A stretch of DNA of 64,000 nt from Candidatus Nomurabacteria bacterium. GTDB taxonomy: Bacteria > Patescibacteriota > Minisyncoccia > Phycocordibacterales > UBA9973. Shown piece after piece: positions 1 through 64,000 of this stretch. The notes beneath the pieces are model-generated. The model was given only the letters and a program-made list of their open reading frames with translations. It had not been told where the DNA came from and ran no database searches. The DNA lies in contig JBPOHU010000003.1 in assembly GCA_052035195.1 (NCBI GenBank), positions 17,453 through 81,452 on the forward strand, read 5' to 3'. The translations under genes and the position numbers were made by a program. Each line of letters begins with the position of its first letter. Positions within the stretch are counted from its first letter, which is position 1.

Positions 1-1471
1 ATAGAGATTGAACGTCTTTATTAACTCCAAAGCTCGCCATATCTTTTCCTTCTGATACTGCATCATCCCAGATACGATTTATGTGAGCTTTTTCTGTTTC
101 TGTAACAGGCCTAGCTTCTTTACAGCTAGTACAAAGTTTTCGTACGAGTCGCTGGGCGATAGAGAGAGTAAGAGCAGAGACCAGTATCTTTGGGTTTACA
201 TCTAGATCAATAAGTCTAGGAATAACACCTTGCGCATTATTAGTATGGAGTGTAGAGAAAACCAAGTGACCAGTGAGCGCACTCTCCACCGCTATCTTTG
301 CTGTTTCTGGATCTCGTATTTCTCCAACCATGATGACATCTGGGTCTTGTCGCAAAGATGATCTGAGTCCTTCTAGAAATGTATAACCTTTTTTGTGATC
401 AGTTTGAGTTTGGGTAATACCCGGTAGGTGGTATTCGATAGGGTCTTCGATAGTGATTATTTTTTTCTCCGGAGAATATATTTGTTGAAGGAAAGCATAA
501 AGCGTTGTTGTTTTACCAGAACCTGTTGGACCAGTGAGAAGTATCATCCCGTTTGGTTTTTTGATTTGTTCAGTAAAGAGGGTATATAAAGGAGTACTAA
601 TACCGAGCTCATCTAGTTTTACGTGAATTGATTTTGGATTAAGAATACGAAGCACGATACTCTCTCCATAGGCTCCAGGAATAAGAGATGTACGGAAACT
701 TATTTCTATTTCTTTTTCGCTACCAATGTCGGGTAGAAATGCACTGAAGCGTCCGTCTTGAGGGTTGCTTGAGATAGTGAGCTTTAACCCTGAGAGAAGT
801 TTGATACGAGTGTTGATGTGTTTATAAGTATCAAAATCAAAGTGTGTAATGACGCGCAACACTCCATCCAATCGAAATCGAAGTTCCACTGTTTCCTCCA
901 TAGGTTCTATGTGTACATCAGAAGCACCGATACCTATACCAGCACCAAGAATTATTTCTAGAATCCTAGAGATGTGTTGTTTGGCATCTTTTTCATTTAT
1001 TGCGAGTTCTATTTCAGATATTGCATCTGCTGTAGTTTTTATTTTTTGACTTAGTTCCTTGAGGACGTTGGGAGCAATATCTAGTCCACCACTGCGACTT
1101 GTTGTAGCGAAAGACAGATCTTGGTAACGACTCCACACCTTTTCAATACTTTTGCGACTAGCCATAACGAATGTCACTACAAAGCCTTTGGCTTCAAGCA
1201 ACTCTTTTGCTTTTATTGCTCCGTCTGCAACAGGGGAACGTACTGCTAGAAAAAGTTTTTTACCAACAAGTTTGTATGGACCCACTTCCATATTTTTAGC
1301 TTCGTCTTCTGTTAGAAGCCTGATAGCGTCATTGTCTATAGACTGAGCTGTTAGATCAATATAAGAAATACCATAAGTACTCCCAGCGAGAGAGGCGATA
1401 AGATTCTCTTCTTCTCCATCGCGGAGCTCTTTGAGACGCTTTTGTTGTTCTTCTTCATCGAAACGGACCAT
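1..1471 (-). CDS. pilB: Type IV pilus assembly / type II secretion ATPase PilB/GspE family (C-terminus runs off window)
   Basis: Reverse-strand translation starts MVRFDEEEQQKRL... at complement 1471; GspE-N-like N domain, Walker A LLTGPTGSGKTTT, long ORF to window edge. Not in ORF track because no stop inside window. Confidence 0.8.
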   Translation of the reverse strand, partial: MVRFDEEEQQKRLKELRDGEEENLIASLAGSTYGISYIDLTAQSIDNDAIRLLTEDEAKNMEVGPYKLVGKKLFLAVRSPVADGAIKAKELLEAKGFVVTFVMASRKSIEKVWSRYQDLSFATTSRSGGLDIAPNVLKELSQKIKTTADAISEIELAINEKDAKQHISRILEIILGAGIGIGASDVHIEPMEETVELRFRLDGVLRVITHFDFDTYKHINTRIKLLSGLKLTISSNPQDGRFSAFLPDIGSEKEIEISFRTSLIPGAYGESIVLRILNPKSIHVKLDELGISTPLYTLFTEQIKKPNGMILLTGPTGSGKTTTLYAFLQQIYSPEKKIITIEDPIEYHLPGITQTQTDHKKGYTFLEGLRSSLRQDPDVIMVGEIRDPETAKIAVESALTGHLVFSTLHTNNAQGVIPRLIDLDVNPKILVSALTLSIAQRLVRKLCTSCKEARPVTETEKAHINRIWDDAVSEGKDMASFGVNKDVQSL

Positions 1472-1555
1472 TGTCTTTACAGTATATATTATTTATATGT
1501 TTTTTTGTTGAAAATCGGAGGCTTTTTGACCAGAGAAAAGAGGAGATAATCATAT

Positions 1556-1584
1556 TTGACAAAGTAGATAGAATATGCTATGAT
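1556..1584 (+). promoter_or_regulatory. Sigma70-like promoter TTGACA-17-TATGAT upstream of secreted-protein gene
   Basis: TTGACA at 1556-1561, 17-nt spacer, TATGAT at 1579-1584, ~45 nt upstream of ATG 1633. Confidence 0.4.
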
Positions 1585-1632
1585 ATATTAGAAATCAAAA
1601 AACTTTTTTCTATACATTTAAAACTATGAATC

Positions 1633-2640
1633 ATGAAAAAAATAAGTTTGCTCTTTGTAATCTTCGCGCTTTTAAGCGCACAAATAGTTAAAGCGTCTGA
1701 AATAAGGGACGCAACTCTCAAGGAACAAGGAAAGCAGAATGAAGCTAGCACTGTTGCTTGGCTTACATCCGCAAATCCTGATCCGTCACTGATCACAATG
1801 ACAGTAAGCCAGTTTAATGTAGGCTTTAAAGCCTGCATTACTGAGTTTAATGCGAAGTATAAAAGCTTCGACGTCATTACAGATGATATTCTCAATAACC
1901 TGGTGCAAAAACTTTACACCGCAGACCTGGACCCCAACAAGCTTTATACCGTTTCATATTGGGACGTAAAAAATCAAAAATGGGGTCGCTGGACGCGTAA
2001 AGCCAAGCCTGGCGAAGCAGGTTTGTTTTATCCCGGCTGGGAAGAGCCAGTCCTGAGTGTTTATTGTTGGAATTTTGGTTATCCGGAAAAAGATATAAAA
2101 CCCGCAGCTCCTTCTGTAAAAGAGAGAGAGGTGGAATATGTTAATGTTCCCGGAAAAACTAAGTATATCCATACTTCAGACACTGTCTATGAGAGGCATG
2201 ACAGCTACAAGGAGGTGCAGAATAATTTCTTTTTGAATACGAATAATAATACATTCGCTTCAACAAAAAACACTTCACTGTCCTACGATGTGGATATGGA
2301 TGACCAGCAACCTGAAAATCAGGCTTCCTGTAGTTGTCCTGAACCTCAGAAAAAGGTTGTAAGTTATGCTGCTAATCAACAAACATCTTGTGGTTGTGAT
2401 AAAGATCACATCTGCTATGAGCATTATCAGAAGCTTCCTTCTAAAAAAAGAAAGCCCTTAGGCCAAAGAGCTTGGTTTAAAGTAGGGACCCATCTCGTAG
2501 CATTTACTGCCGGATGGTTTGGTAATGAGTGGTTTGGTAATGGAAGGACTCGCGGTTCTGGCCAAGTTATCAACCAAGGTCCGCTCGACCTTCTTCCTAC
2601 TACAAACCCGATTTACAACCAGGGACCATTGTGGCAATAG
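1633..2640 (+). CDS. Secreted hypothetical protein, Cys-rich C-terminal part
   Basis: N-terminal signal peptide MKKISLLFVIFALLSAQIVKA; no recognisable family. Confidence 0.55.
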   Translation: MKKISLLFVIFALLSAQIVKASEIRDATLKEQGKQNEASTVAWLTSANPDPSLITMTVSQFNVGFKACITEFNAKYKSFDVITDDILNNLVQKLYTADLDPNKLYTVSYWDVKNQKWGRWTRKAKPGEAGLFYPGWEEPVLSVYCWNFGYPEKDIKPAAPSVKEREVEYVNVPGKTKYIHTSDTVYERHDSYKEVQNNFFLNTNNNTFASTKNTSLSYDVDMDDQQPENQASCSCPEPQKKVVSYAANQQTSCGCDKDHICYEHYQKLPSKKRKPLGQRAWFKVGTHLVAFTAGWFGNEWFGNGRTRGSGQVINQGPLDLLPTTNPIYNQGPLWQ

Positions 2641-2788
2641 TTTTAACTATTTATTTTCAAAAGTGCTGGTTTATACCGGCACTTTTTTATTCTTTAGGAC
2701 CTTATCTGTCTCAGATAGGGAGTTAAAGAATGGTATTGACAAAAGAGGCATTATTTGCTATAATACCAGTGTCGAAATTAAGAAAGAG

Positions 2789-4711
2789 ATGAGAAAAAAA
2801 TTTATGAAACAATTTATTTATTCAACACTAACTGCATTTTTTGGTCTAGCTCTATTGGCTAGCCCTGCTTCTGCAGCTGCAGTGTTCAATAGTCCGGGCG
2901 AAATGCCGACTGTTACTGTTTCTACAGGTACATGTCAGCAAGTTGCTATAAACGGATGTTGGCAACCAACAGCCACAGGTAGTGCAGATGGCACTATTGG
3001 TGTGCATATCTTTTATCACAATACAGGTAGTACTGCCGCACAAGGCACAACTATCCGTATAAGTCCTCAAGTACAAGGACCAACAACTTCTGCTTCTTTT
3101 AGTGGAAGTGTTAGTGCTACAAATGCATCAACAGTTTCTGGAAATGCATCAGTTAGTATTTCAAGCTCACAAACAGTGACCTTCATTGATGCTAAATGGT
3201 ACCCAGGAGCAAATAGTGCAGGAAGCGCTGTTAGTGGAAGTGAATTATTCGGAAGTGGTTTTAATGTAGGGACAGTAGGTGCCGGAGATTACGGTAAACT
3301 TGTTGCTCGATTTAAAATCTCAAACGTAATAGTAGTTCAAAACTATCAGTGTAATGACAACATCGATAACGATGGGGACGGTCTTCGTGACTACCCAAGT
3401 GATCCAGGTTGTTCATCTTCTACAGATAATGATGAGTATGACCAAGTTAATACACAATGTGTAATTGATAGCTTCTATGCTTCACCTACATATGTAACTT
3501 CTGGTGGATACACAACACTTTATTGGAGTACAACAGGTTGTGACTATGTAACTATCGACGGGGTGTCTTACCCAGTAGACGGTTCAGGATCATTCGGTCC
3601 TATCTATAGTTCACGAAACTATGTTCTCCAAGGGGTTCGTGGTGGAGTAAGTCGAACACAAACTGTTTTTGTAACAGTTAATCAAACTCCTACATATACA
3701 TACCAATGTAATGATGGATACGATAACGATGGCGATGGTCTTCGTGACTACCCAGCAGATCCAGGTTGTTCTACCTATAACGATGATAGTGAATACAATC
3801 AAGTTATAAATAACACTCAACCACAAGCTATAACTACTGTCGCTACTATATTAGGACAAAGTTCTGCTCGCCTTAATGGTATTGCAGTTCCAAATTCTAC
3901 ATACAGTACAACAGCATGGTTTGAATGGGGAACAAGTGGTTCTCTAGGATCTAGAACAAATACTCAGTCAGTAAATAACAACTCTAGTACATATATTAGT
4001 GAGGGATTAAACAACCTTACTCCTGGAGCTGTTTATTACTACCGAACAGTTGTTCAAAACCAAAACGGTACTGCTTATGGCGATATCGTAAGACTACAAA
4101 CACAAAAAGGTACTATTACTCCAACTCCAACACCTGTAAAAGTAATCACTAAAGTGGTTAATAGAGATGTTGTTGTTGCCAGAAGTAATGCTTCTTTGTT
4201 AGAGCTACGTGTTGAAAATGTTTATGACAGAATGTGTGTTGGTGGAGAAATGGATTACACTGTTTCTTACAAAAACATCAGTAGTCAAACACTTCAAAAT
4301 GCAGTACTTAGAATTACTCATCCAAAAGAGCTTACATTTATAAATAGCTCAAGAGGAGACTATGAAGTAGTAGATCGAACTGTGACTATCGCTCTTGGAA
4401 ATATTCCAGCAGGTGGAACAGGCTCACTACAAGTTCGTGCACGAGTAAATACAAGTGCTGTTGTTGGAAACCTTGCTGTTACTACAGCAACAGTGGTTTA
4501 TACAAACCCTACTAACAAAGCTCAAGAAGATGCTATAGCATATTCACTAGTTACAGTTTCAAACGACTGTCCAAATACAAACAACTTTGGTGCTAGTGCA
4601 TTTGGTATCTCATCATTTTTCCCTTCAACATTACTCGGATGGCTTATTCTCATCTTGGTCATCCTTGCCCTTATTGTTCTAGGAAGACAACTATATAAAA
4701 AGCGAGACTAA
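2789..4711 (+). CDS. Large cell-surface protein with paired Ca-binding-like DxDxDG repeats, DUF11-like repeat domain and C-terminal TM anchor
   Basis: Start MRKKFMKQF at 2789 with signal peptide (ORF-track start 2519 overlaps the upstream gene). Two copies of QCNDxxDNDGDGLRDYPxDPGCS; C-terminal FPSTLLGWLILILVILALIVLGRQLYKKRD. Confidence 0.6.
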   Translation: MRKKFMKQFIYSTLTAFFGLALLASPASAAAVFNSPGEMPTVTVSTGTCQQVAINGCWQPTATGSADGTIGVHIFYHNTGSTAAQGTTIRISPQVQGPTTSASFSGSVSATNASTVSGNASVSISSSQTVTFIDAKWYPGANSAGSAVSGSELFGSGFNVGTVGAGDYGKLVARFKISNVIVVQNYQCNDNIDNDGDGLRDYPSDPGCSSSTDNDEYDQVNTQCVIDSFYASPTYVTSGGYTTLYWSTTGCDYVTIDGVSYPVDGSGSFGPIYSSRNYVLQGVRGGVSRTQTVFVTVNQTPTYTYQCNDGYDNDGDGLRDYPADPGCSTYNDDSEYNQVINNTQPQAITTVATILGQSSARLNGIAVPNSTYSTTAWFEWGTSGSLGSRTNTQSVNNNSSTYISEGLNNLTPGAVYYYRTVVQNQNGTAYGDIVRLQTQKGTITPTPTPVKVITKVVNRDVVVARSNASLLELRVENVYDRMCVGGEMDYTVSYKNISSQTLQNAVLRITHPKELTFINSSRGDYEVVDRTVTIALGNIPAGGTGSLQVRARVNTSAVVGNLAVTTATVVYTNPTNKAQEDAIAYSLVTVSNDCPNTNNFGASAFGISSFFPSTLLGWLILILVILALIVLGRQLYKKRD

Positions 4712-4732
4712 TAAAGGCTTTTTATCCTAAAC

Positions 4733-4762
4733 AAAACCCCGCCCTTGTGGCGGGGTTTTGTG
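4733..4762 (+). terminator. Rho-independent terminator
   Basis: aaaaccccgccc-ttgt-ggcggggtttt hairpin plus T-run. Confidence 0.6.
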
Positions 4763-4776
4763 TTAGAATCCTGTAT

Positions 4777-5229
4777 ATGAAGATGTCTTATAGGGAAGAA
4801 GAGTTGCCAAAAGTTGCTTCTTTAGTGCTTTCAAATACTCAAAAAAATGATAGTGGGGCTACTATTATCGCCCTCTCTGGCCCCCTTGGAGCAGGTAAAA
4901 CCTCTCTTACTCAAGCTGTTGCACAAGAGTTAGGAATAAGTGAAAAGATAGTAAGTCCGACTTTTGTTATTGCTAAATGGTACAAAACTTCAAAAGGTGA
5001 CTTCGAAGAAATGGTTCATATTGATGCTTATAGGATTGATGGAGAAGAAGAGCTTGGTCCAATAGGCTTCAATTCTCTTTTAGAGAAGAAAAATACTCTT
5101 ATTGTGTTAGAGTGGCCAGAACGACTCCCAAAAACTTTATCAGAAAATCATGCCTCACTTTTTATTTTGGAACACGATGGTGATATTAGAAAAATAGAAG
5201 GACCTATTTCCTATGAAGAAAGAAAATAA
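4777..5229 (+). CDS. tsaE: tRNA threonylcarbamoyladenosine biosynthesis ATPase TsaE (YjeE)
   Basis: P-loop ALSGPLGAGKTSLTQ and typical TsaE length. Start MKMSYREE at 4777; ORF-track start 4747 lies inside the terminator hairpin. Confidence 0.7.
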   Translation: MKMSYREEELPKVASLVLSNTQKNDSGATIIALSGPLGAGKTSLTQAVAQELGISEKIVSPTFVIAKWYKTSKGDFEEMVHIDAYRIDGEEELGPIGFNSLLEKKNTLIVLEWPERLPKTLSENHASLFILEHDGDIRKIEGPISYEERK

Positions 5230-7567
5230 AAAAACACTAGTTATTCTTGATGCGCACGCGATTATTCACCGTGCTTATCATGCTCTACCATCTTTCACTA
5301 CAAGTGCGGGGGAGCCAACAGGTGCTCTTTATGGTGTTACAACAATGACACTTAAGATAATAGAGAATTTTAAACCTGACTATATTGTTGCGGCTTTTGA
5401 TTTGCCAAAGCCAACATTTCGCCACCAAGTATATGATGGCTATAAAGCAGGGCGAGTAAAAGCAGAGGATGCTCTTGTAGTTCAACTTCAAAGCGCGCGT
5501 ACTTTATTTGAAGCATTTGGTATACCAGTGTTAGACGCTGAAGGTTTTGAGGCCGACGATGTTATAGGGACTTTGGTAGAAAAATATAAAAAAGAGAAAA
5601 ACCTAAATATCATAATTGCATCAGGGGATATGGATACTATGCAACTTATTGATGGAGACAAGGTAAGAGTGTTTACCTTAAAGAAAGGACTAAACGATAC
5701 TGTTCTATATAACGAAGATATGGTTAAAGAACGGTTTGGTTTTGGCCCGTTACAGCTTGTTGACTATAAAGGGCTCAGAGGTGATGCATCTGATAACATC
5801 ATCGGTGTTCCTGGTATAGGAGAAAAAACAGCTACAACTATATTGAGTGTTTTTAATTCGATTGAGAATTTATACAAAACACTAGAAAAGGATAGAAATG
5901 CTGTTATAAAAGCTGGGGTTTCAGAAAGAATGGTAGGTATTTTAGAGGAACACAAAGAAGATGCTTTCTTTTCAAAAACCTTAGCAACTATTCGTCGGGA
6001 TGCTCCTATAGAGTATTCTCTCCCTGAAAAGTCTTATAAAGAAGAGGTTGATACCAAGAAACTTTTGGAATTATTTGAAAAGTATGAGTTTAGAAGTCTT
6101 GGTCATAGAATAAAAAGTATTTTTTCTATACAAGAAGAACAAAAAGAAATCGAAGATATAGATGAAGAGTTGCTTAGAAAGACAGCTATAGCTCTCTGGG
6201 TTTTGTATTCTGAAAATACCAATGCTGACTATGAGACAGTTTTACAAAAGACAAAAACAAATTCTCTATTAGAGGCTTGGAAAACTATTCAAGAAGAATT
6301 AAATAAAAGAAATTTAACAAAAGTTTTTTCTGAAATTGAAGAGCCTTTGATTCCTTTGGTTAAAGAGATGGAGGACAGAGGCATCTTGATCGATAAGGGT
6401 CATTTTGAAAAAATGAAGACCTCAATAGAAAAAAGATTGAGAGAAATAGAAAAAGAAGTAGAAGCTATGGTTGGTGTTTCTATAAACCTCAATTCTCCAA
6501 AACAACTTTCAGGACTCCTGTTTGATACTCTGGGTCTTAAAACAAAAGGTAAAAGAAAAGAAAGCGGTGCTTTTACTACAAATGCTGAAGCTCTCGAAGC
6601 TCTTCGTGAAGCGCACCCTGTTATACCTCTTATTCTTGAACAACGTGAAATACAAAAGATACTGACTACTTATGTTGAGAGTCTTTTGAAGCACGTGGCA
6701 GAGGACGGCAGAATTCATGCTAAATTTTTACAACACGGCACGACTACAGGAAGGTTTTCTTCAAATGATCCTAATATGCAAACTTTGCCTGCCGGAGGAG
6801 ATTGGGGTAAAGAAGTTCGACATGGGTTTTTGGCAGACAAGGGTCACATCTTCATAGGTTGTGACTACTCTCAAATAGAACTTCGTGTTTTAGCTATGCT
6901 CTCTGGGGATAGTAGGTTGCTTGAATCTTTTGAAAGAGGGGATGATATCCACGCTTCCGTGGCGTCTTTGGTTTTTGGTGTTCCACAAAACGAAGTCACT
7001 CCTGACATGCGACGTAATGCAAAGGTTATAAATTTCGGAATAATATATGGCATGGGTGTTCAGGCTTTACAAAAGAACCTTGGAACAACAAAAGAAAAAA
7101 CAGAACAATTTTACAAAGAATATTTTGAAGCATTTCCTACAATAAAATCTTATCTTGATGGGACTAGAGACTTTGCTAAAGAGCACGGATATACAGAAAC
7201 AGCTTTTGGTAGAAGGAGGTATTTCCCAACAATTTCTTCCCCAGCACCTTTTCTGCGAGCTTTTGCAGAGCGAATGGCAACTAATGCTCCTCTCCAGGGG
7301 ACAGCTGCTGATATTATTAAATTAGCGATTATTGATATTGATAAAGCTCTTAAAAAAGCAGGACTTAGAGATGATGCTCATCTTGTTTTACAAGTTCACG
7401 ATGAACTTGTTTATGAAACTAAGAAAGAGAAGCAAGAAGAAGTTAGGGCAATAATAGTTTCTTCAATGATTAAGGTTATGGATAATTCTCCAATCCAGCT
7501 CAAGATTTCTCCTGTTCCATTGGCTGTTTCTGTAAGTACTGGGGTTTATCTGGACGAACTTAAGTAG
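5213..7567 (+). CDS. polA: DNA polymerase I (5'-3' exonuclease plus polymerase domains, no 3'-5' exonuclease domain)
   Basis: FEN-like N-terminus LVILDAHAIIHRAYHA; pol motifs DYSQIELRVLA, RRNAKVINFGIIYG, QVHDELVYE; 784 aa. Confidence 0.9.
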   Translation: MKKENKKTLVILDAHAIIHRAYHALPSFTTSAGEPTGALYGVTTMTLKIIENFKPDYIVAAFDLPKPTFRHQVYDGYKAGRVKAEDALVVQLQSARTLFEAFGIPVLDAEGFEADDVIGTLVEKYKKEKNLNIIIASGDMDTMQLIDGDKVRVFTLKKGLNDTVLYNEDMVKERFGFGPLQLVDYKGLRGDASDNIIGVPGIGEKTATTILSVFNSIENLYKTLEKDRNAVIKAGVSERMVGILEEHKEDAFFSKTLATIRRDAPIEYSLPEKSYKEEVDTKKLLELFEKYEFRSLGHRIKSIFSIQEEQKEIEDIDEELLRKTAIALWVLYSENTNADYETVLQKTKTNSLLEAWKTIQEELNKRNLTKVFSEIEEPLIPLVKEMEDRGILIDKGHFEKMKTSIEKRLREIEKEVEAMVGVSINLNSPKQLSGLLFDTLGLKTKGKRKESGAFTTNAEALEALREAHPVIPLILEQREIQKILTTYVESLLKHVAEDGRIHAKFLQHGTTTGRFSSNDPNMQTLPAGGDWGKEVRHGFLADKGHIFIGCDYSQIELRVLAMLSGDSRLLESFERGDDIHASVASLVFGVPQNEVTPDMRRNAKVINFGIIYGMGVQALQKNLGTTKEKTEQFYKEYFEAFPTIKSYLDGTRDFAKEHGYTETAFGRRRYFPTISSPAPFLRAFAERMATNAPLQGTAADIIKLAIIDIDKALKKAGLRDDAHLVLQVHDELVYETKKEKQEEVRAIIVSSMIKVMDNSPIQLKISPVPLAVSVSTGVYLDELK

Positions 7568-8049
7568 TGGTACAATACTTGTATATGGACGAACAATTAG
7601 CAAATAAATCAGTGCACAGAACTTTGGCCAAATCTTACTTGGTGTATTTCATACTTTGCTCACTAGGCTTGTTTTTAGGGGTATTTTTTCCAATGCAGTT
7701 TTTTATTCCCAATAGTCAAACTTTCGCCGTTATTGGTTTTATACTTGGTCCAATTCTGATAATTTGGGCTCAAACAACATCTCACCGTTTTGAGCTTACC
7801 AAACAACAAACAGGTACTTTGATTTTTAATAGGGGTCCATATAGATTTCTACGTAATCCAACTCAGTTTGGTCTTGTCATGCTTGTAGCCGGATATGCAT
7901 TTGCAAGTCATACAGCCATTTTGTTTGTTATAACAGCTCTTGCTTATGTTATTTCAAATGTATTCTTTAGAAAACACGAACAAATATTAGAATCTAGATA
8001 TGGTGAGCCTTATAAATCATACAAGTCTTCTGTTCCAAAGATAATGTAA
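7567..8049 (+). CDS. Isoprenylcysteine carboxyl methyltransferase (ICMT/PEMT) family membrane methyltransferase
   Basis: Multi-TM; C-terminal NRGPYRFLRNPTQFG...YGEPYKSYKSSVPK resembles the ICMT family signature. Confidence 0.55.
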   Translation: MVQYLYMDEQLANKSVHRTLAKSYLVYFILCSLGLFLGVFFPMQFFIPNSQTFAVIGFILGPILIIWAQTTSHRFELTKQQTGTLIFNRGPYRFLRNPTQFGLVMLVAGYAFASHTAILFVITALAYVISNVFFRKHEQILESRYGEPYKSYKSSVPKIM

Positions 8050-8053
8050 AAAT

Positions 8054-8677
8054 ATGCTCCAGGTAATTATTAGCTCTGATATTGAAAACAGAAAAAAGAA
8101 AAGAATTGATGTTTTGTCGCAGTATCCTGAGGAAGTGATAAGGCTAAGCGATGTAGAGGTATCTTTTTCAGATTTAGAAAATTATATTTTTCCTTCTCTT
8201 TTTTCAGAACAGAAACCTGTCGTTCATGCCAGGTATCTTCTGGAAGAATATTCAAATGAAATAACAAAGGAATTACTCAGTAAGCTTATTAATAGCCCAA
8301 CTTTTTTCTTGCTCGAAGAAAAAGCTTTAGGTGCTCAAGCTATTAAGATGATAGAAAAGGAAGGTGGTCTTGTTCATAATGAAAAAAGTAAATCTCAAAT
8401 AATAAATAAAAGTAATATTTTTCTAGTAACAAATGCTATTACTGCAATCAACAAGAAAGACCGGTGGATGGCTTATCAAAACGCAAAACAAGAACATGCA
8501 CCAGAGGCGCTCATAGGTATTTTGTATTGGAAGCTTAGGGATCTAATAGAAAAAAGCCCCGCAAAAGCAGGACCTTTTCGAACTTTTTATACTAACCTTA
8601 TGAACGCACAAAAGAAATCTTGGCAAACAGGTTTCTCTCTTGATTTAGCAATAGAGAAAACTATTCTAGAGCAATAG
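8054..8677 (+). CDS. Hypothetical protein
   Basis: 207-aa ORF, no confident family; weak resemblance to DNA pol III delta-like proteins only. Confidence 0.4.
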   Translation: MLQVIISSDIENRKKKRIDVLSQYPEEVIRLSDVEVSFSDLENYIFPSLFSEQKPVVHARYLLEEYSNEITKELLSKLINSPTFFLLEEKALGAQAIKMIEKEGGLVHNEKSKSQIINKSNIFLVTNAITAINKKDRWMAYQNAKQEHAPEALIGILYWKLRDLIEKSPAKAGPFRTFYTNLMNAQKKSWQTGFSLDLAIEKTILEQ

Positions 8678-9173
8678 GATTGTGTTTCTTTACAAAGATA
8701 GAGAGCAATAGTCCAGATAGTAAAACAGTAAAAGACATCATAGGAATTGTTATGTATCCAAAGACCGCAACGTACCTTTTGAGACAGCTTACTCCTGTAC
8801 CACAAATATCAAGACCGCTAGGGAATATATCTATGTAGTTGTGCAATAGCGCCACGATTAGTCCTAATACAGAAAATACAATAACTTGATTTTGGAGGGT
8901 TCTGTTTGTTTTTAGTTTGCCAGTAAGAGATAAAATCGCTATTCCAAAAATAGCTATTCTTTGGTACCAGCACAATAAGCATGGTTCAAAACCAAGAACG
9001 TATTCATAGATAATACTACCTACCGCAGAAGATACAAAAATAACTGCCAAAATAGTACTACTGTGTTTATAAACCTTTTGCAAAATAGGAGACTTTGTAA
9101 TCCAGAGTATTACAAAAACAACAATTGCAATCTGCAAGGCTACGATACCAACTCCGATTAATATACTAAACAT
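8661..9173 (-). CDS. dsbB: Disulfide bond formation protein DsbB (BdbC-like)
   Basis: Multi-TM; motif PCLLCWYQRI matching BdbC PCELCWYQRI, plus second Cys pair CGTGVSC in the later loop. Confidence 0.7.
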   Translation of the reverse strand: MFSILIGVGIVALQIAIVVFVILWITKSPILQKVYKHSSTILAVIFVSSAVGSIIYEYVLGFEPCLLCWYQRIAIFGIAILSLTGKLKTNRTLQNQVIVFSVLGLIVALLHNYIDIFPSGLDICGTGVSCLKRYVAVFGYITIPMMSFTVLLSGLLLSIFVKKHNPIALE

Positions 9174-9177
9174 ATAA

Positions 9178-9552
9178 TTAATTTATAGGACAGTTAGTTT
9201 TTTCAGAAAGAGCTTCGAGACTTTGCTCTCCACTTAGTTTTGATCCATCGGCGAATATCCAGGTAGGGTATCCAGGGATATCTTTGTCAGCACAAATAGG
9301 AAGCTGACCCTTTCCATCAGGAGTAGAACATTCTACATAAGGAAGAAGTTTTGCCGATCTACCGAAGAGAGCTTTTGTTGCTTGGCAATGAGGACACCAA
9401 AAAGCTCCGTAGAAAACAGCTCCACTGTCTTTAAGACATGTGGCAAAAGTATCATATTTACCTGGTTTCTTTGCTTGAACACTAAGGAAGTAAATGAATC
9501 CTCCGATCAATAATATAGCTATAACCCATGGAATTATTTTTTTCATTTTCAT
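9178..9552 (-). CDS. Membrane-anchored DsbA-like thiol:disulfide oxidoreductase (thioredoxin fold, CPHC)
   Basis: N-terminal TM IPWVIAILLIGGFIYFL then thioredoxin fold with WCPHC. Start placed at MKMKK (ORF track extends to 9588). Adjacent to dsbB. Confidence 0.6.
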   Translation of the reverse strand: MKMKKIIPWVIAILLIGGFIYFLSVQAKKPGKYDTFATCLKDSGAVFYGAFWCPHCQATKALFGRSAKLLPYVECSTPDGKGQLPICADKDIPGYPTWIFADGSKLSGEQSLEALSEKTNCPIN

Positions 9553-9649
9553 ATATATAAAGGTAACTTGAGATGAGGTTTTATGCAAGGGAAGAATCTC
9601 TTAGGCACAAAATATAAAAACACCAACTTCTTGGTGTTTTTATATTTTG

Positions 9650-9722
9650 TGCCCTCAGTAGGATTTGAACCTACGACCGTCTCCTTAAGAGGGAGCTGCT
9701 CTACCAGCTGAGCTATGAGGGC
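9650..9722 (-). tRNA. tRNA-Lys (anticodon CTT)
   Basis: Manual cloverleaf: acceptor GCCCTCA/TGAGGGC, D arm GCTC..GAGC, anticodon loop CTCTTAA, T arm GTAGG-TTCAAAT-CCTAC; 73 nt. Confidence 0.8.
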
Positions 9723-9825
9723 AATTATTATTAGTACCTATTTGATGTTGTTGCGCGGGAGCCGCTACAACTTAGCTATGAGGGCATATTGCAAAAAGGC
9801 AAAAAAACTATACCATGACCACCAT

Positions 9826-10293
9826 ATGCAAGCAATACTAGTCTTACACGATATAAGAAGTGCCCAAAATGTGGGGTCTCTTTTTAGGACTTCTGATGCC
9901 CTAGGAATATCAAAAATATATCTAAGTAAAATAACACCTTGCCCAATAGACCGATTCGGAAGAGGGCGTAACGATATAGCCAAAACAGCACTCGGTGCCG
10001 AAAAAAGTATTTCTTGGGAACAGTATGAAGATATATTTAATGTATTAGAAAAATACAAAGCAGAAGGGTATCTTATAGTAGCAATAGAACAATCAAAAAA
10101 TTCTGTAGATTATAAAAAGGTTTTGGCTAAAGAAAAAACTTTATTTATTCTGGGTAATGAAGTAGAAGGTTTATCCAGTGAAATATTGGAAAAGGTGGAT
10201 TTTGTCGCTGAAATACCTATGGCAGGAGATAAGGAGTCTCTTAATGTGTCCGTTGCTGGCGGAGTAGCGTTGTTTAGGATTCTAAACAAATAG
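9826..10293 (+). CDS. SpoU/TrmH family RNA 2'-O-methyltransferase
   Basis: MQAILVLHDIRSAQNVGSLFRTSDALG ... LFILGNEVEGLS ... PMAGDKESLNVSVAGGVALF typical SpoU motifs; start taken at first in-frame ATG after the tRNA. Confidence 0.7.
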   Translation: MQAILVLHDIRSAQNVGSLFRTSDALGISKIYLSKITPCPIDRFGRGRNDIAKTALGAEKSISWEQYEDIFNVLEKYKAEGYLIVAIEQSKNSVDYKKVLAKEKTLFILGNEVEGLSSEILEKVDFVAEIPMAGDKESLNVSVAGGVALFRILNK

Positions 10294-10294
10294 C

Positions 10295-10462
10295 TTATCT
10301 ATTTTTTAGTTCGTCTATTGTATAAGGTCTACCTCCTTCTATGGGGGCTGGTTGCTCTAATAGTTGTCTATTTCTATTTTCAAATCTAGTTGGTCCGCCA
10401 GTAATAAGCCAAAGTATCCAAAGACCTATAAAAGCATATATAAACCATTTTAGTTCATCCAT
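10295..10462 (-). CDS. Small membrane protein (55 aa), hypothetical
   Basis: ORF MDELKWFIYAFIGLWILWLITGGPTRFENRNRQLLEQPAPIEGGRPYTIDELKNR with one TM; below the ORF-track size cut-off. Confidence 0.3.
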   Translation of the reverse strand: MDELKWFIYAFIGLWILWLITGGPTRFENRNRQLLEQPAPIEGGRPYTIDELKNR

Positions 10463-10483
10463 ATATTTATTATTGTAACATTT

Positions 10484-11407
10484 TTATTTTTGATGGATAT
10501 CACAAAAGTGGGCACTTCTTGCGCCAACCATGACCTTTCTTATTATTCCTTCGCAACCCTTTCTTTTGCAGGGTTTTCCTGTGAGCCGATATGCGTTGTG
10601 ATCATTTTGAAAGCGACCTCTTTTGCCATCAATGTCTCTATAGTCACTCATAGAGTCTCCGCCAAAGTCTATTCCTTTTTGTAGAACCTTTTTCATAGCT
10701 TTATACATCAAGCCAAATTCTTTTTTATTTATATTTTTTACTGAGCGTAATGGATGTACCCCGGATTCCCAGAGTAATTCATCTGCGTAGATGTTGCCGA
10801 TACCAGATACAATTTTAGGATCAAGCAAGACTTGTTTTATAGGACTGTTTGGTTTTTTTGAGATTCTTTTTATAAAGTTTTCTAGACTGAAATTTGCCTC
10901 TAGTGGTTCAGGTCCGTGGTGTTTCAAATGAACAGAGTCATAAAGACTATCAGTTTTTATCAAGGTTACTTTTGCAAATTTACGAACATCTGAAAGAACT
11001 AGATGTTTACTATTTTCAAATGAGAAAACGACATGAATAAATCTATTGTATGGGTCTTTGAGAGCTTCATTTTTTTCTTCTCGGTGGGGTGTCCATTTGT
11101 TTTGCTTTTTATCAAAATCATACTTACCGTACATCATGTGGCCGGTCATTTTCATGTGGACTAGTATGGTGTAACTATTATTTAAATGTATGAGTATGTT
11201 TTTTGCTCTTCTTTCTGCTTTTACTACCTTTGCATTTTTAACAGTTTTTCTGAAAAATTTATAAAAGACCTCATCTTTTAATGTGCCTATAAATTGTTTA
11301 ATAGGATTTGGTATAGCAAGATCTGTCCAAACATCAGTTATGGTTTGGCCTTTTGCTTTGCGGTTGATACCGTCTACTGTTGTTTGTACTTCTGGGAGCT
11401 CGGGCAT
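10484..11407 (-). CDS. mutM: Formamidopyrimidine/endonuclease VIII family DNA glycosylase (Fpg/Nei)
   Basis: N-terminal MPELPEV catalytic Pro; C-terminal zinc finger CKRKGC...CDIHQK. Confidence 0.8.
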   Translation of the reverse strand: MPELPEVQTTVDGINRKAKGQTITDVWTDLAIPNPIKQFIGTLKDEVFYKFFRKTVKNAKVVKAERRAKNILIHLNNSYTILVHMKMTGHMMYGKYDFDKKQNKWTPHREEKNEALKDPYNRFIHVVFSFENSKHLVLSDVRKFAKVTLIKTDSLYDSVHLKHHGPEPLEANFSLENFIKRISKKPNSPIKQVLLDPKIVSGIGNIYADELLWESGVHPLRSVKNINKKEFGLMYKAMKKVLQKGIDFGGDSMSDYRDIDGKRGRFQNDHNAYRLTGKPCKRKGCEGIIRKVMVGARSAHFCDIHQK

Positions 11408-11956
11408 TTATTTTTGAATTATTTTTAGAGCCTCAGTTATTTGTTTTTCTATTGGTAGACTAGAATCTACAGCTCCAACGACATTTCTTATCTGTGCATC
11501 TTTGTACCCAAGAGATAGAAGTGCTTCTACAAGGTCTGTACTTGCTGATTGTTCAGAGGTCACAAAGTTCTCAACTTTGTCCTTTAGGTCTATTACTACT
11601 TTTTCTGAGGTCTTCTTACCTATGCCTGGTACTAGGGCTATAGCCTTGGCGTCACCCATTTTTATAATTCTAACTAAGTCAGGGAGTGTATAGAGTGTGA
11701 GCATTTGGAGCGCAGTCTTTGGTCCAACCCCACTTACACTTATAAGGATTTTGAATAAATCTTTTTCTTCACTACTTTGAAAACCATAAAGTTCGTGGGC
11801 GTCATCTTTTATTACTAAATGAGTGTACAGAGAGACATTTTGGCCAATAGAAACTATAAAAGGGGGAGTGAAAACGCAGTAGCCCAAGCCTCCGACGTCT
11901 ACCGTAAGCTCTTTTTCTTTTTGCTCTATCACTTTTCCAGAGATGCGAGATATCAT
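11408..11956 (-). CDS. ruvA: Holliday junction DNA helicase RuvA
   Basis: MISRISGKV...GYCVF..., HhH motifs ISVSGVGPKTALQML and LVPGIGKKTSEKV. Confidence 0.85.
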   Translation of the reverse strand: MISRISGKVIEQKEKELTVDVGGLGYCVFTPPFIVSIGQNVSLYTHLVIKDDAHELYGFQSSEEKDLFKILISVSGVGPKTALQMLTLYTLPDLVRIIKMGDAKAIALVPGIGKKTSEKVVIDLKDKVENFVTSEQSASTDLVEALLSLGYKDAQIRNVVGAVDSSLPIEKQITEALKIIQK

Positions 11957-12038
11957 ATCCTTTATAATACTTGTTCAGGGTACTAACTACAAGCTTCTAT
12001 TGCGGAAATAAGGCTTTCCTGGTATAGTCTCTCCACAT

Positions 12039-12302
12039 ATGCCAATCACCAGAAATGCAAAAAAAGCCCTCCGATCTTCACTTAAAAAGAAGGCGGTAAA
12101 TGATCGTGTTAAAAAGACCCTTAAGGAAGGTCTAAAAGCTACTCAAAAGCTCTCTTTAGCCAAGAAATGGAAGGAAGCTAAGGCTTCTCTATCAGAAGGT
12201 TACAGTGCTATTGATAAGGCTGTTAAGAAAGGTGTTATCAAGAAAAACACAGCTGCTCGAAAGAAATCTCTTCTTTCTCGAATTGCTAAGGAAACAAAAT
12301 AA
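12039..12302 (+). CDS. rpsT: 30S ribosomal protein S20
   Basis: 87-aa Lys/Ala-rich protein, MPITRNAKKALRSS...AARKKSLLSRIAK. Confidence 0.7.
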   Translation: MPITRNAKKALRSSLKKKAVNDRVKKTLKEGLKATQKLSLAKKWKEAKASLSEGYSAIDKAVKKGVIKKNTAARKKSLLSRIAKETK

Positions 12303-12304
12303 AA

Positions 12305-12335
12305 AAAGGGTTGCTCGATAGGGCAACCTTTTTTG
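12305..12335 (+). terminator. Rho-independent terminator
   Basis: gggttgctcgatagggcaacc hairpin plus T-run. Confidence 0.6.
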
Positions 12336-12419
12336 TTTTCTGTGGAACTCGCTAATCACTCAGGCAGTCCTCGATGCACAAAAGAAGTTACCCTCTCTCA
12401 CTTTTGGTATACTACAAGC

Positions 12420-12686
12420 ATGTTATATGAATTTTATGGAGAAGAATGTCCTCACTGCAAGAAAATGCTTAAGCTTACAGATAAGCTCATGAAAGAATTT
12501 CCTGATGTAAAAATAGTTCGCAAGGAGGTCTGGCACAACAAAGAAAATATGGAAATGGTTAAACAATTCGACAAAGATGATGGTTGTGGAGGTTTACCTT
12601 TTTATTATGATGACCAAACAAAGAAGTGGCTTTGTGGGGAAGTGAAGTATGAGGAATTGAAAGGGTGGGCTGGGATATCTGTGTAG
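12420..12686 (+). CDS. Small thioredoxin-fold protein (CPHC active site)
   Basis: MLYEFYGEECPHCKKM... glutaredoxin/thioredoxin-like, 88 aa; start at ATG 12420 in frame with ORF-track 12333. Confidence 0.6.
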   Translation: MLYEFYGEECPHCKKMLKLTDKLMKEFPDVKIVRKEVWHNKENMEMVKQFDKDDGCGGLPFYYDDQTKKWLCGEVKYEELKGWAGISV

Positions 12687-12752
12687 ATGAGGGGAAATAA
12701 AAAAATTTGACTTTGTTTTTATGTAGGGTTAGCATAAAACCAAATTACTTTT

Positions 12753-12845
12753 ATGACTATAAAAACTAAAACACTTCAGATACTTTTTGGTTTTATTTTA
12801 ATTTTGATATTTTTATTTTGCTTTGCTAAGGGCTGGATATCTTAG
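12753..12845 (+). CDS. Candidate 30-aa hydrophobic peptide
   Basis: MTIKTKTLQILFGFILILIFLFCFAKGWIS, immediately followed by a terminator; speculative. Confidence 0.2.
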   Translation: MTIKTKTLQILFGFILILIFLFCFAKGWIS

Positions 12846-12854
12846 ATAGCTAAA

Positions 12855-12877
12855 GCACCCGGAGGGTGTTTTTTTTA
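12855..12877 (+). terminator. Rho-independent terminator
   Basis: caccc-gga-gggtg hairpin plus T8. Confidence 0.5.
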
Positions 12878-12943
12878 TTGTCCGTGTAGCATCGGAAAAG
12901 TGGAACCACCTACCCGTATGGATATTTGAAGCTTCTCAATACA

Positions 12944-12972
12944 TTGACATTTGTTATATAATATGCTATTAT
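12944..12972 (+). promoter_or_regulatory. Sigma70-like promoter TTGACA-17-TATTAT
   Basis: TTGACA 12944-12949, 17-nt spacer, TATTAT 12967-12972. Confidence 0.45.
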
Positions 12973-12993
12973 ATAAATATAGTTCCTTAAAGT

Positions 12994-13048
12994 AGTTTTA
13001 GTGTTTTACGGAAGCCCTCATGTTGGGGTTTGCGTTAAACACTAAAAC
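12994..13048 (+). promoter_or_regulatory. Long 5' leader stem-loop upstream of gene 13060
   Basis: 13-bp stem AGTTTTAGTGTTT / AAACACTAAAACT enclosing a 29-nt loop; sits between the promoter and the start codon. Confidence 0.35.
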
Positions 13049-13059
13049 TAAATAGATAT

Positions 13060-13599
13060 ATGAAAAAGATACTTATTGTTGATGATACTCAAGCAAATCT
13101 TGATGCAGCCAAAGCCTTCTTTTCAACCGTTCCTGGTTATGAGTTTGTGTATACTACAAACAGAAAAGATGCGGAAGCTTGTCTTCTCGAGGTTGATGGG
13201 TTAATTACAGATAGAAGTTTGCCATGGACAGACACCGAGCAATTCAATTGCGAAATACCAAGCGGAGCCTCTAAAAGTTTATTCCCTAATTACCTTCAAA
13301 GTAATGGCCACTACCTGCTTTTGAAGTCTTGCTTGTTAAACAAACCGTCTATCATGGCTACAGATCATGGAAAGTTCGGTCTAATGAAATTAGCAAACCA
13401 AAGTAAGTGGCAAGAAGATTCCTCGCTAGAGGATATAATCTTCCTGATGGAAAACAGAACAACGCTTGATACCTATTTCACATTCGGTAAACATCCCGCA
13501 GTAAAAGAAATTCAAGTTTTAGGATGGTATGAAAATTTATCGAAGACTACTCATCAAGCTTGGAAGTTGGCATGGGAAGAAATTCAAAAACAATTTTAA
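13060..13599 (+). CDS. Hypothetical protein with receiver-like N-terminus
   Basis: N-terminus MKKILIVDDTQANLDAAKAFF...VDGLITD resembles a CheY-like receiver; the remainder is unrecognised. Confidence 0.45.
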   Translation: MKKILIVDDTQANLDAAKAFFSTVPGYEFVYTTNRKDAEACLLEVDGLITDRSLPWTDTEQFNCEIPSGASKSLFPNYLQSNGHYLLLKSCLLNKPSIMATDHGKFGLMKLANQSKWQEDSSLEDIIFLMENRTTLDTYFTFGKHPAVKEIQVLGWYENLSKTTHQAWKLAWEEIQKQF

Positions 13600-13619
13600 G
13601 TTCAAAGAAATCTGGCACT

Positions 13620-13653
13620 GACCGTAACGATAAAACGTCACGGTCTTTTTTTT
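13620..13653 (+). terminator. Rho-independent terminator
   Basis: gaccgtaacg-ataaaa-cgtcacggtc hairpin plus T9. Confidence 0.5.
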
Positions 13654-13665
13654 GTTTAGAAAAAT

Positions 13666-13813
13666 GGTCCTCTCGGTAGGACCGCTACGCTTATCTCCCT
13701 CGACTAAAACTGTTGCAACAGTTTTGTCTGGGCACCGACTCAACTGTTTTGTCTGCTGACAAAACATGTTTCCGTCGTTCGATTCCTACACGCACGACAA
13801 GAAGTTGTCGTGC
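13666..13813 (+). repeat. tRNA-linked structured repeat element, copy A (convergent with tRNA-Arg-GCG)
   Basis: Homologous to copies B, C and D. Blocks CTCCCTCGAC, GTCTGGGCACC, CTGCTG, AAAACAT and CCG.GTTCGATTCCTACACGCA, then terminal hairpin gcacgacaagaagttgtcgtgc. 5' end ggtcctctcggtagga is a direct copy of + strand 13859-13873 (the tRNA 3' end); gttcgattcctac is an inverted copy of the tRNA T arm. Confidence 0.6.
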
Positions 13814-13859
13814 TCTCAAGGATAATGTAAAAAGCCCCGCATGGGGGCTCATTACATTG

Positions 13860-13931
13860 TCCTCTCGGTAGGAATCGAACCTACATCATAACTTCCGCAA
13901 AGTTACGTCCTATCCATTGAACGACGAGAGG
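13860..13931 (-). tRNA. tRNA-Arg (anticodon GCG, unusual)
   Basis: Manual fold: acceptor CCTCTCG/CGAGAGG, D stem GTTC/GGAC, anticodon stem TAACT/AGTTA, loop TTGCGGA, T arm GTAGG-TTCGATT-CCTAC; A20 present; 72 nt. Confidence 0.6.
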
Positions 13932-13940
13932 GTATTTAGA

Positions 13941-14396
13941 TTAAAACCCGATCTTATCAAAAAGAGCGACACTTCTTGATTCTCGGAGCTCTTCTTCTTT
14001 TGCGTATGGGGCTATAGCCTCACGAACCTGGCTGGCGCTAACTCCTTCTAATGGGAGAGAGAGTGTTGGTATAAAAGAAGTCTTAACGAGCAGTAACAGC
14101 TTAACTTCTTTCCCAGTTTCGTCAAGCCAGAAGCTAGTGATGTTTTTGTAGTCTATAAGTTCTTCGTTTATAGATACTCCAAGCTCAGATATTGTTACGG
14201 ATAGTTCTTTAGGGTGCTTAAGTGCATAGATGATAGTGACTGCTCCTGCTATTAAAAGAAAAATACCAAAGAAAATATTTCCATAAAAGAAAGAAACAAC
14301 AGAGGATAATACTGACACAAGACCAACTGTCCAAATCCAGTCAGGGCTCTTGTCCTTTTTTTCAAATTCAAGTGTTTTCCAAGATAATGGCTTCAT
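13941..14396 (-). CDS. Hypothetical membrane protein
   Basis: 151 aa, two TM segments near the N-terminus, no family recognised. Confidence 0.45.
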   Translation of the reverse strand: MKPLSWKTLEFEKKDKSPDWIWTVGLVSVLSSVVSFFYGNIFFGIFLLIAGAVTIIYALKHPKELSVTISELGVSINEELIDYKNITSFWLDETGKEVKLLLLVKTSFIPTLSLPLEGVSASQVREAIAPYAKEEELRESRSVALFDKIGF

Positions 14397-14455
14397 GTTT
14401 TAAATTGTATCATGAAAAAACCACCACAGGTTTGTGGTGGTTTTTTATTTTTTAT

Positions 14456-14767
14456 TTATTCTGGTTTTTTATCAAGCTTATCTAGTCCTAGTGCCTTAAC
14501 TCCAAAATATATAACAGCTGCTACTATAACAAAATCTACAACAGTAGAAATGAAAGCTCCATATTTAAGAGTTGCACCGCCCATTTCAACTGCCTTGTCA
14601 GCAAGATCAACTTTTCCTAATGCTAGGCCAACTAGGGGATTTATGACATTTTCTACCAAAGAAGAAACTATCTTTGATACTGCTCCTCCTAGGATAAATC
14701 CGACAGCAAGTCCGACTACTCCTTGAGCTCTTATAAAGTCCATAAACCCTTGTAACTTTTGATTCAT
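14456..14767 (-). CDS. mscL: Large-conductance mechanosensitive channel MscL
   Basis: MNQKLQGFMDFIRAQGVVGLAVGFILGGAVSKIVSSLVENVINPLVG, classic MscL N-terminus and TM1; 103 aa. Confidence 0.85.
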   Translation of the reverse strand: MNQKLQGFMDFIRAQGVVGLAVGFILGGAVSKIVSSLVENVINPLVGLALGKVDLADKAVEMGGATLKYGAFISTVVDFVIVAAVIYFGVKALGLDKLDKKPE

Positions 14768-14831
14768 AAAATTGATTAAATTAGTATTATGGTTTTAGTA
14801 TAGCAAATTAGTTATTTTGGTAAGGTTAATA

Positions 14832-14975
14832 GGGGATTCTCCCTCGACTTTTTCCTCGTCAGTCACTCGGAAAAGTCTGGGCACCAGCTCGCTTGTTTTT
14901 CCTGCTGGAAAAACATAGCTCCGCTGTTCGAATCCCCACACACGCAAAGCAGTTTGCGTGTTCCACCTCCGCAAA
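14832..14975 (+). repeat. tRNA-linked structured repeat element, copy B (convergent with tRNA-Ser)
   Basis: GGGGATTC...GAATCCCC closing stem. Hairpin 1 is GACTTTTTCC-loop TCGTCAGTCACTC-GGAAAAGTC. Hairpin 2 is GTTTTTCC-TGCT-GGAAAAAC. Terminal hairpin acgcaaagcagtttgcgt. GTTCGAATCCCC matches the tRNA-Ser T arm. Confidence 0.6.
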
Positions 14976-15010
14976 TAAAAATTACCCAATTTATGGGTAA
15001 TTTTTATTTG

Positions 15011-15095
15011 CGGAGGTGGGGGGATTCGAACTCCCGGTACCTTGCGGTACTCCTGTTTTCAAGACAGGTGCACTAAACCACTATGCGACACCTCC
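15011..15095 (-). tRNA. tRNA-Ser (anticodon TGA)
   Basis: Acceptor GGAGGTG/CACCTCC, anticodon stem-loop CCTGT-CTTGAAA-ACAGG, long variable arm GTACCGCAAGGTAC, T arm GGGAG-TTCGAAT-CCCCC; 85 nt. Confidence 0.8.
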
Positions 15096-15172
15096 AATAT
15101 TTATTTTTCAGATAACAGGACGAATGTACCATAAGAACGAGCTTTTTTCAATCTTTGTGATAATCTAAAAGT

Positions 15173-15559
15173 ATGAAATACCTAGGTGTCGATTATGGGA
15201 CAAAAAAATCAGGAATAGCCGTTTCGGATGAAGAGGCTTCTTTTGCTTTCCCTAAAGAAATAGTTTCAACTGATTCTTTGGTTAGCTATGTAGCAGATTT
15301 TTCCAAAAAAGAGCCTCTGCAGGGAATAGTCTGGGGGCTTTCTTTGGCAAGTAACGGTGCTGAAAATGATATAACAGCACAAGTTCAACAGCTAGCAAAA
15401 AAAATAGAAACACAAACCAGTATCTCTGCATTTTTTATCAGAGAAGACTTTTCTTCTGTTGAGGCCCATCGCTATCAGACGAAGAAGGGTGATAGGGACG
15501 ATAGTGCTGCTGCCATCATCCTTCAAAGATTTCTTGATAAACATAAAAAACACATTTAA
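15173..15559 (+). CDS. ruvX: Holliday junction resolvase-like nuclease YqgF/RuvX
   Basis: MKYLGVDYGTKKSGIAVSD... RNase H-like YqgF signature; 128 aa. Confidence 0.75.
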   Translation: MKYLGVDYGTKKSGIAVSDEEASFAFPKEIVSTDSLVSYVADFSKKEPLQGIVWGLSLASNGAENDITAQVQQLAKKIETQTSISAFFIREDFSSVEAHRYQTKKGDRDDSAAAIILQRFLDKHKKHI

Positions 15560-15569
15560 ACTAAAATAT

Positions 15570-15944
15570 ATGGAAGAACAAACAATTAAAAAAGAAGAAG
15601 TCGTACAAAAGCCAGACTATCTAACTATAGAAGAGTTTTCAAAACTGGAAGCTCGTATAGGACTAGTTATTTCTGCCCAAGAAATAGAAGGATCAGAAAA
15701 ACTAATTAAATTCACTCTTGATTTTGGTGAAGAATCTCCAAGACAAATCCTCTCTGGTATTAAGGCTTGGTATGACCCCACATCGCTTGTTGGTAAGAAA
15801 ATGCTTTTCGTTGTTAATCTTGCTCCAAGAAAAATGATGGGCTTGGAATCACAAGGCATGCTTATGGCGGTAGACGGTCTTGATGGGGAACCTGTTTTTC
15901 TTATTCCAGAAAAAGATGTTAAGCCAGGATCAAAGGTTAGATAA
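15570..15944 (+). CDS. tRNA-binding domain protein (CsaA/Trbp111/EMAP-like)
   Basis: LEARIGLVISAQEIEGSEKLIKFTLDFGEE...LFVVNLAPRKMMGLESQGML, typical OB-fold tRNA-binding domain; start at ATG 15570. Confidence 0.65.
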   Translation: MEEQTIKKEEVVQKPDYLTIEEFSKLEARIGLVISAQEIEGSEKLIKFTLDFGEESPRQILSGIKAWYDPTSLVGKKMLFVVNLAPRKMMGLESQGMLMAVDGLDGEPVFLIPEKDVKPGSKVR

Positions 15945-15991
15945 TTTTTTTGATATAGTTTTATCTCTTACAATTTCGTATAATAGATAGA

Positions 15992-17065
15992 GTGAATATT
16001 CTAAGTAGATTATTTCCAACACCAAACTCTATTGCTATTCCAACAGTCGGATTAGATTTTTCTGATTCAACTATGAGATTTATGTCCTTGGAGATTCATC
16101 CGAAAGGTCTTTTGCCAAAAAATTTTGCTCAAGCTTCTATTCCGGAAGGTTGCATGAAAGGAGGTAAAATAATAGACACTGAAAAATTTATTAAATTTCT
16201 TAAGCAGATTAAAAAAGATTATAAACTCAAGTACGCTCGTATATCTATTCCGGAGTCACAAGTTTATTCTTTTACTTTGTCTTTAGACTATAGCGCAAGA
16301 GAAGATATAAGAGGTGCCATAGAAGTTCTTATCGAAGACAATATACCTCTTAAAGCCATTGAAACAGTTTTTGATTATCATGTTTTGAGCGTATCTGAAA
16401 AGTCTATAGTTGTTCAGGTGGTGGCCCTCTCTGAAGCTGTTGCAACAAATTATTTTAATGCTTTTGCTGATGCTGGCATTATCCCTGTTAGTTTTGAGCT
16501 TGAAGGACAAGCTATTACTAGAGCAGTTATTGATCCAGAAGATACGGGCTCTTGTATGATTGTTGATTTTGGGGCCAACAGAACTGGTATAACCATCGTT
16601 ACAAATAAGACAGCCATGGTTACCGCTACACTAGACTTCGGAGGTAATACTTTGTCACAAATGTTGGCAAAAGAAATGAACCTTTCTTTTGCTGATGCTG
16701 AAAAGATTAAGAGAGAGCATGGCTTGGCAACACTCGGAGAGCATAAAGATGTTTTTCTAGTTTTAGCAAATGGTATTTCAGTTTTAAAAGACGAAATAAA
16801 TAGGCGTTATGTTTATTGGCACGAAAAGAAAGATCAGCTCGGAGGTTTTCCAGCTATCGATACTATCTATCTTTGTGGCGGGCATAGTAACCTAATAGGT
16901 CTCGATGAGTATTTAAGTGCTAGTTTGAAACTAAAGGTTGTTCAAGTAAATCCTTGGAGAAACTGTTTTTCTTTAGATAAGCATATTCCCCAGATAAATA
17001 AAGAAGTATCTATGAGTTATGTTACCGCTGTAGGGCTTGCTTTAGCTGATTATATATATGATTAA
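15992..17065 (+). CDS. pilM: Type IV pilus assembly protein PilM (actin-like ATPase)
   Basis: 357-aa actin-fold protein (VGLDFSDSTMRF..., IVDFGANRTGITIV) directly upstream of pilN and pilO; alternative (GTG) start. Confidence 0.65.
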   Translation: MNILSRLFPTPNSIAIPTVGLDFSDSTMRFMSLEIHPKGLLPKNFAQASIPEGCMKGGKIIDTEKFIKFLKQIKKDYKLKYARISIPESQVYSFTLSLDYSAREDIRGAIEVLIEDNIPLKAIETVFDYHVLSVSEKSIVVQVVALSEAVATNYFNAFADAGIIPVSFELEGQAITRAVIDPEDTGSCMIVDFGANRTGITIVTNKTAMVTATLDFGGNTLSQMLAKEMNLSFADAEKIKREHGLATLGEHKDVFLVLANGISVLKDEINRRYVYWHEKKDQLGGFPAIDTIYLCGGHSNLIGLDEYLSASLKLKVVQVNPWRNCFSLDKHIPQINKEVSMSYVTAVGLALADYIYD

Positions 17066-17585
17066 TCTCTTACCTTACAAAGAAAAAAAGAGTATCGAAA
17101 GAATAAGAATGATCAGAATCATTCAAGCTGTAGTTGTCGGTATGGCTGTTTTGATAGTTGTTTCTGCTATTTTGTTAATACCAACTCTTATAACAATAAG
17201 GTCACGCTTTTCAATTGCTTCAAATCAAATAAGCGCATTAGAGAGTGGGGGTAGTCTAGCTTCAGACGTAGATCTATCTGTTTTAGAGAGTAGAGCTAAA
17301 TCCGTTAGAGATATTTTGGCGATACCAGAGAAACCACAAGTGACTGACTATATAGATATAGTCCGCTCTATTGTTCCTAGTTCTGTGACCATAGAGCGCT
17401 TTTCAAGCGAAAATGAAAATCTTCTTGAGGTTTTTGGTACGGCTGAAAGTAGAGAAATTTTGCAGGATTTTATAAATAAACTTGAAGCCCAAGAAAGTAT
17501 TGCTTTGGTTGATAGTCCTGTTTCTAATTTTATTAAAAACAAAAATGGTAGTTTTAAGCTAACTATTTCATTTAAAACACAATGA
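17058..17585 (+). CDS. pilN: Type IV pilus assembly protein PilN
   Basis: N-terminus MINLLPYKEKK, a hallmark of PilN, followed by one TM and a periplasmic domain. Confidence 0.7.
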   Translation: MINLLPYKEKKSIERIRMIRIIQAVVVGMAVLIVVSAILLIPTLITIRSRFSIASNQISALESGGSLASDVDLSVLESRAKSVRDILAIPEKPQVTDYIDIVRSIVPSSVTIERFSSENENLLEVFGTAESREILQDFINKLEAQESIALVDSPVSNFIKNKNGSFKLTISFKTQ

Positions 17586-18169
17586 GTAATATTTTAAAAA
17601 ACAACATTATAAAGTTAATAATATATATAGCTTTGGTTATAGCTTTATTTGTCGGGGTTTCTGTTGTTTTTAGTAGTATGAAAATAAAGATGTCAAAGGT
17701 TTATGATATCAAAGAAAAACTAGCTTCTTATCAAAAAAACAAAAAAGCTTTTGAAGACGAAGTAAAAGAAATACGAGACTTAGAAGAGAGAGTAAAAATC
17801 TTAGAGTCATTTAAGGTCTCTAGTGAGAACATTCCATCTCTTCTATCTACCCTTGAGAAGCTGGCAAATAAACACTCTATATCTTTTGAGATAACAAGCG
17901 TGCAAACCCCAATAGAAAATGAGAAAACAAAGCTTTTGATTGAGACAACTTCAAAAGGTTCTTTTGTCCAAATCCAAAACTTTTTTGAAGAATTACAACA
18001 TCAAAATTTTCAAGTTAGACTTGCAAAAGTTTTTCTCTTTTCAGAAAAAGGAGTATCTTCTAGTCCAGAAGTAACAGGTACACTTTCTGTGAAGGGATCT
18101 AAAACGCCAACAGTTTCAAAAGAGTTAAAATGGCAAGGTGTTGCTACAATAGAAATACAGAGTTTTTAA
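17582..18169 (+). CDS. pilO: PilO-like pilus assembly protein
   Basis: N-terminal TM then coiled coil; position after pilMN; overlapping start (operon). Confidence 0.5.
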   Translation: MSNILKNNIIKLIIYIALVIALFVGVSVVFSSMKIKMSKVYDIKEKLASYQKNKKAFEDEVKEIRDLEERVKILESFKVSSENIPSLLSTLEKLANKHSISFEITSVQTPIENEKTKLLIETTSKGSFVQIQNFFEELQHQNFQVRLAKVFLFSEKGVSSSPEVTGTLSVKGSKTPTVSKELKWQGVATIEIQSF

Positions 18170-18172
18170 AAT

Positions 18173-18481
18173 ATGAATTTTAATTTAACAAAAAACAAAC
18201 CATCGGTAAAACACAAAAAAGACGGAAGAATAAATCCTCATCGTCTTTGGATTTTGTTTATAACTATTTTTTTAATTGCTCTAACTGTTGAGATAATTGT
18301 TTTTACTTATTTTTTTATTAACTCTTCTAAAGAGTTGGACTCTCCGGTAGAGGCTAACCTTGATGCAAATACAAGTCAGATCAAGAAAATAGAGCAGGTA
18401 GTTCAAAAGACAGAAGAAGCTGTTAAAATTAGAAAGGGGGAGTCACCATCTTCACAAAATGCGAGCTCTATAGTACAGTAG
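18173..18481 (+). CDS. Small single-TM protein (possible PilP-like component)
   Basis: 102 aa, one TM, last gene of the pilMNO block. Confidence 0.4.
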   Translation: MNFNLTKNKPSVKHKKDGRINPHRLWILFITIFLIALTVEIIVFTYFFINSSKELDSPVEANLDANTSQIKKIEQVVQKTEEAVKIRKGESPSSQNASSIVQ

Positions 18482-18502
18482 AGGAACCTCGGGGAATCGA
18501 TT

Positions 18503-18574
18503 GCTCCTGTAGTTAAATGGATATAACTGCGGACTTCTAAGCCGTTATTGTAGGTTCGATTCCTACCGGGAGCA
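18503..18574 (+). tRNA. tRNA-Arg (anticodon TCT)
   Basis: Acceptor GCTCCTG/CGGGAGC (one G-U), D arm GTTA-AATGGATA-TAAC, anticodon loop CTTCTAA, T arm GTAGG-TTCGATT-CCTAC. Confidence 0.7.
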
Positions 18575-18673
18575 CAAGCGAGAGAAATAGAAAGTTTATT
18601 TTCGTATTTTCGAGCGTAGCGCTCCCGGAAAGCTCAGCTTACGAGGGAGCACAAGCGAGAGAAATAGAAAGTT
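18568..18673 (+). repeat. 29-nt perfect direct repeat (18568-18596 and 18645-18673) beginning inside the tRNA-Arg(TCT) 3' end
   Basis: gggagcacaagcgagagaaatagaaagtt occurs twice, 77 nt apart; between them gctcccgg (inverse of the tRNA acceptor 3' strand) forms a mini stem with the second gggagc. Confidence 0.7.
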
Positions 18674-18706
18674 CACTTTAGTAACTCGTGACCACATTAT
18701 AGACTT

Positions 18707-18778
18707 GCGCTCTTAGCTCAGTGGTAGAGCAGCGCTTTTACACAGCGAAGGTCGGGGGTTCAAATCCCTCAGGGCGCA
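18707..18778 (+). tRNA. tRNA-Val (anticodon TAC)
   Basis: Acceptor GCGCTCT/AGGGCGC, D arm GCTC-AGTGGTA-GAGC, anticodon loop TTTACAC, T arm GGGGG-TTCAAAT-CCCTC. Confidence 0.85.
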
Positions 18779-18826
18779 CATAATACAAAAGACACCAAAT
18801 TTGGTGTCTTTTGTATTATGTGCAAA
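18779..18826 (+). terminator. Long hairpin terminator after tRNA-Val
   Basis: cacataatacaaaagacaccaaa-ttt-ggtgtcttttgtattatgtg. Confidence 0.6.
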
Positions 18827-18848
18827 AAGTTGTGATAGTATCATAATT

Positions 18849-19580
18849 ATGACACCTATAATCTTATTAGAAACTCAAAACTACCTTGTTATCAACAAGC
18901 CAGCTTCTCTCATTGTTCATACTGATGGTAAAACGAATGAGTCAACTCTTGTTGATTGGATTTTAAAAACAAGGCCAGAAATTTCTGGTGTAGGAGAACC
19001 GGCCGTGATAGATGGAAAGGTTTTTGATAGACCAGGTATTGTTCACCGACTAGACAAGGAAACATCGGGGATTATGATAATTGCAAAAAACCAAGAATCT
19101 TTTTTATTTTTTAAGCAGGCTTTTAAAGATAGAGTTATAGAAAAAAAATATCACGCATTTGTTTGGGGGCACTTCAAAGAACTTTCCGGAATAATAAATG
19201 AACCTATTGCTAGAAGCAGTGGAGACTTTCGAAGGTGGCAGTCTGGACGAGGAAAAAGAGGGGAAGAAAGAGACGCTATAACAAACTGGTCGCTGGTCCA
19301 CACTTTTGAAGATGAAAATGAAGACCTGTTTTCTTTTGTTGAGCTTTCACCAAAGACTGGTAGGACTCATCAACTCCGTGTACATATGAAATTTATACAA
19401 AGACCTATAGTTTCAGACTCTTTATATGCTCCAAGCAAAAGAGAGGCTTTAGGTTTTTCTAGGGTGGCGCTTCATGCCAGAAGTATTCGTTTTATAGACC
19501 AGGATGGTAAAAATATAGAGATAGAAGCCCCGTATCCATTTGATTTTGACAGGGCTCTTGCGGTGTACGTTAAAATATGA
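18849..19580 (+). CDS. RluA-family 23S rRNA/tRNA pseudouridine synthase
   Basis: [16 protein letters not shown] catalytic motif, ...THQLRVHM...; start MTPIILL at 18849. Confidence 0.8.
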
Positions 19581-19596
19581 TAAAGTTTCGGCCTAT

Positions 19597-20016
19597 ATGG
19601 ATACAACTATGACATTTACCACAGTCGACGTAGAGTCACGAAAAAAGCTTGATTTTAACTCAGGCGATACTGTTCGTGTGTGGTCAAAAATTGAAGATAA
19701 GGGTAAATACCGTTTACAAGCCTTCGAGGGTATTGTTCTTGCTCGAAAACACGGAACAAGTCCAACAGCAACCTTTACCGTTAGAAAGGTTAGTAATGGA
19801 GTTGGCGTAGAGAGAGTTTTTCCACTCTATTCTCCAATGGTAGATAAGATTGAAGTTACAAAGAAAACAAAGACACGAAGAAGTAAGCTTTACTACATTC
19901 GAGATAAGGCGGTTAAAGAGATTCGTCGAAAAATGAAACAAATCCTTCTCGGAAAAGCTTCAGTAGAAGAAGGAGAAATAGTAGAAGATACTTCAAAAGA
20001 AGAATCTGCATCATAA
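19597..20016 (+). CDS. rplS: 50S ribosomal protein L19
   Basis: [31 protein letters not shown]...[16 protein letters not shown]. Confidence 0.8.
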
Positions 20017-20021
20017 AGAGA

Positions 20022-20052
20022 AGAACCGCGCATAGCGCGGTTCTTGCTTAGA
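20022..20052 (+). terminator. Rho-independent terminator
   Basis: agaagaaccgcgc-ata-gcgcggttctt hairpin. Confidence 0.6.
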
Positions 20053-20092
20053 TAGATTAATTTGTTATAGTGAAAATGCTGGAAGAAGATTT

Positions 20093-20176
20093 GCGCGGGT
20101 GGCGAAATTGGTAGACGCACTACCTTGAGGTGGTAGCCCCAGCAATGGGTTGGAGGTTCAAGTCCTCTCTCGCGCA
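20093..20176 (+). tRNA. tRNA-Leu (anticodon GAG)
   Basis: Acceptor GCGCGGG/CTCGCGC, D arm GGCGAAATTGGTAGACGC, anticodon stem-loop CTACC-TTGAGGT-GGTAG, long variable arm, T arm GGAGG-TTCAAGT-CCTCT; 84 nt. Confidence 0.8.
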
Positions 20177-20225
20177 CATAAATGAAAAAGTCCCAATTAT
20201 TTGGGATTTTTTCATTTATGTGAGA

Positions 20226-20371
20226 AACAAACAAGACTGCTCTTGTTTGAGTGAGGACTTGAACAGCGGAGCTATGATTTATCACCAGATAAATCAAGCG
20301 AGCTGGTGCCTAGGCTTTCTTGAGTGGCTGACGAGAGAAAAGGCGAAGGAAAGATTCCTCTCTCGCGCACA
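20226..20371 (-). repeat. tRNA-linked structured repeat element, copy D (sense is the - strand; lies 3' of tRNA-Leu)
   Basis: Reverse complement aligns with copy B: ...CTCGTCAGCCACTC loop, CCTAGGCACCAGCTCGCTTG, hairpin ATTTATC-TGGT-GATAAAT, CATAGCTCCGCTGTTCAAGTCCTC. + strand start GAGGACTTGAAC is an inverted copy of the tRNA-Leu T arm; + strand end TCCTCTCTCGCGCAC directly copies the tRNA-Leu 3' end (20162-20176). Confidence 0.6.
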
Positions 20372-20407
20372 AAAATGATTTAGAGACAAAAACCCCGAAA
20401 GGGGTTT

Positions 20408-21409
20408 TTGTCATGTTATAATTTTTATATGCATCTTTTTATTGGTCTCATTGCTTGTCTAGTAGGAGTCTTTATTTCTTCGTATTTACTTATAAAGAAA
20501 TACAAAAACCAAAAACTAGCTTGTCCAAGAGATAATCCTTGTGACAGTGTTACTCATAGCTCTTTTTCTAAAACCTTTGGAATACCAAATGAGATTTTAG
20601 GTTTATTTTATTTTTTAGCAGTTGGTTTTTTGATAATAAATATTTTACTAACAGGGGGATCACCCTGGGTTATTTACTCTTTATTTTTTATTGTTATTTT
20701 TGGCGGATTATTTTCTGCTTACCTTGTAGGATTACAGGCTTTTGTTATCAAGGCCTGGTGTATTTGGTGTTTAGGAGTGGCTTTTTCAAATCTTGTTCTT
20801 ATTGTCAGCCTTTTTGGTATTCCAGCGGAAAATATTTTTCCAATACTTTCTTCACAGAAAGTATTATGGATTATTGTTCATAATATAGGATTTATTCTTG
20901 GTGTTGGGGCTGCTACTATCACAGATATTTTCTTCTTTAAATTTTTGAAAGACAATGTTATCACTCAAGAAGAAAAAGACACTATGGATACACTGAGCGC
21001 TGTTATTTGGGCAGGACTTGCCATCTTGATTGTTAGTGGAATAGCTCTGTATCTACCAGAACAAGCAAGACTAGCCGTGTCTTCAAAGTTTCTAATAAAA
21101 GTAGTTGTCGTTGGAGTGATTGTATTAAATGGCTTTTTGTTAAATATGATAGTTGCTCCAAATATGAGAAGGCTTTCTTTTGAAGGAGGTCTCCCAGAAA
21201 AGAGGTTTCGTCGCCTAGCTTTTGCTCTTGGTGGAATATCTTTTTCTTCTTGGTATATAGCTTTTTTCTTAGGAGTATTACGCAGAATTCCTGTCGATTT
21301 TAATTTTGCCTTATGGGCATATCTAACAATGCTTGTTTTTGTGGTAATAGGATCACAGATTACCGAAAGATTTGTAACAAAAAATCACTTACCACGAAAA
21401 TCTGAGTAA
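20408..21409 (+). CDS. Vitamin K epoxide reductase (VKOR) family domain fused to a C-terminal multi-TM domain
   Basis: KLACPRDNPCDSVTHSSFSKTFGIPNEILGLFYF and TM CxxC (AWCIWCLGV) typical of bacterial VKOR; 333 aa. Start may be the downstream MHLF. Confidence 0.65.
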   Translation: MSCYNFYMHLFIGLIACLVGVFISSYLLIKKYKNQKLACPRDNPCDSVTHSSFSKTFGIPNEILGLFYFLAVGFLIINILLTGGSPWVIYSLFFIVIFGGLFSAYLVGLQAFVIKAWCIWCLGVAFSNLVLIVSLFGIPAENIFPILSSQKVLWIIVHNIGFILGVGAATITDIFFFKFLKDNVITQEEKDTMDTLSAVIWAGLAILIVSGIALYLPEQARLAVSSKFLIKVVVVGVIVLNGFLLNMIVAPNMRRLSFEGGLPEKRFRRLAFALGGISFSSWYIAFFLGVLRRIPVDFNFALWAYLTMLVFVVIGSQITERFVTKNHLPRKSE

Positions 21410-21484
21410 GGTCTAGATTATCCTTTGATTTTCTGGTATAACAAGATGCACACCCCACTTCGCCAAAGGCTTCGCGGGGCACGT

Positions 21485-21557
21485 GGGGATTATGGTGTAA
21501 CGGTTAACACTGAGGTTTGTGGAACCTTCGATTCGGGTTCGATTCCCGATAGTCCCC
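21485..21557 (+). tRNA. tRNA-His (anticodon GTG) with encoded G-1
   Basis: G-1 plus acceptor GGGATTA/TAGTCCC with discriminator C, D arm GTGT-AACGGTTA-ACAC, anticodon loop TTGTGGA, T arm TCGGG-TTCGATT-CCCGA. Confidence 0.8.
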
Positions 21558-21564
21558 CAAGACC

Positions 21565-21597
21565 AAAAATCTGCAACTACAATGTTGCAGATTTTTG
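21565..21597 (+). terminator. Rho-independent terminator after tRNA-His
   Basis: aaaaatctgcaac-tacaat-gttgcagattttt. Confidence 0.6.
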
Positions 21598-21599
21598 CG

Positions 21600-21840
21600 T
21601 CTATGGAGGACATTAAAGAAGCAAACTGCTTTGCTTCTGTTCGGAATCGAAAGGCGCAGCTATGCCGATAGGCAAGCGAGCCGGGGTCGCGAGTACGTAT
21701 GAGCTTGAGTTTGTCGAAGGCGAATTAGTAACTCGTGACCGATTCCCGATAGCCCCTGCTCTGACGAGAGAAAAGTCGACCGCGTGCCGCCATAGCTTTA
21801 GCGGTGGAGCAGGGAGATAAGCGTAGCGGTCCCGATATTC
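21600..21840 (-). repeat. tRNA-linked structured repeat element, copy C (sense is the - strand; convergent with tRNA-His), with internal insertion
   Basis: - strand reads GGACCGCTACGCTTATCTCCCT (22 nt identical to the copy A 5' end), then GTCGACTTTTCTCTCGTCAG, GGCTCGCTTG, CATAGCTGCGCCTTTCGATTCC and hairpin agaagcaaagcagtttgcttct (all as in copy B). + strand 21740-21757 cgattcccgatagcccc copies the tRNA-His 3' end. Also contains the TTAGTAACTCGTGACC motif. Confidence 0.55.
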
Positions 21841-21877
21841 CTTGGTTCAAATCAATTTTTCTGCTAATCTAAAAAAC

Positions 21878-22813
21878 ATGAAAGATTATCAAATTCTTCT
21901 TTTCTATAAATACGTTCATATATCAAACCCAGAAGAGGTCAGAGACTGGTTACGAGCTATTTGCCAAAAGCTTGGTTTGAAGGGGAGACTGATTGTTGCG
22001 AGCGAAGGCCTTAATATTACCCTTGAGGGGAAAACTGAGGATACTGAATTTTTCATCACTGAGATGGAAAAGGATTCGCGATTTTTGAATATTCACATGA
22101 AAAGGAGCGAGGGTACAGGAAATGCTTTTCCAAAGCTCTCTGTAAAAGTACGCCCTGAGATAGTGTCACTACACTTAGGTGTGTGTGATGTTGACCCGAA
22201 TGTTACAACTGGTATTCATTTAGCTCCTGACGAACTTCATCAATGGATTGCAGACAAGAAAGAGTTTTATATCGTCGACATGCGAAACGCGTACGAACAT
22301 GCAGTAGGGCAGTTTGCTGGATCTATTTGTCCTCCAATGGAAAACTTCCGTGACCTTCCAAAGCTAATGAAAATGATTGATCATCTAAAAGACAAGACTG
22401 TTTTAACAGTATGTACTGGTGGAGTACGTTGTGAAAAGGCATCAGGCTATCTCATCACTCAAGGATTTAAAGATGTGTATCAACTCGATGGAGGGATAGT
22501 GTCATATATGGAGAAATACCCGAACGAAGACTTTGAAGGTAAGCTTTATGTATTTGATGGACGCGTAGCTATGGGGTTTTATACGGACGACCCAAAACAT
22601 AAAATAATAGGTAAGTGCACTTCTTGTAACCTATCTTCAGAAAATATCGTTGATTGTCGAGAACGTGGTTGTAACGGACAGTTCATACTTTGTGAAGAGT
22701 GTGAAAATAAACAAACAGAAAAAAGAGGGCATACTCACTGCGTGAAGAATTGTAAAAAAGTACACAAGTCACCAATAGGGAAACTTTGGTCTAAAATAAA
22801 GGGTATTTTCTAG
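21878..22813 (+). CDS. trhO: Rhodanese-domain protein of the YceA/TrhO family (tRNA U34 hydroxylase-like)
   Basis: UPF0176 N-domain, rhodanese active-site region CTGGVRCEKASGYL, C-terminal Cys cluster; start MKDYQILLFYKY at 21878. Confidence 0.65.
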   Translation: MKDYQILLFYKYVHISNPEEVRDWLRAICQKLGLKGRLIVASEGLNITLEGKTEDTEFFITEMEKDSRFLNIHMKRSEGTGNAFPKLSVKVRPEIVSLHLGVCDVDPNVTTGIHLAPDELHQWIADKKEFYIVDMRNAYEHAVGQFAGSICPPMENFRDLPKLMKMIDHLKDKTVLTVCTGGVRCEKASGYLITQGFKDVYQLDGGIVSYMEKYPNEDFEGKLYVFDGRVAMGFYTDDPKHKIIGKCTSCNLSSENIVDCRERGCNGQFILCEECENKQTEKRGHTHCVKNCKKVHKSPIGKLWSKIKGIF

Positions 22814-22882
22814 TACTTGCTTTTAGGTTATATTTGTGTTATAATATAAATAAATATTCTTCACCAATTAAATACATTAAAA

Positions 22883-23605
22883 ATGCGTACATTGAAAGAT
22901 TCCCTTGTAAGAGTAAAAAAAATACTCAAACAAAAAACGTATAACCCATTGTCTTTAGTTGCATTGGGCAATCTCATTGTTTACAAACTTTTATCTACTT
23001 ACACGATTAGCGTTAGAGATAAAAAGGTTTTATACCGCTTTATAAATGCGCTTCATGAATACACAAGAGATTCTGGTACAGATTCAAATAAGTATTCAAA
23101 AGATTTTGAAGATAACACATGCGACTACAAGATTGCCAGAGAGCTGGTTCTTAGGTTCGACGGTCATCCATTTGATGTTTTATCTGTATGGATAAATCAT
23201 TATTACTATGACAGTCAGTTATGGCATGGAGCTATAGACAAGATGATTAAAATAGACCCGGTAAAAGGATTGGTTCTTGCTATAGAGCACGCACAGCCAA
23301 CTCCGTTTGAATCAGAAGAAGACTTACAAAAGGTGTATTGGGATCAACTGGTTTCGTACGAGCCTTCTTTTAAGGATCTGGAAGGGCTTTGTGTAAAAAC
23401 AGATTTACCGCTTTGGATATTAAAAGAGGCCTCTAGCCTTGTTATGACCAGGAATCTTCTGGACGGTTTACCTGAAAAGGATTATTATTTACATTTTTTT
23501 AATAATGTAGTTTTTAAGGCAAAAAACTCAGACGACTACATTACCCTTATTGAAAAAAACCACAATAAGTCTGTTGAATTATCCAGAAAGATTTTTAAAA
23601 AGTAG
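22883..23605 (+). CDS. Hypothetical protein (ORFan)
   Basis: 240 aa, no signal peptide, own terminator (aaccctaa...ttagggttttt) downstream. Confidence 0.45.
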   Translation: MRTLKDSLVRVKKILKQKTYNPLSLVALGNLIVYKLLSTYTISVRDKKVLYRFINALHEYTRDSGTDSNKYSKDFEDNTCDYKIARELVLRFDGHPFDVLSVWINHYYYDSQLWHGAIDKMIKIDPVKGLVLAIEHAQPTPFESEEDLQKVYWDQLVSYEPSFKDLEGLCVKTDLPLWILKEASSLVMTRNLLDGLPEKDYYLHFFNNVVFKAKNSDDYITLIEKNHNKSVELSRKIFKK

Positions 23606-23697
23606 TAGCGATATACTACTAAAACCCTAATGCAAGTTAGGGTTTTTATTTTTACCAAAATTGTAAAAAAGTCATATTTTCGCTATAGTTTGTTTAC

Positions 23698-24408
23698 ATG
23701 GAACAAAATTCTAAAAACCAATATATAGCAAAGGGAGCACTACATCCTCTGACTCTAGTTACAGAGGAGATTGTAAACATCTTTGAAAAACAAGGTTTTT
23801 CGGTGGCGACAGGGCCTGAACTTGAGGATGAGTATCACAACTTTGATGCGCTCAATGTGCCAAAGGATCACCCGGCTCGTGATATGCAGGACACATTTTT
23901 CATCAAAGACCGTCCTGGCTATGTACTACGTACTCACACTTCACCGGTACAGATACGCTATATGGAGAACCATACAGCGCCATTTGCCATCATTGTACCT
24001 GGAAAAGTTTTCAGAAATGAATCAACAGACGCGACACACGAAATGCAATTTCACCAAGTTGAAGGCTTGGTAGTAGGAGAGGGTATTACTGTAGAGCATT
24101 TAAAGGGGACACTCCTTGGATTTTTCAAAGAACTTTTTGGAGAAAGTACAGAGATAAGACTAAGACCGAGTTTCTTCCCATTCGTTGAGCCGGGATTTGA
24201 AGTAGATGTGAAGGTTGGAGAAAAATGGCTTGAAGTTTGCGGTGCGGGTATGGTGCATCCTAACGTTTTTAAAAGTGTTGGTTATGATGATTCAAAAGTC
24301 ACTGGTTTTGCATTTGGTATGGGTCTTGATCGACTTGCTAATGTAAAGTTTGGTTTCCCTGATGTTCGTCTAGCATATCAAGGAGATCTTCGTTTTAATC
24401 AATTTTAA
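23698..24408 (+). CDS. pheS: Phenylalanine--tRNA ligase alpha subunit (short form)
   Basis: Class II core motifs [39 protein letters not shown]. Confidence 0.9.
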
Positions 24409-24412
24409 TTTT

Positions 24413-26191
24413 ATGAAAATTTCTTATAACTGGTTACAAAATCATATAGAAGAAAAGCTCCCAAGTCCTGAAAGTCTCAGAGAGACTATTATTTTTCATG
24501 CGTTTGAAGTTGAAGACGTTGAAGAGAAGGGAGCAGATACTATTTTTGATATTAAGGTCTTGCCTGATAGGGCTCATGATTGTTTAAGTCATACTGGTGT
24601 CGCTAAAGAAGTCTCTGGTTTGCTCGGTTTAACTCTTAAAAACCCTTCTTTGCCAGAACTTCCTTTTACTCCCATAAATACAAAAGTTGAAATACAAAAT
24701 GAATTAGTTCGTAGGTATATGGCAATAGAGATGACAGGGGTAAAAGTTGGTCCTTCTCCAGAGTGGCTTAAAAATGCACTCGAATCTGTGGGTGCGAGAT
24801 CTATCAACAATATAGTTGATGCGACAAACTTAGTACTCTTAGATGATGGACAGCCTGTGCACGCATTTGATAAAGATAAAATAGACGGAGGAATAGTTGT
24901 ACGAATGGCTCATGAAGAAGAAAAGATAGTTACTCTTTCTGATGAAGAAAAAGTTTTGAAAAATACAGATCTTATTATTGCTGATTATTTAGGAGCACTT
25001 GCTATAGCTGGGGTAAAGGGTGGTAAAAGTGCTGAAATAACAGAAGACACAACAAATATTATTATTGAGATTGGAAATTTCGATCCAGTAGCAATTCGTA
25101 AGACATCTCGAAGACTCGCTCTTATTACTGACGCATCAAAGAGATTTGAAAATGAAATTAGCGCAGAAGTTGCCTCTGGTGCAGCTCGTCATGTTGTAAG
25201 TATCATAAAGCAAATTGCAGGGGGTGAAGTTGTAGGAGTATATGATCACTATCCTAAACCAGAACAAGAAAGAACACTTAGTTTTACCGTCGCTGATATC
25301 AAAAGGGTTCTCGGTGATACTATCAAAGAAGCACAAATAGATCTTTGGATTTCTAGATACAATATCTCCTCTACAAAAGATGGTGACAAATATACGATCA
25401 CTATACCAAGTGACAGACTAGATATTGTGGGTGCTCATGATATTGCTGAAGAGATAGGTAAGATGGTTGGTTATGAAAATATTCCGGCATTACCTATTCC
25501 TTTTACTCTTACTCCACAAAAAGATTCAGAATATAGAGTTGTGACTTCTGTGAAATATTGGCTTGCTCAAAATGGTTTTAGAGAGGTGATGAATTATAGC
25601 TTTACCAAAAAGGGTGATGTTTATATTTCTTATGGTGCTAAAGACAAAAGCGCTCTTCGAACCAACCTTTCAGATGCTCTAAAAGAAAGCTACGAAAAAA
25701 ACCGCATTAATGCCAGTTTGTTAGGTCTAAGTAGTATTAGAATATTTGAGATAGGTACTGTTTTTATAGGAGAAACAGAAATGGTGCATGTGGCTACTTG
25801 TGACAAGGGGAATTTTGAAGAGTTACCAATAAAAGACTTTATAGAAAAATACAAAATTGAAATTTCTAGTACTCCTAACAATTACTCACTACCTAATAAC
25901 TCTTTCAAAATGTGGTCCCCATATCCATACATTACTCGCGATATTGCAGTATGGTGCGATAGTATTGAGTCGCAAACTAGCCTTGAGGCTATTGTTAGTA
26001 GTTTTGCAAAAGAGCATTGTGTACGAGAGCCAGAGCTTTTTGACCGCTTTGAAAAGGATGGAAAAACATCTATAGCCTATAGGTTTGTATTTCAATCATA
26101 CGAGAAGACTTTGACTGAGGAGGAAGTAGAGAAGTGGTTTGTAGAACTTGTAAACAAAATAAAAGCCGAAAAAGTTTTTGAAATAAGATAG
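24413..26191 (+). CDS. pheT: Phenylalanine--tRNA ligase beta subunit (short form)
   Basis: MKISYNWLQNHIE start typical of PheT, B3/4 and B5 domains; immediately follows pheS. Confidence 0.85.
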   Translation: MKISYNWLQNHIEEKLPSPESLRETIIFHAFEVEDVEEKGADTIFDIKVLPDRAHDCLSHTGVAKEVSGLLGLTLKNPSLPELPFTPINTKVEIQNELVRRYMAIEMTGVKVGPSPEWLKNALESVGARSINNIVDATNLVLLDDGQPVHAFDKDKIDGGIVVRMAHEEEKIVTLSDEEKVLKNTDLIIADYLGALAIAGVKGGKSAEITEDTTNIIIEIGNFDPVAIRKTSRRLALITDASKRFENEISAEVASGAARHVVSIIKQIAGGEVVGVYDHYPKPEQERTLSFTVADIKRVLGDTIKEAQIDLWISRYNISSTKDGDKYTITIPSDRLDIVGAHDIAEEIGKMVGYENIPALPIPFTLTPQKDSEYRVVTSVKYWLAQNGFREVMNYSFTKKGDVYISYGAKDKSALRTNLSDALKESYEKNRINASLLGLSSIRIFEIGTVFIGETEMVHVATCDKGNFEELPIKDFIEKYKIEISSTPNNYSLPNNSFKMWSPYPYITRDIAVWCDSIESQTSLEAIVSSFAKEHCVREPELFDRFEKDGKTSIAYRFVFQSYEKTLTEEEVEKWFVELVNKIKAEKVFEIR

Positions 26192-26227
26192 TTTGCTAGT
26201 ATCAATAAAAACGCTATAATCTCTGTC

Positions 26228-26746
26228 ATGAAATATGTATCAATTTTTATAGTTATTGTTTTTATTGGAGTAGTGATTGGGTCTTGGCTTAAAAAGACCC
26301 CACAAGTTGAAAATGTAAACCAAAGCGCCCCAGAAGAACAAGTAGTGGAAAATAAAGATTTGCCAGAGCAGGCAACTACACCTGCAGATACAGGAAAAAA
26401 GATTAATAAGGTAACAACAATACAAGGTATGAAAATAGAAACAACAAAACAAGGAACGGGTGTAGAAATAAAAAACGGTCAAACAGCAGTAGTTCACTAC
26501 ACAGGTAAACTAACAGACGGAACTACTTTTGATAGTAGTAAAACTCGAGGAACACCATTTGAATTTCCTCTTGGTGCCGGTATGGTTATCAAGGGTTGGG
26601 ATATGGGTGTACTAGGAATGAAAGTAGGAGAGATAAGAATGCTTACTATTCCATCTGACCTTGGATATGGAGAGCGTGGTGCTGGAGGAGTTATTCCACC
26701 AAATGCAACTCTAGTATTTGAAGTAGAGCTTCTAGGAATTAAATAA
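26228..26746 (+). CDS. FKBP-type peptidyl-prolyl cis-trans isomerase, membrane-anchored
   Basis: C-terminal FKBP domain [17 protein letters not shown]...[13 protein letters not shown]...[10 protein letters not shown]; N-terminal TM. Confidence 0.85.
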
Positions 26747-26802
26747 AAAACATAAAATCCCCTTTGTGACAAAAGGGGATTTTATGTTATAAATAAGTAA
26801 CT

Positions 26803-28359
26803 ATGAAAGAAAAAGTAAAAAATTTGTTCCAAAGAGCGTTGTTATGGTGGAAGGGTCGAACAAGAAGAATGAAAATAATAATGACCATAGTTTTGGCCAT
26901 CATTGTTCTTATTGTTTTAACTGGCGGTAAAGATGATACTAGTGTAGTAGAAACTGTTAAAAAGCAAACTATCACTAGAACTGTAATAGCTAGTGGTAAA
27001 GTTGTTAGTTCCACAGATCTTTCTCTTGGTTTTGAGGTTAGTGATGTTGTTAGGTCTATCAATGTCTCTGTGGGAGATAAAGTAAAGAAAGGTGCTGTTA
27101 TAGCTACTTTAAATAGTGGCGAAGAGCGTGCTGCGGTAACAAGTGCCAAGGGCGCACTTCTTTCAGCTGAGGCAAGGTACAAGAAAGTGCTTGAAGGTTC
27201 TTCAAATGAAGAAATAGCCTTAGCTCAAGTAAATCTTAATAATGCAAAAAAGGATTTAGAAAATACAAAGAAGACACAAGACACTCTTGTTACAAGTGCC
27301 AAAAGAAAACTTCTTTCAGATTCTCTTATAGCAGAATCATTGGGTTCTAACTTTACTGCAAACGCTCCTAGAATATCAGGAACATATACTGGAGCTGAAG
27401 GATTTTATACTATCAATATTTCCTCTGGTGGAGGTGAATATATAAATTTCTCTGGTATTGAAACAGGTACAGCAAAATACAGTACAACAACACCTCAGCC
27501 ACTAGGCACAAAAGGCTTGTTAGTTGTTTTCCCGTCTGGTACTAGCTCAAGCCAAGGAGGTACATGGACTGTTAGTATTCCAAATACTAGTGGATCAGGC
27601 TACGTAACAAACCTAGGTGCCTATAACCAAGCAGTAGATACTAGAGATGCTAGTGTTTCTGCTGCAGAGTCTTTGGTAGCCCAAAGAGAAGCAGAGCTTA
27701 ATCTAAAGCGAGCAACAGCACGCCAACCAGATGTAGATAGTGCATTAGCAGATGTTATTACTGGTCAAGCAGGAGTTGAATCTGCTAACGCTCGTCTTGA
27801 GAAAAAGATCCTTCGAGCTCCAGCTGATGGCACAATAACAAAAGTAGATATAAAAGTAGGAGAGATAAGTACTCCCCAAAAAGAAGTTGTGGTTTTGCAA
27901 GATATTAGCAATCTGTATCTAGAAGCAAATATTGGTGAGGGTAATATCAGTACTATCGCTCTTGGGCAAAATGTAACTGTTTCTTATGATGCTCTACCAG
28001 GGCAAACATTTTCTGCAAGCGTTTCTTCTATAGATCCATCAGCCACAGAAAATGGAACAGTAATAAATTACAAAATTAAAGCTTTGATTTCTGATGTTAC
28101 AGGGATTCGCCCTGGTATGACAGCAAATATGGCTATTGTAACAGCTGAAATACCTGATGTTTTGGTTCTACCAGGCAGAGTTGTACAAGAAGATGAACAA
28201 GGAGAATTTGTCTCTGTTGTTACCTTTGAAAAAGGTCCTAAAAGAAAAACAGCTCGTAGCGCAGTTACTCTCGGAGTCAAAGGAGATGGAGATATAGTTG
28301 AAATAAAAACAGGAGTAACAGAAGGACAAAAAGTTCTTTGGACTCCAAAAACAAAATAA
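26803..28359 (+). CDS. HlyD/MacA-like periplasmic adaptor (membrane fusion protein) with large insertion
   Basis: N-terminal TM, coiled coil, beta-barrel motif RAPADGTITKVDIKVGE; upstream of ABC permease and ATPase. Confidence 0.65.
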   Translation: MKEKVKNLFQRALLWWKGRTRRMKIIMTIVLAIIVLIVLTGGKDDTSVVETVKKQTITRTVIASGKVVSSTDLSLGFEVSDVVRSINVSVGDKVKKGAVIATLNSGEERAAVTSAKGALLSAEARYKKVLEGSSNEEIALAQVNLNNAKKDLENTKKTQDTLVTSAKRKLLSDSLIAESLGSNFTANAPRISGTYTGAEGFYTINISSGGGEYINFSGIETGTAKYSTTTPQPLGTKGLLVVFPSGTSSSQGGTWTVSIPNTSGSGYVTNLGAYNQAVDTRDASVSAAESLVAQREAELNLKRATARQPDVDSALADVITGQAGVESANARLEKKILRAPADGTITKVDIKVGEISTPQKEVVVLQDISNLYLEANIGEGNISTIALGQNVTVSYDALPGQTFSASVSSIDPSATENGTVINYKIKALISDVTGIRPGMTANMAIVTAEIPDVLVLPGRVVQEDEQGEFVSVVTFEKGPKRKTARSAVTLGVKGDGDIVEIKTGVTEGQKVLWTPKTK

Positions 28360-28365
28360 TAATTC

Positions 28366-29643
28366 ATGCCCAAAAAATACGGATTTTTTGAAAAATTAAG
28401 AATAGATATAGCTGTAGGGGTTTTTCTTGCAAAGAGAGAACTCAAGCGAGCAAACAAATGGACAACAACCCTTATTGTTTTTGTCATGCTTCTTACTTTC
28501 TTAAATCTTGTAGTTGTTAGTGGTATCTTGGTTGGGCTTATTCAAGGCTCACTTGATCAAAACAAAAAGTTTAGCTCAGGCGATGTTATAGTGTCTTCAT
28601 TTTTAAATCGAAACAAAGTAGAAAATAGTCAGGAGACTATAAAAATAGTAGAAACTATTTCAGGGCTTCGTGCTTATAGTGCCCGCTATACAAGCGGGGG
28701 AAGTTTGCAGGCAAACTACAGAGATGTTTTGTTAAAAAATGAACAGCCAAATAGTGTCGGTGCTCAAATCATAGGAGTAGATCCTATAAAAGAAGATGTA
28801 GTAACAAACATTTCTTCTCTTTTAGTTGAAGGTTCATATTTAGAGCCTACTGATACAGATAGTATTATTGCCGGAAGTTTTCTTTTTAGGAAATATAATG
28901 AAAATGAATTTCCAGGATTAACAACTCTCAAGGATGTACCTGTCGGTTCAAGAGTTCTTCTTAAAATTGGAGAAAATAGCAAGGAGTACACAATCAAAGG
29001 AATATTAAAATCAAAAGTAGGGGAAGTAGATGGAGCTGTCTTTATGTTAGATAGTGAGTTCCGCAAACTAACAGGTAGAACTGATTATAATGTTAATCAA
29101 ATAGCAATATCCTTGGTACCAGGAACCGATCCGCTAATTGCTAAGTCAGCACTGCTTGAAGCTGGTGTCGGAGAAAATGGCCGAGTACAAACTTCTGACG
29201 AAGCCATACCTCAATTTCTTGACCAGATCAAAACAACCTTTGGTCTTTTAGGAAATGCTATTTCGGCTATTGGTCTTGTAGTTGCAGCAATCACAATATT
29301 TATTGTGATCTTCGTTAATGCTATTACACGCCGAAGATATATTGGTATTTTGAAAGGTATCGGTATCGAACCAAGGGCAATTATTATCTCTTATATTATC
29401 CAGTCTCTACTTTATGCTGTTATAGGTGCATTTGTAGGAATAATAATAGTTTTTGCTTTTCTTAAACCATTGTTTGATGTTCATCCTATAGACTTCCCGT
29501 TTTCTGACGGTATATTAGTAGCTACTGTTTCCGGAACAGCTACTCGAACTATAATACTTCTAATAGCAACAATAGTTGCCGGATATATTCCAGCTAGAAT
29601 AGTTATAAGACAAAATACTCTTAGTGCTATCTTAGGAAGATAA
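28366..29643 (+). CDS. ABC transporter permease, MacB/FtsX family
   Basis: N-terminal TM, large periplasmic domain, C-terminal FtsX-type four-TM bundle. Confidence 0.8.
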   Translation: MPKKYGFFEKLRIDIAVGVFLAKRELKRANKWTTTLIVFVMLLTFLNLVVVSGILVGLIQGSLDQNKKFSSGDVIVSSFLNRNKVENSQETIKIVETISGLRAYSARYTSGGSLQANYRDVLLKNEQPNSVGAQIIGVDPIKEDVVTNISSLLVEGSYLEPTDTDSIIAGSFLFRKYNENEFPGLTTLKDVPVGSRVLLKIGENSKEYTIKGILKSKVGEVDGAVFMLDSEFRKLTGRTDYNVNQIAISLVPGTDPLIAKSALLEAGVGENGRVQTSDEAIPQFLDQIKTTFGLLGNAISAIGLVVAAITIFIVIFVNAITRRRYIGILKGIGIEPRAIIISYIIQSLLYAVIGAFVGIIIVFAFLKPLFDVHPIDFPFSDGILVATVSGTATRTIILLIATIVAGYIPARIVIRQNTLSAILGR

Positions 29644-29647
29644 AAAT

Positions 29648-30325
29648 ATGATTGAAATAAAAAACCTAACAAAAGAATTTTCAAGTGGAGACTCAAAACT
29701 TATTGCTGTAAATAATGTGTCTCTTAATATTCCAGAAGGACAGTTTGTTTCTATTACAGGTAGATCGGGTAGTGGTAAAAGTACTCTTTTGTATCAACTA
29801 GGACTACTAGACCATCCAACAAGTGGTGAAGTTTATATAGACGGAGTGAACGCTACAGCTCTCTCAGAAAATGATCAGACTCGCATGCGACTTCATGCTC
29901 TCGGATATATTTTCCAAGACTATGCTATTTTACCAAGTCTTACAGCACTTGAAAATGTCATGGTCCCTCTTTTGATGCAAGGTCTTAGTGAGAAAGTTGC
30001 TAAAGAAAAATCAGAAAAAGCCTTGGTGCGTGTTGGGCTTGGAGATCGAATGAATAATCTGCCTAGTCAACTCTCTGGTGGACAACAACAACGTGTTTCT
30101 ATTGCTAGAGCAATAGGGCATGACCCTAAGATAGTTTTTGCTGATGAACCAACAGCTAACCTGGACTCAGAAACATCACGAACTGTTTTGGATGCCTTTT
30201 TGGAACTTAACAAAGAAGGTCAAACTATAGTTATGGTAACGCATGAACCAGAATACGCACATCTAACTCATAGAATTATAGAACTCCGAGACGGTATTGT
30301 TGTTAGTGATGAGATGAATAAATAA
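29648..30325 (+). CDS. ABC transporter ATP-binding protein (MacB/LolD-type)
   Basis: Walker A GRSGSGKSTLL, signature LSGGQQQRVSIARA, Walker B IVFADEPT. Confidence 0.9.
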   Translation: MIEIKNLTKEFSSGDSKLIAVNNVSLNIPEGQFVSITGRSGSGKSTLLYQLGLLDHPTSGEVYIDGVNATALSENDQTRMRLHALGYIFQDYAILPSLTALENVMVPLLMQGLSEKVAKEKSEKALVRVGLGDRMNNLPSQLSGGQQQRVSIARAIGHDPKIVFADEPTANLDSETSRTVLDAFLELNKEGQTIVMVTHEPEYAHLTHRIIELRDGIVVSDEMNK

Positions 30326-30335
30326 AAAACCTCTG

Positions 30336-30668
30336 CTAAAATAATGCAGAGGGAAGTACTATGTTATTCGGACTAAGAGTTCTCTGGAGTACACTTTTTA
30401 AGTAATGCTCGACGCTGTCATCGTAAGAGGTCACACTCGGTGTTTTTAGTTTATTTTTTTGACTTTTAATATAATCAATAAAACTAATTTCTCTGGAATG
30501 ATACTTAATTTTTTTTGAGATGTCGGTGGTTATGTTGTTGTAAACAATATACCAGACCAGTGTTTCTGTGATAATCTCTCGTTTTTCACATACAATTAAA
30601 AAGTTAGCCTTGCCGGTTTTTAATTCAGCGGTTATTTCAAAATACTTTTTCTTCATGGTATTTTTCAT
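30336..30668 (-). CDS. Hypothetical protein
   Basis: 110 aa, no recognisable family. Confidence 0.35.
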   Translation of the reverse strand: MKNTMKKKYFEITAELKTGKANFLIVCEKREIITETLVWYIVYNNITTDISKKIKYHSREISFIDYIKSQKNKLKTPSVTSYDDSVEHYLKSVLQRTLSPNNIVLPSALF

Positions 30669-30750
30669 GATATTTTTTTCTTTACTTTACACTAAAACGT
30701 ATCTATGTCAAAAAATATTGATGAAAACACTTTGGGGTATAATATAAGTC

Positions 30751-31527
30751 ATGCAAACATTCATAGAAAAAAACCAAAAATTAGTACTTATTATTAGTAT
30801 TTTATTAGGATTATTCTTGCTCGCTAGCACTATCAAAGTTATGCGAGAGAGTAGATTTGTTGGTTCAGGACTGAACGCTACAAATACTATTTCTGTGACA
30901 GGACAAGGAAAGATAGAGAAGTCTCCAGATACTGCCAAGATTGCTTTTTCAGTTCGAGTAGAAAAGAAAGTTTTGAAAGAAGCTCAAGATGAAGTAAGTA
31001 CAAAGATTGATGCTGTTAAAAAAGATCTTTTGGCTACAGGTATCGAAGATAAATACATAAAGACAGATAGTTATACTTCATATCCTCAGTACGATTATTC
31101 TCGTTGTTATGCAAGTATTTGTCCTCCTACAAATTCAACACTTCGAGGTTATGAAGTTTCTCACTCTATAACAGTTTCTGTTAAAGATCTTGAAAAAGTA
31201 GACGCTGTTATGGGTGTTCTAGGGAAAGCAGGAGTTACAGATATAAGCGGTCCAAACTTTGGTTTTGAAGATGATAAACTCGTTGCTCGTGAAGCTCGTG
31301 ACGCTGCTATAGTAGACGCAAAGGCAGAGGCTGATAAGCTAGCTAAAAGTCTAGGTGTAAAAATAGTGCGCATAGTTTCTTTCTCTGAAAGTGGTTCTGG
31401 ATATCCTATGCCTATGTACGCTAGAGATATGGTAGTAGGTGCTAAGGCAGAGTCTACAGACCCTGTTATTCCAGTAGGAGTACAAAAAGTAGAATCAAAT
31501 GTAACTATTGTTTACGAAATACGCTAA
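30751..31527 (+). CDS. SIMPL/DUF541 family periplasmic protein (BP26/OMP28-like)
   Basis: N-terminal TM or signal, then ISVTGQGKIEKSPDTAKIAFSV...RGYEVSHSITVSV typical SIMPL domain. Confidence 0.7.
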   Translation: MQTFIEKNQKLVLIISILLGLFLLASTIKVMRESRFVGSGLNATNTISVTGQGKIEKSPDTAKIAFSVRVEKKVLKEAQDEVSTKIDAVKKDLLATGIEDKYIKTDSYTSYPQYDYSRCYASICPPTNSTLRGYEVSHSITVSVKDLEKVDAVMGVLGKAGVTDISGPNFGFEDDKLVAREARDAAIVDAKAEADKLAKSLGVKIVRIVSFSESGSGYPMPMYARDMVVGAKAESTDPVIPVGVQKVESNVTIVYEIR

Positions 31528-31624
31528 AAACTAAATAGTTTTTACTGGTTGACTAAAAACGTCCTATAAGGTATTATAGAAAAGTAATGCCTTCCGGGGC
31601 GTTTTTTAGTAACCGCAAAAATAT

Positions 31625-31804
31625 ATGAAAATCACACAATTTTTAAAAGAAACAAAAGGGGAGTTAAAACAAGTATCTTGGCCATCACGCCGAAGACTGA
31701 TTATTTACACTGTGGTCGTTATTATTTTTTCATTAGCACTCGGATATCTTCTTGGAGCATTTGATACGCTATTCCAAGCAGGGCTTCGAAGTCTCATCTA
31801 CTAA
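31625..31804 (+). CDS. secE: Preprotein translocase subunit SecE (59 aa; absent from ORF track)
   Basis: MKITQFLKETKGELKQVSWPSRRRLIIYTVVVIIFSLALGYLLGAFDTLFQAGLRSLIY; conserved position upstream of nusG-rplK; promoter TTGACT-17-TATTAT at ~31557-31585. Confidence 0.7.
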   Translation: MKITQFLKETKGELKQVSWPSRRRLIIYTVVVIIFSLALGYLLGAFDTLFQAGLRSLIY

Positions 31805-31873
31805 CCCGCCAAAATTTTGGTTAAGGCTTTAGTTTAAATAATAATTATAAGAAAAATTTAGGAGGGTAAATAT

Positions 31874-32422
31874 ATGTCAAAACAAGAACAAACAGGAGTA
31901 CGACACTGGTACGCTATTCATACTTATTCAGGATATGAAAATGCTGTGCTTCGTAATCTTAAGCAACGTATAGAAAGTCTAGGTGTTGGAGACAAAATCT
32001 TTAACGTAGTTGTCCCTACTGAAAAGAAAATAAAAATCAAAGGAGGAAAACGTGTAGAAGTAGAAGAGAAGGTTTATCCCGGTTATGTTTTGGTAGATAT
32101 GATTGTGACAGATGATTCATGGTTTGTGGTTCGAAATACTCCTCGAGTAACAGGGTTCGTAGGTGCAGGTGTTACTCCTGTTCCTCTTACACAAAAAGAG
32201 ATTGACTATCTACTCGGACAAATGAGTGAAGAGCATACAGCTAAGCACAACATTGACCTTGAGGTTGGCGAAACTATTATCATCAACGATGGTCCATTCA
32301 AGGAGCTTGAAGGAGCAGTAAGCGAAGTTGATAGAGAGCGAGGTAAGGTCAAGGTGATGGTATCTCTCTTCGGACGAGAAACTCCAGTCGAACTTGACTT
32401 TTTGCAGGTTAAAAAGCTCTAA
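31874..32422 (+). CDS. nusG: Transcription termination/antitermination protein NusG
   Basis: NGN domain WYAIHTYSGYENAV..., KOW motif GETIIINDGPFKELEGAV. Confidence 0.9.
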   Translation: MSKQEQTGVRHWYAIHTYSGYENAVLRNLKQRIESLGVGDKIFNVVVPTEKKIKIKGGKRVEVEEKVYPGYVLVDMIVTDDSWFVVRNTPRVTGFVGAGVTPVPLTQKEIDYLLGQMSEEHTAKHNIDLEVGETIIINDGPFKELEGAVSEVDRERGKVKVMVSLFGRETPVELDFLQVKKL

Positions 32423-32498
32423 TTTACAAATTCACAATTTCTGGTAGAATGCTCTCGTTACGCTATTGCTTCTACTTAGCACTAACACATAGAAAAAT

Positions 32499-32924
32499 AT
32501 GGCAAAAAATATAACTAAAAAAATTAAGGTTCAAGCTATGGGGGGAGCCGCAACTCCAGCTCCACCGCTTGGTCCTGCTCTTGGACAAGCAGGCGTAAAC
32601 ATTTCTGATTTCGTTCAGAAATTTAACGCCGCAACTCAAGATCAAAAAGGCGAGAAGCTTGGTGTTAAAATCACTGTTTACGAAGATCGCTCTTATGACT
32701 TCGTAGTGACTACTCCGCCAGTTGCAGACCTACTCTTTAAAGCAGCAGGAATAGCAAAAGGTTCTGGAAAGCCTCGAACTTCAAAAGCAGGTAAGATAAC
32801 AAAAGCACAACTTCAGCAAATAGCAGAGCGCAAAATGCCTGACTTAAATGCAAATGATATCGAAGCGGCAATGAAAATCGTTGCAGGTTCAGCACGAAGT
32901 GCCGGTATCGAAATCGTTGGTTAA
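32499..32924 (+). CDS. rplK: 50S ribosomal protein L11
   Basis: MAKNITKKIKVQAMGGAATPAPPLGPALGQAGVNI... Confidence 0.9.
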   Translation: MAKNITKKIKVQAMGGAATPAPPLGPALGQAGVNISDFVQKFNAATQDQKGEKLGVKITVYEDRSYDFVVTTPPVADLLFKAAGIAKGSGKPRTSKAGKITKAQLQQIAERKMPDLNANDIEAAMKIVAGSARSAGIEIVG

Positions 32925-33052
32925 TCTCAATATATAAAAACCCCACTTCGCATAAAGCTACGCGGGGCAAGAAAAAATCCCTCACCTCTACGGTGGGGGA
33001 TTTTTGTTTTGTCTATCAAAAATAAAAAACCCGCATTTGCGGGCTTTGTTTT

Positions 33053-33910
33053 TTATACTGCAACAGGAGCTTTAATCCCCGGATGGGATTGATAGTTTTG
33101 AAGTGTAAAGTCTTCATACTTGAAACTAAAGATATCTTTCACTTCTGGATTGATATGCATCTGAGGTAGAGGAAAAGGTTCCCGTTTTAACTGTGTCATA
33201 ACTTGTTCGAAGTGGTTATTGTAGATATGTACGTCACCGAAAGTATGTACAAAATCTCCAATTTTCAGATTGCATACCTGTGCAATCATCATCGTTAACA
33301 ATGCATAAGAAGCAATGTTAAATGGAACACCCAGGAATACATCAGCACTTCGTTGATAGAGCTGGCAACTGAGTTTTCCATTTGCCACATAAAATTGGAA
33401 CATACAATGACATGGAGCTAACGCCATTTTTGGCAGGTCGGCTACATTCCAGGCGTTTACTATCAACCGCCGACTGTCTGGATTTTTCTTGATTTGATTT
33501 ATCAAATCATTAATTTGGTCAATAGATTTTTTCTCCCAGTGTTCTGGCACTATTTCAGTTTCAAAACCACCACCTACAGGAGTTGCTGGAACAAAAACAA
33601 TATTTTCCCAGCTACGCCATTGTTTGCCGTACACCGGCCCCAGATCGCCGTTTTCATTTGCCCACTCATCCCATATATTTACACCGTTTTCTTTCAGAAA
33701 AGCGATATTGGTATCGCCTTTCAAAAACCAGAGCAGTTCATAGATGATACTTTTGAGGTGGACCTTTTTAGTGGTTACTAGTGGAAAGCCCTTAGAAAGG
33801 TCAAAGCGCATTTGATAACCAAACACGCTTTGTGTTCCGGTTCCAGTCCTGTCACTTTTATCAGTGCCTGTTTCAAGGATGTGTCTGAGCAAGTTTAAAT
33901 AATTTCGCAT
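33053..33910 (-). CDS. thyA: Thymidylate synthase ThyA
   Basis: [15 protein letters not shown]...RTGTGT, active-site region [13 protein letters not shown]. Confidence 0.9.
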
Positions 33911-34019
33911 ATTATTCGTTTTTTTAATGAAGAATCTGTTTCTGATATTAGGTTAACCTAAAGGAAGGGAAAGTCAAAGAGAAAGATGATTTATTCCTTA
34001 AAAATGCTAGAATCGTCAT

Positions 34020-35729
34020 ATGTTAAAAGCACTAGAACAGGGGATTAAAAAAGTAGTAGAGGAGCTCGGCCTGCCTGAGGTGACTTTTTCTCTTGAGCAC
34101 CCAAAGGAGCTCTCTCATGGAGACTATATGACCAATGTAGCCCTGATTGTAGGTAAACAAGAAAATAAAAACCCTATAGAGCTCGCAGGAACTATTGCTA
34201 AAAATCTAAAAAACCAAAATATCGAAGGAGTAGAAAGTATTGAAGTAGCAGGCCCAGGATTTATAAACTTCACACTCAAGCGACAAGTGTTTGTTAAAGG
34301 GTTAGTTGGTGCACAAGATAGTGAGTGGGGTAACACTGATGTATACGCGAACAAAAAGATTTTGATAGAACACTCAAGTCCAAACCTTTTCAAACCATTT
34401 CACATTGGACACTTGATGAACAACACAATCGGTGAAGCTCTCTATCGACTAGCGAAATCTTCTGGTGCACATGCAACTCCTATTTCTTTCCCATCTGACA
34501 TTTCTCTTGGTGTAGCAAAAGCGATTTATATTCTTCTTGAAAAATACGGAGAAGACTTTGTGCCGACTGATGTCTCAGTGCTCGGGGATGCTTATGTCGA
34601 AGGTGTAAGAAAATACCAAGAAGCAGAAGAAGAACAACCATGTGGAAGTATTGTGTATCGAGTGAAAGAAATCGCTGATAATTTATATGCACAAAAAGAT
34701 TCTCCAGAATTTACACTTTTTAATGCATGTAAAAAGTTAAATATTGCATATTTTGAATCAATTTTAAAAAACCTAGGATCTCACTTTGATTCATATATAT
34801 ATGAAAGTGAGGTCGGAGATGATGGAAAAAGAATTGTATTAGAAAATACTCCAAAGATATTCACTGAAAGTGAAGGAGCGGTTGTGTATATTCCAGAAGA
34901 GGGTAGCAAGCTCCATACCGCTGTCTTTATCAACAGCCAAGGAAATCCTACATATGAAGCAAAGGATATCGGTCTTCTTGATTTGAAATTCTCTCGTTAT
35001 CAACCAGATATTTCTATTACTGTCACTGACAATCAACAAACCTCACACTTCCAAGTAGTAGTAGATGCGGCTGGAAAAATAAATCCCGCATGGCAAAACA
35101 ATAGTGTGCACCGAAGTCACGGTCGCATGAGTTTCAAAGGCTCTAAGATGTCTTCTCGTCTAGGCAACGTGCCTCTCGTTGAAGATATCCTCTCTACTGT
35201 TTCAGAAGAGGTAAAAGAGAAAAATCCTGATGTGTCTGAAGAGGTAGCAAAACAGGTCTCTATCGCTGCTATTAAGTTTGCTATCCTTCGTACACAAGCT
35301 GGCAAGGATATAAATTTTGATCCCGATACTTCACTTTCATTCGAAGGGGATAGTGGTCCTTATCTGCAATATACCGCAGTACGAGCCGGAGCTCTTCTTG
35401 AGAAAGGGAAAGCTTTGGGTATCACTCCAAACACTGATACTCCTGTAGCAGGCCTGCCTGCGCAGGCAGGTGCAGAGACACTTGAGAGATTGATTGCTCG
35501 CTTCGTAGAGGTGGCAGGAGAAGCACAAAAGTCATGGGCACCACACTATGTAGTCTCATACCTTCTCGAGCTCGCACAAGCCTTCAACTCCTGGTATGGT
35601 CAAGGCAAGATTGTAGATGCGGAAGATGTGTCAGGTACAGCCTACCGCCTTTCTGTGGTTGCAGCAGCCCGCCAGACCCTCATAAACGGCCTCTGGGTCC
35701 TGGGTATTGAAACTCCTGAGAAGATGTAA
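34020..35729 (+). CDS. argS: Arginine--tRNA ligase
   Basis: HIGH motif SSPNLFKPFHIGHLMNNTIGEAL, ArgRS anticodon-binding C-terminal domain; 569 aa. Confidence 0.9.
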   Translation: MLKALEQGIKKVVEELGLPEVTFSLEHPKELSHGDYMTNVALIVGKQENKNPIELAGTIAKNLKNQNIEGVESIEVAGPGFINFTLKRQVFVKGLVGAQDSEWGNTDVYANKKILIEHSSPNLFKPFHIGHLMNNTIGEALYRLAKSSGAHATPISFPSDISLGVAKAIYILLEKYGEDFVPTDVSVLGDAYVEGVRKYQEAEEEQPCGSIVYRVKEIADNLYAQKDSPEFTLFNACKKLNIAYFESILKNLGSHFDSYIYESEVGDDGKRIVLENTPKIFTESEGAVVYIPEEGSKLHTAVFINSQGNPTYEAKDIGLLDLKFSRYQPDISITVTDNQQTSHFQVVVDAAGKINPAWQNNSVHRSHGRMSFKGSKMSSRLGNVPLVEDILSTVSEEVKEKNPDVSEEVAKQVSIAAIKFAILRTQAGKDINFDPDTSLSFEGDSGPYLQYTAVRAGALLEKGKALGITPNTDTPVAGLPAQAGAETLERLIARFVEVAGEAQKSWAPHYVVSYLLELAQAFNSWYGQGKIVDAEDVSGTAYRLSVVAAARQTLINGLWVLGIETPEKM

Positions 35730-35799
35730 TTGACTTTTTTGTACTTAGTGGTAATATCCACGCAAAGCAATTTTGCAAAAAAAACTAAAATAATTTACT

Positions 35800-36288
35800 T
35801 TGAAAAAAGAAATAGATATTTATTCAGGGGCAACGGCTACTATAAAAAAAATATTTAGCTGTGATAGAAAAGTTAACGAATGGGAGGACAAAAGAGATTT
35901 AAGACTCAAGGAATTGAGAGATATAGTAAAAACTAATATCCAGAGTCTAATTACCGATCCGGTTCATAAAAACTTCTTTAGCGTAGAAACGTTAGGAGCG
36001 CGTTCCTTAAAAGATTTTGATAAAAGCTTTCTCCAAGAAATAGTTAACCACCTAGCATTTAGGAATGGAAAGCTTGAATATGATGGTAGTTATACTACTT
36101 TTAATTTTGATAAAGAAGTACTGGAGAAATCAGGTTTTCATTTTACAGAAAGAAAAGCTAGAGAACTTGCAGCAAGTATTTCCACGGTTCTTAAGGGTGT
36201 TATGGTTGTTGAATTTTCAAATATATTTGATTCTAAGCCTGTTGATTTGGTTCAAATTATTTTTAAAGTTGACCTGATTATCGAATGA
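35800..36288 (+). CDS. Hypothetical protein (ORFan cassette gene 1)
   Basis: 162 aa, cytoplasmic, followed by the GGCCGCATTTGCGGC-T8 terminator module. Confidence 0.45.
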   Translation: MKKEIDIYSGATATIKKIFSCDRKVNEWEDKRDLRLKELRDIVKTNIQSLITDPVHKNFFSVETLGARSLKDFDKSFLQEIVNHLAFRNGKLEYDGSYTTFNFDKEVLEKSGFHFTERKARELAASISTVLKGVMVVEFSNIFDSKPVDLVQIIFKVDLIIE

Positions 36289-36293
36289 TTTAA

Positions 36294-36317
36294 GGCCGCA
36301 TTTGCGGCTTTTTTTTA
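36294..36317 (+). terminator. Cassette boundary module copy 1 (terminator part)
   Basis: ggccgcatttgcggc plus T9; same hairpin as copies at 36715, 37328 and 37897. Confidence 0.6.
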
Positions 36318-36388
36318 TTTGAGATTCACCATGGTTGGCGTGGTTGACTTCCGATTTTTTTAGTGTAGAGTTCTTTAAAATATTATTT

Positions 36389-36709
36389 ATGAACCAAGTA
36401 ATAATCAATGGTTACTCAAGAGAAGGACTTGAGGTTTTAATAAAGGAGTTAAATATTCTTTTATTAAAAAGAGAAAACCTTTTTAAGTTTTCTGGTGTCC
36501 CCAGTAAACCGCTTTCTATTAAACCAGAAATGGTCATAATCCTTCAGGACCTGCTTTCATTTGTAAATGATAACATCAGATGTGGTAGCTATAACAATCT
36601 TGACGGCTGGAAGGAAGAGTTGAACAGGATAGGTGGCCTTTTCTGGTTTAAGGTAAGAATTTATTTTAAGGATTTTCCAGTCCAGCTCAAACCTATTTTA
36701 GGCGATTAA
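36389..36709 (+). CDS. Hypothetical protein (ORFan cassette gene 2)
   Basis: Start MNQVIINGYSREG at 36389 (ORF track 36335); 106 aa. Confidence 0.4.
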   Translation: MNQVIINGYSREGLEVLIKELNILLLKRENLFKFSGVPSKPLSIKPEMVIILQDLLSFVNDNIRCGSYNNLDGWKEELNRIGGLFWFKVRIYFKDFPVQLKPILGD

Positions 36710-36710
36710 T

Positions 36711-36790
36711 ACAAGGCCGCATTTGCGGCTTTTTTTTATTTAGGATTGACTTCCAAACCCTTTCTTGTATTATCAAGAAAAATATTTAAG
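36711..36790 (+). repeat. Cassette boundary module copy 2: terminator hairpin plus promoter TTGACT-16-TATTAT
   Basis: aaggccgcatttgcggc-T8-tatttaggaTTGACTtccaaaccctttcttgTATTATcaag; ~85 nt nearly identical to copy 3. Confidence 0.65.
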
Positions 36791-37318
36791 ATGGAAAATA
36801 AAAAAAAAGATTGTCCTCTTTGTGGGGCAATAGGGGTCATTTCCCAAGAAGAGTATTCTTCTAGTACCATAACTACTCCAGCTCCGAGTGGGACTATTGG
36901 AAACTCAAGGATTGTTCATACAGGTGGTAAATGGGATTTTTCTCATTCAAAGGAATGTAAAAAACTTGAAGGCGCTTTAGACAAAGAAGGTCTTTTGCGT
37001 TTCCATTTGGACAAGCTTGAGGTGTGGCATGCAGACACAAAATCTTTCGAAGATTATAATGATTTGCTGGGTACAAAGAATTTAAAAATTATACCTTATG
37101 CAAAGAGAGAAGAAGGTCGTTGGCTTTATCAGGTTTGTATTCAAGAAATCTACGGCCACCATAGAAAGGAATTGTTTACAAAGGGCAGAGATTTTGATGG
37201 TGCATTTTTTAACCTCAGGCACCGGCTTCTTTGTGGAGAAATTATTGAATTTGACTCCCAGAATAAATTTCAGGTCTTAGAGACGGAATCAAATCCAGAA
37301 ATTTTTCAAATATTTTAG
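36791..37318 (+). CDS. Hypothetical protein (ORFan cassette gene 3)
   Basis: Start MENKKKDCPLCG at 36791; 175 aa. Confidence 0.45.
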   Translation: MENKKKDCPLCGAIGVISQEEYSSSTITTPAPSGTIGNSRIVHTGGKWDFSHSKECKKLEGALDKEGLLRFHLDKLEVWHADTKSFEDYNDLLGTKNLKIIPYAKREEGRWLYQVCIQEIYGHHRKELFTKGRDFDGAFFNLRHRLLCGEIIEFDSQNKFQVLETESNPEIFQIF

Positions 37319-37322
37319 GAAT

Positions 37323-37404
37323 CCCAAGGCCGCATTTGCGGCTTTTTTTATTTAGGATTGACTTCCAAAACCTTTCTTGTATTATCAAGAAAAACTATTA
37401 GCAA
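37323..37404 (+). repeat. Cassette boundary module copy 3: terminator hairpin plus promoter TTGACT-16-TATTAT
   Basis: Differs from copy 2 by 2-3 nt over ~85 nt; TTGACT 37358-37363, TATTAT 37380-37385. Confidence 0.65.
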
Positions 37405-37893
37405 ATGAAAACAATAAAAGAGGCGTTTCTTGTCCTTGTGAAAAAGTACAAGCCGAGAATCTCGGGGCGATTTATTTTTGGGTTTAATCTGCTCGATATA
37501 GATGCTCGAGTAATTCACACCAAAGAATGTTCTGTTTCAGTTTTTTTCTGCGAACTTTTTCTTCGTTCCGGAGGCTACTCTGAAAATGGAGCATCAATTG
37601 TTATTTTCCGAGGTATTATTCCTAACGGGTCGATTTTGGAGGATCCTATTTTGGATATAGAAGATGTTCTTTGTTATATATACAAAGACAGAAACAATGA
37701 GAGTAGGATCGATTGGTGTTTAAAGTCAGAAGTTCTTACTTTTTCTTTAAAAGACACCCCGATAAACCCCTTAAAAAACATTTCACAAAGAGAGGAGGTT
37801 ATTGTTTCTAAGATCATTTGGAAACTCCAAAAACAGCTTTCAAATACGCCAAAAGGGATAGTTCCTTTTCTAAAGAGATTGTTCAAAGATTAA
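37405..37893 (+). CDS. Hypothetical protein (ORFan cassette gene 4)
   Basis: 162 aa, followed by the variant terminator gtcgcatttgcggc-T7 at 37897-37918. Confidence 0.45.
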   Translation: MKTIKEAFLVLVKKYKPRISGRFIFGFNLLDIDARVIHTKECSVSVFFCELFLRSGGYSENGASIVIFRGIIPNGSILEDPILDIEDVLCYIYKDRNNESRIDWCLKSEVLTFSLKDTPINPLKNISQREEVIVSKIIWKLQKQLSNTPKGIVPFLKRLFKD

Positions 37894-37940
37894 AAAGTCG
37901 CATTTGCGGCTTTTTTTATTTGAGAGTAGTATAAAGACCT

Positions 37941-38525
37941 ATGACACACCCAAAAGAAGAAAAAACATATGTAATGATTAAGCCTGATGGAGTTCAGAAA
38001 GGTTTGATAGGAGAGATTATTAAGCGTTTTGAACAAAGAGATCTTAAGATTGTGGCGCTTGAAATGTTCATGCCTACAGCCGATATGATAGATAGTCACT
38101 ATCCAAAAGATGAGGCTTGGATAACTCGTCTAGGAAGTAAGACTTTGGCTACTTATGAAAAGTACAATATGGATGCTATGGCTGATTATGGAACTACTGA
38201 CCCTTCTGTTATTGGTCCAAATATTAGAAAATGGATTTTGGACTATATGACCTCAGCTCCACTTGTAAAAATGGTTGTACAAGGTGTTCATGCTGTTGAT
38301 ACTGTTAGAAAAATAGCAGGTGTTACTATGCCATATTTAGCAGATATGGGAACAATAAGAGGGGATTTTTCTGTTGATAGTCCTGCTCTTGCCAATAAAG
38401 AAAAAAGACCTGTTATGAACATCGTTCATGCATCTGAAACTCCAGAGGAAGCAATGCACGAAATAAAGTATTGGTTTGGTGATAAGGAATTGATGAACTA
38501 CAAGCGTCATGGAGTAGATTTCTAA
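37941..38525 (+). CDS. ndk: Nucleoside diphosphate kinase (with internal insertion)
   Basis: YVMIKPDGVQKGLIGEIIKRFEQRDLKIVALEM, active-site NIVHASE; 194 aa. Confidence 0.8.
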   Translation: MTHPKEEKTYVMIKPDGVQKGLIGEIIKRFEQRDLKIVALEMFMPTADMIDSHYPKDEAWITRLGSKTLATYEKYNMDAMADYGTTDPSVIGPNIRKWILDYMTSAPLVKMVVQGVHAVDTVRKIAGVTMPYLADMGTIRGDFSVDSPALANKEKRPVMNIVHASETPEEAMHEIKYWFGDKELMNYKRHGVDF

Positions 38526-38590
38526 TCAACTCGACAGCACTTTTTTTCTCTGTCTATATTGTGCAAAGCAGGGAGAAGGCTATAATGAAA

Positions 38591-38748
38591 GTACGGCTAT
38601 TTAAAATTAGTACCTAGAACAATATTCTTTGGGGACATTGCGTGGTGTTATGAAGAACCAGAATTTTATTTATAATCTTTTGATGCTTCTAGTGCCCAGA
38701 TATCCCACTTGGCGTTTACGCTAAGGTACTAATTTTCAAATAGCCGTA
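38591..38748 (+). repeat. MITE-like element: 25-bp terminal inverted repeats flanking a ~108-bp core
   Basis: IR-L gtacggctatttaaaattagtacct (38591-38615) and IR-R aggtactaattttcaaatagccgta (38724-38748); followed by terminator aaaaatccgccctagggcggattttt. Confidence 0.5.
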
Positions 38749-38809
38749 AGAAAAATCCGCCCTAGGGCGGATTTTTCTATTTTTCTTTTATTGTGAGATA
38801 ATCCTCCAT

Positions 38810-39226
38810 ATGAGTAAAAGACTTCTTTTATCAGCATGCGTTCTAATATTTTTTATTTGGGCTATAAATAGCTTGGCCAATATGTTTTATTGGTATAGCG
38901 CTATGTGGTGGTTTGATATTCCAATGCACATTTTAGGAGGAGCTTTCTTGGCTTTACTATTGGGGGCAATATTTTTTAAAAAAATAGTTTCTTTAAATAA
39001 AAAAGAAATCCTAATAACTATTTTATTAGGTGTTGTTATTGTCGGAGCGGGGTGGGAAGTATTTGAATATGTAGTTCAACATATGATCAAAGGTCTTCCT
39101 CTTGCAAACTTTCCTGATTCTATAAAAGATATGTTGATGGATATTATAGGAGGATTTTTGGCATCATTTTTTGTATTAAAGGCTGTTAAGCGGTACAATA
39201 CAAGTCATGCAATCACAAATCTCTAA
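38810..39226 (+). CDS. Hypothetical integral membrane protein
   Basis: 138 aa, ~4 TM; weak VanZ-like resemblance only. Confidence 0.45.
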   Translation: MSKRLLLSACVLIFFIWAINSLANMFYWYSAMWWFDIPMHILGGAFLALLLGAIFFKKIVSLNKKEILITILLGVVIVGAGWEVFEYVVQHMIKGLPLANFPDSIKDMLMDIIGGFLASFFVLKAVKRYNTSHAITNL

Positions 39227-40610
39227 AGATTTTTCTGATAAAAAAATAAAAATTACTTTTGCGGGTGGAACAGGTGCTGTTACTGGAGCAAACTTCCTAG
39301 TCGAAGCATTAGGAAGCGAACAAGAAATAAAATTCCTTGTTGATTGTGGTCTCGAACAGGGAACAAAGTCAGCTGATCAAAATAACTGGGCACCTTTCCC
39401 ATATGACGCTTCTAGTGTGGACTATCTTTTTATTACTCATGCACACATAGATCATATAGGTCGTATTCCAAAACTTATTTATGATGGTTTCAGAGGAACT
39501 ATTTATTCTACAGTTCCTACCAAAGACATTACTGAGCTAATGCTTGAAGACACCGCTCATATTTTAGGCAAAGGCGAAAATGAGCTTCTAAAGAAAATAT
39601 ATACAGATGAAAATATTCGCCAAGCTCTTTCGCAGTGGAAAGTAGTTGATTATCATCAAGACATAGCAATAGGAGAACTTATTTTTAGATATAGAGATGC
39701 GGGACACGTATTGGGTTCTGGAATGCTTGAGCTTATTTATAATAATAAAAAGATTATCTTTACCGGAGACTTAGGTAACTCTCCATCACCACTTTTGCGA
39801 GATACAGAAACATTAAAAAATGTTGATTATATGCTTATGGAAAGTGTCTATGGAGATAGAAATCACATGGCACGCGATAAGAGACGCTTGAGACTAGAGC
39901 AAATCATAGAAGATAACTATAAACGCAAAGGTACTCTTATTGTTCCAACATTTTCTCTAGAGCGTTCTCAAGAACTTTTGTTTGAGATCAACGAACTTGT
40001 TGAAAATAAACGTATTCCTGTCATGCCTATTTTCTTTGATAGCCCCCTAGGAATAAGACTGACAAAAATATATCGTCAGTACGGACAATACTTCAATGAA
40101 TTTGCCAGAACACAACTCAAAGACGGAGATGATATTTTCAACTTCCCAGGCCTCAAGTCTACGCTCCTTACAGATGAATCAAAAGAAATAGTAAAAGAAG
40201 ATAATCCAAAGATAGTTATTGCTGGAAGTGGTATGAGTAATGGAGGAAGAATACTTCACCATGAAGCCAACTTTCTTCCAGATGCGAACAACACACTTCT
40301 TCTCACTGGTTATCAAGGAGCGGGGACACTTGGAAGAATTATCCAAGATGGCGCAAAAAATATTCGCATCAATGGTCAAGATATAGAAGTGAGGGCACAC
40401 ATAGAATTTATTGATGGATATTCTGGTCACAAAGACTCTGATCACCTTATAGAGTTTGTAGAACAAACAGCAGACTCACTCAAGGCTGTGTACGTAGCGA
40501 TGGGGGAACCAAAGAGTTCAATGTTCTTAACACAAAGACTTAGAGATTATTTAGGAGTTATGGCTTATGCACCAGAACAAGGAGATGTAGTAGAATTAGA
40601 TTGTAATTAA
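39207..40610 (+). CDS. MBL-fold (beta-CASP-like) metallo-hydrolase, probable RNA-metabolising nuclease
   Basis: HAHIDH metal motif (YLFITHAHIDHIGRIP), later D/H/E motifs; 467 aa. Confidence 0.65.
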   Translation: MQSQISKDFSDKKIKITFAGGTGAVTGANFLVEALGSEQEIKFLVDCGLEQGTKSADQNNWAPFPYDASSVDYLFITHAHIDHIGRIPKLIYDGFRGTIYSTVPTKDITELMLEDTAHILGKGENELLKKIYTDENIRQALSQWKVVDYHQDIAIGELIFRYRDAGHVLGSGMLELIYNNKKIIFTGDLGNSPSPLLRDTETLKNVDYMLMESVYGDRNHMARDKRRLRLEQIIEDNYKRKGTLIVPTFSLERSQELLFEINELVENKRIPVMPIFFDSPLGIRLTKIYRQYGQYFNEFARTQLKDGDDIFNFPGLKSTLLTDESKEIVKEDNPKIVIAGSGMSNGGRILHHEANFLPDANNTLLLTGYQGAGTLGRIIQDGAKNIRINGQDIEVRAHIEFIDGYSGHKDSDHLIEFVEQTADSLKAVYVAMGEPKSSMFLTQRLRDYLGVMAYAPEQGDVVELDCN

Positions 40611-40612
40611 TT

Positions 40613-41197
40613 ATGGAAAACGAAGACAAACACGGACATTTGAAAATAAAACTTGGAGTCTCTGGTGCTGCTGAAACAGGCCACTGTGGTCTTGATGCTC
40701 TTGATAAAGCTAAAGAGCTCGGTAGAGAAGTTGTAAGACAAGGTGGTATTTTGGTAACAGGAGCTACAACAGGATTTCCTTTGTGGAGTGCTATGGGCGC
40801 AAAAGAAGAGAGAGGTATCTCTATCGGTCTTTCTCCTGCGTCAAATCCAAGAGAACATGTAGAAGGGTACAGACTACCGCTCGACTATATGGATCTCATC
40901 ATATATACAGGTTTTGGTTTTCCTGGAAGAGACCTTCTTTTTACTAGAAGTTGCGAAGCTTTGCTTATAGGTTGTGGACGTATAGGAACAATCCATGAAT
41001 TTACTATCGCTTTCGAAGAAGGGAAACCTATCGGAGTTCTAGAAGGAAGTTGGACTATGGATGAACAGATCCGTGACATGATAGAAAAAGGTAATAGACC
41101 AGCTGATAAAGTAATTTTTGATTCAGATCCAAAGCGATTGATAGAGAGGGTTATTAAAATGGTTGAAGCTGATAGGGCTGATTTGAATAAGAAATAA
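40613..41197 (+). CDS. LOG/SLOG-family Rossmann-fold protein (TIGR00725-like)
   Basis: ILVTGATTGFPLWSAMGA and LLIGCGRIGTIHEF resemble the LOG family GGGxG and PGGxGT motifs. Confidence 0.5.
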   Translation: MENEDKHGHLKIKLGVSGAAETGHCGLDALDKAKELGREVVRQGGILVTGATTGFPLWSAMGAKEERGISIGLSPASNPREHVEGYRLPLDYMDLIIYTGFGFPGRDLLFTRSCEALLIGCGRIGTIHEFTIAFEEGKPIGVLEGSWTMDEQIRDMIEKGNRPADKVIFDSDPKRLIERVIKMVEADRADLNKK

Positions 41198-41204
41198 GCC
41201 CATG

Positions 41205-41411
41205 GTAGTATAGGAGCACAAGCTTTGAAGGATTATCGCCCCTTCGTCCGCCTTGGGTAGACAAGCTTCAGAAAGAAATCCTAAATGGAAATTAGAATCT
41301 GACGGGTAAGCCCGATATAGCAGTAAATGAGTATTAAGTAAGGTGGTACCACGAGCAAAACTCGTCCTTGCACTATGACCAAAAGTCGTAATGCGCGGAC
41401 GAGTTTTATTT
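41205..41411 (+). promoter_or_regulatory. Probable T-box leader (Ile specifier) upstream of ileS
   Basis: T-box-like sequence AGTAAGGTGGTACCACGAG (41337-41355) overlapping terminator gcaaaactcgtcc...ggacgagtttt-T7; upstream stem region contains GAAGGATTATCG (AUU-A candidate specifier). Confidence 0.5.
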
Positions 41412-41418
41412 TTTATAT

Positions 41419-44400
41419 ATGGATAACAATCAACAACAATCAAAATCTCAATCAGCTCTTCGAGAAGAAGAAGTACTTCAATTTTGGAAAGAAAAAGATA
41501 TTTTCAAGAAATCAGTTGAAAAGAATGTCACAGGCAAAGAATTTGTCTTTTTTGAAGGCCCACCGACAGCAAATGCAAAACCAGCACTTCACCACCTTGA
41601 AGCTCGTGCTTTCAAGGACGTGATACCTCGATACAAAACAATGCAGGGCTATCATGTAGCTCGTCGCGCAGGATGGGACACTCACGGTCTTCCAGTAGAG
41701 CTTCAAATAGAAAAAGCTCTTGGCTTAGAATCAAAGAAAGATATTGAGAAGTATGGAGTAGCAGCTTTTAATAAAGCCTGCAAAGAAAGCGTTTTCACTT
41801 ATATTAAAGATTGGGAAATTTTCACCGATCGTATGGGGTATTGGGTGGACAAAAAGAGTGCTTACTATACTTTCAACTCTTCTTATATGGAATCCCTCTG
41901 GCATATAGTCGGAGAAATAAATAAAAGAAATTTACTTTATAAAGATTACAAAGTTGTCCCATGGTGCCCTCGTTGTGGTACAGGACTTTCTTCTCATGAA
42001 CTCGCACAAGGCTATCAAGATGTAAAAGACTTGTCAGTGTATGCAAAGTTTAAAATTGTAGGACTTGAAAAAGCGTATTTTCTTGCTTGGACTACAACAC
42101 CATGGACTCTTCCAGGTAACGTAGCTTTGGCTGTTGGTAATGATATTGAATATGTTGAAGCAAAAGTAGGTGATGAAATTTTTGTTCTTGCAAAAGAAAG
42201 ACTTAGTTTACTTGCAGAAGGTTATGAGATTATTGCACAGCACAAAGGTTCTGAAATGATAGGAATGGAATATGAACCACTTTATCCATATCTCAAGAGA
42301 GAAGCAGAGAAGAAAGGGTTGGATACAACAAAAGCATTCAAGGTTTATACTGCCGACTTTGTTACAACTACTGATGGTACTGGTATTGTACATATAGCAC
42401 CGATGTATGGGGCAGATGACTTTGATCTTGGAACAAAGATGGGACTGACTAAATTCCACACTGTTAACGAAGGAGGACACTTTATTCCAGGCACTGATTT
42501 TCTAGAAGGACGTTTTGTAAAGGATGAGTCTGTAGCTGTAGACATTATCAAAGATCTTGCTGGCCGAGGACAACTTTTCAAAAAAGAAAAATACGAACAC
42601 TCATATCCACATTGTTGGCGATGTAAAACTCCGCTTTTGTATTATGCGCGAGACTCTTGGTATGTTCGCATGAGTGAGCTCCGTGACGATTTGCTCAAAG
42701 CAAACGATGACGTTAACTGGGAACCAGAACATATAAAAAATGGAAGATTTGGAGAATGGCTTCGAGAGGTTAAAGACTGGGCATTTTCTCGTGAGCGATA
42801 TTGGGGGACACCACTGCCTGTATGGGAGAGTGTCGATGGAGATAGAGTAGTTGTTGATTCTATTGATACTCTCAAGAAACTCTCTATTACTTCTCAAAAC
42901 AAATACTTCGTCATGCGCCACGGTCAAACAGACCACAATGTTCGTCAAGAATGGAATGCCACAATAACAAATCCAGATCCTCTTACAGAGAAGGGTATAC
43001 AACAAGTTAAAGATGCATCAAATAATTTCAAAGAAGATATAGATATCATTATTACTTCTCCTTTTTCTCGAACCAAAGAGTCAGCTCAAATCTTCAAAGA
43101 AACAAAAGGACTAAATGTTGAGATAATAGAAGACCCACGTATTGCCGAATGGAATGTCGGTAAAGAGTTTGATGGAAAACCATTTTCAAAATATTTTGAA
43201 GTTAGAAATGTAAATGAAGATCGGTATGGATTCAAGGCTTCTGACGGAGAATCATACTTGGATATATTGAAAAGATCAGGGGAATTTATTTATGATTTAG
43301 AATCAAAATATAAAGGCAAAAGAGTGCTTATCATGACGCACGGAGCCGTAGCTCGAGCGCTCGAACTCCATAGCCACGGTATATCTTTTGATTCTCTATA
43401 CAGAAATACTAGAGATTACAACAACTTTGAAAATGCTGATCTTCGAGAGATTAATTTTGTACCATTACCTCACAATGAAAACTTTGAGTTAGATTTACAC
43501 AAGCCTTATATCGACGAAGTGGAACTGTACAAGGATGGCAAAAAGCTCACTCGAGTAAAAGAAGTGATGGACGTATGGTTCGATAGTGGAGGTATGCCTT
43601 TTGCACAAGAGCATTATATGGGTGAAGGTACACTTTCGTATCCGGCTGATTTCATTTCAGAAGCCATAGATCAAACTCGAGGTTGGTTCTATACACTTCT
43701 TGCTGTTGGTGTACTTATGAATCGAGAGTCTCCATATAAAAATGTGATTTGTCTTGGGCACCTACTCGACAAAGACGGAAAGAAGATGAGTAAGTCTATC
43801 GGTAATATAGTTGAGCCATTTGAACAAATGGATACTTTTGGTGCGGATGCAGTAAGATGGTGGATGTATAGTGTTAATGCTCCAGGGGAGAGCAAGAACT
43901 ATGATCCTAAAAGCGTAGCCGAAATAAATAACAAAGTCTTTAATTTGTTTAACAACGTTTTATCTTTCTATGAACTTTATAGAGACAAAGAACTTGAAGA
44001 TCAAAATAATAAAAGTGAAAATATTTTGGACAAATGGATATTAGCAAGGCTAAATCAAACTCTAGCAGAGGTAACAAATTCTCTTGATGCTTATGATCTT
44101 TTCCGTCCAACTCGAGCTCTTCGAGACCTCATAGACGACCTTTCTACTTGGTATTTGCGACGAAGTCGTGATCGTATCAAAGATGGAGAAAAGCAGGCAA
44201 AGCAGACGCTCTACTATGTGCTCAAAAATACAGCTCAAGCTATGGCTCCTTTTGCACCATTTTTTGCAGAGCATGTATGGCAGAAGCTTAAGCTTGATTC
44301 AGATGCAGAAAGTGTTCACTTAGCCCTTTGGCCCGATTATCAAGAAGCTGACTCTGAGCTTATAAATAATATGCAAATTACCAGAAACTTTTGTACAGCA

Positions 44401-44796
44401 GGAAATGCGTTTCGTAAATCAAAAAATATCCCAATTAGACAGCCTCTTAAGCTTATGAAAATATCATATGATGCTTTATCAAAAGATCTTACTTCTCTTA
44501 TAGAAGAAGAACTTAATATAAAAATGGTTTTAGTTGATACTGAAATTCAGCCAGCAGGAGAGATATATGTTGATGAAGAAATTACTCCAGAACTCAAACT
44601 CGAAGGGGAATACCGCGAGCTAGTTCGCTTGGTCCAAGACATGAGAAAAGAAAAAGGTCTTACTCCACAAGATGAGATCTCTCTAACACTTCCAGAAAAG
44701 TACAATGAAATATTTGCTAAATTTGGCGAAGAATTGAAAAAGGTTGTTGGTGCGAGGGAAGTGTCAGTACAAGGAGAAGAAGTTATGCTTAGTTAG
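41419..44796 (+). CDS. ileS: Isoleucine--tRNA ligase with an embedded histidine-phosphatase (PGAM-like) domain
   Basis: HIGH-region PPTANAKPALHHLEARAFKD, editing domain, KMSKS (KKMSKSIGN). ~200-aa insertion with FVMRHGQTDHN and LIMTHGAVARAL between RYWGTPLPVWE and DVWFDSG. Confidence 0.9.
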   Translation: MDNNQQQSKSQSALREEEVLQFWKEKDIFKKSVEKNVTGKEFVFFEGPPTANAKPALHHLEARAFKDVIPRYKTMQGYHVARRAGWDTHGLPVELQIEKALGLESKKDIEKYGVAAFNKACKESVFTYIKDWEIFTDRMGYWVDKKSAYYTFNSSYMESLWHIVGEINKRNLLYKDYKVVPWCPRCGTGLSSHELAQGYQDVKDLSVYAKFKIVGLEKAYFLAWTTTPWTLPGNVALAVGNDIEYVEAKVGDEIFVLAKERLSLLAEGYEIIAQHKGSEMIGMEYEPLYPYLKREAEKKGLDTTKAFKVYTADFVTTTDGTGIVHIAPMYGADDFDLGTKMGLTKFHTVNEGGHFIPGTDFLEGRFVKDESVAVDIIKDLAGRGQLFKKEKYEHSYPHCWRCKTPLLYYARDSWYVRMSELRDDLLKANDDVNWEPEHIKNGRFGEWLREVKDWAFSRERYWGTPLPVWESVDGDRVVVDSIDTLKKLSITSQNKYFVMRHGQTDHNVRQEWNATITNPDPLTEKGIQQVKDASNNFKEDIDIIITSPFSRTKESAQIFKETKGLNVEIIEDPRIAEWNVGKEFDGKPFSKYFEVRNVNEDRYGFKASDGESYLDILKRSGEFIYDLESKYKGKRVLIMTHGAVARALELHSHGISFDSLYRNTRDYNNFENADLREINFVPLPHNENFELDLHKPYIDEVELYKDGKKLTRVKEVMDVWFDSGGMPFAQEHYMGEGTLSYPADFISEAIDQTRGWFYTLLAVGVLMNRESPYKNVICLGHLLDKDGKKMSKSIGNIVEPFEQMDTFGADAVRWWMYSVNAPGESKNYDPKSVAEINNKVFNLFNNVLSFYELYRDKELEDQNNKSENILDKWILARLNQTLAEVTNSLDAYDLFRPTRALRDLIDDLSTWYLRRSRDRIKDGEKQAKQTLYYVLKNTAQAMAPFAPFFAEHVWQKLKLDSDAESVHLALWPDYQEADSELINNMQITRNFCTAGNAFRKSKNIPIRQPLKLMKISYDALSKDLTSLIEEELNIKMVLVDTEIQPAGEIYVDEEITPELKLEGEYRELVRLVQDMRKEKGLTPQDEISLTLPEKYNEIFAKFGEELKKVVGAREVSVQGEEVMLS

Positions 44797-44800
44797 TTTA

Positions 44801-45406
44801 ATGAGTAAAAAACTAGTTATATTTGATTTTGATGGAGTGATTGTTGAGAGTCTGGATTTGTGGTTTCGTATAACACAAATAAATAATCCGGGACTGACAA
44901 AAGAAGAGTATTATTCTATGTCCCATGGAAATTATATTGAAGCTTTTGAGTCAAAAAAGTTGATATACACAGAAGAAGGATTAGAAGAGTATAGGAGTAA
45001 ATTATTTTTAATTGATTCGCCAAAAGAAATAGTTTCATTTATAGAAAACAATAGCAATAAATTTTTGTACGCTATAGTTTCTTCTGGAAATGAAATAACC
45101 ATAAAAAGGTTTTTAGAAAAAGAAAAGTTAGCAAATTATTTTACAGATATACTTGGTAATCAAACTCATAAAAATAAAAATACGAAGATTTCTAATTTGT
45201 TGGAAAAATATTCTCTAGAAAATAAAAACGCTGTTTTTATTACTGATACTCTTGGAGACATTCTAGAAGCTAATGAGACAGGGATTAAGAGTGTAGGAGT
45301 GCTCTGGGGTTTACATGATAGAGAAACCTTAGAAAAAGGAAATCCTGAGATAATAATAGGCAACCCAGGAGAATTAGAAGAAACAATAAATAGTATACTT
45401 TCTTAA
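44801..45406 (+). CDS. HAD-superfamily hydrolase
   Basis: Motif I LVIFDFDGVIV; start MSKKLVIF at 44801 (ORF-track 44744 overlaps the ileS end). Confidence 0.7.
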   Translation: MSKKLVIFDFDGVIVESLDLWFRITQINNPGLTKEEYYSMSHGNYIEAFESKKLIYTEEGLEEYRSKLFLIDSPKEIVSFIENNSNKFLYAIVSSGNEITIKRFLEKEKLANYFTDILGNQTHKNKNTKISNLLEKYSLENKNAVFITDTLGDILEANETGIKSVGVLWGLHDRETLEKGNPEIIIGNPGELEETINSILS

Positions 45407-45407
45407 T

Positions 45408-45980
45408 ATGCACCCGATTATTCATACTGAAGCTTTTGTTCTCAAAAGCATAGAAAGTGGGGAAGCCAACAAAAGAGTTTGGCTCTTTACCAGAGATTTC
45501 GGTTTGATAGTCGCAACAGTTCAAGGTGTAAGGAAAAGCACAGCGAAACTCAAAAGTCATATTATTGATTATTGTTATATCAATGTTGATTTGGTTAAAG
45601 GTAGAGATGTATGGAGGCTCGTTTCAGCAGAAATTATAAACAATCCTTTTATTGGTTCTTATGACAAACTTCGAGCTAGGTCATATATCAGAGCTCTATC
45701 TTTGGTAGAGAGGTTTTGTGTGGAAGAGGGGGGTGAGATTGATTTGTTTAACCATTTGATTCAAGTATTAAAAACGCTCGAAAGTTCTTCTGATAATCCA
45801 AATTTATTTGACACTATAGTGCTTTGGAAAATTTTGGTTTTACTTGGATATCTCGAACTTAGTCCAGATAGTGAAAAGCTTTTCTATATAGACTTAGAAG
45901 AGATAGGTTCTGTTTCAGATAGTTTGTCCAAGACCTTGATAAAGGACGTTACTGATGCAATAAATCGCACACATCTTTGA
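45408..45980 (+). CDS. recO: DNA repair protein RecO
   Basis: N-terminal OB-fold pattern HTEAFVLKSIESGEANKRVWLFTRDFGLIVATVQGVRK typical of RecO; 190 aa. Confidence 0.6.
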   Translation: MHPIIHTEAFVLKSIESGEANKRVWLFTRDFGLIVATVQGVRKSTAKLKSHIIDYCYINVDLVKGRDVWRLVSAEIINNPFIGSYDKLRARSYIRALSLVERFCVEEGGEIDLFNHLIQVLKTLESSSDNPNLFDTIVLWKILVLLGYLELSPDSEKLFYIDLEEIGSVSDSLSKTLIKDVTDAINRTHL

Positions 45981-45995
45981 TATACTAGTAACAGT

Positions 45996-47891
45996 ATGTC
46001 TTCTGAAGAAATAGACCATATCGCACAACTTCAACAAAAGCTATATGCTCGTGATCCTGAGAGTGCCCCTAAGCGCACTGTTGGTATTTTGCGCCCTCTT
46101 AAGTCAAGAGTTGAATCTTCTTGGGGGCAAGAAGATTTGGTCAAAGAAAAAAAGCGCCACATACCCATGATTTCTGGTTATAGAAGATTTTTTATTTTCT
46201 CTTTTATTTTTTTCTTAATAGCTCTGGCTGTTGCATTTTTCTCTGTTTATCGCGGAGCTGTTACTCTCTCAAGTAAAAATGTTGAGTTAACTATTTTAGG
46301 TAATTCTTTTGTTGCAGGAGGGGAGAGCTTGCCAATACAAGTAGATATGATTAACAAAAACTCTGCAGACCTTGTAGACGCTGAAATAACTATCTCTTAT
46401 CCCAAGGGGTCGATGGATGTAAGTGGTGCAGAAATGGAAAGGGTAAAAAAGGTTTTGGGTACTATATCTTCAGGAAAGACGAAAACAGAAGGATTCTCCG
46501 TTATTCTATATGGTGAGCAAGGTACTAGTCGAACAGTGACTGCTACTCTTGAATATAAGCTTGCTGGGTCAAATACAACGTTCGTCAAAGAGAAATCTTT
46601 TTCCGTTATGATAAATTCTTCTCCCGTATCACTCACTGTGGATGCTCCTACATCAACAGCTTCAAATCAACCATTTAATATGACTATCAGAACCGTCTTT
46701 ACTGGAGACTCAATACTGGAAGACGCTATTGTTAGAGTTGAATATCCAAATGGTTATGTTTTCTCTTCTGCTGTACCAGCCCCAGAGAGCGGAACAAATG
46801 TTTGGGCACTTAAAGATTTGGTTAAAGGAACAGAGAGAACTATTTCTATAAGAGGGAAATTGATAGGAGAAGAGCAAGATGAAAAAGCTTTTCATATTTA
46901 TGTAGGATCAAGATCTAGTGAGACAGATTCACGAATTGCTGTTTCTTATAATTCTGTTTTACATAGCACTACTATAGAACAACCATTTATCTCTGGTGTT
47001 ATAAGTATTGGTAATGTACAAGATGATGTTGTCGCTCTTCCAAGCGGGTCTAATGTCTCAGGTGTTATTAAGTTTGTTAACAATGCCCCTATTAGGATTA
47101 CAAACCCTATTTTTACTTTGTATTTAAATGGGGAGACTATCGGTGTTGATTCAATAGAAGCTCGAGGTGGTAGATATGACCCTTTGGAGAAAACTATCGT
47201 TTGGAATAATGAAACGAGCTTGGACTTATCTGCCATAGAAAGTGGTGCTCAAGGAGAACTTCCTTTTAGTTTCAATACAACACTACCTAAGCCGGGTACT
47301 GCAGGGGATATAAACTTGTCGCTTTCGGTTTCCGGAGTTTTCCCTGATAGAGACTTTTTTGAAGATAGTATCTCTGATATTGATCAAAAGATAATCCGTT
47401 TTTCTTCTCGTTTGCAGTTTGCTTCTCAGTCTCTTTATTCAGTGGGCCCTATAAAAAACACAGGACCATTTCCGTCTAGGGTAGATAAGGAAACGACATA
47501 TACTATTTCTTGGACAATGAAACCAGTCGAAAACCCTCTTTCAAAAGCTGTAGCTACAGCAGTACTGCCTCTCGGCGTGTCTTGGACAGGGGTTATTTCT
47601 CCTCAATCTGAAAATGTTTCTTTTGACCCAGAAACAAGAATAGTTTCTTGGGCAATAGGATCTATTCCAAGAGCTACTACAAATGCTTTTACTCGCTCAG
47701 TTGCTTTCCAGGTAAAGGTTAAACCAACTAAAAGTCAGCTAGATTCCGACCTTGATTTAATAGGAGAGACAACTATTAACGCAACAGATACTATAGCCAA
47801 TACGCCTTTGACAATAAGTCGACCAGCCCTTACTAATCGCCTAAGTACTGACCCTATCTATTCCCCAGGGAAGGAAAAAGTGCTACCATAG
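45996..47891 (+). CDS. Membrane-anchored protein with extracellular beta-sandwich repeats, hypothetical
   Basis: TM at aa ~60-85 (FFIFSFIFFLIALAVAFFSVY), then ~540 aa Thr/Ser/Val-rich beta-type repeats. Confidence 0.5.
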   Translation: MSSEEIDHIAQLQQKLYARDPESAPKRTVGILRPLKSRVESSWGQEDLVKEKKRHIPMISGYRRFFIFSFIFFLIALAVAFFSVYRGAVTLSSKNVELTILGNSFVAGGESLPIQVDMINKNSADLVDAEITISYPKGSMDVSGAEMERVKKVLGTISSGKTKTEGFSVILYGEQGTSRTVTATLEYKLAGSNTTFVKEKSFSVMINSSPVSLTVDAPTSTASNQPFNMTIRTVFTGDSILEDAIVRVEYPNGYVFSSAVPAPESGTNVWALKDLVKGTERTISIRGKLIGEEQDEKAFHIYVGSRSSETDSRIAVSYNSVLHSTTIEQPFISGVISIGNVQDDVVALPSGSNVSGVIKFVNNAPIRITNPIFTLYLNGETIGVDSIEARGGRYDPLEKTIVWNNETSLDLSAIESGAQGELPFSFNTTLPKPGTAGDINLSLSVSGVFPDRDFFEDSISDIDQKIIRFSSRLQFASQSLYSVGPIKNTGPFPSRVDKETTYTISWTMKPVENPLSKAVATAVLPLGVSWTGVISPQSENVSFDPETRIVSWAIGSIPRATTNAFTRSVAFQVKVKPTKSQLDSDLDLIGETTINATDTIANTPLTISRPALTNRLSTDPIYSPGKEKVLP

Positions 47892-47897
47892 CCCATA

Positions 47898-49304
47898 ATG
47901 AAAGTATCTATGGAACAACTCATTAGTTTATGTAAGCGCCGGGGTTTTGTATTCCCGTCTTCTGAGATATATGGTGGTATGGCTGGAGTTTATGACTACG
48001 GTCATTATGGAAGTCTACTTAAAGACAATATTCGTTCTGCTTGGCTTCGTCATATGGTACAGCTCCGAGAAGATGTAGTTGGTCTTGATAGTGCTATTTT
48101 TATGCATCCAACTACTTGGAAGGCGTCGGGTCATGTCGATGGATTTAATGATCCTCAAGTAGATTGTAAAAACTGTAAATCTCGTTTTCGAGCTGACCAT
48201 ATACTTGAAGACCTCGGCATTTCTGCTGACAAGGCTAGTATAGAATTTATAAATCAAGAACTAGATAAATTAAGAGAAGATAAAAAGCTAGTCTGTCCAA
48301 ATTGTAATAAAGCCACTCTTACAGAAGCTCGAGTGTTTTCAATGATGGTTAAGTCTAACCTAGGTTCTCCTGTTGATGTTCTCGATGAAGAAAATGTAGT
48401 TTATCTTAGGCCGGAGACTTGTGGTGGTATTTATCTTGAATACAAAAATACATTAGATAGTCTTCACCCAAAACTTCCTTTTGGTATTGCTCAAGTAGGT
48501 AAAGCTTTTAGAAATGAAATAGCGGCTAGACAGTTTATTTTCCGAACTAGAGAGTTTGAACAAATGGAAATGCAATACTTTCACAAGAAAGAGCAAACCA
48601 AAGACGTTTTTGAAAGATGGCAAGAAGCCAGAATGAAATGGTATCTCGCATATGGTATCCCCGAAGAGAAGCTTCGTTGGTTTAAACATGAAAAGCTAGC
48701 TCATTATGCAAGTGAGGCTTATGACATAGAGTATGATTTTTCTGGACTAGATGGATTCAAAGAAGTAGAAGGGATACATGCTCGAGGAGATTGGGATCTA
48801 TCTCAACACTCTAAGTTCTCAGGAGTAGACCTGTCTTATTTTGATGAAGAAACAAAAGAGAGATTTATCCCTCATATTGTAGAGACATCAGCAGGACTCG
48901 CACGTCACTTTTTGATGTTTCTAGATAATGCTTATACAGAAGAAGAAACTGAAAGTGGAGATACTAGAGTATTTTTGAAACTTCACGGTGCTCTAGCTCC
49001 TATAAAGTGTGCAGTCTTTCCACTTCTTAAAAACAAGCCTGAACTTGTAGCAAAAGCACGAGAAGTATTTCTAACACTACGAACAAAGTTTATGTGTGAA
49101 TTTGATGACAACGGAAACGTAGGCAAGAGATATCGCCGACAAGATGAAATAGGTACACCATTTTGTGTTGTAGTTGATTTTGATACTCTCGGAGAAACTC
49201 CAGATTTGTTTGATACTGTTACTGTTCGAAATCGTGATACGGGTAAGCAAGATAGAATAGCGATATCAGAGCTAGAAAAATACATAGAAGATCGAATAAA
49301 ATAA
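47898..49304 (+). CDS. glyQS: Glycine--tRNA ligase (alpha2 dimeric type)
   Basis: MKVSMEQLISLCKRRGFVFPSSEIYGGMAGVYDYGHYG, class II motifs, anticodon-binding C-terminus. Confidence 0.9.
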   Translation: MKVSMEQLISLCKRRGFVFPSSEIYGGMAGVYDYGHYGSLLKDNIRSAWLRHMVQLREDVVGLDSAIFMHPTTWKASGHVDGFNDPQVDCKNCKSRFRADHILEDLGISADKASIEFINQELDKLREDKKLVCPNCNKATLTEARVFSMMVKSNLGSPVDVLDEENVVYLRPETCGGIYLEYKNTLDSLHPKLPFGIAQVGKAFRNEIAARQFIFRTREFEQMEMQYFHKKEQTKDVFERWQEARMKWYLAYGIPEEKLRWFKHEKLAHYASEAYDIEYDFSGLDGFKEVEGIHARGDWDLSQHSKFSGVDLSYFDEETKERFIPHIVETSAGLARHFLMFLDNAYTEEETESGDTRVFLKLHGALAPIKCAVFPLLKNKPELVAKAREVFLTLRTKFMCEFDDNGNVGKRYRRQDEIGTPFCVVVDFDTLGETPDLFDTVTVRNRDTGKQDRIAISELEKYIEDRIK

Positions 49305-49305
49305 A

Positions 49306-49330
49306 AAGACCCGATATCGGGTCTTTTAGC
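49306..49330 (+). terminator. Rho-independent terminator
   Basis: aaaagacccgatatcgggtctttt. Confidence 0.65.
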
Positions 49331-49561
49331 TTTATTCGCGCCAGTCAAACTTTATATTTTTTGTTTTTATTTTAAAAATATAAACAACTAATTTAAAAAA
49401 CAATAAAAATATAAGTATTGCTCTGGCTGCAGCAATCTCTGCTTCAGAGGCAGGATGAGGTGTGATACTAATCATATAAAAAACAGTTTAGTTCCTCTTA
49501 GGTTTACTCCATTTTGGTATCATTTGTCAACTCTTTCTTTAAAATGCTACTATAGCTTTAT

Positions 49562-50614
49562 ATGTTAGAAAATCGTCCTATTCGTATTAGTACAGATACC
49601 TTATTTAGGGCAGTTCTTGTTGGTCTTGTCGTTTACGCAGTTTTTCTTCTCAGAGACATTGTTCTGCTTATTCTTGCTGCTATTGTCATCGCTTCTTTTG
49701 TAGAGTCTGGGGTAAGAGCTTTTGCTCGTATAAAAGTAAGCAGACTTTTAGCAGTTCCAATCATTTATAGTATTGTCATCGCTATTTTAGTTGCTATATT
49801 TTATGCTTTTGTTCCGATAATATTCCGGGAGCTCTCTGGTGTCATCGGCCTTATCTCTACCTATCTTCCATCTTCTCCATCTATAAATACTGAATCAATA
49901 GAAGGGGCTACAGATATAGTTAATAATATTTCCAAGAATACTTCTATTCCAGACTTGCTTTCAAATATTAAAAGTATAGCTTCTAGTTTTTCTCAAGGAG
50001 CTACTTCTATTATAGGAAGTACTTTTGGAGGAATGATAAATCTGATACTGGTTATAGTGATGTCTTTCTATCTTTCTGTTCAAGAAAAGGGGATACAAAT
50101 GTTTCTTAGAATTGTTACACCTGCAAAACACGAAAGATATGTCATAGATCTTTGGGTTCGAACACAGCGCAAGATTGGCTTATGGTTTCAGGGGCAACTT
50201 TTCTTGGGGGCTGTTATTGCCGCTATTGCTTTTGCAGGGCTCGCTCTCTTGGGGGTTCAATATGCTTTCTTGATAGCTATTATTAGTGGTATTGCTGAGC
50301 TTATTCCTTTTGGTCTGACATTTGCTGCTATCCCAGCCGTTCTCTTTGCTGTTATAAATGGTGGGGTCCTTCTAGGATTTAAAGTTCTTATTTTTTATAT
50401 TATTCTTCAGCAATTAGAAAACTACGTTCTTGGTCCGACCATTGTAAAAAGAGTAGTGGGTATACCGCCTCTTATTGTTATGGTAGCTTTCTTGATAGGT
50501 ATTAGTTTAGCTGGATTTTGGGGTGCACTACTAGCTATACCTATGGCAGTATTGGTGCTTGAATATTTAGGTGATAAAGAAAAAAGTAAATACGTAACTG
50601 TTACTGAGAATTAA
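49562..50614 (+). CDS. AI-2E family transporter (PerM/UPF0118)
   Basis: 350 aa, ~8 TM, conserved C-terminal ILGPTIVKRVVGIPPLIV region typical of AI-2E. Confidence 0.75.
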   Translation: MLENRPIRISTDTLFRAVLVGLVVYAVFLLRDIVLLILAAIVIASFVESGVRAFARIKVSRLLAVPIIYSIVIAILVAIFYAFVPIIFRELSGVIGLISTYLPSSPSINTESIEGATDIVNNISKNTSIPDLLSNIKSIASSFSQGATSIIGSTFGGMINLILVIVMSFYLSVQEKGIQMFLRIVTPAKHERYVIDLWVRTQRKIGLWFQGQLFLGAVIAAIAFAGLALLGVQYAFLIAIISGIAELIPFGLTFAAIPAVLFAVINGGVLLGFKVLIFYIILQQLENYVLGPTIVKRVVGIPPLIVMVAFLIGISLAGFWGALLAIPMAVLVLEYLGDKEKSKYVTVTEN

Positions 50615-50617
50615 ATT

Positions 50618-52084
50618 ATGGAAAATAAAAAATTTTATATAACTACAACTTTACCTTATGTGAATTCTGATCCACATGTTGGTTTTGCCATGGAAATAAT
50701 ACGAGCTGATAGTATCGCTAGGTTTAAAAAACTATTGGGTTATGAAGTATTTTTCAATACTGGCACTGATGAGCATGGACAAAAACTTTTAGCGGATGCT
50801 ACTAAAGCGGGTAAGACACCAAAAGAATATGTAGATTATTATGCAGAACAATTTAGAGGACTAAAAGATCTTTTGGGTATAACAGAAGATGTACATTTTA
50901 TTCGTACTACAGACGAACACCATGAAAAGGCAGCTCAAGAGCTTTGGAAGATTGTAGAGAAAAATGGCTATATATATAAAAAGAATTATCAAGCTAAATA
51001 TTGTGTTGGTTGTGAGCTTGAAAAAACAGATAGTGAGCTCAACGAAGAAGGCCAGTGTCCTATACACCCAGGGAAAGATTTGGAAATAATAAATGAAGAA
51101 AATTACTTTTTTGCCTTTTCTAAGATTGCTCCAATGATTGAAAATCTTTACAAAGAAAAACCTTCTTTGGTTATACCAGAATTTAGGTTTAATGAAATGA
51201 AAGCTTTTTTATCTAGAGGAATAGAAGATTTTTCTATTTCAAGATTAAAGAGCAAAATGTCTTGGGGAGTACCGGTACCAGGAGATGAAGAGCACGTGAT
51301 GTATGTTTGGTTTGATGCTCTTACTAACTATATTTCTACATTGGGATGGCCAGAAGATGAGAAAGGTTTTTTCAGAGATTTTTGGCAAGAAGGAGAGAAG
51401 GTTCAATATTGTGGTAAAGATAATACTCGCCAACAATCAATGATGTGGCAAGGAATGTTGCTTGCAGCCGGATTACCAACAACAGATCATATAATAATAA
51501 ATGGTTTTATAAATTCTGGTGGGCAAAAAATGTCTAAATCTTTAGGAAATGTTTTAAGCCCCTATGATATCATCGCTATTTTCGGAGCTGTAGCAGGAGA
51601 GCGATCTAGCGATGTTTTAAGATATTATTTACTTCGTCATATGAATTCTTTTGAAGATTCTGATATGACACTCGAGAGTTTAAATGAAGCCTATCAATCT
51701 GGACTCTCTAATGGTATTGGAAACTTAACTTCACGCATAATGACATTATCCGAATCTCACTGTGAAGGTTTTGATGAGCTTCCAAATGTTATGCATCCAG
51801 AAAATATAATAAAAGCAGTTGAGTCTTTCGATATTCAAAAAGCTATGAACTACATTTGGGAAAACATTGCAACTATTGATCAAAAAATTCAAATTACCAA
51901 ACCTTTTTCTGTTATTAAAGAAGACAGGGAAGCAGGAATTGCCATTATCAACGGTCTTGTTTCTGATCTATACGGTATTGCTATATCTCTTGCTCCATTT
52001 ATGCCAAAGACAAGTGAAAGTATTATTGAATGCATTCGTAATAATAAAAAACCAGAAGTACCACTTTTTGCACGCTTACAGTAA
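50618..52084 (+). CDS. metG: Methionine--tRNA ligase (short form)
   Basis: TTTLPYVNSDPHVGFAMEII (HIGH-type), zinc knuckle CVGCELEK...CPIH, KMSKS (QKMSKSLGN); 488 aa. Confidence 0.9.
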   Translation: MENKKFYITTTLPYVNSDPHVGFAMEIIRADSIARFKKLLGYEVFFNTGTDEHGQKLLADATKAGKTPKEYVDYYAEQFRGLKDLLGITEDVHFIRTTDEHHEKAAQELWKIVEKNGYIYKKNYQAKYCVGCELEKTDSELNEEGQCPIHPGKDLEIINEENYFFAFSKIAPMIENLYKEKPSLVIPEFRFNEMKAFLSRGIEDFSISRLKSKMSWGVPVPGDEEHVMYVWFDALTNYISTLGWPEDEKGFFRDFWQEGEKVQYCGKDNTRQQSMMWQGMLLAAGLPTTDHIIINGFINSGGQKMSKSLGNVLSPYDIIAIFGAVAGERSSDVLRYYLLRHMNSFEDSDMTLESLNEAYQSGLSNGIGNLTSRIMTLSESHCEGFDELPNVMHPENIIKAVESFDIQKAMNYIWENIATIDQKIQITKPFSVIKEDREAGIAIINGLVSDLYGIAISLAPFMPKTSESIIECIRNNKKPEVPLFARLQ

Positions 52085-52866
52085 TGAAAATAATCGATAC
52101 TCACTCACATTTTAACCTCCATCAATTTGAGCATGATTTGCCGGAGTCTATTTCGCGTATGGTAGAAGCAGAAGTTGGCACCATAACTATCGGTATTGAT
52201 TTGCCAACTAGCGACCATGCTATGCGACTAGCACAAGAGCATTCTAGTATTTGGGCTTGTGTTGGTCAGCATCCGACAGAGTGGGACAAAGATTTTGATG
52301 AAATTGAATTTAGAAAATTACTAAGCGAAAAAAGGGTTGTAGCAGTAGGAGAGTGCGGAATAGATTATTATAGAGAAAAAGATAGGGGTGCAATCAAAGA
52401 GCAAAAAGAATTATTTTTGAGGCAGATTAGTTTAGCCCATGAATTCAACTTGCCTTTAATGCTCCACATAAGACCTGAGCAGGACACAATGAATGCCTAC
52501 GAAGAGGCTCTAGATATTTTAGAAGAATACAAAAATCTTTGGCCAGACTTGAGGGGTACAGCGCACTTTTTTGTTGGGACAAAAGAAGTAGCAAAAAGAT
52601 TTTTAGACTTAGGTTTTTTTATTTCTTTCTCAGGTGTTATTACTTTTGTGAAGGAATATGAAGAGTTAGTAAAATTTGTTCCTATAGAGCGCATTCTTCC
52701 TGAGACTGATGCACCTTTTGCCACACCTGTGCCACATAGAGGAACTCGTAATCAACCAGAATATGTCATAGAAGTGGTTAAAAAGATAGCAGAAATAAAA
52801 GGTTTGGATTTTGAAGGTACCCAGAGTCAGCTTTTGGAAAACGCCAAAAAACTTTTTGTTTTATAG
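52084..52866 (+). CDS. tatD: TatD-family metal-dependent hydrolase (DNase)
   Basis: MKIIDTHSHFN..., GECGIDY, MLHIRPEQD, ETDAPF motifs. Confidence 0.85.
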   Translation: MKIIDTHSHFNLHQFEHDLPESISRMVEAEVGTITIGIDLPTSDHAMRLAQEHSSIWACVGQHPTEWDKDFDEIEFRKLLSEKRVVAVGECGIDYYREKDRGAIKEQKELFLRQISLAHEFNLPLMLHIRPEQDTMNAYEEALDILEEYKNLWPDLRGTAHFFVGTKEVAKRFLDLGFFISFSGVITFVKEYEELVKFVPIERILPETDAPFATPVPHRGTRNQPEYVIEVVKKIAEIKGLDFEGTQSQLLENAKKLFVL

Positions 52867-53011
52867 GCTTATTTTACAAAAATAGCTTTTTGATGTAGTA
52901 TATTGCCCATAGCCCCCGTTTCCTGCTGAGCCTAAAGTGCCAGTGGGACATTGGTCCGAAGCGGGCTTTTAATTAATAAAAATCATTCTAGCTCTAGTCT
53001 AGAATTTATAC

Positions 53012-53515
53012 ATGTCAGAAAAACAAACACGTTTGTACGAATGTGGATTTATCCTTGTTCCTACAGTTCCTGAGGCAGAAGTTCCTCAAGCAGTTGATTC
53101 TCTTAAAGCCCTTATAGCAAAAGAGGGAGGAGAAGTATCTTCTGTTGGTACACCAGAGTATATTGATCTTGCTTACACTATTGAAAAAACTTTTGGTAGT
53201 AAAAAAAGTAAGTATTCTCAAGGATACTTTGGTTTTATCAAATTTGAAGCGAGTCCAGAGTCTCTTGAAGCTCTTAAAAAAGCTCTAGATGCTGAAGTTC
53301 AAATTGTTAGATACTTGCTTATCAAAACAGATCCAACAAATACTATTTCTTTCAAAAAACCAAAAATAGAAGCAAAAAGAGGGGATGCGTCAGTTATTGA
53401 TGATGCAGACCTAGAAAGTGATGAATCAGTAGATGATATTATTGCAGCACACGAAGCTCTGCCAGATCTTCTTCCAGAAATTGAAGCAGATGCAGAAGTT
53501 AAGGATGCGGAATAA
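53012..53515 (+). CDS. rpsF: 30S ribosomal protein S6
   Basis: MSEKQTRLYECGFILVP... with acidic C-terminal tail. Confidence 0.8.
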   Translation: MSEKQTRLYECGFILVPTVPEAEVPQAVDSLKALIAKEGGEVSSVGTPEYIDLAYTIEKTFGSKKSKYSQGYFGFIKFEASPESLEALKKALDAEVQIVRYLLIKTDPTNTISFKKPKIEAKRGDASVIDDADLESDESVDDIIAAHEALPDLLPEIEADAEVKDAE

Positions 53516-53569
53516 TTATTCACTCTTTCGTCTTGCACCTACTAGATAACAGCTATAAACTTAAAATAT

Positions 53570-54031
53570 ATGTATCTAAATAAAGTATTTCTAATAGGTA
53601 ATCTTACTCGTGACCCAGAACTCAAGGCTCTTCCTACAGGAACTAAAGTAGCTAGCATTTCTCTTGCTACGAATCGTACCTGGAAAGATCAAGGTGGTGC
53701 CAAAAAAGAGGCTGTGGAATATCACAATGTTGTAGCTTTTGCTAGACAAGCAGAGGTTATAGCTCAGTACTGTAAAAAGGGAAGTTCTTTGTATATAGAA
53801 GGTCGTATCCAAACTAGAAGTTGGGATGCAACTGACGGAACAAAGAAATATAGAACAGAAATAGTTCTAGAGAATTTCCAATTTGGTCCTAAGGGTGGTG
53901 GATCTGGAACAGGAGCTCCTATGACAGGCCCTCACTCTGATGCCGAGGCTCCACAAGCTAGTGCCAAGCCAGACTTAGATACTATTGAATATCCAGAAGA
54001 AGAGATAAACCTAGAAGATATACCTTTCTAG
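53570..54031 (+). CDS. ssb: Single-stranded DNA-binding protein
   Basis: MYLNKVFLIGNLTRDPELKALPTGTKVASISLATNRTWKD OB-fold, Gly-rich linker, acidic tail ...EDIPF. Confidence 0.85.
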   Translation: MYLNKVFLIGNLTRDPELKALPTGTKVASISLATNRTWKDQGGAKKEAVEYHNVVAFARQAEVIAQYCKKGSSLYIEGRIQTRSWDATDGTKKYRTEIVLENFQFGPKGGGSGTGAPMTGPHSDAEAPQASAKPDLDTIEYPEEEINLEDIPF

Positions 54032-54070
54032 TCTCTAAAAACTAATTAATAATTTGCTAATAACTAACTT

Positions 54071-54271
54071 ATGAAACAAGATTACTTTAATGCAAACAGT
54101 ATTCATCATATCGACTATAAAGACGTTGATAGTTTGAAGAAGTTTCTTAACCCAAACGCTAGAATCAATTCTCGAAAGCGTACAGGTCTTACTGCAAAAA
54201 ATCAGCGCTCTCTTGCTGAAGCAGTAAAGCGTGCTCGCTTTATGGGACTGCTTCCATTCGTAGCTAACTAA
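54071..54271 (+). CDS. rpsR: 30S ribosomal protein S18
   Basis: [50 protein letters not shown]. Confidence 0.8.
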
Positions 54272-54273
54272 AT

Positions 54274-54306
54274 AAAAAAACCTCTCAATTGAGAGGTTTT
54301 TTTATT
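54274..54306. terminator. Bidirectional terminator between rpsR and efp
   Basis: aaaaaaacctctcaattgagaggttttttt. Confidence 0.65.
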
Positions 54307-54890
54307 TAGTTAACCCGCTCTACGTATTCACCAGTTTCACTATTGATTCGGATTTTTTCACCGATGTTTATAAATAGTGGCACATTGATAGTCGCACCTG
54401 TTTCAAGTGTCGCTACTTTGTTTCCACCCGTTACACTTGCTCCTTTGATAGCTGGGGGAGCATCTACTACTTCAAGCTCAAGCTTGATAGGTATTTTAAC
54501 TCCTATAACTTGTTCTTCATCATCATCATTTGTATAAATAATAGTTTCTATTTCGCTATTCGCTTTAACAAAACGCATTTTATCTCCCACGATTTCTTCT
54601 TTGAGAGTAAATCGGTTTGATGGGTCTTTGACATCACAGAACCATATTTCATTTTTGTTCTTATATAGGAACTTTACCGGTCTTGTTGTTATATCTGCTT
54701 CTTCTGCTTTTTCTGAAGAGCCAAATGAGATTTCAGCCACACGACCAGTTAGTAGGTTTTTTAGTTTAGTAGCATTTACCGGCTTTCTTTGTTGTTTTCG
54801 AAACACATGTGAGGCTAGTACTTCATGAGGATGACCATCCCAGACGATTATCTTGTGTTCTTTGATTTCATTGTATTCAAGCATTGACAT
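54306..54890 (-). CDS. efp: Elongation factor P
   Basis: 194 aa with three OB/KOW-like domains, ...KPVNATKLKNLLTGRVAEISF... Confidence 0.8.
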   Translation of the reverse strand: MSMLEYNEIKEHKIIVWDGHPHEVLASHVFRKQQRKPVNATKLKNLLTGRVAEISFGSSEKAEEADITTRPVKFLYKNKNEIWFCDVKDPSNRFTLKEEIVGDKMRFVKANSEIETIIYTNDDDEEQVIGVKIPIKLELEVVDAPPAIKGASVTGGNKVATLETGATINVPLFINIGEKIRINSETGEYVERVN

Positions 54891-55004
54891 AGTTTATTTT
54901 TCGGGGTTATTTAGTCCTAATAGGGAAGATTGTAGCTTAAATATTAAATAAACTCAACAATACAAGCTTTTTCTTTATTTATATAAAAATAGTATAATTT
55001 AAAT

Positions 55005-55892
55005 ATGAATAAAGAGGGTGAGCACGGTTTCACTATTATTGAGATTATAGGAGCTTTTGCTATTATAGGTCTTATTTTAAGTGTTGTAATTTCAGGTATT
55101 CAAAAATCAAAAGATAAAAAGTCAGACTTAAGTGTCAAGGCTGAGTTAGCAGAAATACAAATAGATGTCTCCGAATACGATATTGCTCCAGGTGTTACAG
55201 ATTTTACTGCGGCATTTAACTCTAAGGGTGTTTCTCAAAAATTACTAGACATAGCTTCTTCTTTGGGAGTTTCTCCAGGGGAATATGAGTATGTAGCTAC
55301 TGCTGATGAATTTGTTGTTATTTTCCCTTTAAAAAAGAGTGATACATTTTATTGTGTTGACTCAACTGGTATTTCATCTGAAGTAACGGGCTTATTAAAT
55401 ATAACAGGCCCTCGTAGTTGTAGTAATGCTACTAGATATGTAGCAGTGTCTGGATGGGAAGATGAAGATGCAGGATTACCTGGTGGCGGAGGCGGGGGTG
55501 GTGGAGGAGCAAATACTCCTCCGGTAATTACTTTAGTCCCACCTGAAATTGTCGGTTATGGAGTCAACGCTGATTTTTTTGATTATAATGGGCAAAATGT
55601 TTATGGTGTCCTTCCTGCTAGTTTTCCTGAGATATCATATACAGCAACTGATGCAGAAGATGGTGATTTAACATCTGAAGTCGTTATAGTATTTCCAGAT
55701 ACCTATAGAGTACACTTACTACCTAAAGATGGTCCATTACTTACTTTTTTTAAAAAAATTGTTTACCCAACATCTGTTGATGCAAAAGGAGGGCCTAGTT
55801 GTTTAGCTATAACAACTCGTATGTACCAAGTCACTGATAGCGGAGGACTCACCGCTACTGCTTATAGAGATTTTACAGCTGTTTGTAGTTAA
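55005..55892 (+). CDS. Type IV pilin/pseudopilin-like protein
   Basis: Class III signal peptide MNKEGEHG/FTIIEIIGAFAIIGLILSVVISGI (cleavage after G, Glu at +5), poly-Gly linker GGGGGGGGG, C-terminal globular domain. Confidence 0.7.
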   Translation: MNKEGEHGFTIIEIIGAFAIIGLILSVVISGIQKSKDKKSDLSVKAELAEIQIDVSEYDIAPGVTDFTAAFNSKGVSQKLLDIASSLGVSPGEYEYVATADEFVVIFPLKKSDTFYCVDSTGISSEVTGLLNITGPRSCSNATRYVAVSGWEDEDAGLPGGGGGGGGGANTPPVITLVPPEIVGYGVNADFFDYNGQNVYGVLPASFPEISYTATDAEDGDLTSEVVIVFPDTYRVHLLPKDGPLLTFFKKIVYPTSVDAKGGPSCLAITTRMYQVTDSGGLTATAYRDFTAVCS

Positions 55893-55945
55893 ACTTAAAT
55901 AAAATAAAAATACCCTTCAATTGAAGGGTATTTTTATTACTTAAT
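55893..55945. terminator. Bidirectional terminator between pilin gene and recA
   Basis: aaaaataccctt-caattg-aagggtattttt. Confidence 0.65.
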
Positions 55946-55948
55946 TAT

Positions 55949-57022
55949 TTATTCTCCTGCACTATCAGCTACAACTTCTTTCATTCTTTTTCGAACGTCT
56001 TTTTGTATTTGATCTCGAACTTTTGTATTTTCTCTCATAAAGACTCGAGTAGCATCATATCCTCGTCCAAGTTTTACTTCCTCCTCGCCCAGAGAAGCTT
56101 TAGCGGAGTTGGGTTTGACTTCAGGTTTGTATGTATAAGAAGTACCATTTTTTTCGATTACTCCAAGCTTTTCTCCTAGAGCAATTAGTTCTCCTTCAAG
56201 AGAAATACCTTCTCCATAGATGATATCAAATTCTGTTTGTTTAAAAGGGGAGGCGACTTTGTTCTTTACTACTTTTACTCTTGTTCGACTTCCGACTACC
56301 TCTTCACCCTTTTTTATTTGAGCAATACGACGAATATCAAGACGAATAGAAGTATAGAACTTCAAAGCCTTACCACCTGGAGTAGTCTCAGGATTACCAA
56401 ACATCACTCCTATTTGCATACGTATTTGGTTTATAAATATCACTACAGTTTTAGATTTGTGTACTATAGCAGTTAGTTTTCGGAGTGCCTGACTCATGAG
56501 ACGAGCTTGTTTACCCATGTGTTGTTGCCCCATGTCTCCTTCGATTTCATCTTTTGGGGTAAGAGCAGCTACTGAGTCAACAACTATTACATCTATCTTG
56601 CCACTACGAACAAGGGATTCACATATCTCTAGGCCTTGTTCACCAGTGTCTGGTTGAGATATGAGAAGTTCTTGGATCTTTACTCCAATGTTTCCAGCAT
56701 ACTCTGGGTCCATGGCATGTTCTGCATCAATATATGCACATACTCCACCAAGCTTTTGAGCTTCAGCTACGATGTGTAGAGCTAGGGTAGTCTTACCAGA
56801 GGATTCTGGTCCAAATATTTCCATGATACGACCTCTAGGTACTCCTCCGATACCGAGAGCAATATCAAGCCCGATAGAGCCAGTAGGGATGACACTTAGA
56901 TTAACCTTTGGTGTATCACCTAGCTTCATGATCGCCCCTTCTCCAAATTTTGTTTGAATACTTTTTATTGTGTCATCTATCGATGAACCTGTTTCTTTAG
57001 GTGTTGTTGATTTCTTTGCCAT
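55949..57022 (-). CDS. recA: Recombinase RecA
   Basis: Walker [14 protein letters not shown]1/L2 loops, overall RecA; 357 aa. Confidence 0.95.
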
Positions 57023-57038
57023 ACTCTCTTTTCACTTT

Positions 57039-57419
57039 TTATTGATAATTAATAACCATCGTTGTAGCCAGGTCTGATGTTGGCTGTGCTACTAGATGAA
57101 GAATCTTTTTTTGTTCTTTACCAAATCTATCTTTTTGTTTGATTTCTATAATATTATAACCCGGAGATAGCAGGGCACCATCGTTGAAAACTCCACTTGG
57201 GTCTACAGAAACGATTCGTCCGTTTATTTCGAGGCTTGATGCATGTTTTGCCATACCAGATATTGGTAAAAAAGTATCAGTCAGTGTTGCTCCGTCAGAT
57301 GCTGATTTTATAGAAAAGGCAGTACCAAAAAATAAATCTTTTGTATTATAAAAAACAAGCATAAGTACACTAGAGATTCCTATCCACATTATTAGTTTCG
57401 ATATGTGTGGTTTCTTCAT
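57039..57419 (-). CDS. Hypothetical membrane-anchored protein
   Basis: 126 aa, N-terminal TM, no family recognised. Confidence 0.4.
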   Translation of the reverse strand: MKKPHISKLIMWIGISSVLMLVFYNTKDLFFGTAFSIKSASDGATLTDTFLPISGMAKHASSLEINGRIVSVDPSGVFNDGALLSPGYNIIEIKQKDRFGKEQKKILHLVAQPTSDLATTMVINYQ

Positions 57420-57423
57420 ATAT

Positions 57424-59586
57424 TTATAGTCCCATTTCTTCTGCTACGTGGTCGACAGTTGATTCTTTTGGTCCATGAGAAAGAACTTCTCTTGGTTTTG
57501 CTCCATCTGCTGGACCTATTACTCCACGCTCTTCAAGCATATCCATGAGGCGTGCAGCTCGAGCATAACCAACCTTAAGCTTGCGTTGTAGGTATGAAGT
57601 AGAGCCCTTACCCGCTTCTATTATTATAGCGCGTGCCTCCTCGTATAGAGCATCATCAGTATCAGTGTCACTATCAGCTATACCATCGGCAAATAGAGAC
57701 TTTTCTCCTGTCATGGTGCCTGTAAATTCAATAGTGTCAGGAATCTCATCTTTAAATGCGTCTTTAAGATATTTCACAATAGCCTTAACTTCATCTTCGG
57801 TGATATTTGCACTTTGTAGTCGACGTGGTTGGTTGTCACCAATCATAGCCAGCATATCTCCTCGTCCTAATAGTTTTTCTGCTCCGACAGTATCTAAAAT
57901 AGTACGAGAGTCGATACCAGTAGGAACGCGAAGTGCGATACGAGACGGCACATTAGCCTTGATAAGTCCTGTAATGACATTAACTTCAGGTCGCTGTGTA
58001 GAGAGTATAAGGTGTATACCAACAGCTCGGGACATTTGTGCGAGTCTTACGATAGCTGCTTCGAGTTCCCGAGGGTAGGCTTGCATGATATCAGCAAGCT
58101 CATCAATAATTATGACTATATAAGGCATACGATCAGCGCCACCTTCAGTTGCCGTAGCACCTTTTGCAAATTCTTTTTCGTGTAGTTTGTGGTATGAATC
58201 TATATCACGCACTGATTCTGATTCTAGTATGTCATAGCGACGATTCATTTCTGATGCTGCCCACTTGAGAGAAAGGATAGCTTTCTTTGCTTCTGTGATA
58301 ACAGGAGTTAGTAGGTGAGGGATACCATTGTAAAGTGTGAGCTCAACACGTTTTGGATCAACAAAGATAAATCGAAGTTCATCAGGACCGTGGCGATAGA
58401 GGAGTGAGGAAATGATTGCGTGGATAGTAACTGATTTACCACTACCTGTGGTTCCGGCGATAAGTAGGTGTGGCATTTTTGCAATACTTTCGTATGTAGC
58501 TTTTCCGGAAATATTTCGTCCCAATGCCACGATGAGAGGTTTGTGATTTTCAGTGAATGCAGGATCAGCTACAAGAGAAGATAGTCCAACAGTAGATTTT
58601 GTTTTATTTGGGATCTCTATACCTACGAGACTTTTACCAGGGATAGGGGCTTCAATACGAATAGGGTGGGCAGCGAGAGATAGGGCGAGGTCATTCTGAA
58701 GACCTAAAATTCTTGTAAGTTTTACTCCTTGTGCAGGCTTTAATGCATACCGGGTAACTGTTGGACCGATGGTGATTTCATCCATTTCTACCTCTATTCC
58801 GAACTCAGCAAGAGTGCGTTTGATGATGTTTGCATTTGCCTTCACATCTCCTACATTTGCCTTACCACTATCCTTTTCAAGAAGAGAAATTGGTGGAGGA
58901 GTATAAAGAGTACTAGGCTTTCTTTTTGGTATTGGAATAGCAAATTCTTCTTCGCTCGGTAGAGGGACAGTTGCTCTTGTGTTTTCCGCTCGTACTTCAT
59001 CTTTTTTTACTACAGGTCTTTCAGGCTCTTCTCCCGTGTAGTCTTCTATGATTGGTTCGGTTCGAGGTTTTTTTGTAAAGAGGGATTTTATTTTTTCCCA
59101 GATAGCCACAAAGTGAGGGAATAGGTTTGGTGTTCTGTCGAAGAATATAATAAGAGAACTAGCACAAAATACAGCCAGTATAAGAGCTCCAAAAACAGTG
59201 TCAAAAAGGGTTACAAAAGGGAAGCGAACCAGAGAGCCAACAAAGCCTCCATACTCTGGGCTAGCTACCGTTAGAAGCCCAAGAAGACTCAAGATACCCA
59301 CAGTACTACCCACCCATTCTCTAGGAGAAGCTGTTATTTTTCTTTTTCTGATAACTAAAATACCTGCAGTTAAAAGTCCAACAGGAATCATAATAGCCCC
59401 AGCTCCAAGAATCATATAAGCGCCACGCCATAGTACCAACCCTCCAACTCCTGCTCCTCCTATAGCTCCACCAAATGATACTAGAGATATCAATATTAGT
59501 ATTAAACCAAGTACAACGTGGTTTGTAGTTCCTGTTTTCTCAGACTTATTTTTAGAATCTTTTTTTGAAGACGGTTTGTTTGCCAT
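57424..59586 (-). CDS. ftsK: DNA translocase FtsK/SpoIIIE
   Basis: N-terminal 4-TM domain, motor domain with Walker A LIAGTTGSGKS, C-terminal gamma (wHTH) domain. Confidence 0.9.
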   Translation of the reverse strand: MANKPSSKKDSKNKSEKTGTTNHVVLGLILILISLVSFGGAIGGAGVGGLVLWRGAYMILGAGAIMIPVGLLTAGILVIRKRKITASPREWVGSTVGILSLLGLLTVASPEYGGFVGSLVRFPFVTLFDTVFGALILAVFCASSLIIFFDRTPNLFPHFVAIWEKIKSLFTKKPRTEPIIEDYTGEEPERPVVKKDEVRAENTRATVPLPSEEEFAIPIPKRKPSTLYTPPPISLLEKDSGKANVGDVKANANIIKRTLAEFGIEVEMDEITIGPTVTRYALKPAQGVKLTRILGLQNDLALSLAAHPIRIEAPIPGKSLVGIEIPNKTKSTVGLSSLVADPAFTENHKPLIVALGRNISGKATYESIAKMPHLLIAGTTGSGKSVTIHAIISSLLYRHGPDELRFIFVDPKRVELTLYNGIPHLLTPVITEAKKAILSLKWAASEMNRRYDILESESVRDIDSYHKLHEKEFAKGATATEGGADRMPYIVIIIDELADIMQAYPRELEAAIVRLAQMSRAVGIHLILSTQRPEVNVITGLIKANVPSRIALRVPTGIDSRTILDTVGAEKLLGRGDMLAMIGDNQPRRLQSANITEDEVKAIVKYLKDAFKDEIPDTIEFTGTMTGEKSLFADGIADSDTDTDDALYEEARAIIIEAGKGSTSYLQRKLKVGYARAARLMDMLEERGVIGPADGAKPREVLSHGPKESTVDHVAEEMGL

Positions 59587-59773
59587 AGGTGTTTATACAG
59601 GATGAAGTATATCATGGGCTAGATTAAGAAAACAGCAAAAAAGATTGAAATATAAGGCTTATTCTGAAACAGACTTGTCCTTGCAACAAGGGGGAGTTGT
59701 CCCTTATACTGTCCTTAATAAAAAATTCTTTCTTCTAGGACAAAAGCTTTAAAAGACATAAGAGACAAAATAA

Positions 59774-60436
59774 ATGAACTCATTAGAACTAAATAATATA
59801 AAGATAAATCAAAAAGACATAGAAAAAGGACAAAAAATCCTTGCAGCTGTCTATTTGGTCACGGACCATCTTTCAGAAACAGAGTCTATAAGACAAGCTC
59901 TCAGAACTAAAGTTATAGAGTTTCTGTCTAATGAAAATGTTTCTCCAGAAAAGACTCTTGGTCAAATAGAGATCCTATTAGGAGGAGCTGTTTTTGCTGG
60001 TCTAATAAGTGAAAAAAATAGTTCTATAATTTTGTACGAGATAAATCACTTTTATCGTAACTCTCTAAGCGGTAGTATGACTGTACAACTACAGACTCTT
60101 TTTAATACGACAAATGCTCCTCAAAGCAGGGCGGAAATTAGTGTAAAAGACAGTAAAAAGACTTTTATTGGACACACTATCAGTCATCCTAATAAGACAG
60201 AGTTTATTAATACTGGTTCGAAAAACCTTTTAAATAAAAGTGCTCGCCAAGACACTATTTTGTCTTTTATAAATGAAAGAAAAAGTGCGGTCATAAAAGA
60301 CATTATTTCTCTCTTCCCAGAGGTTAGCGAAAAGACAATTCAAAGAGAACTAAATGCACTCATTGATAGTGGTCGCATCACCAAGCGGGGAACAAAGCGC
60401 TGGAGTATCTACATGGCGGTTAACTCTCTCTTATAA
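59774..60436 (+). CDS. Hypothetical protein with C-terminal winged-helix-like region
   Basis: 220 aa; C-terminus SAVIKDIISLFPEVSEKTIQRELNALIDSGRITKRG resembles a DeoR-type HTH. Confidence 0.4.
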   Translation: MNSLELNNIKINQKDIEKGQKILAAVYLVTDHLSETESIRQALRTKVIEFLSNENVSPEKTLGQIEILLGGAVFAGLISEKNSSIILYEINHFYRNSLSGSMTVQLQTLFNTTNAPQSRAEISVKDSKKTFIGHTISHPNKTEFINTGSKNLLNKSARQDTILSFINERKSAVIKDIISLFPEVSEKTIQRELNALIDSGRITKRGTKRWSIYMAVNSLL

Positions 60437-60974
60437 CCTTGTGGTGTAATGCTTTAATACTTGTTTCGTCACAAGAGATAAGTGGCTCTTCGCGCCTATA
60501 ATTGTTTTGTAGTTAGTCCTATATCGGATATACTATTGATATCGTATTGCCCTGGTCCGTTCTACGGATTTGTGGTAGTATGATAGCTGTCTTTTGCGTT
60601 GTTTAAAACTCGTTTTATTACATCGCAGAGGACAAAATAAATAGGTGGGAAACCACTGAAAAAGGAATGATCATTGAAAACTTAATAACACTATTTGCGA
60701 AAGCAAATATTATTACGAATGTTTTCGTCGACATTCCTTGTTTTGTTTTCTGAGATGTACACCCAATTATAAAGGGTGAACAAAACGGAAGACACAATCG
60801 GCCCTGTCGACATGGCAGATGCATACAATCTATATGTGCATTTGCAATAGATAAACTCGTCATCTCTATAAGTGTGATAAAGACTCTTATATAGAAGACA
60901 AAGGTATATAAAAATCGTAGCGTTCGTCGATGCTACACAAAATAAAAAATATACCCATTATAAAACGATAAAAT

Positions 60975-63900
60975 ATGAAAAATTTTACAAAGGTAATTCT
61001 TGGAACTTTCCTTGGATTAGCTCTTACAGTAGGTTCTACTGATGCAGCTATGACATGGTCACGTTCTCTTAAACTCGGTTCTCGAGGTGCAGATGTTAAG
61101 GATCTTCAAGTGTTCCTAAACATGTGTGCTGACACAAAGGTTTCTAACTCAGGAGCTGGTTCTCCTGGTATGGAAACAACTTACTTCGGTCCAGCAACAA
61201 AGTCTGCTGTATCAAAGTGGCAACAAGCTCGTGGAGTTTCTCCAGCTAGTGGTCTTTTCGGACCTCTATCAAGAGCTAAGGCTGCTGAACTACAATCGTC
61301 TTCAAACGTTTGTGGTGGTGGTGTAGTAGTTAATCCTCCAGTAAACCAAACAGGTCCTGTGATGGCTTCTCTATCTGCAACAACTCCAGCTGCTGGATAC
61401 ATCGTGAACAACCAAGCTTCAGCTGGGCTTCTTGATGTAACTTTCACTGGTTCAGGTATTGTTAACTCAGTTACTCTTAAGCGTTCTGGTATCTCTGATC
61501 AAAACACTCTTACAAATGTTTACCTATACGACGGAAATTCTCGTCTTACAGATGGGGACTCATTCAACAGTACTGGTGAGATCATGATGAACAACCTTAA
61601 CCTTATGGTTTCTGGTTCAAAGACTATTTCTGTAAAAGCTGATGCTTCAGCAACTGCAAACAACAGTTCTACTATCGCAGTAGCACTTACAAGTTTCTCA
61701 GCAGGAGCAACAGTTAACACAGTAAATATTCAAGGTAACACTATGAATCTTGCTGCTGGCGGATCTCTTGCTACAGTTTCACTTACATCTACTAACACAG
61801 TTGCAAGTGCTACAGTAAATGCAGGAACATCAGCGTACACATTCTGGTCAGCTCCTCTTCAAGTGAATACTCGAACTCTTTACCTTAAGAGTGCAGCATT
61901 CCGCATGATTGGTTCTGCTCCATCTGATGCACTTTCAAACATCAAACTTTTTGTTGATGGTGTTGATACAGGTAAGCTTGCTATGGTTTCTTCTATTCAA
62001 GGAACAAACTACGCAATCTTTGACTTCGGTTCTTCTCCGATGGCTCTTACAACAGGTGGACACACTGTTGCTGTTCGAGCAGATATCGTTAAGGGGTCAA
62101 GTCGAACAGTTTCATTCTCACTTCAACAAGCGGCTGATCTTATGATCATGGATCCACAGGTTGGTGTTAATGTTTCTGTTGGAACAACAAACATGCCTAG
62201 TACAGCAGGAACTATTACTATCGGTAGTGGTTCTATGACAGCTAGTGTAGACCCTTCTTTCCAATCAATGATCAATGTTACTGGTGGTGCATCTAATGTT
62301 GCTATCGCTAAGTACAAGGTTCGTGCATATGGTGAAGATGTTAAGGTTAACTCACTCCAAGTTCTTCCAGTTCTTGGAACAATGACTCCTGCTGCTGCTG
62401 GTCTTCAAAATGTAACTGTTTATTTTAACGGTTCACAAGTTGGAACACAGACAGCTTCATGGACATCAGGAAATATCACTTTGAACCTAGGTTCACAAAT
62501 GATTATCCCTGCTGGTGTTGAAAGCTTCATTGAAGTTCGTGCAGACATCCGAACATCAGGTGGTACAAACTACACTGCTGGTACAGTATCTGCTAACCTT
62601 GTTGTTGGTTCATCTAACGCACAAGGACAAAGTTCATACACAACAGTTAGTACACCAGCTGTAACAGGTAATACTCTTACAGTTCAAACTGGTCTTCTAG
62701 GTCTTGCTGCTAACTCAGGTTACGCAAGTCAGAATGCAAATCCAAATACAGCTAATGTTAAAGTTGGATCATTCGTTCTTCAAAACCAAAGTTCTTCTGA
62801 ATCAGTAAGAATTACAAATCTTGCAGTTGGATTAACTTTTGGTGCTGGAACTTCAGCAACAAACTTTGGTGCTCTTAAGACTTCAGAGAATGCATCACCT
62901 GTACAACCACAGGCTACAAATAACTTCTCTGTAGACTTTACAATTGCTCCAAACGCAACAAAGACAGTTGATATATTTGCTGATTCAGGTGCTGATTCAG
63001 GTGCTACAGCAACTCTTCAAACAACTGTTACTGTTTCATCAATTGGTGTTTCAAGTAATGTTTCTGCAACAAGTGCAGCAACAGCTGGTCAAACAATTAC
63101 ATTCCGAACAGGAACAATTGCTACACCTACACTTACAACATCTTCATCAACAACAGCACAATTCGTTGCTGCTGCTAATGGTGGATCTTCAGATGGATCA
63201 AAAGCTGTTTACAACTTTAGTTCATCAAATGCGTCTTCTGTAATTACAAAGCTTACATTTACAGCAACTTCAGGAACAGCAACAGCTGTTAAGATTAACG
63301 GGGTTTCATATCCTGTAGTCGGAACAACAGCTATTGCTTCTGGTCTTAACCTCGTGGTTCCACTAGGAGGATCAGGTCTTAATGTTGAAATATATGTATC
63401 ATATCCAGAAGTTGGTTCATCAGGTGCTGCTTCAAACACATCATCTACTCTAACTCTTACTGGTGTTGAATACTCAAGTGGTGGAGTTGCACAAACAGCT
63501 CTTGCTCCTTCAGTAGCAGCTCCTACAATGGTTCTAGTTGGTTCAGTACCTGCTCTTGCAATTGCTGACTCAACAGATACATTGTTAAACGGTTCTGTAA
63601 AGATCGCAGAAGTTACAGTTTCAGCTAACTCAAAGGGTGACATCAAGCTTGGAAAACTTCCAGTATTGGTTAACTCAACAGGTGTTGCAACTATCGCTTC
63701 AGCTGCTGACAACATTGTTGTTAAAGATACATCAGGTAATACTATTGCTACAACAAATGCTACATTCGCTGTTTCAGCAGGTGGCTCAGCAACAGGTGTT
63801 ATTTGTTTCGATACAGCAACTGCTGCATGTGCTTCAGGTTCAAGTTCAGCTACTGCTTACTTGATTCCTGCTGGAACATCTAAGACATTCCGTATCTACG

Positions 63901-64000
63901 CTACAGCCGCTACAGTTTCAGGTGCTGTTAATACAACATCACTCTCAACTAGACTCGGTGCAGCCGCTAGCTTCTCTTGGTACGACGCTGCAGGTGCAAA
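60975..64000 (+). CDS. Giant secreted cell-surface protein (S-layer-like), N-terminal peptidoglycan-binding-like domain; 3' end beyond window
   Basis: Signal peptide MKNFTKVILGTFLGLALTVGSTDA. PG_binding_1-like LKLGSRGADVKDLQVFLN...YFGPATKSAVSKWQQARG...GLFGP. Then >900 aa Thr/Ser/Ala/Gly/Val-rich repeats. Strongly biased codon use (NNT-rich, highly-expressed style). Not in ORF track (no stop inside window). Confidence 0.65.
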   Translation, partial: MKNFTKVILGTFLGLALTVGSTDAAMTWSRSLKLGSRGADVKDLQVFLNMCADTKVSNSGAGSPGMETTYFGPATKSAVSKWQQARGVSPASGLFGPLSRAKAAELQSSSNVCGGGVVVNPPVNQTGPVMASLSATTPAAGYIVNNQASAGLLDVTFTGSGIVNSVTLKRSGISDQNTLTNVYLYDGNSRLTDGDSFNSTGEIMMNNLNLMVSGSKTISVKADASATANNSSTIAVALTSFSAGATVNTVNIQGNTMNLAAGGSLATVSLTSTNTVASATVNAGTSAYTFWSAPLQVNTRTLYLKSAAFRMIGSAPSDALSNIKLFVDGVDTGKLAMVSSIQGTNYAIFDFGSSPMALTTGGHTVAVRADIVKGSSRTVSFSLQQAADLMIMDPQVGVNVSVGTTNMPSTAGTITIGSGSMTASVDPSFQSMINVTGGASNVAIAKYKVRAYGEDVKVNSLQVLPVLGTMTPAAAGLQNVTVYFNGSQVGTQTASWTSGNITLNLGSQMIIPAGVESFIEVRADIRTSGGTNYTAGTVSANLVVGSSNAQGQSSYTTVSTPAVTGNTLTVQTGLLGLAANSGYASQNANPNTANVKVGSFVLQNQSSSESVRITNLAVGLTFGAGTSATNFGALKTSENASPVQPQATNNFSVDFTIAPNATKTVDIFADSGADSGATATLQTTVTVSSIGVSSNVSATSAATAGQTITFRTGTIATPTLTTSSSTTAQFVAAANGGSSDGSKAVYNFSSSNASSVITKLTFTATSGTATAVKINGVSYPVVGTTAIASGLNLVVPLGGSGLNVEIYVSYPEVGSSGAASNTSSTLTLTGVEYSSGGVAQTALAPSVAAPTMVLVGSVPALAIADSTDTLLNGSVKIAEVTVSANSKGDIKLGKLPVLVNSTGVATIASAADNIVVKDTSGNTIATTNATFAVSAGGSATGVICFDTATAACASGSSSATAYLIPAGTSKTFRIYATAATVSGAVNTTSLSTRLGAAASFSWYDAAGA

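Follow-up and report, generated by a model that had tools for sequence, protein, structure and literature searches.

A candidate tRNA-Ile-responsive T-box leader with an ultrashort Stem I and an intrinsic terminator in front of ileS in Patescibacteria

The leader of ileS in the 64-kb window (the whole stretch of DNA analysed here) is probably a T-box riboswitch that responds to tRNA-Ile and controls ileS by transcription attenuation, using a decoding module of the Class III or "US" type. The analysis itself shows which sequence elements the leader has, that they co-vary and are conserved in 58 genomes, and that two folds of the leader compete.

Genomic context and detection of the leader

The intergenic region 41198-41418 (+) is bordered by a gene of the SLOG/LDcluster4 family (40613-41197) on the 5′ side and by ileS on the 3′ side, both on the plus strand. 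The features at the level of the locus are:

41183-41211 (+), candidate promoter, read from the sequence, with a -35 box TTGAAT (41183-41188), a 17-nt spacer and an extended -10 box TGgTAGTAT (41203-41211)
41220-41414 (+), T-box leader in front of ileS, the ATG of which is at 41419
41419-44796 (+), ileS, the regulated gene, 1125 aa, predicted type-2 isoleucyl-tRNA synthetase (Pfam and PDB sequence search)

The candidate promoter would place the start of transcription at about 41217-41219, 1-3 nt 5′ of Stem I. A TAnnnT box is located 5′ of Stem I in 54 of the 58 leaders, and its end is 8 nt from Stem I in 27 of them, the same distance as for the -10 box in the window; the family box often has TGTGn in front (TGTGnTAnnAT). 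The 41183-41211 site was not among the predictions of a consensus promoter scan.

In the PDB sequence search, the 8c8w group and T. thermophilus 1ile matched the IleS protein at about 790 bits, versus about 340 bits for S. aureus 1ffy, and with the IleRS types that we take these entries to represent, the scores identify the window protein as type 2. Residues 497-664 match the Pfam family His_Phos_1 (histidine phosphatase superfamily) with an E-value of 4e-29 and separate the synthetase core into two halves, such that the PDB matches fall into two stretches flanking the insert. A length of about 1115-1125 aa is common to IleS of the 80 Paceibacteria relatives described below. A phosphatase-fold insert in an aminoacyl-tRNA synthetase (aaRS) is unusual.

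At the gathering thresholds of Rfam, seven tRNAs and no T-box were identified in the 64-kb window. With permissive filters, the T-box model RF00230 matched positions 41216-41372 from end to end with 44.3 bits and an E-value of 1.1e-8 in a 401-nt search (1.7e-6 for the whole window), which is below the gathering score of 93. The discriminator, i.e., the T-box sequence and the antiterminator, was perfectly aligned, whereas the inner part of Stem I has 34 nt versus 86 in the model and Stem III has 0 nt versus 13. The score falls below the threshold because the distal half of Stem I, with the AG bulge, the distal loop and the tRNA-elbow platform, is missing. The first-pass annotation, which was made from the letters of the window, had named the absence of a hit above threshold as a result that would speak against a T-box; such a hit is formally absent, but this criterion is too strict for a divergent class and the element is real. 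RF00230 was the only non-tRNA family that matched the window with comparative support; three weaker non-tRNA matches were rejected, since they scored below threshold and belong to families that are not plausible in a bacterium. In a comparison with 200 shuffled sequences, the whole leader had a better fold than any of them (z = -4.0).

When species-representative genomes were scanned with IleS as the query, 80 loci with 55-75% identity were retrieved, 76 of which had upstream DNA. All 80 relatives are metagenome-assembled Patescibacteria of the Paceibacteria, Nomurabacteria, Zambryskibacteria or 'Minisyncoccia' kind; in the NCBI taxonomy, 'Candidatus Paceibacterota' is placed in the phylum Minisyncoccota of the kingdom Bacillati. 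A T-box had been considered phylogenetically informative at this locus from the letters alone, and with a CPR/Patescibacteria bacterium as the host this is borne out. Of the 76 loci with upstream DNA, 57 have the exact core GGTGGTACCRCG 5′ of ileS.

We built a covariance model, R1, from the leaders of 22 relatives. The seed was restricted to these because MAFFT alone misaligned leaders without IIA/B, and all leaders were realigned with the covariance model; counts out of 58 leaders cover those of the related genomes plus the window. The match to the T-box consensus before ileS in the first-pass annotation, AGTAAGGTGGTACCACGAG at 41337-41355, is confirmed by this model, which assigned the window leader 104 bits (E 3e-24), as compared to 30-141 bits for the relatives. 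R1 gave one match per genome in 57 of the 76 relatives, on the strand of ileS and immediately 5′ of it, and no further match in the approximately 750 kb searched, including the rest of the window. RF00230 scored just 36-59 bits on seven of the relatives, and leaders of the Paceibacteria clade are therefore missed by threshold-based annotation.

A metagenome scan for the AAGG-type core returned at least 120 loci. Among the matches listed, one (L106) belongs to the ultrashort class and the others are canonical long-Stem-I T-boxes of organisms that use Shine-Dalgarno (SD) sequences; neither a second specifier nor a second gene for the ultrashort class was found among these listed matches. A literature search for T-box in combination with CPR or Patescibacteria retrieved, among the papers covered by the library, none that links them.

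Decoding module and specifier

The 5′ part of the leader consists of Stem I, Stem II, the IIA/B region and a linker, with the following features:

41220-41268 (+), ultrashort Stem I, 49 nt, identified from the fold, the R1 match and compensatory changes in the basal and specifier helices
41220-25 / 41263-68 (+), basal helix of Stem I, AAGC(UU) / (AA)GCUU, with a K-turn-like UUU-GA / AA
41227-31 / 41241-45 (+), specifier hairpin GAAGG / CCUUC, five pairs, with the apical loop AUUAUCGCC, from the fold
41235-41238 (+), specifier AUC (Ile) with the 3′ purine G; the relatives have a conserved ATC[AG] in their apical or junction loop, and the downstream gene is ileS
41246-41262 (+), variable side hairpin GUC...GAC, 17 nt, on the 3′ side of the specifier hairpin, from the fold
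41269-41301 (+), Stem II, adjoining Stem I without a linker; all four pairs of the lower helix show compensatory changes
41269-72 / 41298-301 (+), lower helix of Stem II, CAGA / UCUG, with 98.7% of the cells paired
41273-78 / 41290-97 (+), internal-loop strands of Stem II, AAGAAA / AAUUAGAA, at the place of the putative S-turn-type strands GAAGAA / AGUAGAA of the family
41279-81 / 41287-89 (+), small cap helix of Stem II, UCC / GGA
41303-06 / 41311-14 (+), Stem IIA, CGG(G) / (C)CCG, 98-100% paired with compensatory changes
within 41303-41322 (+), candidate IIB pseudoknot, G41310-C41321 and C41311-G41320, with an A41309/A41322 mismatch in the window
41323-41337 (+), purine-rich single-stranded linker GUAAAUGAGUAUUAA, 15 nt, fold energy 0.0 kcal/mol

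Stem I has a median length of 31 nt in the family and is at most 34 nt long in 44 of the 58 leaders, as compared to 49 nt in the window. The Stem I with the specifier in a loop that had been suggested for this region exists in so far as GGATTATCG (41230-41238) is located at and in the apical loop of the hairpin 41227-41231 / 41241-45, but this Stem I is non-canonical and lacks the distal half; no AG bulge, distal-loop motif or elbow-binding platform (IDTM) is present in the window sequence.

The specifier was assigned to A41235, U41236 and C41237 followed by G41238 because these bases align with the conserved AUC-purine of the relatives. Columns 29-32 of the alignment contain A44, T45, C44 and A43 out of about 45 aligned rows, and ATC plus a purine was seen in nearly every leader by anchoring; the purine is A in most relatives and G in the window. 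The loop measures 6-7 nt in the relatives, where it is typically CUAUCA, and 9 nt in the window, where it includes UUAUCG, the loop sequence of L065. The AUC specifier is complementary to the anticodon GAU of tRNA-Ile; bacterial tRNA-Ile has the anticodon GAU and the discriminator A73, as is assumed for the host. No tRNA-Ile gene was identified in the window or in the 57 loci, and in the latter no tRNA genes at all were found.

The first-pass annotation had instead nominated AUU-A as the specifier. The specificity for isoleucine is retained, but AUUA (41232-41235) is 3 nt out of register with AUC-G, the bases that align to the AUC plus purine of 57 homologous leaders. AUUA at this site, with AUU being a codon for Ile, and a canonical T-box sequence and terminator could also be accommodated by a canonical T-box of Class I and the Firmicutes type, with a full Stem I and AUU plus A in an internal specifier loop. 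We consider this highly improbable: in place of a full Stem I there are 49 nt, of which 34 nt align to the 86-nt segment of the model, with neither an AG bulge nor a distal-loop motif, the triplet conserved in the 57 relatives is AUC plus a purine at 41235-38, and AUUA would abut the helix directly.

The side hairpin at 41246-41262 turns Stem I of the window into a three-way junction. It is found in the window genome only, and unrelated insertions into Stem I occur at the same position in L029, L051, L058 and L062. Where it is inserted, the K-turn has also lost the GA that is the consensus for its 3′ strand and reads AA there.

In Stem II, AGAA and UAGA are almost invariant in the family, and the internal loop may, from its sequence motif, be of the S-turn type, with the strand AUUAGAA in the window versus AGUAGAA in the family. 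The IIA/IIB region (41303-41322) contains an F-box-like CCCGAUA. On the seed alignment, the IIB pairs vary in a compensatory way (UA:7 AU:4 UG:3 GU:1 and GC:21 AU:1), and in the window IIB comprises two Watson-Crick pairs only. IIA/B was found in about 43 of the 58 leaders and is missing in about a quarter. A Stem III hairpin is present in about 28 and absent from about 30 of the 58 leaders; in the window, no pairing was predicted over the 25 nt from the 3′ end of IIA to the antiterminator.

Antiterminator, terminator and read-out

The 3′ part of the leader contains the following features:

41338-41371 (+), antiterminator, fold energy -9.4 kcal/mol, with the Rfam posterior probability '*' throughout
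41338-43 / 41366-71 (+), antiterminator helix A1, GUAAGG / CCUUGC, 100% paired in 59 rows
41344-50 (+), T-box bulge UGGUACC, 7 nt, in which UGGU is complementary to the ACCA-3′ end of tRNA
41351-55 / 41361-65 (+), antiterminator helix A2, ACGAG / CUCGU, 100% paired in 59 rows, with A-U in 39 and G-C in 20 rows at the first pair
41357-41414 (+), intrinsic terminator, with a hairpin at 41357-41407 of -28.0 kcal/mol (z = -7.8)

There is a single occurrence of the core AGGTGGTACCRCG in the 64-kb window, where 0.01 occurrences are expected by chance even with one mismatch, and UAAGGUGGUACCACGAG at 41339-41355 folds as helix A1, the 7-nt bulge UGGNACC and helix A2. The UGGU in the bulge would imply a tRNA with the discriminator A.

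The arms of the terminator are AAAACUCGUCC (41357-41367) and GGACGAGUUUU (41397-41407), with a G+C core formed by CUCGUCC (41361-67) and GGACGAG (41397-403). A clean run of seven T ending about 10 nt before ileS had been described for this terminator; the U-tract UUUUAUUUUUU (41404-41414) rather consists of four T, an A and six T, and it ends 4 nt before the ATG. The overlap of a strong terminator with the T-box was correctly recognized from the letters: the 3′ strand of the antiterminator (41361-41367) serves again in the 5′ arm of the terminator, and the two folds are mutually exclusive. Folding of the alternatives, which had been suggested as a check, gave a plausible antiterminator, and since this is much weaker than the terminator (-9.4 versus -28.0 kcal/mol), the default state would be OFF. 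A simple promoter and terminator scan reported no terminator at the leader, although the hairpin is clear from the folding; it was missed because it has internal mismatches and exceeds the loop and stem limits of the scan.

A strong hairpin, the 5′ arm of which is the 3′ strand of the antiterminator, was found in all 58 leaders (median -23.8 kcal/mol). In an automatic search, 56 of the 58 leaders had a complementary arm followed by at least five T in the next 9 nt, and a terminator and T-run were also seen on inspection in L011 and L019, the two that failed the simple U-tract search. In the 59-row alignment, 90.7% of the cells at paired positions are standard pairs, as compared to 29-49% if the partners are slid. 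Compensatory double changes were identified at 20 of the 26 pairs, and none of 500 shuffles reached the observed values. Each of the helices is backed by covariation, which is seen at all four pairs of the lower helix of Stem II, at the first pair of A2, in the specifier helix and in Stem IIA. The strand shared by the two folds (U41365 in the window) co-varies with both alternative partners, with the combinations A/U/A in 37, G/C/G in 19 and A/U/G in 2 leaders, and the shared heptamer has nine variants, each of which is matched by the terminator arm. Such three-way covariation is characteristic of a two-state switch.

From homology with T-boxes that have been studied, we infer tRNA binding, docking of Stem I on Stem II, sensing of the charge and termination itself. 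Transcription would begin a few nucleotides before 41220, and the nascent leader would fold into a minimal decoding module, in which the ultrashort Stem I would offer AUC-G in its apical loop, docked on Stem II and the IIA/B pseudoknot, and the GAU anticodon of tRNA-Ile would be read without contact to the tRNA elbow. If tRNA-Ile is uncharged, its free ACCA-3′ end would pair with UGGU (41344-47) and stabilize the weak antiterminator (-9 kcal/mol), such that CUCGUCC (41361-67) would be occupied and RNA polymerase would continue into ileS. If tRNA-Ile is charged or absent, CUCGUCC would pair with GGACGAG (41397-403) to form the -28 kcal/mol hairpin followed by the U-tract, and transcription would end 4-15 nt 5′ of the ATG. 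According to reviews, the fast co-transcriptional capture of tRNA by transcriptional T-boxes depends on the elbow-binding platform (PMC7583486), and the window element, which has no such platform, is at odds with this requirement.

All T-boxes with an ultrashort Stem I described so far are translational, and in the window the hairpin and the U-tract end 4-15 nt from the AUG, within the footprint of the ribosome, such that the OFF fold could hinder initiation on read-through RNA. A translational or dual T-box similar to the actinobacterial US class, in which the hairpin blocks the loading of ribosomes and termination is secondary, is nevertheless unlikely. There is no SD sequence in the upstream sequence inspected before the ileS ATG, nor any anti-SD pairing to sequester one, and SD-like motifs were found at only 5 of the 43 plus-strand ORFs in the window. 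Practically all of the 58 leaders have a U-tract behind the hairpin, a feature that a pure sequestrator could do without, and the hairpin is located 130-310 nt from the start codon in 17 relatives, where the U-tract is kept. With no SD before ileS, SD motifs rare and distant terminators with a U-tract in these 17 relatives, the SD-sequestering mechanism of the actinobacterial ileS type is unavailable, and transcription attenuation is the mechanism best supported by the sequences. A secondary effect of the hairpin on initiation may exist in the window, where the hairpin ends 12 nt before the AUG.

Many ORF starts in the window (e.g., at 15992, 26228, 30751, 34020, 39207, 47898, 49562 and 55005) have a -10 box, TAnnAT and often TGnTAnnAT, that ends 6-9 nt from the ATG, an arrangement suggestive of mostly leaderless mRNAs in this genome. 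The 17 relatives with a distant terminator include L010 and L018 as well as L016, L036, L040, L062 and L070. In L010 (2745-2960) and L018 (2755-2975), the gap between the terminator and ileS contains a shared putative small ORF on the opposite strand, and read-through transcripts in these two genomes would therefore be antisense to this ORF.

Relation to known T-boxes, distribution and evolution

T-boxes have been divided into Class I, with a long Stem I carrying the elbow platform and a Stem II; Class II, the glycine T-boxes without Stem II; Class III, with a short Stem I, the specifier in an apical loop of 5-6 nt and a required Stem II, as in ileS of N. farcinica; and Class IV, with an intermediate Stem I (PMC10482949). 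All members of Class III or 'US' in the published description are located at ileS (PMC10482949; 10.1101/2023.02.28.530422). The US ileS T-boxes of Actinobacteria include those of Mycobacterium tuberculosis, M. smegmatis and Nocardia farcinica, with the structures 6UFG and 6UFM in the PDB (cited in PMC7583486).

Compared to the published descriptions of the actinobacterial US/Class III leaders, the window element shares the ileS target, the AUC plus purine, the very short Stem I and the specifier in the apical loop (5-6 nt there, 9 nt in the window). Also shared are the absence of an elbow-binding double-T-loop platform, a Stem II with a putative S-turn-type loop that follows Stem I directly and is followed by a candidate IIA/B pseudoknot, a discriminator with a 7-nt UGGNACC bulge, and ileS as apparently the sole aaRS gene regulated by a T-box. 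The two groups differ in the read-out, which is an intrinsic terminator with a U-tract here and an SD sequestrator there, in the CPR host (Minisyncoccota), and in the absence of Stem III from the window and about half of the family and of IIA/B from about a quarter.

With Class I (Bacillus subtilis tyrS; RF00230), the element has in common the T-box sequence, the competition between antiterminator and terminator, the default OFF state, the K-turn-type base of Stem I, Stem II, the F-box or IIA/B region and a dedicated promoter just upstream. It differs from Class I in having its specifier in an apical loop, in lacking Stem III and in having a Stem I without the distal half that bears the specifier internal loop, the AG bulge and the distal loop. 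Six relatives (L052, L055, L061, L068, L074 and L078) resemble the Class IV ileS T-box of Actinomyces odontolyticus (PMC10482949) in having an extra hairpin 5′ of AUC, with the specifier at the junction of two Stem I helices. The window differs from Class IV in that its extra hairpin is on the 3′ side of the specifier hairpin and in its read-out by a terminator.

The window element can be described as a Class III/US decoding module joined to a Class I expression platform, additionally without Stem III, in a lineage from which T-boxes are not known to have been reported. The abstract of Sherwood et al. 2015 is said to call 'many', not all, atypical leaders translational, and because of this wording, terminator-type leaders with a short Stem I may already have been noted in Actinobacteria; we incline only slightly to the view that the combination of a Class III/US decoding module with a terminator is truly undescribed.

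The T-boxes in TBDB come from Firmicutes, Actinobacteria, Chloroflexi and Deinococcus-Thermus, and its short-Stem-I model was used only on Actinobacteria and on hits of the Rfam model (PMC7778990). Ultrashort leaders are currently missed because of this restriction of the TBDB short model (PMC7778990) and because the eight members tested fall far below the Rfam threshold; R1 finds them cleanly.

The window contains four other aaRS genes, pheT, argS, a class II aaRS and metG (24413-26191, 34020-35729, 47898-49304 and 50618-52084), and neither the permissive Rfam scan nor R1 identified a T-box at any of them. Two large ORFs in the window, 2519-4711 and 45996-47891 (730 and 631 aa), have weak matches to DUF11 repeats and otherwise no annotation.

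In the 19 relatives without the leader, an extended -10 box is located directly before the ileS ATG (e.g., TGTGCTAAAATCAGTCCAT|ATG), which implies, as far as can be read from this arrangement, that ileS is leaderless there. Ten such relatives (L006, L008, L013, L023, L037, L064, L066, L067, L069 and L071) have the -10 box about 20-30 nt before the start of ileS, and the upstream SLOG gene is kept in several of them (L008, L013 and L023). Since the same box and the SLOG synteny occur without the leader of about 200 nt, its presence or absence between the promoter and the start codon is a clean polymorphism.

Relative to the family consensus, the window is weaker at several positions, with AA in place of GA in the K-turn and with deviations in the S-turn strand and the IIB pseudoknot. 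Stem III, known from other T-boxes to be stacked on the antiterminator, is missing, and all of these features count against a functional T-box. Together with the 19 of 76 relatives that have lost or never had the leader, and in which ileS appears to be expressed from a leaderless promoter, they could point to a decaying relic of a T-box that no longer responds to tRNA, with a terminator that is constitutive or serves the upstream SLOG gene. That the helices, the specifier, the 7-nt bulge and the three-way covariation are kept down to 55% IleS identity makes this very hard to sustain, as do the dedicated candidate promoter between the upstream gene and Stem I and the harm that a constitutive terminator of -28 kcal/mol would do directly upstream of a gene that is essential and single-copy.

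For the functional riboswitch, we see a little more reason to believe than to doubt that the leaders represent a lineage-wide and previously undescribed class of T-boxes in Paceibacteria, about 150 nt long, with an ultrashort Stem I, often without Stem III, and acting by termination of transcription. The long Stem I of transcriptional T-boxes has been explained by the need for fast capture of tRNA before the polymerase reaches the terminator, and a short Stem I has been tied to translational control (PMC7583486; PMC11297988). A family that combines an ultrashort Stem I with a terminator would contradict the latter rule and provide a natural test of the kinetic capture argument, and co-transcriptional capture of tRNA and sensing of its charge would need neither the elbow platform nor Stem III. 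It would also extend T-boxes to the CPR, in agreement with a Terrabacteria/Bacillati affinity or with a co-transfer of type-2 ileS and its leader, and offer structural and synthetic biology a very small (about 150 nt) transcriptional sensor of tRNA. Reduced and probably symbiotic CPR bacteria, with mostly leaderless and SD-poor genes, would have kept a sensor for the charging of tRNA-Ile on one aaRS gene, and the presence or absence of the leader in close relatives provides a rare handle on regulation and evolutionary affinities in the CPR.

On contig Ga0172379_10000770 (L156), a T-box core CUAAGGUGGUACCACG...CGUCCUUGG is located at 1796-1917 (-), 5′ of a ProRS-like ORF. The 5′ part of this element is short, a long Stem I is not obvious and a U-tract terminator is lacking; the element may represent a second reduced T-box whose specificity differs.

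Follow-up and report, generated by a model that had tools for sequence, protein, structure and literature searches.

A histidine-phosphatase domain nested in the type-2 isoleucyl-tRNA synthetase of an uncultured Paceibacteria/CPR bacterium

The window, by which we mean the whole stretch of 64,000 nucleotides that was analysed, comes from the metagenome-type genome of an uncultured Paceibacteria/CPR bacterium of tiny genome size. An earlier reading of the bare letters (hereafter the original prediction) proposed that its ileS gene encodes an isoleucyl-tRNA synthetase (IleRS) with an embedded histidine-phosphatase domain, and this was borne out by a single open reading frame of 1125 codons in which Pfam recognises tRNA-synt_1, Anticodon_1, DUF5915 and His_Phos_1, the match to tRNA-synt_1 being split by that to His_Phos_1. 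The proposed Pfam search gave for this last domain (PF00300) a strong match at aa 497-664, covering profile positions 2-170 of 194 with E=4e-29 and 102 bits against a gathering threshold of 21.7, which is far beyond chance. In the same line, the NCBIfam profile TIGR00392, an equivalog model for isoleucyl-tRNA synthetase, matches in two stretches with the insert between them (858 bits against a cut-off of 621.4). The spacing between the conserved blocks RYWGTPLPVWE (aa 460-470, nt 42796) and DVWFDSGGMPF (from aa 718, nt 43570), predicted at about 250 residues, was counted as 247. The features of the locus are these:

41419..44796 (stop codon included), + strand: ileS, a 1125-aa type-2 isoleucyl-tRNA synthetase with a nested phosphatase, in one uninterrupted frame
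41584..41595, + strand: class I signature in the non-canonical G/AXHH form (A56-L57-H58-H59), replacing HxGH, as read from the family logo
42088..42108, + strand: editing-domain (CP1) motif WTTTPWT, aa 224-230, invariant in 74/74 relatives
42769..42807, + strand: CP2-3 linker VKDWAFSRERYWG, aa 451-463, just upstream of the insertion
42808..42888, + strand: CP3 N-terminal arm, aa 464-490, TPLPVWESVDGDRVVVDSIDTLKKLSITS, colinear with insert-free type-2 enzymes to about aa 489
42889..43464, + strand: nested histidine-phosphatase domain, aa ~491-682 (Pfam His_Phos_1 core aa 497-664), delimited by PF00300 and the insert-free relative P0019
42916..42924, + strand: RHG motif, with R500, H501 (predicted phospho-accepting nucleophile) and G502, 74/74, aligning with PhoE (1EBB) and PspA (4IJ5)
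43069..43071, + strand: R551 (SPFSRT), second arginine of the phosphate pocket, 74/74, aligning with the Arg of PhoE and PspA
43147..43149, + strand: E577 (AEWNVG), predicted general acid, 74/74, aligning with the Glu of PhoE 'LREIHLG'
43339..43344, + strand: H641-G642 (MTHGAV), second catalytic histidine, H641 in 74/74 and G642 in 64/74, aligning with the THG of PhoE
43465..43569, + strand: CP3 C-terminal arm, aa 683-717, LPHNENFELDLHKPYIDEVELYKDGKKLTRVKEVM, aligning with residues 480-514 of the P. megaterium enzyme, including LHKPY(I/V)D
43570..43590, + strand: DVWFDSG, where the catalytic (HUP/Rossmann) fold resumes, family-invariant and aligning with solved type-2 IleRS structures
43783..43797, + strand: KMSKS signature loop, aa 789-793, invariant in 74/74
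44029..44454, + strand: anticodon-binding domain, aa 871-1012 (Pfam Anticodon_1, E=9e-34)

A fusion seen in an uncultured, metagenome-type genome could be suspected to come from an assembly chimera or a frameshift that brought together two separate genes, ileS and one for a phosphatase. The frame is however continuous, with IleRS sequence on both sides of the phosphatase, and the exact window protein is recorded on two contigs. Moreover, the GC content of the insert (0.34-0.38) is similar to that of its flanks, so that base composition gives no hint of a chimera. What led us to reject the artefact, whose probability we regard as negligible, is the recurrence of the identical single-ORF layout in 73 independent genome loci and of the in-frame layout in all of the 120 best full-length database matches. 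In the public databases these proteins go by the names 'isoleucyl-tRNA synthetase' and 'class I tRNA ligase family protein' alone; by using the latter label, annotation pipelines have missed the second enzyme.

The host synthetase function appears intact from its conserved motifs, with the KMSKS loop and the editing motifs invariant and TIGR00392 matched above its cut-off. The second editing motif (GTGxVH..MYG.DD, aa 320-334) is, like the first, the same in 74 of 74 relatives, which suggests that the CP1 editing site is also intact, and the anticodon-binding domain is followed by the C-terminal domain of type-2 enzymes (IleRS2; DUF5915, aa 1049-1120 in Pfam). The class I signature shows some variation across the 74 relatives, with A (44 sequences) or G (27) at position 56, H58 in 72 and H59 in 71. 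By this motif and its type-2 C-terminal organisation the window protein is a member of the G/AXHH subclass of type-2 IleRS as defined in PMC10485003, where G/AXHH in IleRS2 is reported to lead to mupirocin hyper-resistance, with a Ki of 6.6 mM for the ALHH enzyme of Deinococcus radiodurans. Judged from the motif alone, the window IleRS would be hyper-resistant as well, with a Ki in the millimolar range. An identity with the acquired resistance enzymes MupA and MupB was rejected, as the exception models NF000257 and NF000258 gave 733 and 746 bits against a cut-off of 1900.

The phosphatase enters the synthetase through the CP3 connective-peptide subdomain, where the P. megaterium enzyme has a hairpin tip of 16 residues. 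Residues 464-479 of that structure (8C8U) correspond to aa 476-684 of the window protein, a net gain of about 193 aa, and the boundaries of the insert were set by P0019, the insert-free relative, which is 74% identical on both flanks and has the loop 'SKEGK' in its place. The insertion starts only about 27 residues past the CP2-3 linker VKDWAFSRERYWG, which matches the yeast segment 453-ARDWNVSRNRYWG-465 that lines the reveromycin A pocket, that is, the site of the tRNA 3'-CCA end (PMC7955072). The C-terminal arm of CP3 is highly conserved within the family. No CxxC zinc ligands, which P. megaterium and Thermus have at this place, were found in the window CP3, and the nested-phosphatase family as a whole lacks the four zinc-knuckle Cys of CP3.

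This loss makes it conceivable that the insert compensates structurally for the zinc knuckle, in which case it would be a non-catalytic module, either a degenerate fold taking the place of the knuckle or a binding surface for tRNA or some partner; in agreement with such a role, away from the active site, the core of the domain changes more rapidly than that of the synthetase. P0019 however has neither the zinc Cys nor the insert, so CP3 does not depend on the insert for its stability, and this together with the invariance of every catalytic residue, in 74 of 74 sequences at 45-90% identity, makes the structural role very unlikely. A canonical type-2 IleRS with the same segment had been named as the finding that would undo the original prediction. 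The segment is absent from the IleRS2 of P. megaterium, T. thermophilus, yeast and Candida and from some 30 other bacterial IleRS2 fragments, and in the alignment of related IleS proteins it is present in 74 full-length relatives and missing from the 74%-identical one. Since such a close relative and all the canonical IleRS2 do without it, the insert is accessory and not a part of the aminoacylation mechanism.

The catalytic signatures lie where they had been predicted, FVMRHGQTDHN starting at aa 497, ITSPFSRTKESA at aa 545 and LIMTHGAVARAL at aa 637, with the RHG codons at nt 42916-42924 and the second His at nt 43339. Seven residues (R500, H501, G502, N507, R551, E577 and H641) are invariant throughout the 74 full-length relatives, as expected of a working active site, in what is otherwise the most variable region of the protein, with a mean column majority of 0.56 versus 0.76-0.82 for the synthetase core. 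The insert is under purifying selection (dN/dS 0.06-0.24, against 0.05-0.12 for the core). A degenerate pseudo-enzyme was rejected on the invariance of these residues, and we infer from it that the phosphatase domain is catalytically active. A structure prediction of the full protein had also been suggested as a check, and the AF2 model built from an 87-sequence alignment (mean pLDDT 85.9, pTM 0.76; mean pLDDT 35 in a single-sequence run) folds the insert confidently, at pLDDT 88-97, in an alpha/beta pattern with no low-confidence linkers. The best structural match of this model is IleRS2, with a TM of 0.80 and 33% identity to the P. megaterium enzyme (8C9D).

Which kind of histidine phosphatase this is can be read from profile comparisons. 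The original description of a PGAM/SixA-type enzyme needs refining, since on its matches the domain is a branch-1 histidine phosphatase of the PhoE/PspA/CobC clade of small phosphatases and not a mutase. Against solved structures, the insert profile gave PspA (4IJ5), PhoE (1EBB) and CobC (6NRU) tied at about 75 bits each. None of the NCBIfam equivalog cut-offs is reached by the insert: the best match, CobC (TIGR03162), stands at 82-88 bits, about half of its cut-off of 162.9, and the PspA-type phosphoserine phosphatase models NF045917 and NF009994 at 43-54 bits against 350 and 277. A cofactor-dependent phosphoglycerate mutase was rejected from the scores of dPGM_arch (54-58 against 225) and GpmB (35-40 against 261), and among solved structures the dPGMs reach no passing stretch, their similarity being confined to the N-terminal ~90 residues. 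An insert-only homologue search for stand-alone relatives gave two weak matches, at 30-32% identity, from which substrate specificity is not transferable, and revealed neither a donor lineage nor a Rosetta-stone partner.

The histidine-phosphatase superfamily includes protein phosphatases such as SixA, PGAM5 and Sts-1, and aminoacyl-tRNA synthetases (aaRSs) are known targets of toxin kinases, HipA phosphorylating GltX and HipT phosphorylating TrpS. The insert could in this regard be a protein phosphatase, for pSer, pThr, pHis or pTyr, that reverses an inhibitory phosphorylation of IleRS or of a translation factor by, for example, HipA-like toxin kinases, and nesting would then provide a very high local concentration in cis. 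The weak matches of the insert profile to Sts/UBASH3 structures (E ~1e-6) and the match of 22 of the 31 family members to the SixA model go in this direction, but SixA and Sts are outscored by small-molecule phosphatases. Moreover, no kinase is conserved near ileS in the neighbourhoods of 80 loci, and we know of no kinase that targets IleRS, so that we hold this role to be improbable. The same 80 neighbourhoods offer no operon clue, since the synteny seen there is of the housekeeping kind only, with recO, a class II aaRS and a DUF11-like protein, and an adjacent downstream HAD phosphatase occurs at only 11 of them; an Rfam scan upstream of ileS found no leader and no riboswitch.

The architecture is present in at least 80 species genomes and about 145 clusters at 50% identity, in very different hosts, from the 37% GC of the window to genomes of 45-60% GC and contigs of up to 2.1 Mb. 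Some relatives carry two to four tandem copies of the phosphatase, others (P0241, for example) have a second one elsewhere in the protein, after KMSKS, and one relative (P0200) combines GNAT domains with the phosphatase. A neighbour-joining tree of the phosphatase copies is star-like, at 30-38% identity, and only the tandem copies of a single protein (P0219) cluster together. The best 150 homologues of the phosphatase among 1.84 billion representatives are all embedded in IleRS.

Altogether, our leading though still tentative reading, with a likelihood somewhat short of even, is a bifunctional protein in which a type-2 IleRS would carry a nested phosphomonoesterase that acts independently. A complete PhoE/PspA/CobC-type phosphatase of about 190 aa sits at the tip of the CP3 hairpin of what appears to be a fully competent synthetase, where, following the standard chemistry of the family, H501 would attack a terminal phosphate held by R500, N507, R551 and H641, E577 would protonate the leaving group, and the phospho-histidine intermediate would then be hydrolysed. 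The insert would be retained by selection on its own catalytic site, and IleRS would serve as a permissive and constitutively expressed carrier, CP3 being its most structurally plastic subdomain; the fold of CP3 is described as the one that varies most between species of all IleRS subdomains (PMC7191050). With slightly less assurance, the domain may act in trans on a soluble phosphomonoester of low molecular weight, either a phospho-metabolite or a nucleotide monoester; both this class of substrate and the independence from IleRS are what we infer. Ap4A, one of the substrates first put forward, has no terminal phosphate, which makes it chemically ill suited to a phosphomonoesterase of the phospho-histidine type.

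A pure carrier model explains poorly that the best homologues are all IleRS-embedded while stand-alone relatives are at most 32% identical, that the copies are multiplied in tandem or at a second site after KMSKS, that the insert persists in such different hosts, and that it begins so close to the linker of the CCA pocket. Most of these observations would fit better a phosphatase coupled to a ligand of IleRS, which we consider possible but unlikely. In one version, it would take a 2'/3'-phosphate or pyrophosphate off A76 of the tRNA, enabling charging; in the other, its target would be a nucleotide that the synthetic site makes or binds (AMP, PPi, an alarmone or a 3'-phosphorylated nucleotide) or else a phosphorylated inhibitor. 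Insertion directly after the linker that lines the CCA-end/reveromycin pocket speaks for such a coupling, as do the copies multiplied within IleRS at two different sites, the confinement of the best 150 homologues to IleRS and the lack of flexible linkers in the AF2 model, which points to a domain held in one position on the enzyme. So do the GNAT domains of the relative, as the GNAT fold includes enzymes that modify aminoacyl-tRNA or mimics of the aminoacyl-adenylate. Blocking phosphorylation of tRNA 3' ends is, moreover, a real phenomenon, in which the CCA end is pyrophosphorylated by toxSAS toxins and restored by SAH hydrolases (10.1101/2021.04.30.441581).

Against the coupling, the insert is acidic (median pI 5.4) with no conserved basic patch seen, unlike an RNA-binding module, and to our knowledge no member of the histidine-phosphatase superfamily acts on RNA ends. 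Were tRNAs attacked in general, a phosphatase confined to IleRS would not be a sufficient defence, and no phosphatase domain was found in the other aaRS genes of the window (PheT, ArgRS, a class II enzyme and MetRS). The insert matched no family of the PADLOC-DB defence models, and a close relative lives without it. More specifically, a repair or counter-toxin role built into the synthetase and directed at its own macromolecular substrate, be it the tRNA end or IleRS itself, seems doubtful to us, only a little less so than the protein phosphatase considered above. It may consist in removing, just before charging, a blocking 2'/3'-phosphate or pyrophosphate left by toxSAS pyrophosphokinases or acceptor-stem tRNases, or it may consist in removing an inhibitory phosphate from IleRS itself.

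The aaRSs are among the most conserved enzymes, and the nested aaRS domains known to us, chiefly editing domains, all serve translation. A phosphatase with an intact catalytic set is here kept inside IleRS across a large uncultured clade, and is in some relatives multiplied, placed at a second site or combined with GNAT domains, which suggests either an as yet unrecognised activity linked to tRNA charging (end repair, nucleotide turnover or defence against inhibitors and toxins) or an essential enzyme that reduced genomes employ to scaffold unrelated ones. Should the repair or counter-toxin role be true, it would represent a new class of quality control embedded in an aaRS, with the multi-copy and GNAT-bearing relatives as its elaborations. 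The motif linked to mupirocin hyper-resistance in the host enzyme bears, on its side, on the evolution of IleRS2 variants under antibiotic pressure.

Among known systems, the closest for the host are the D. radiodurans IleRS2, with an ALHH motif identical to that of the window protein, and the P. megaterium IleRS2 (8C8U/8C8V/8C9D), an enzyme of the same type that shares DUF5915, KMSKS and the editing motifs. The studied IleRS2 have a 16-residue CP3 tip, which binds zinc in P. megaterium and Thermus, whereas in the window protein this place is taken by some 190 aa of phosphatase and the zinc Cys are absent. The original prediction knew of no aaRS with an inserted phosphatase, and in the literature searched (IleRS with histidine phosphatase, PGAM fusion, GNAT) we found none described either, although the sequences themselves were already in public databases; two papers on IleRS evolution, of 2023 and 2026, do not mention such an insert. 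That the connective peptides of IleRS can house transferase or hydrolytic domains has precedents in NF040702 'ileS_w_GNAT', which the window protein matches with 324 bits against a cut-off of 1999 and with no GNAT domain found by Pfam, and in the CP1 editing domain. This last acts on the enzyme's own product, whereas any link of the nested phosphatase to the IleRS reaction is hypothetical. On the side of the phosphatases, PhoE (1EBB/1H2E), PspA (4IJ5) and CobC (6NRU, 6E4B) belong to the same fold family, with about 190-210 aa, insert-profile E-values of 4e-20 to 7e-18 and catalytic residues that all align, but they are free-standing and the window phosphatase is nested inside another enzyme. 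The RNase H / acid phosphatase of the Rv2228c type (NF005567) likewise couples a CobC/PhoE-like histidine phosphatase with an enzyme that acts in nucleic-acid metabolism, a fusion for which we know of no settled reason, and its phosphatase half is matched by 31 of 31 insert sequences (65 bits against a cut-off of 326). In that case, the two enzymes are joined end to end and the partner is a different one, whereas the phosphatase of the window is nested in a loop of its host.

The isoleucyl-tRNA synthetase (IleRS) of the window is encoded by one unbroken frame, with the following layout:

41419-44796, + strand: ileS ORF, 1125 aa
42796 (aa 460): RYWGTPLPVWE, IleRS block
42820-42850 and 43525-43550: arms of the connective-peptide subdomain CP3, without zinc Cys
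42916-42924: RHG of FVMRHGQTDHN (motif at aa 497)
aa 545: ITSPFSRTKESA
43339: His of LIMTHGAVARAL (motif at aa 637)
43570 (aa 718): DVWFDSGGMPF, IleRS block

Between the two IleRS blocks we count 247 residues, in agreement with the ~250 of the original prediction, and all motifs lie where they had been placed. The proposal of an embedded histidine-phosphatase domain was borne out by a Pfam profile search, which found Anticodon_1, DUF5915 and a tRNA-synt_1 match split in two, together with His_Phos_1 (PF00300) between the tRNA-synt_1 halves (aa 497-664, E=4e-29, 102 bits vs a gathering score of 21.7). Moreover, the protein reaches 858 bits with the NCBIfam ileS model TIGR00392 (cut-off 621), and a scan of GC content across the insert revealed no break.

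Alignment with the P. megaterium IleRS2 structure 8C8U pairs window aa 408-475 with residues 396-463 and aa 685-793 with residues 480-594, so that a 16-residue hairpin tip is swapped for 209 residues, a net gain of ~193. Insert-free relatives place the insert at aa ~491-682 (nt 42889-43464): the database protein P0019, with 74% identity to the window protein on both flanks (aa 231-489 and 683-786), reads '...VVDSVETLKRYSKEG-KIPTNEKGELDLHRPYID...' at the junction opposite ~190 residues of the window protein, and ~30 more distant IleRS2 fragments carry a 5-8-residue loop at this site. P0019 is a 373-aa fragment from a single 1158-bp metagenomic contig, from which the phosphatase is precisely missing. 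As phosphatase-bearing family members diverge far more than 74% identity would imply, a secondary loss seems likely from these alignments, and the insert is dispensable in at least this close relative. The insertion site corresponds to CP3 in the Candida/yeast IleRS nomenclature (CaIleRS 473-534, ScIleRS 459-526) and is preceded by the CP2-3 linker 'ARDWNVSRNRYWG' (VKDWAFSRERYWG at aa 451-463 in the window), which lines the reveromycin A pocket, that is, the tRNA CCA-end site (PMC7955072). CP3 topology differs among all solved IleRS, with zinc bound in Thermus only (PMC7191050). CxxC pairs flank the insertion site in P. megaterium IleRS2, and the four zinc-knuckle Cys of CP3 (CxxC...CxxC in the P. 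megaterium and Thermus IleRS2) are missing from the window protein, from nearly all 74 relatives of the family and likewise from P0019.

The host is otherwise a complete IleRS2, with a complete phosphatase nested in CP3. Three of its motifs are invariant in the 74 aligned full-length relatives: KMSKS (aa 789-793) and, for editing, WTTTPWT (aa 224-230) and GTGxVH..MYG.DD (aa 320-334). The HIGH signature reads A56-L57-H58-H59 (window 41584-41595) rather than HxGH, and (A/G)-(L/I)-H-H across the phosphatase-bearing family. Such a non-canonical G/AXHH in some type-2 IleRSs makes them hyper-resistant to mupirocin, raising its Ki by ~1000-fold at most with a small catalytic cost, and the D. radiodurans IleRS2, with exactly ALHH, shows a mupirocin Ki of 6.6 mM (PMC10485003). 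An AlphaFold2 model of the full window protein with an 87-sequence alignment (mean pLDDT 85.9, pTM 0.76) superposes on the full-length P. megaterium IleRS2 with a TM of 0.80, and structural comparison of the model found the extra phosphatase domain in none of the solved IleRS structures. The modelled insert (pLDDT 88-97) has an alpha/beta pattern, with no low-confidence linker at either junction.

When the insert is aligned to PhoE (1EBB/1H2E) and PspA (4IJ5) by phmmer and by profile, its RHG, second Arg, Glu and second His coincide with theirs. All 74 of the 74 proteins compared (the window protein and 73 full-length ORFs from independent genomes) have R500, H501, G502, N507, R551, E577 and H641, although the rest of the insert is less conserved than any other part of the catalytic body (mean column majority 0.56 vs 0.76-0.82). 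Nei-Gojobori dN/dS between the closest locus pairs was 0.06-0.24 for the insert and 0.05-0.12 for the synthetase core, values that are approximate, as dS is near saturation, though far below 1. The aligned codons and residues thus indicate an active site under purifying selection, and we conclude that the insert is folded, firmly anchored and, as judged from its residues and model, very probably catalytically active. Following the standard phospho-histidine chemistry, H501 would be the nucleophile, R500, N507, R551 and H641 would form the phosphate pocket and E577 would act as the acid. That the insert is a non-catalytic module is very improbable.

A profile built from 31 insert sequences ties the phosphoserine phosphatase PspA, PhoE and CobC (~75 bits each, E near 4e-20), followed by fructose-2,6-bisphosphatases, TIGAR-like proteins and glucosyl-3-phosphoglycerate phosphatase. 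No insert reached an NCBIfam equivalog cut-off, the best being CobC (82-88 bits vs 163). The PGAM-like character originally proposed holds as regards branch 1 of the histidine phosphatases and fails as regards a mutase, since solved dPGMs align to the insert profile through the N-terminal ~90 residues only. By these profile comparisons, the insert belongs to the small-phosphatase clade of branch 1, a homology that does not tell its substrate; that it is a protein phosphatase seems improbable.

We scanned GTDB at one genome per species, with flank, insert and flank as the query and six search patterns, and obtained 390 stretches encoding a relative. As one pattern sits in the flank, some of the 310 stretches outside the best 80 may be insert-free. 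Among those best 80, the query is covered end to end by 79 (44-74% identity), L046 alone being cut short by a contig edge, and 73 of the loci hold a single ORF >1000 aa with both KMSKS and RHG; an artefactual origin of the nested phosphatase is hardly conceivable. Records with a lineage are mostly Paceibacteria-type CPR bacteria (Nomurabacteria, Zambryskiibacteria, Taylorbacteria, Minisyncoccia). Submitters labelled many of the loci with this Paceibacteria-type ileS 'uncultured Candidatus Saccharibacteria', and a single locus, L022, 'Nitrospira sp.', probably through labelling or binning errors. Two Nomurabacteria loci (L050 and L071) have stop-to-stop ORFs of 1352-1361 aa, ~200 aa over the family norm, with one phosphatase copy. 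When 1.84 billion cluster representatives were searched exhaustively with phmmer, 145 matches had E<=1e-30; of the 150 matches listed, nearly all span the full 276-aa query in one stretch, the full-length ones at ~aa 450-750 of ~1150-aa proteins, and the eight multi-stretch outliers scanned were also IleRS. The best 120 full-length database matches all contain PF00133 and PF00300 (120/120). The exact protein of the window is already on public record, and the names given to the phosphatase-bearing proteins do not go beyond 'isoleucyl-tRNA synthetase' or 'class I tRNA ligase family protein'. Stand-alone relatives of the insert domain reach <=32% identity, and in the ~1 Mb of sequence scanned a phosphatase of this type is confined to ileS.

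The neighbours of ileS are housekeeping genes, and the window includes:

2519-4711 and 45996-47891, + strand: DUF11-like proteins of 730 and 631 aa, weak DUF11 repeat matches
24413-26191: PheT
34020-35729: ArgRS
39207-41197, + strand: beta-CASP/RMMBL metallo-beta-lactamase RNase-like and SLOG cluster-4 (LOG-like nucleotide-binding) genes, directly upstream of ileS
44744-45406 (likely true start near 44801), + strand: HAD-family phosphatase (HAD_2, DxDGV), abutting the ileS stop codon
47898-49304: class II G/H/P/S/T-type enzyme
50618-52084: compact 488-aa MetRS

The upstream pair occurs at 32/80 loci, its beta-CASP protein giving a weak PADLOC match to LmuA (E=1e-6), and the HAD phosphatase lies beside ileS at only 11/80. 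Downstream, recO is found at 66/80 loci, a class II aaRS at 56/80 and the 631-aa DUF11-like protein, syntenic with ileS-recO, at 64/80; both DUF11-like proteins are probable surface proteins. aaRS genes are unusually numerous in the window, and seven tRNA genes lie at 9.6-21.6 kb. PheT, ArgRS, the class II enzyme and MetRS have ordinary domains and no phosphatase. An Rfam search upstream of ileS found no element, and a PADLOC scan of the insert no match.

More elaborate IleRS relatives share 30-37% identity with the window protein. Tandem phosphatases at CP3 number two in P0186 and P0202 and four in P0219, whereas P0241, P0255, P0192, P0165 and P0208 combine one CP3 copy with a second ~70 residues past KMSKS, where the anticodon-binding domain begins. 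In P0200 (1561 aa; locus L081 6001-10686), the domains nested in the connective peptides follow the order GNAT - His_Phos - GNAT. Most of the phosphatase copies retain the RHG and xHG motifs, and their tree is star-like (30-38% identity). The hosts of these proteins are probably not CPR bacteria, given large contigs (reaching 1.06 Mb and 2.1 Mb), a GC content of 45-60% and DAHP synthase and adenylosuccinate synthase among the neighbours. In particular, the 2-4-copy relatives (including locus L082 6001-10260) lie on contigs to 1.06 Mb with ~45-52% GC, and P0200 on contigs of 0.2-2.1 Mb with ~57% GC, where its neighbours include genes for GluRS, for TrpRS/TyrRS and for a sortase. These multiplied copies, the second insertion site and the GNAT co-insertion favour a coupling of the insert to an IleRS ligand (tRNA 3'-terminal phosphate or pyrophosphate, nucleotides or inhibitors), as do the adjoining CCA-pocket linker, the exclusive embedding of this phosphatase type in IleRS among the matches listed, and the toxSAS precedent, where CCA ends are blocked by phosphorylation and SAH enzymes reverse it (10.1101/2021.04.30.441581). 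We regard such a coupling as rather unlikely, and tentatively prefer an independent small-molecule phosphomonoesterase, for which IleRS would be a permissive, constitutively expressed carrier, on the basis of the plastic CP3, the generic PhoE-like character, the acidic insert (pI 5.4), the insert-free relative and the lack of a conserved partner gene.

A literature search, including recent papers on IleRS evolution, found no IleRS with a nested phosphatase, and the combination with an IleRS2 appears undescribed. Each component is of a known kind, the host being an IleRS2 with G/AXHH and the insert a PhoE/PspA/CobC-like histidine phosphatase. For enzymatic domains nested in class Ia connective peptides, one precedent is the editing domain (CP1) and a second is the NCBIfam family 'ileS_w_GNAT', where the domain is likewise nested in an IleRS connective peptide.
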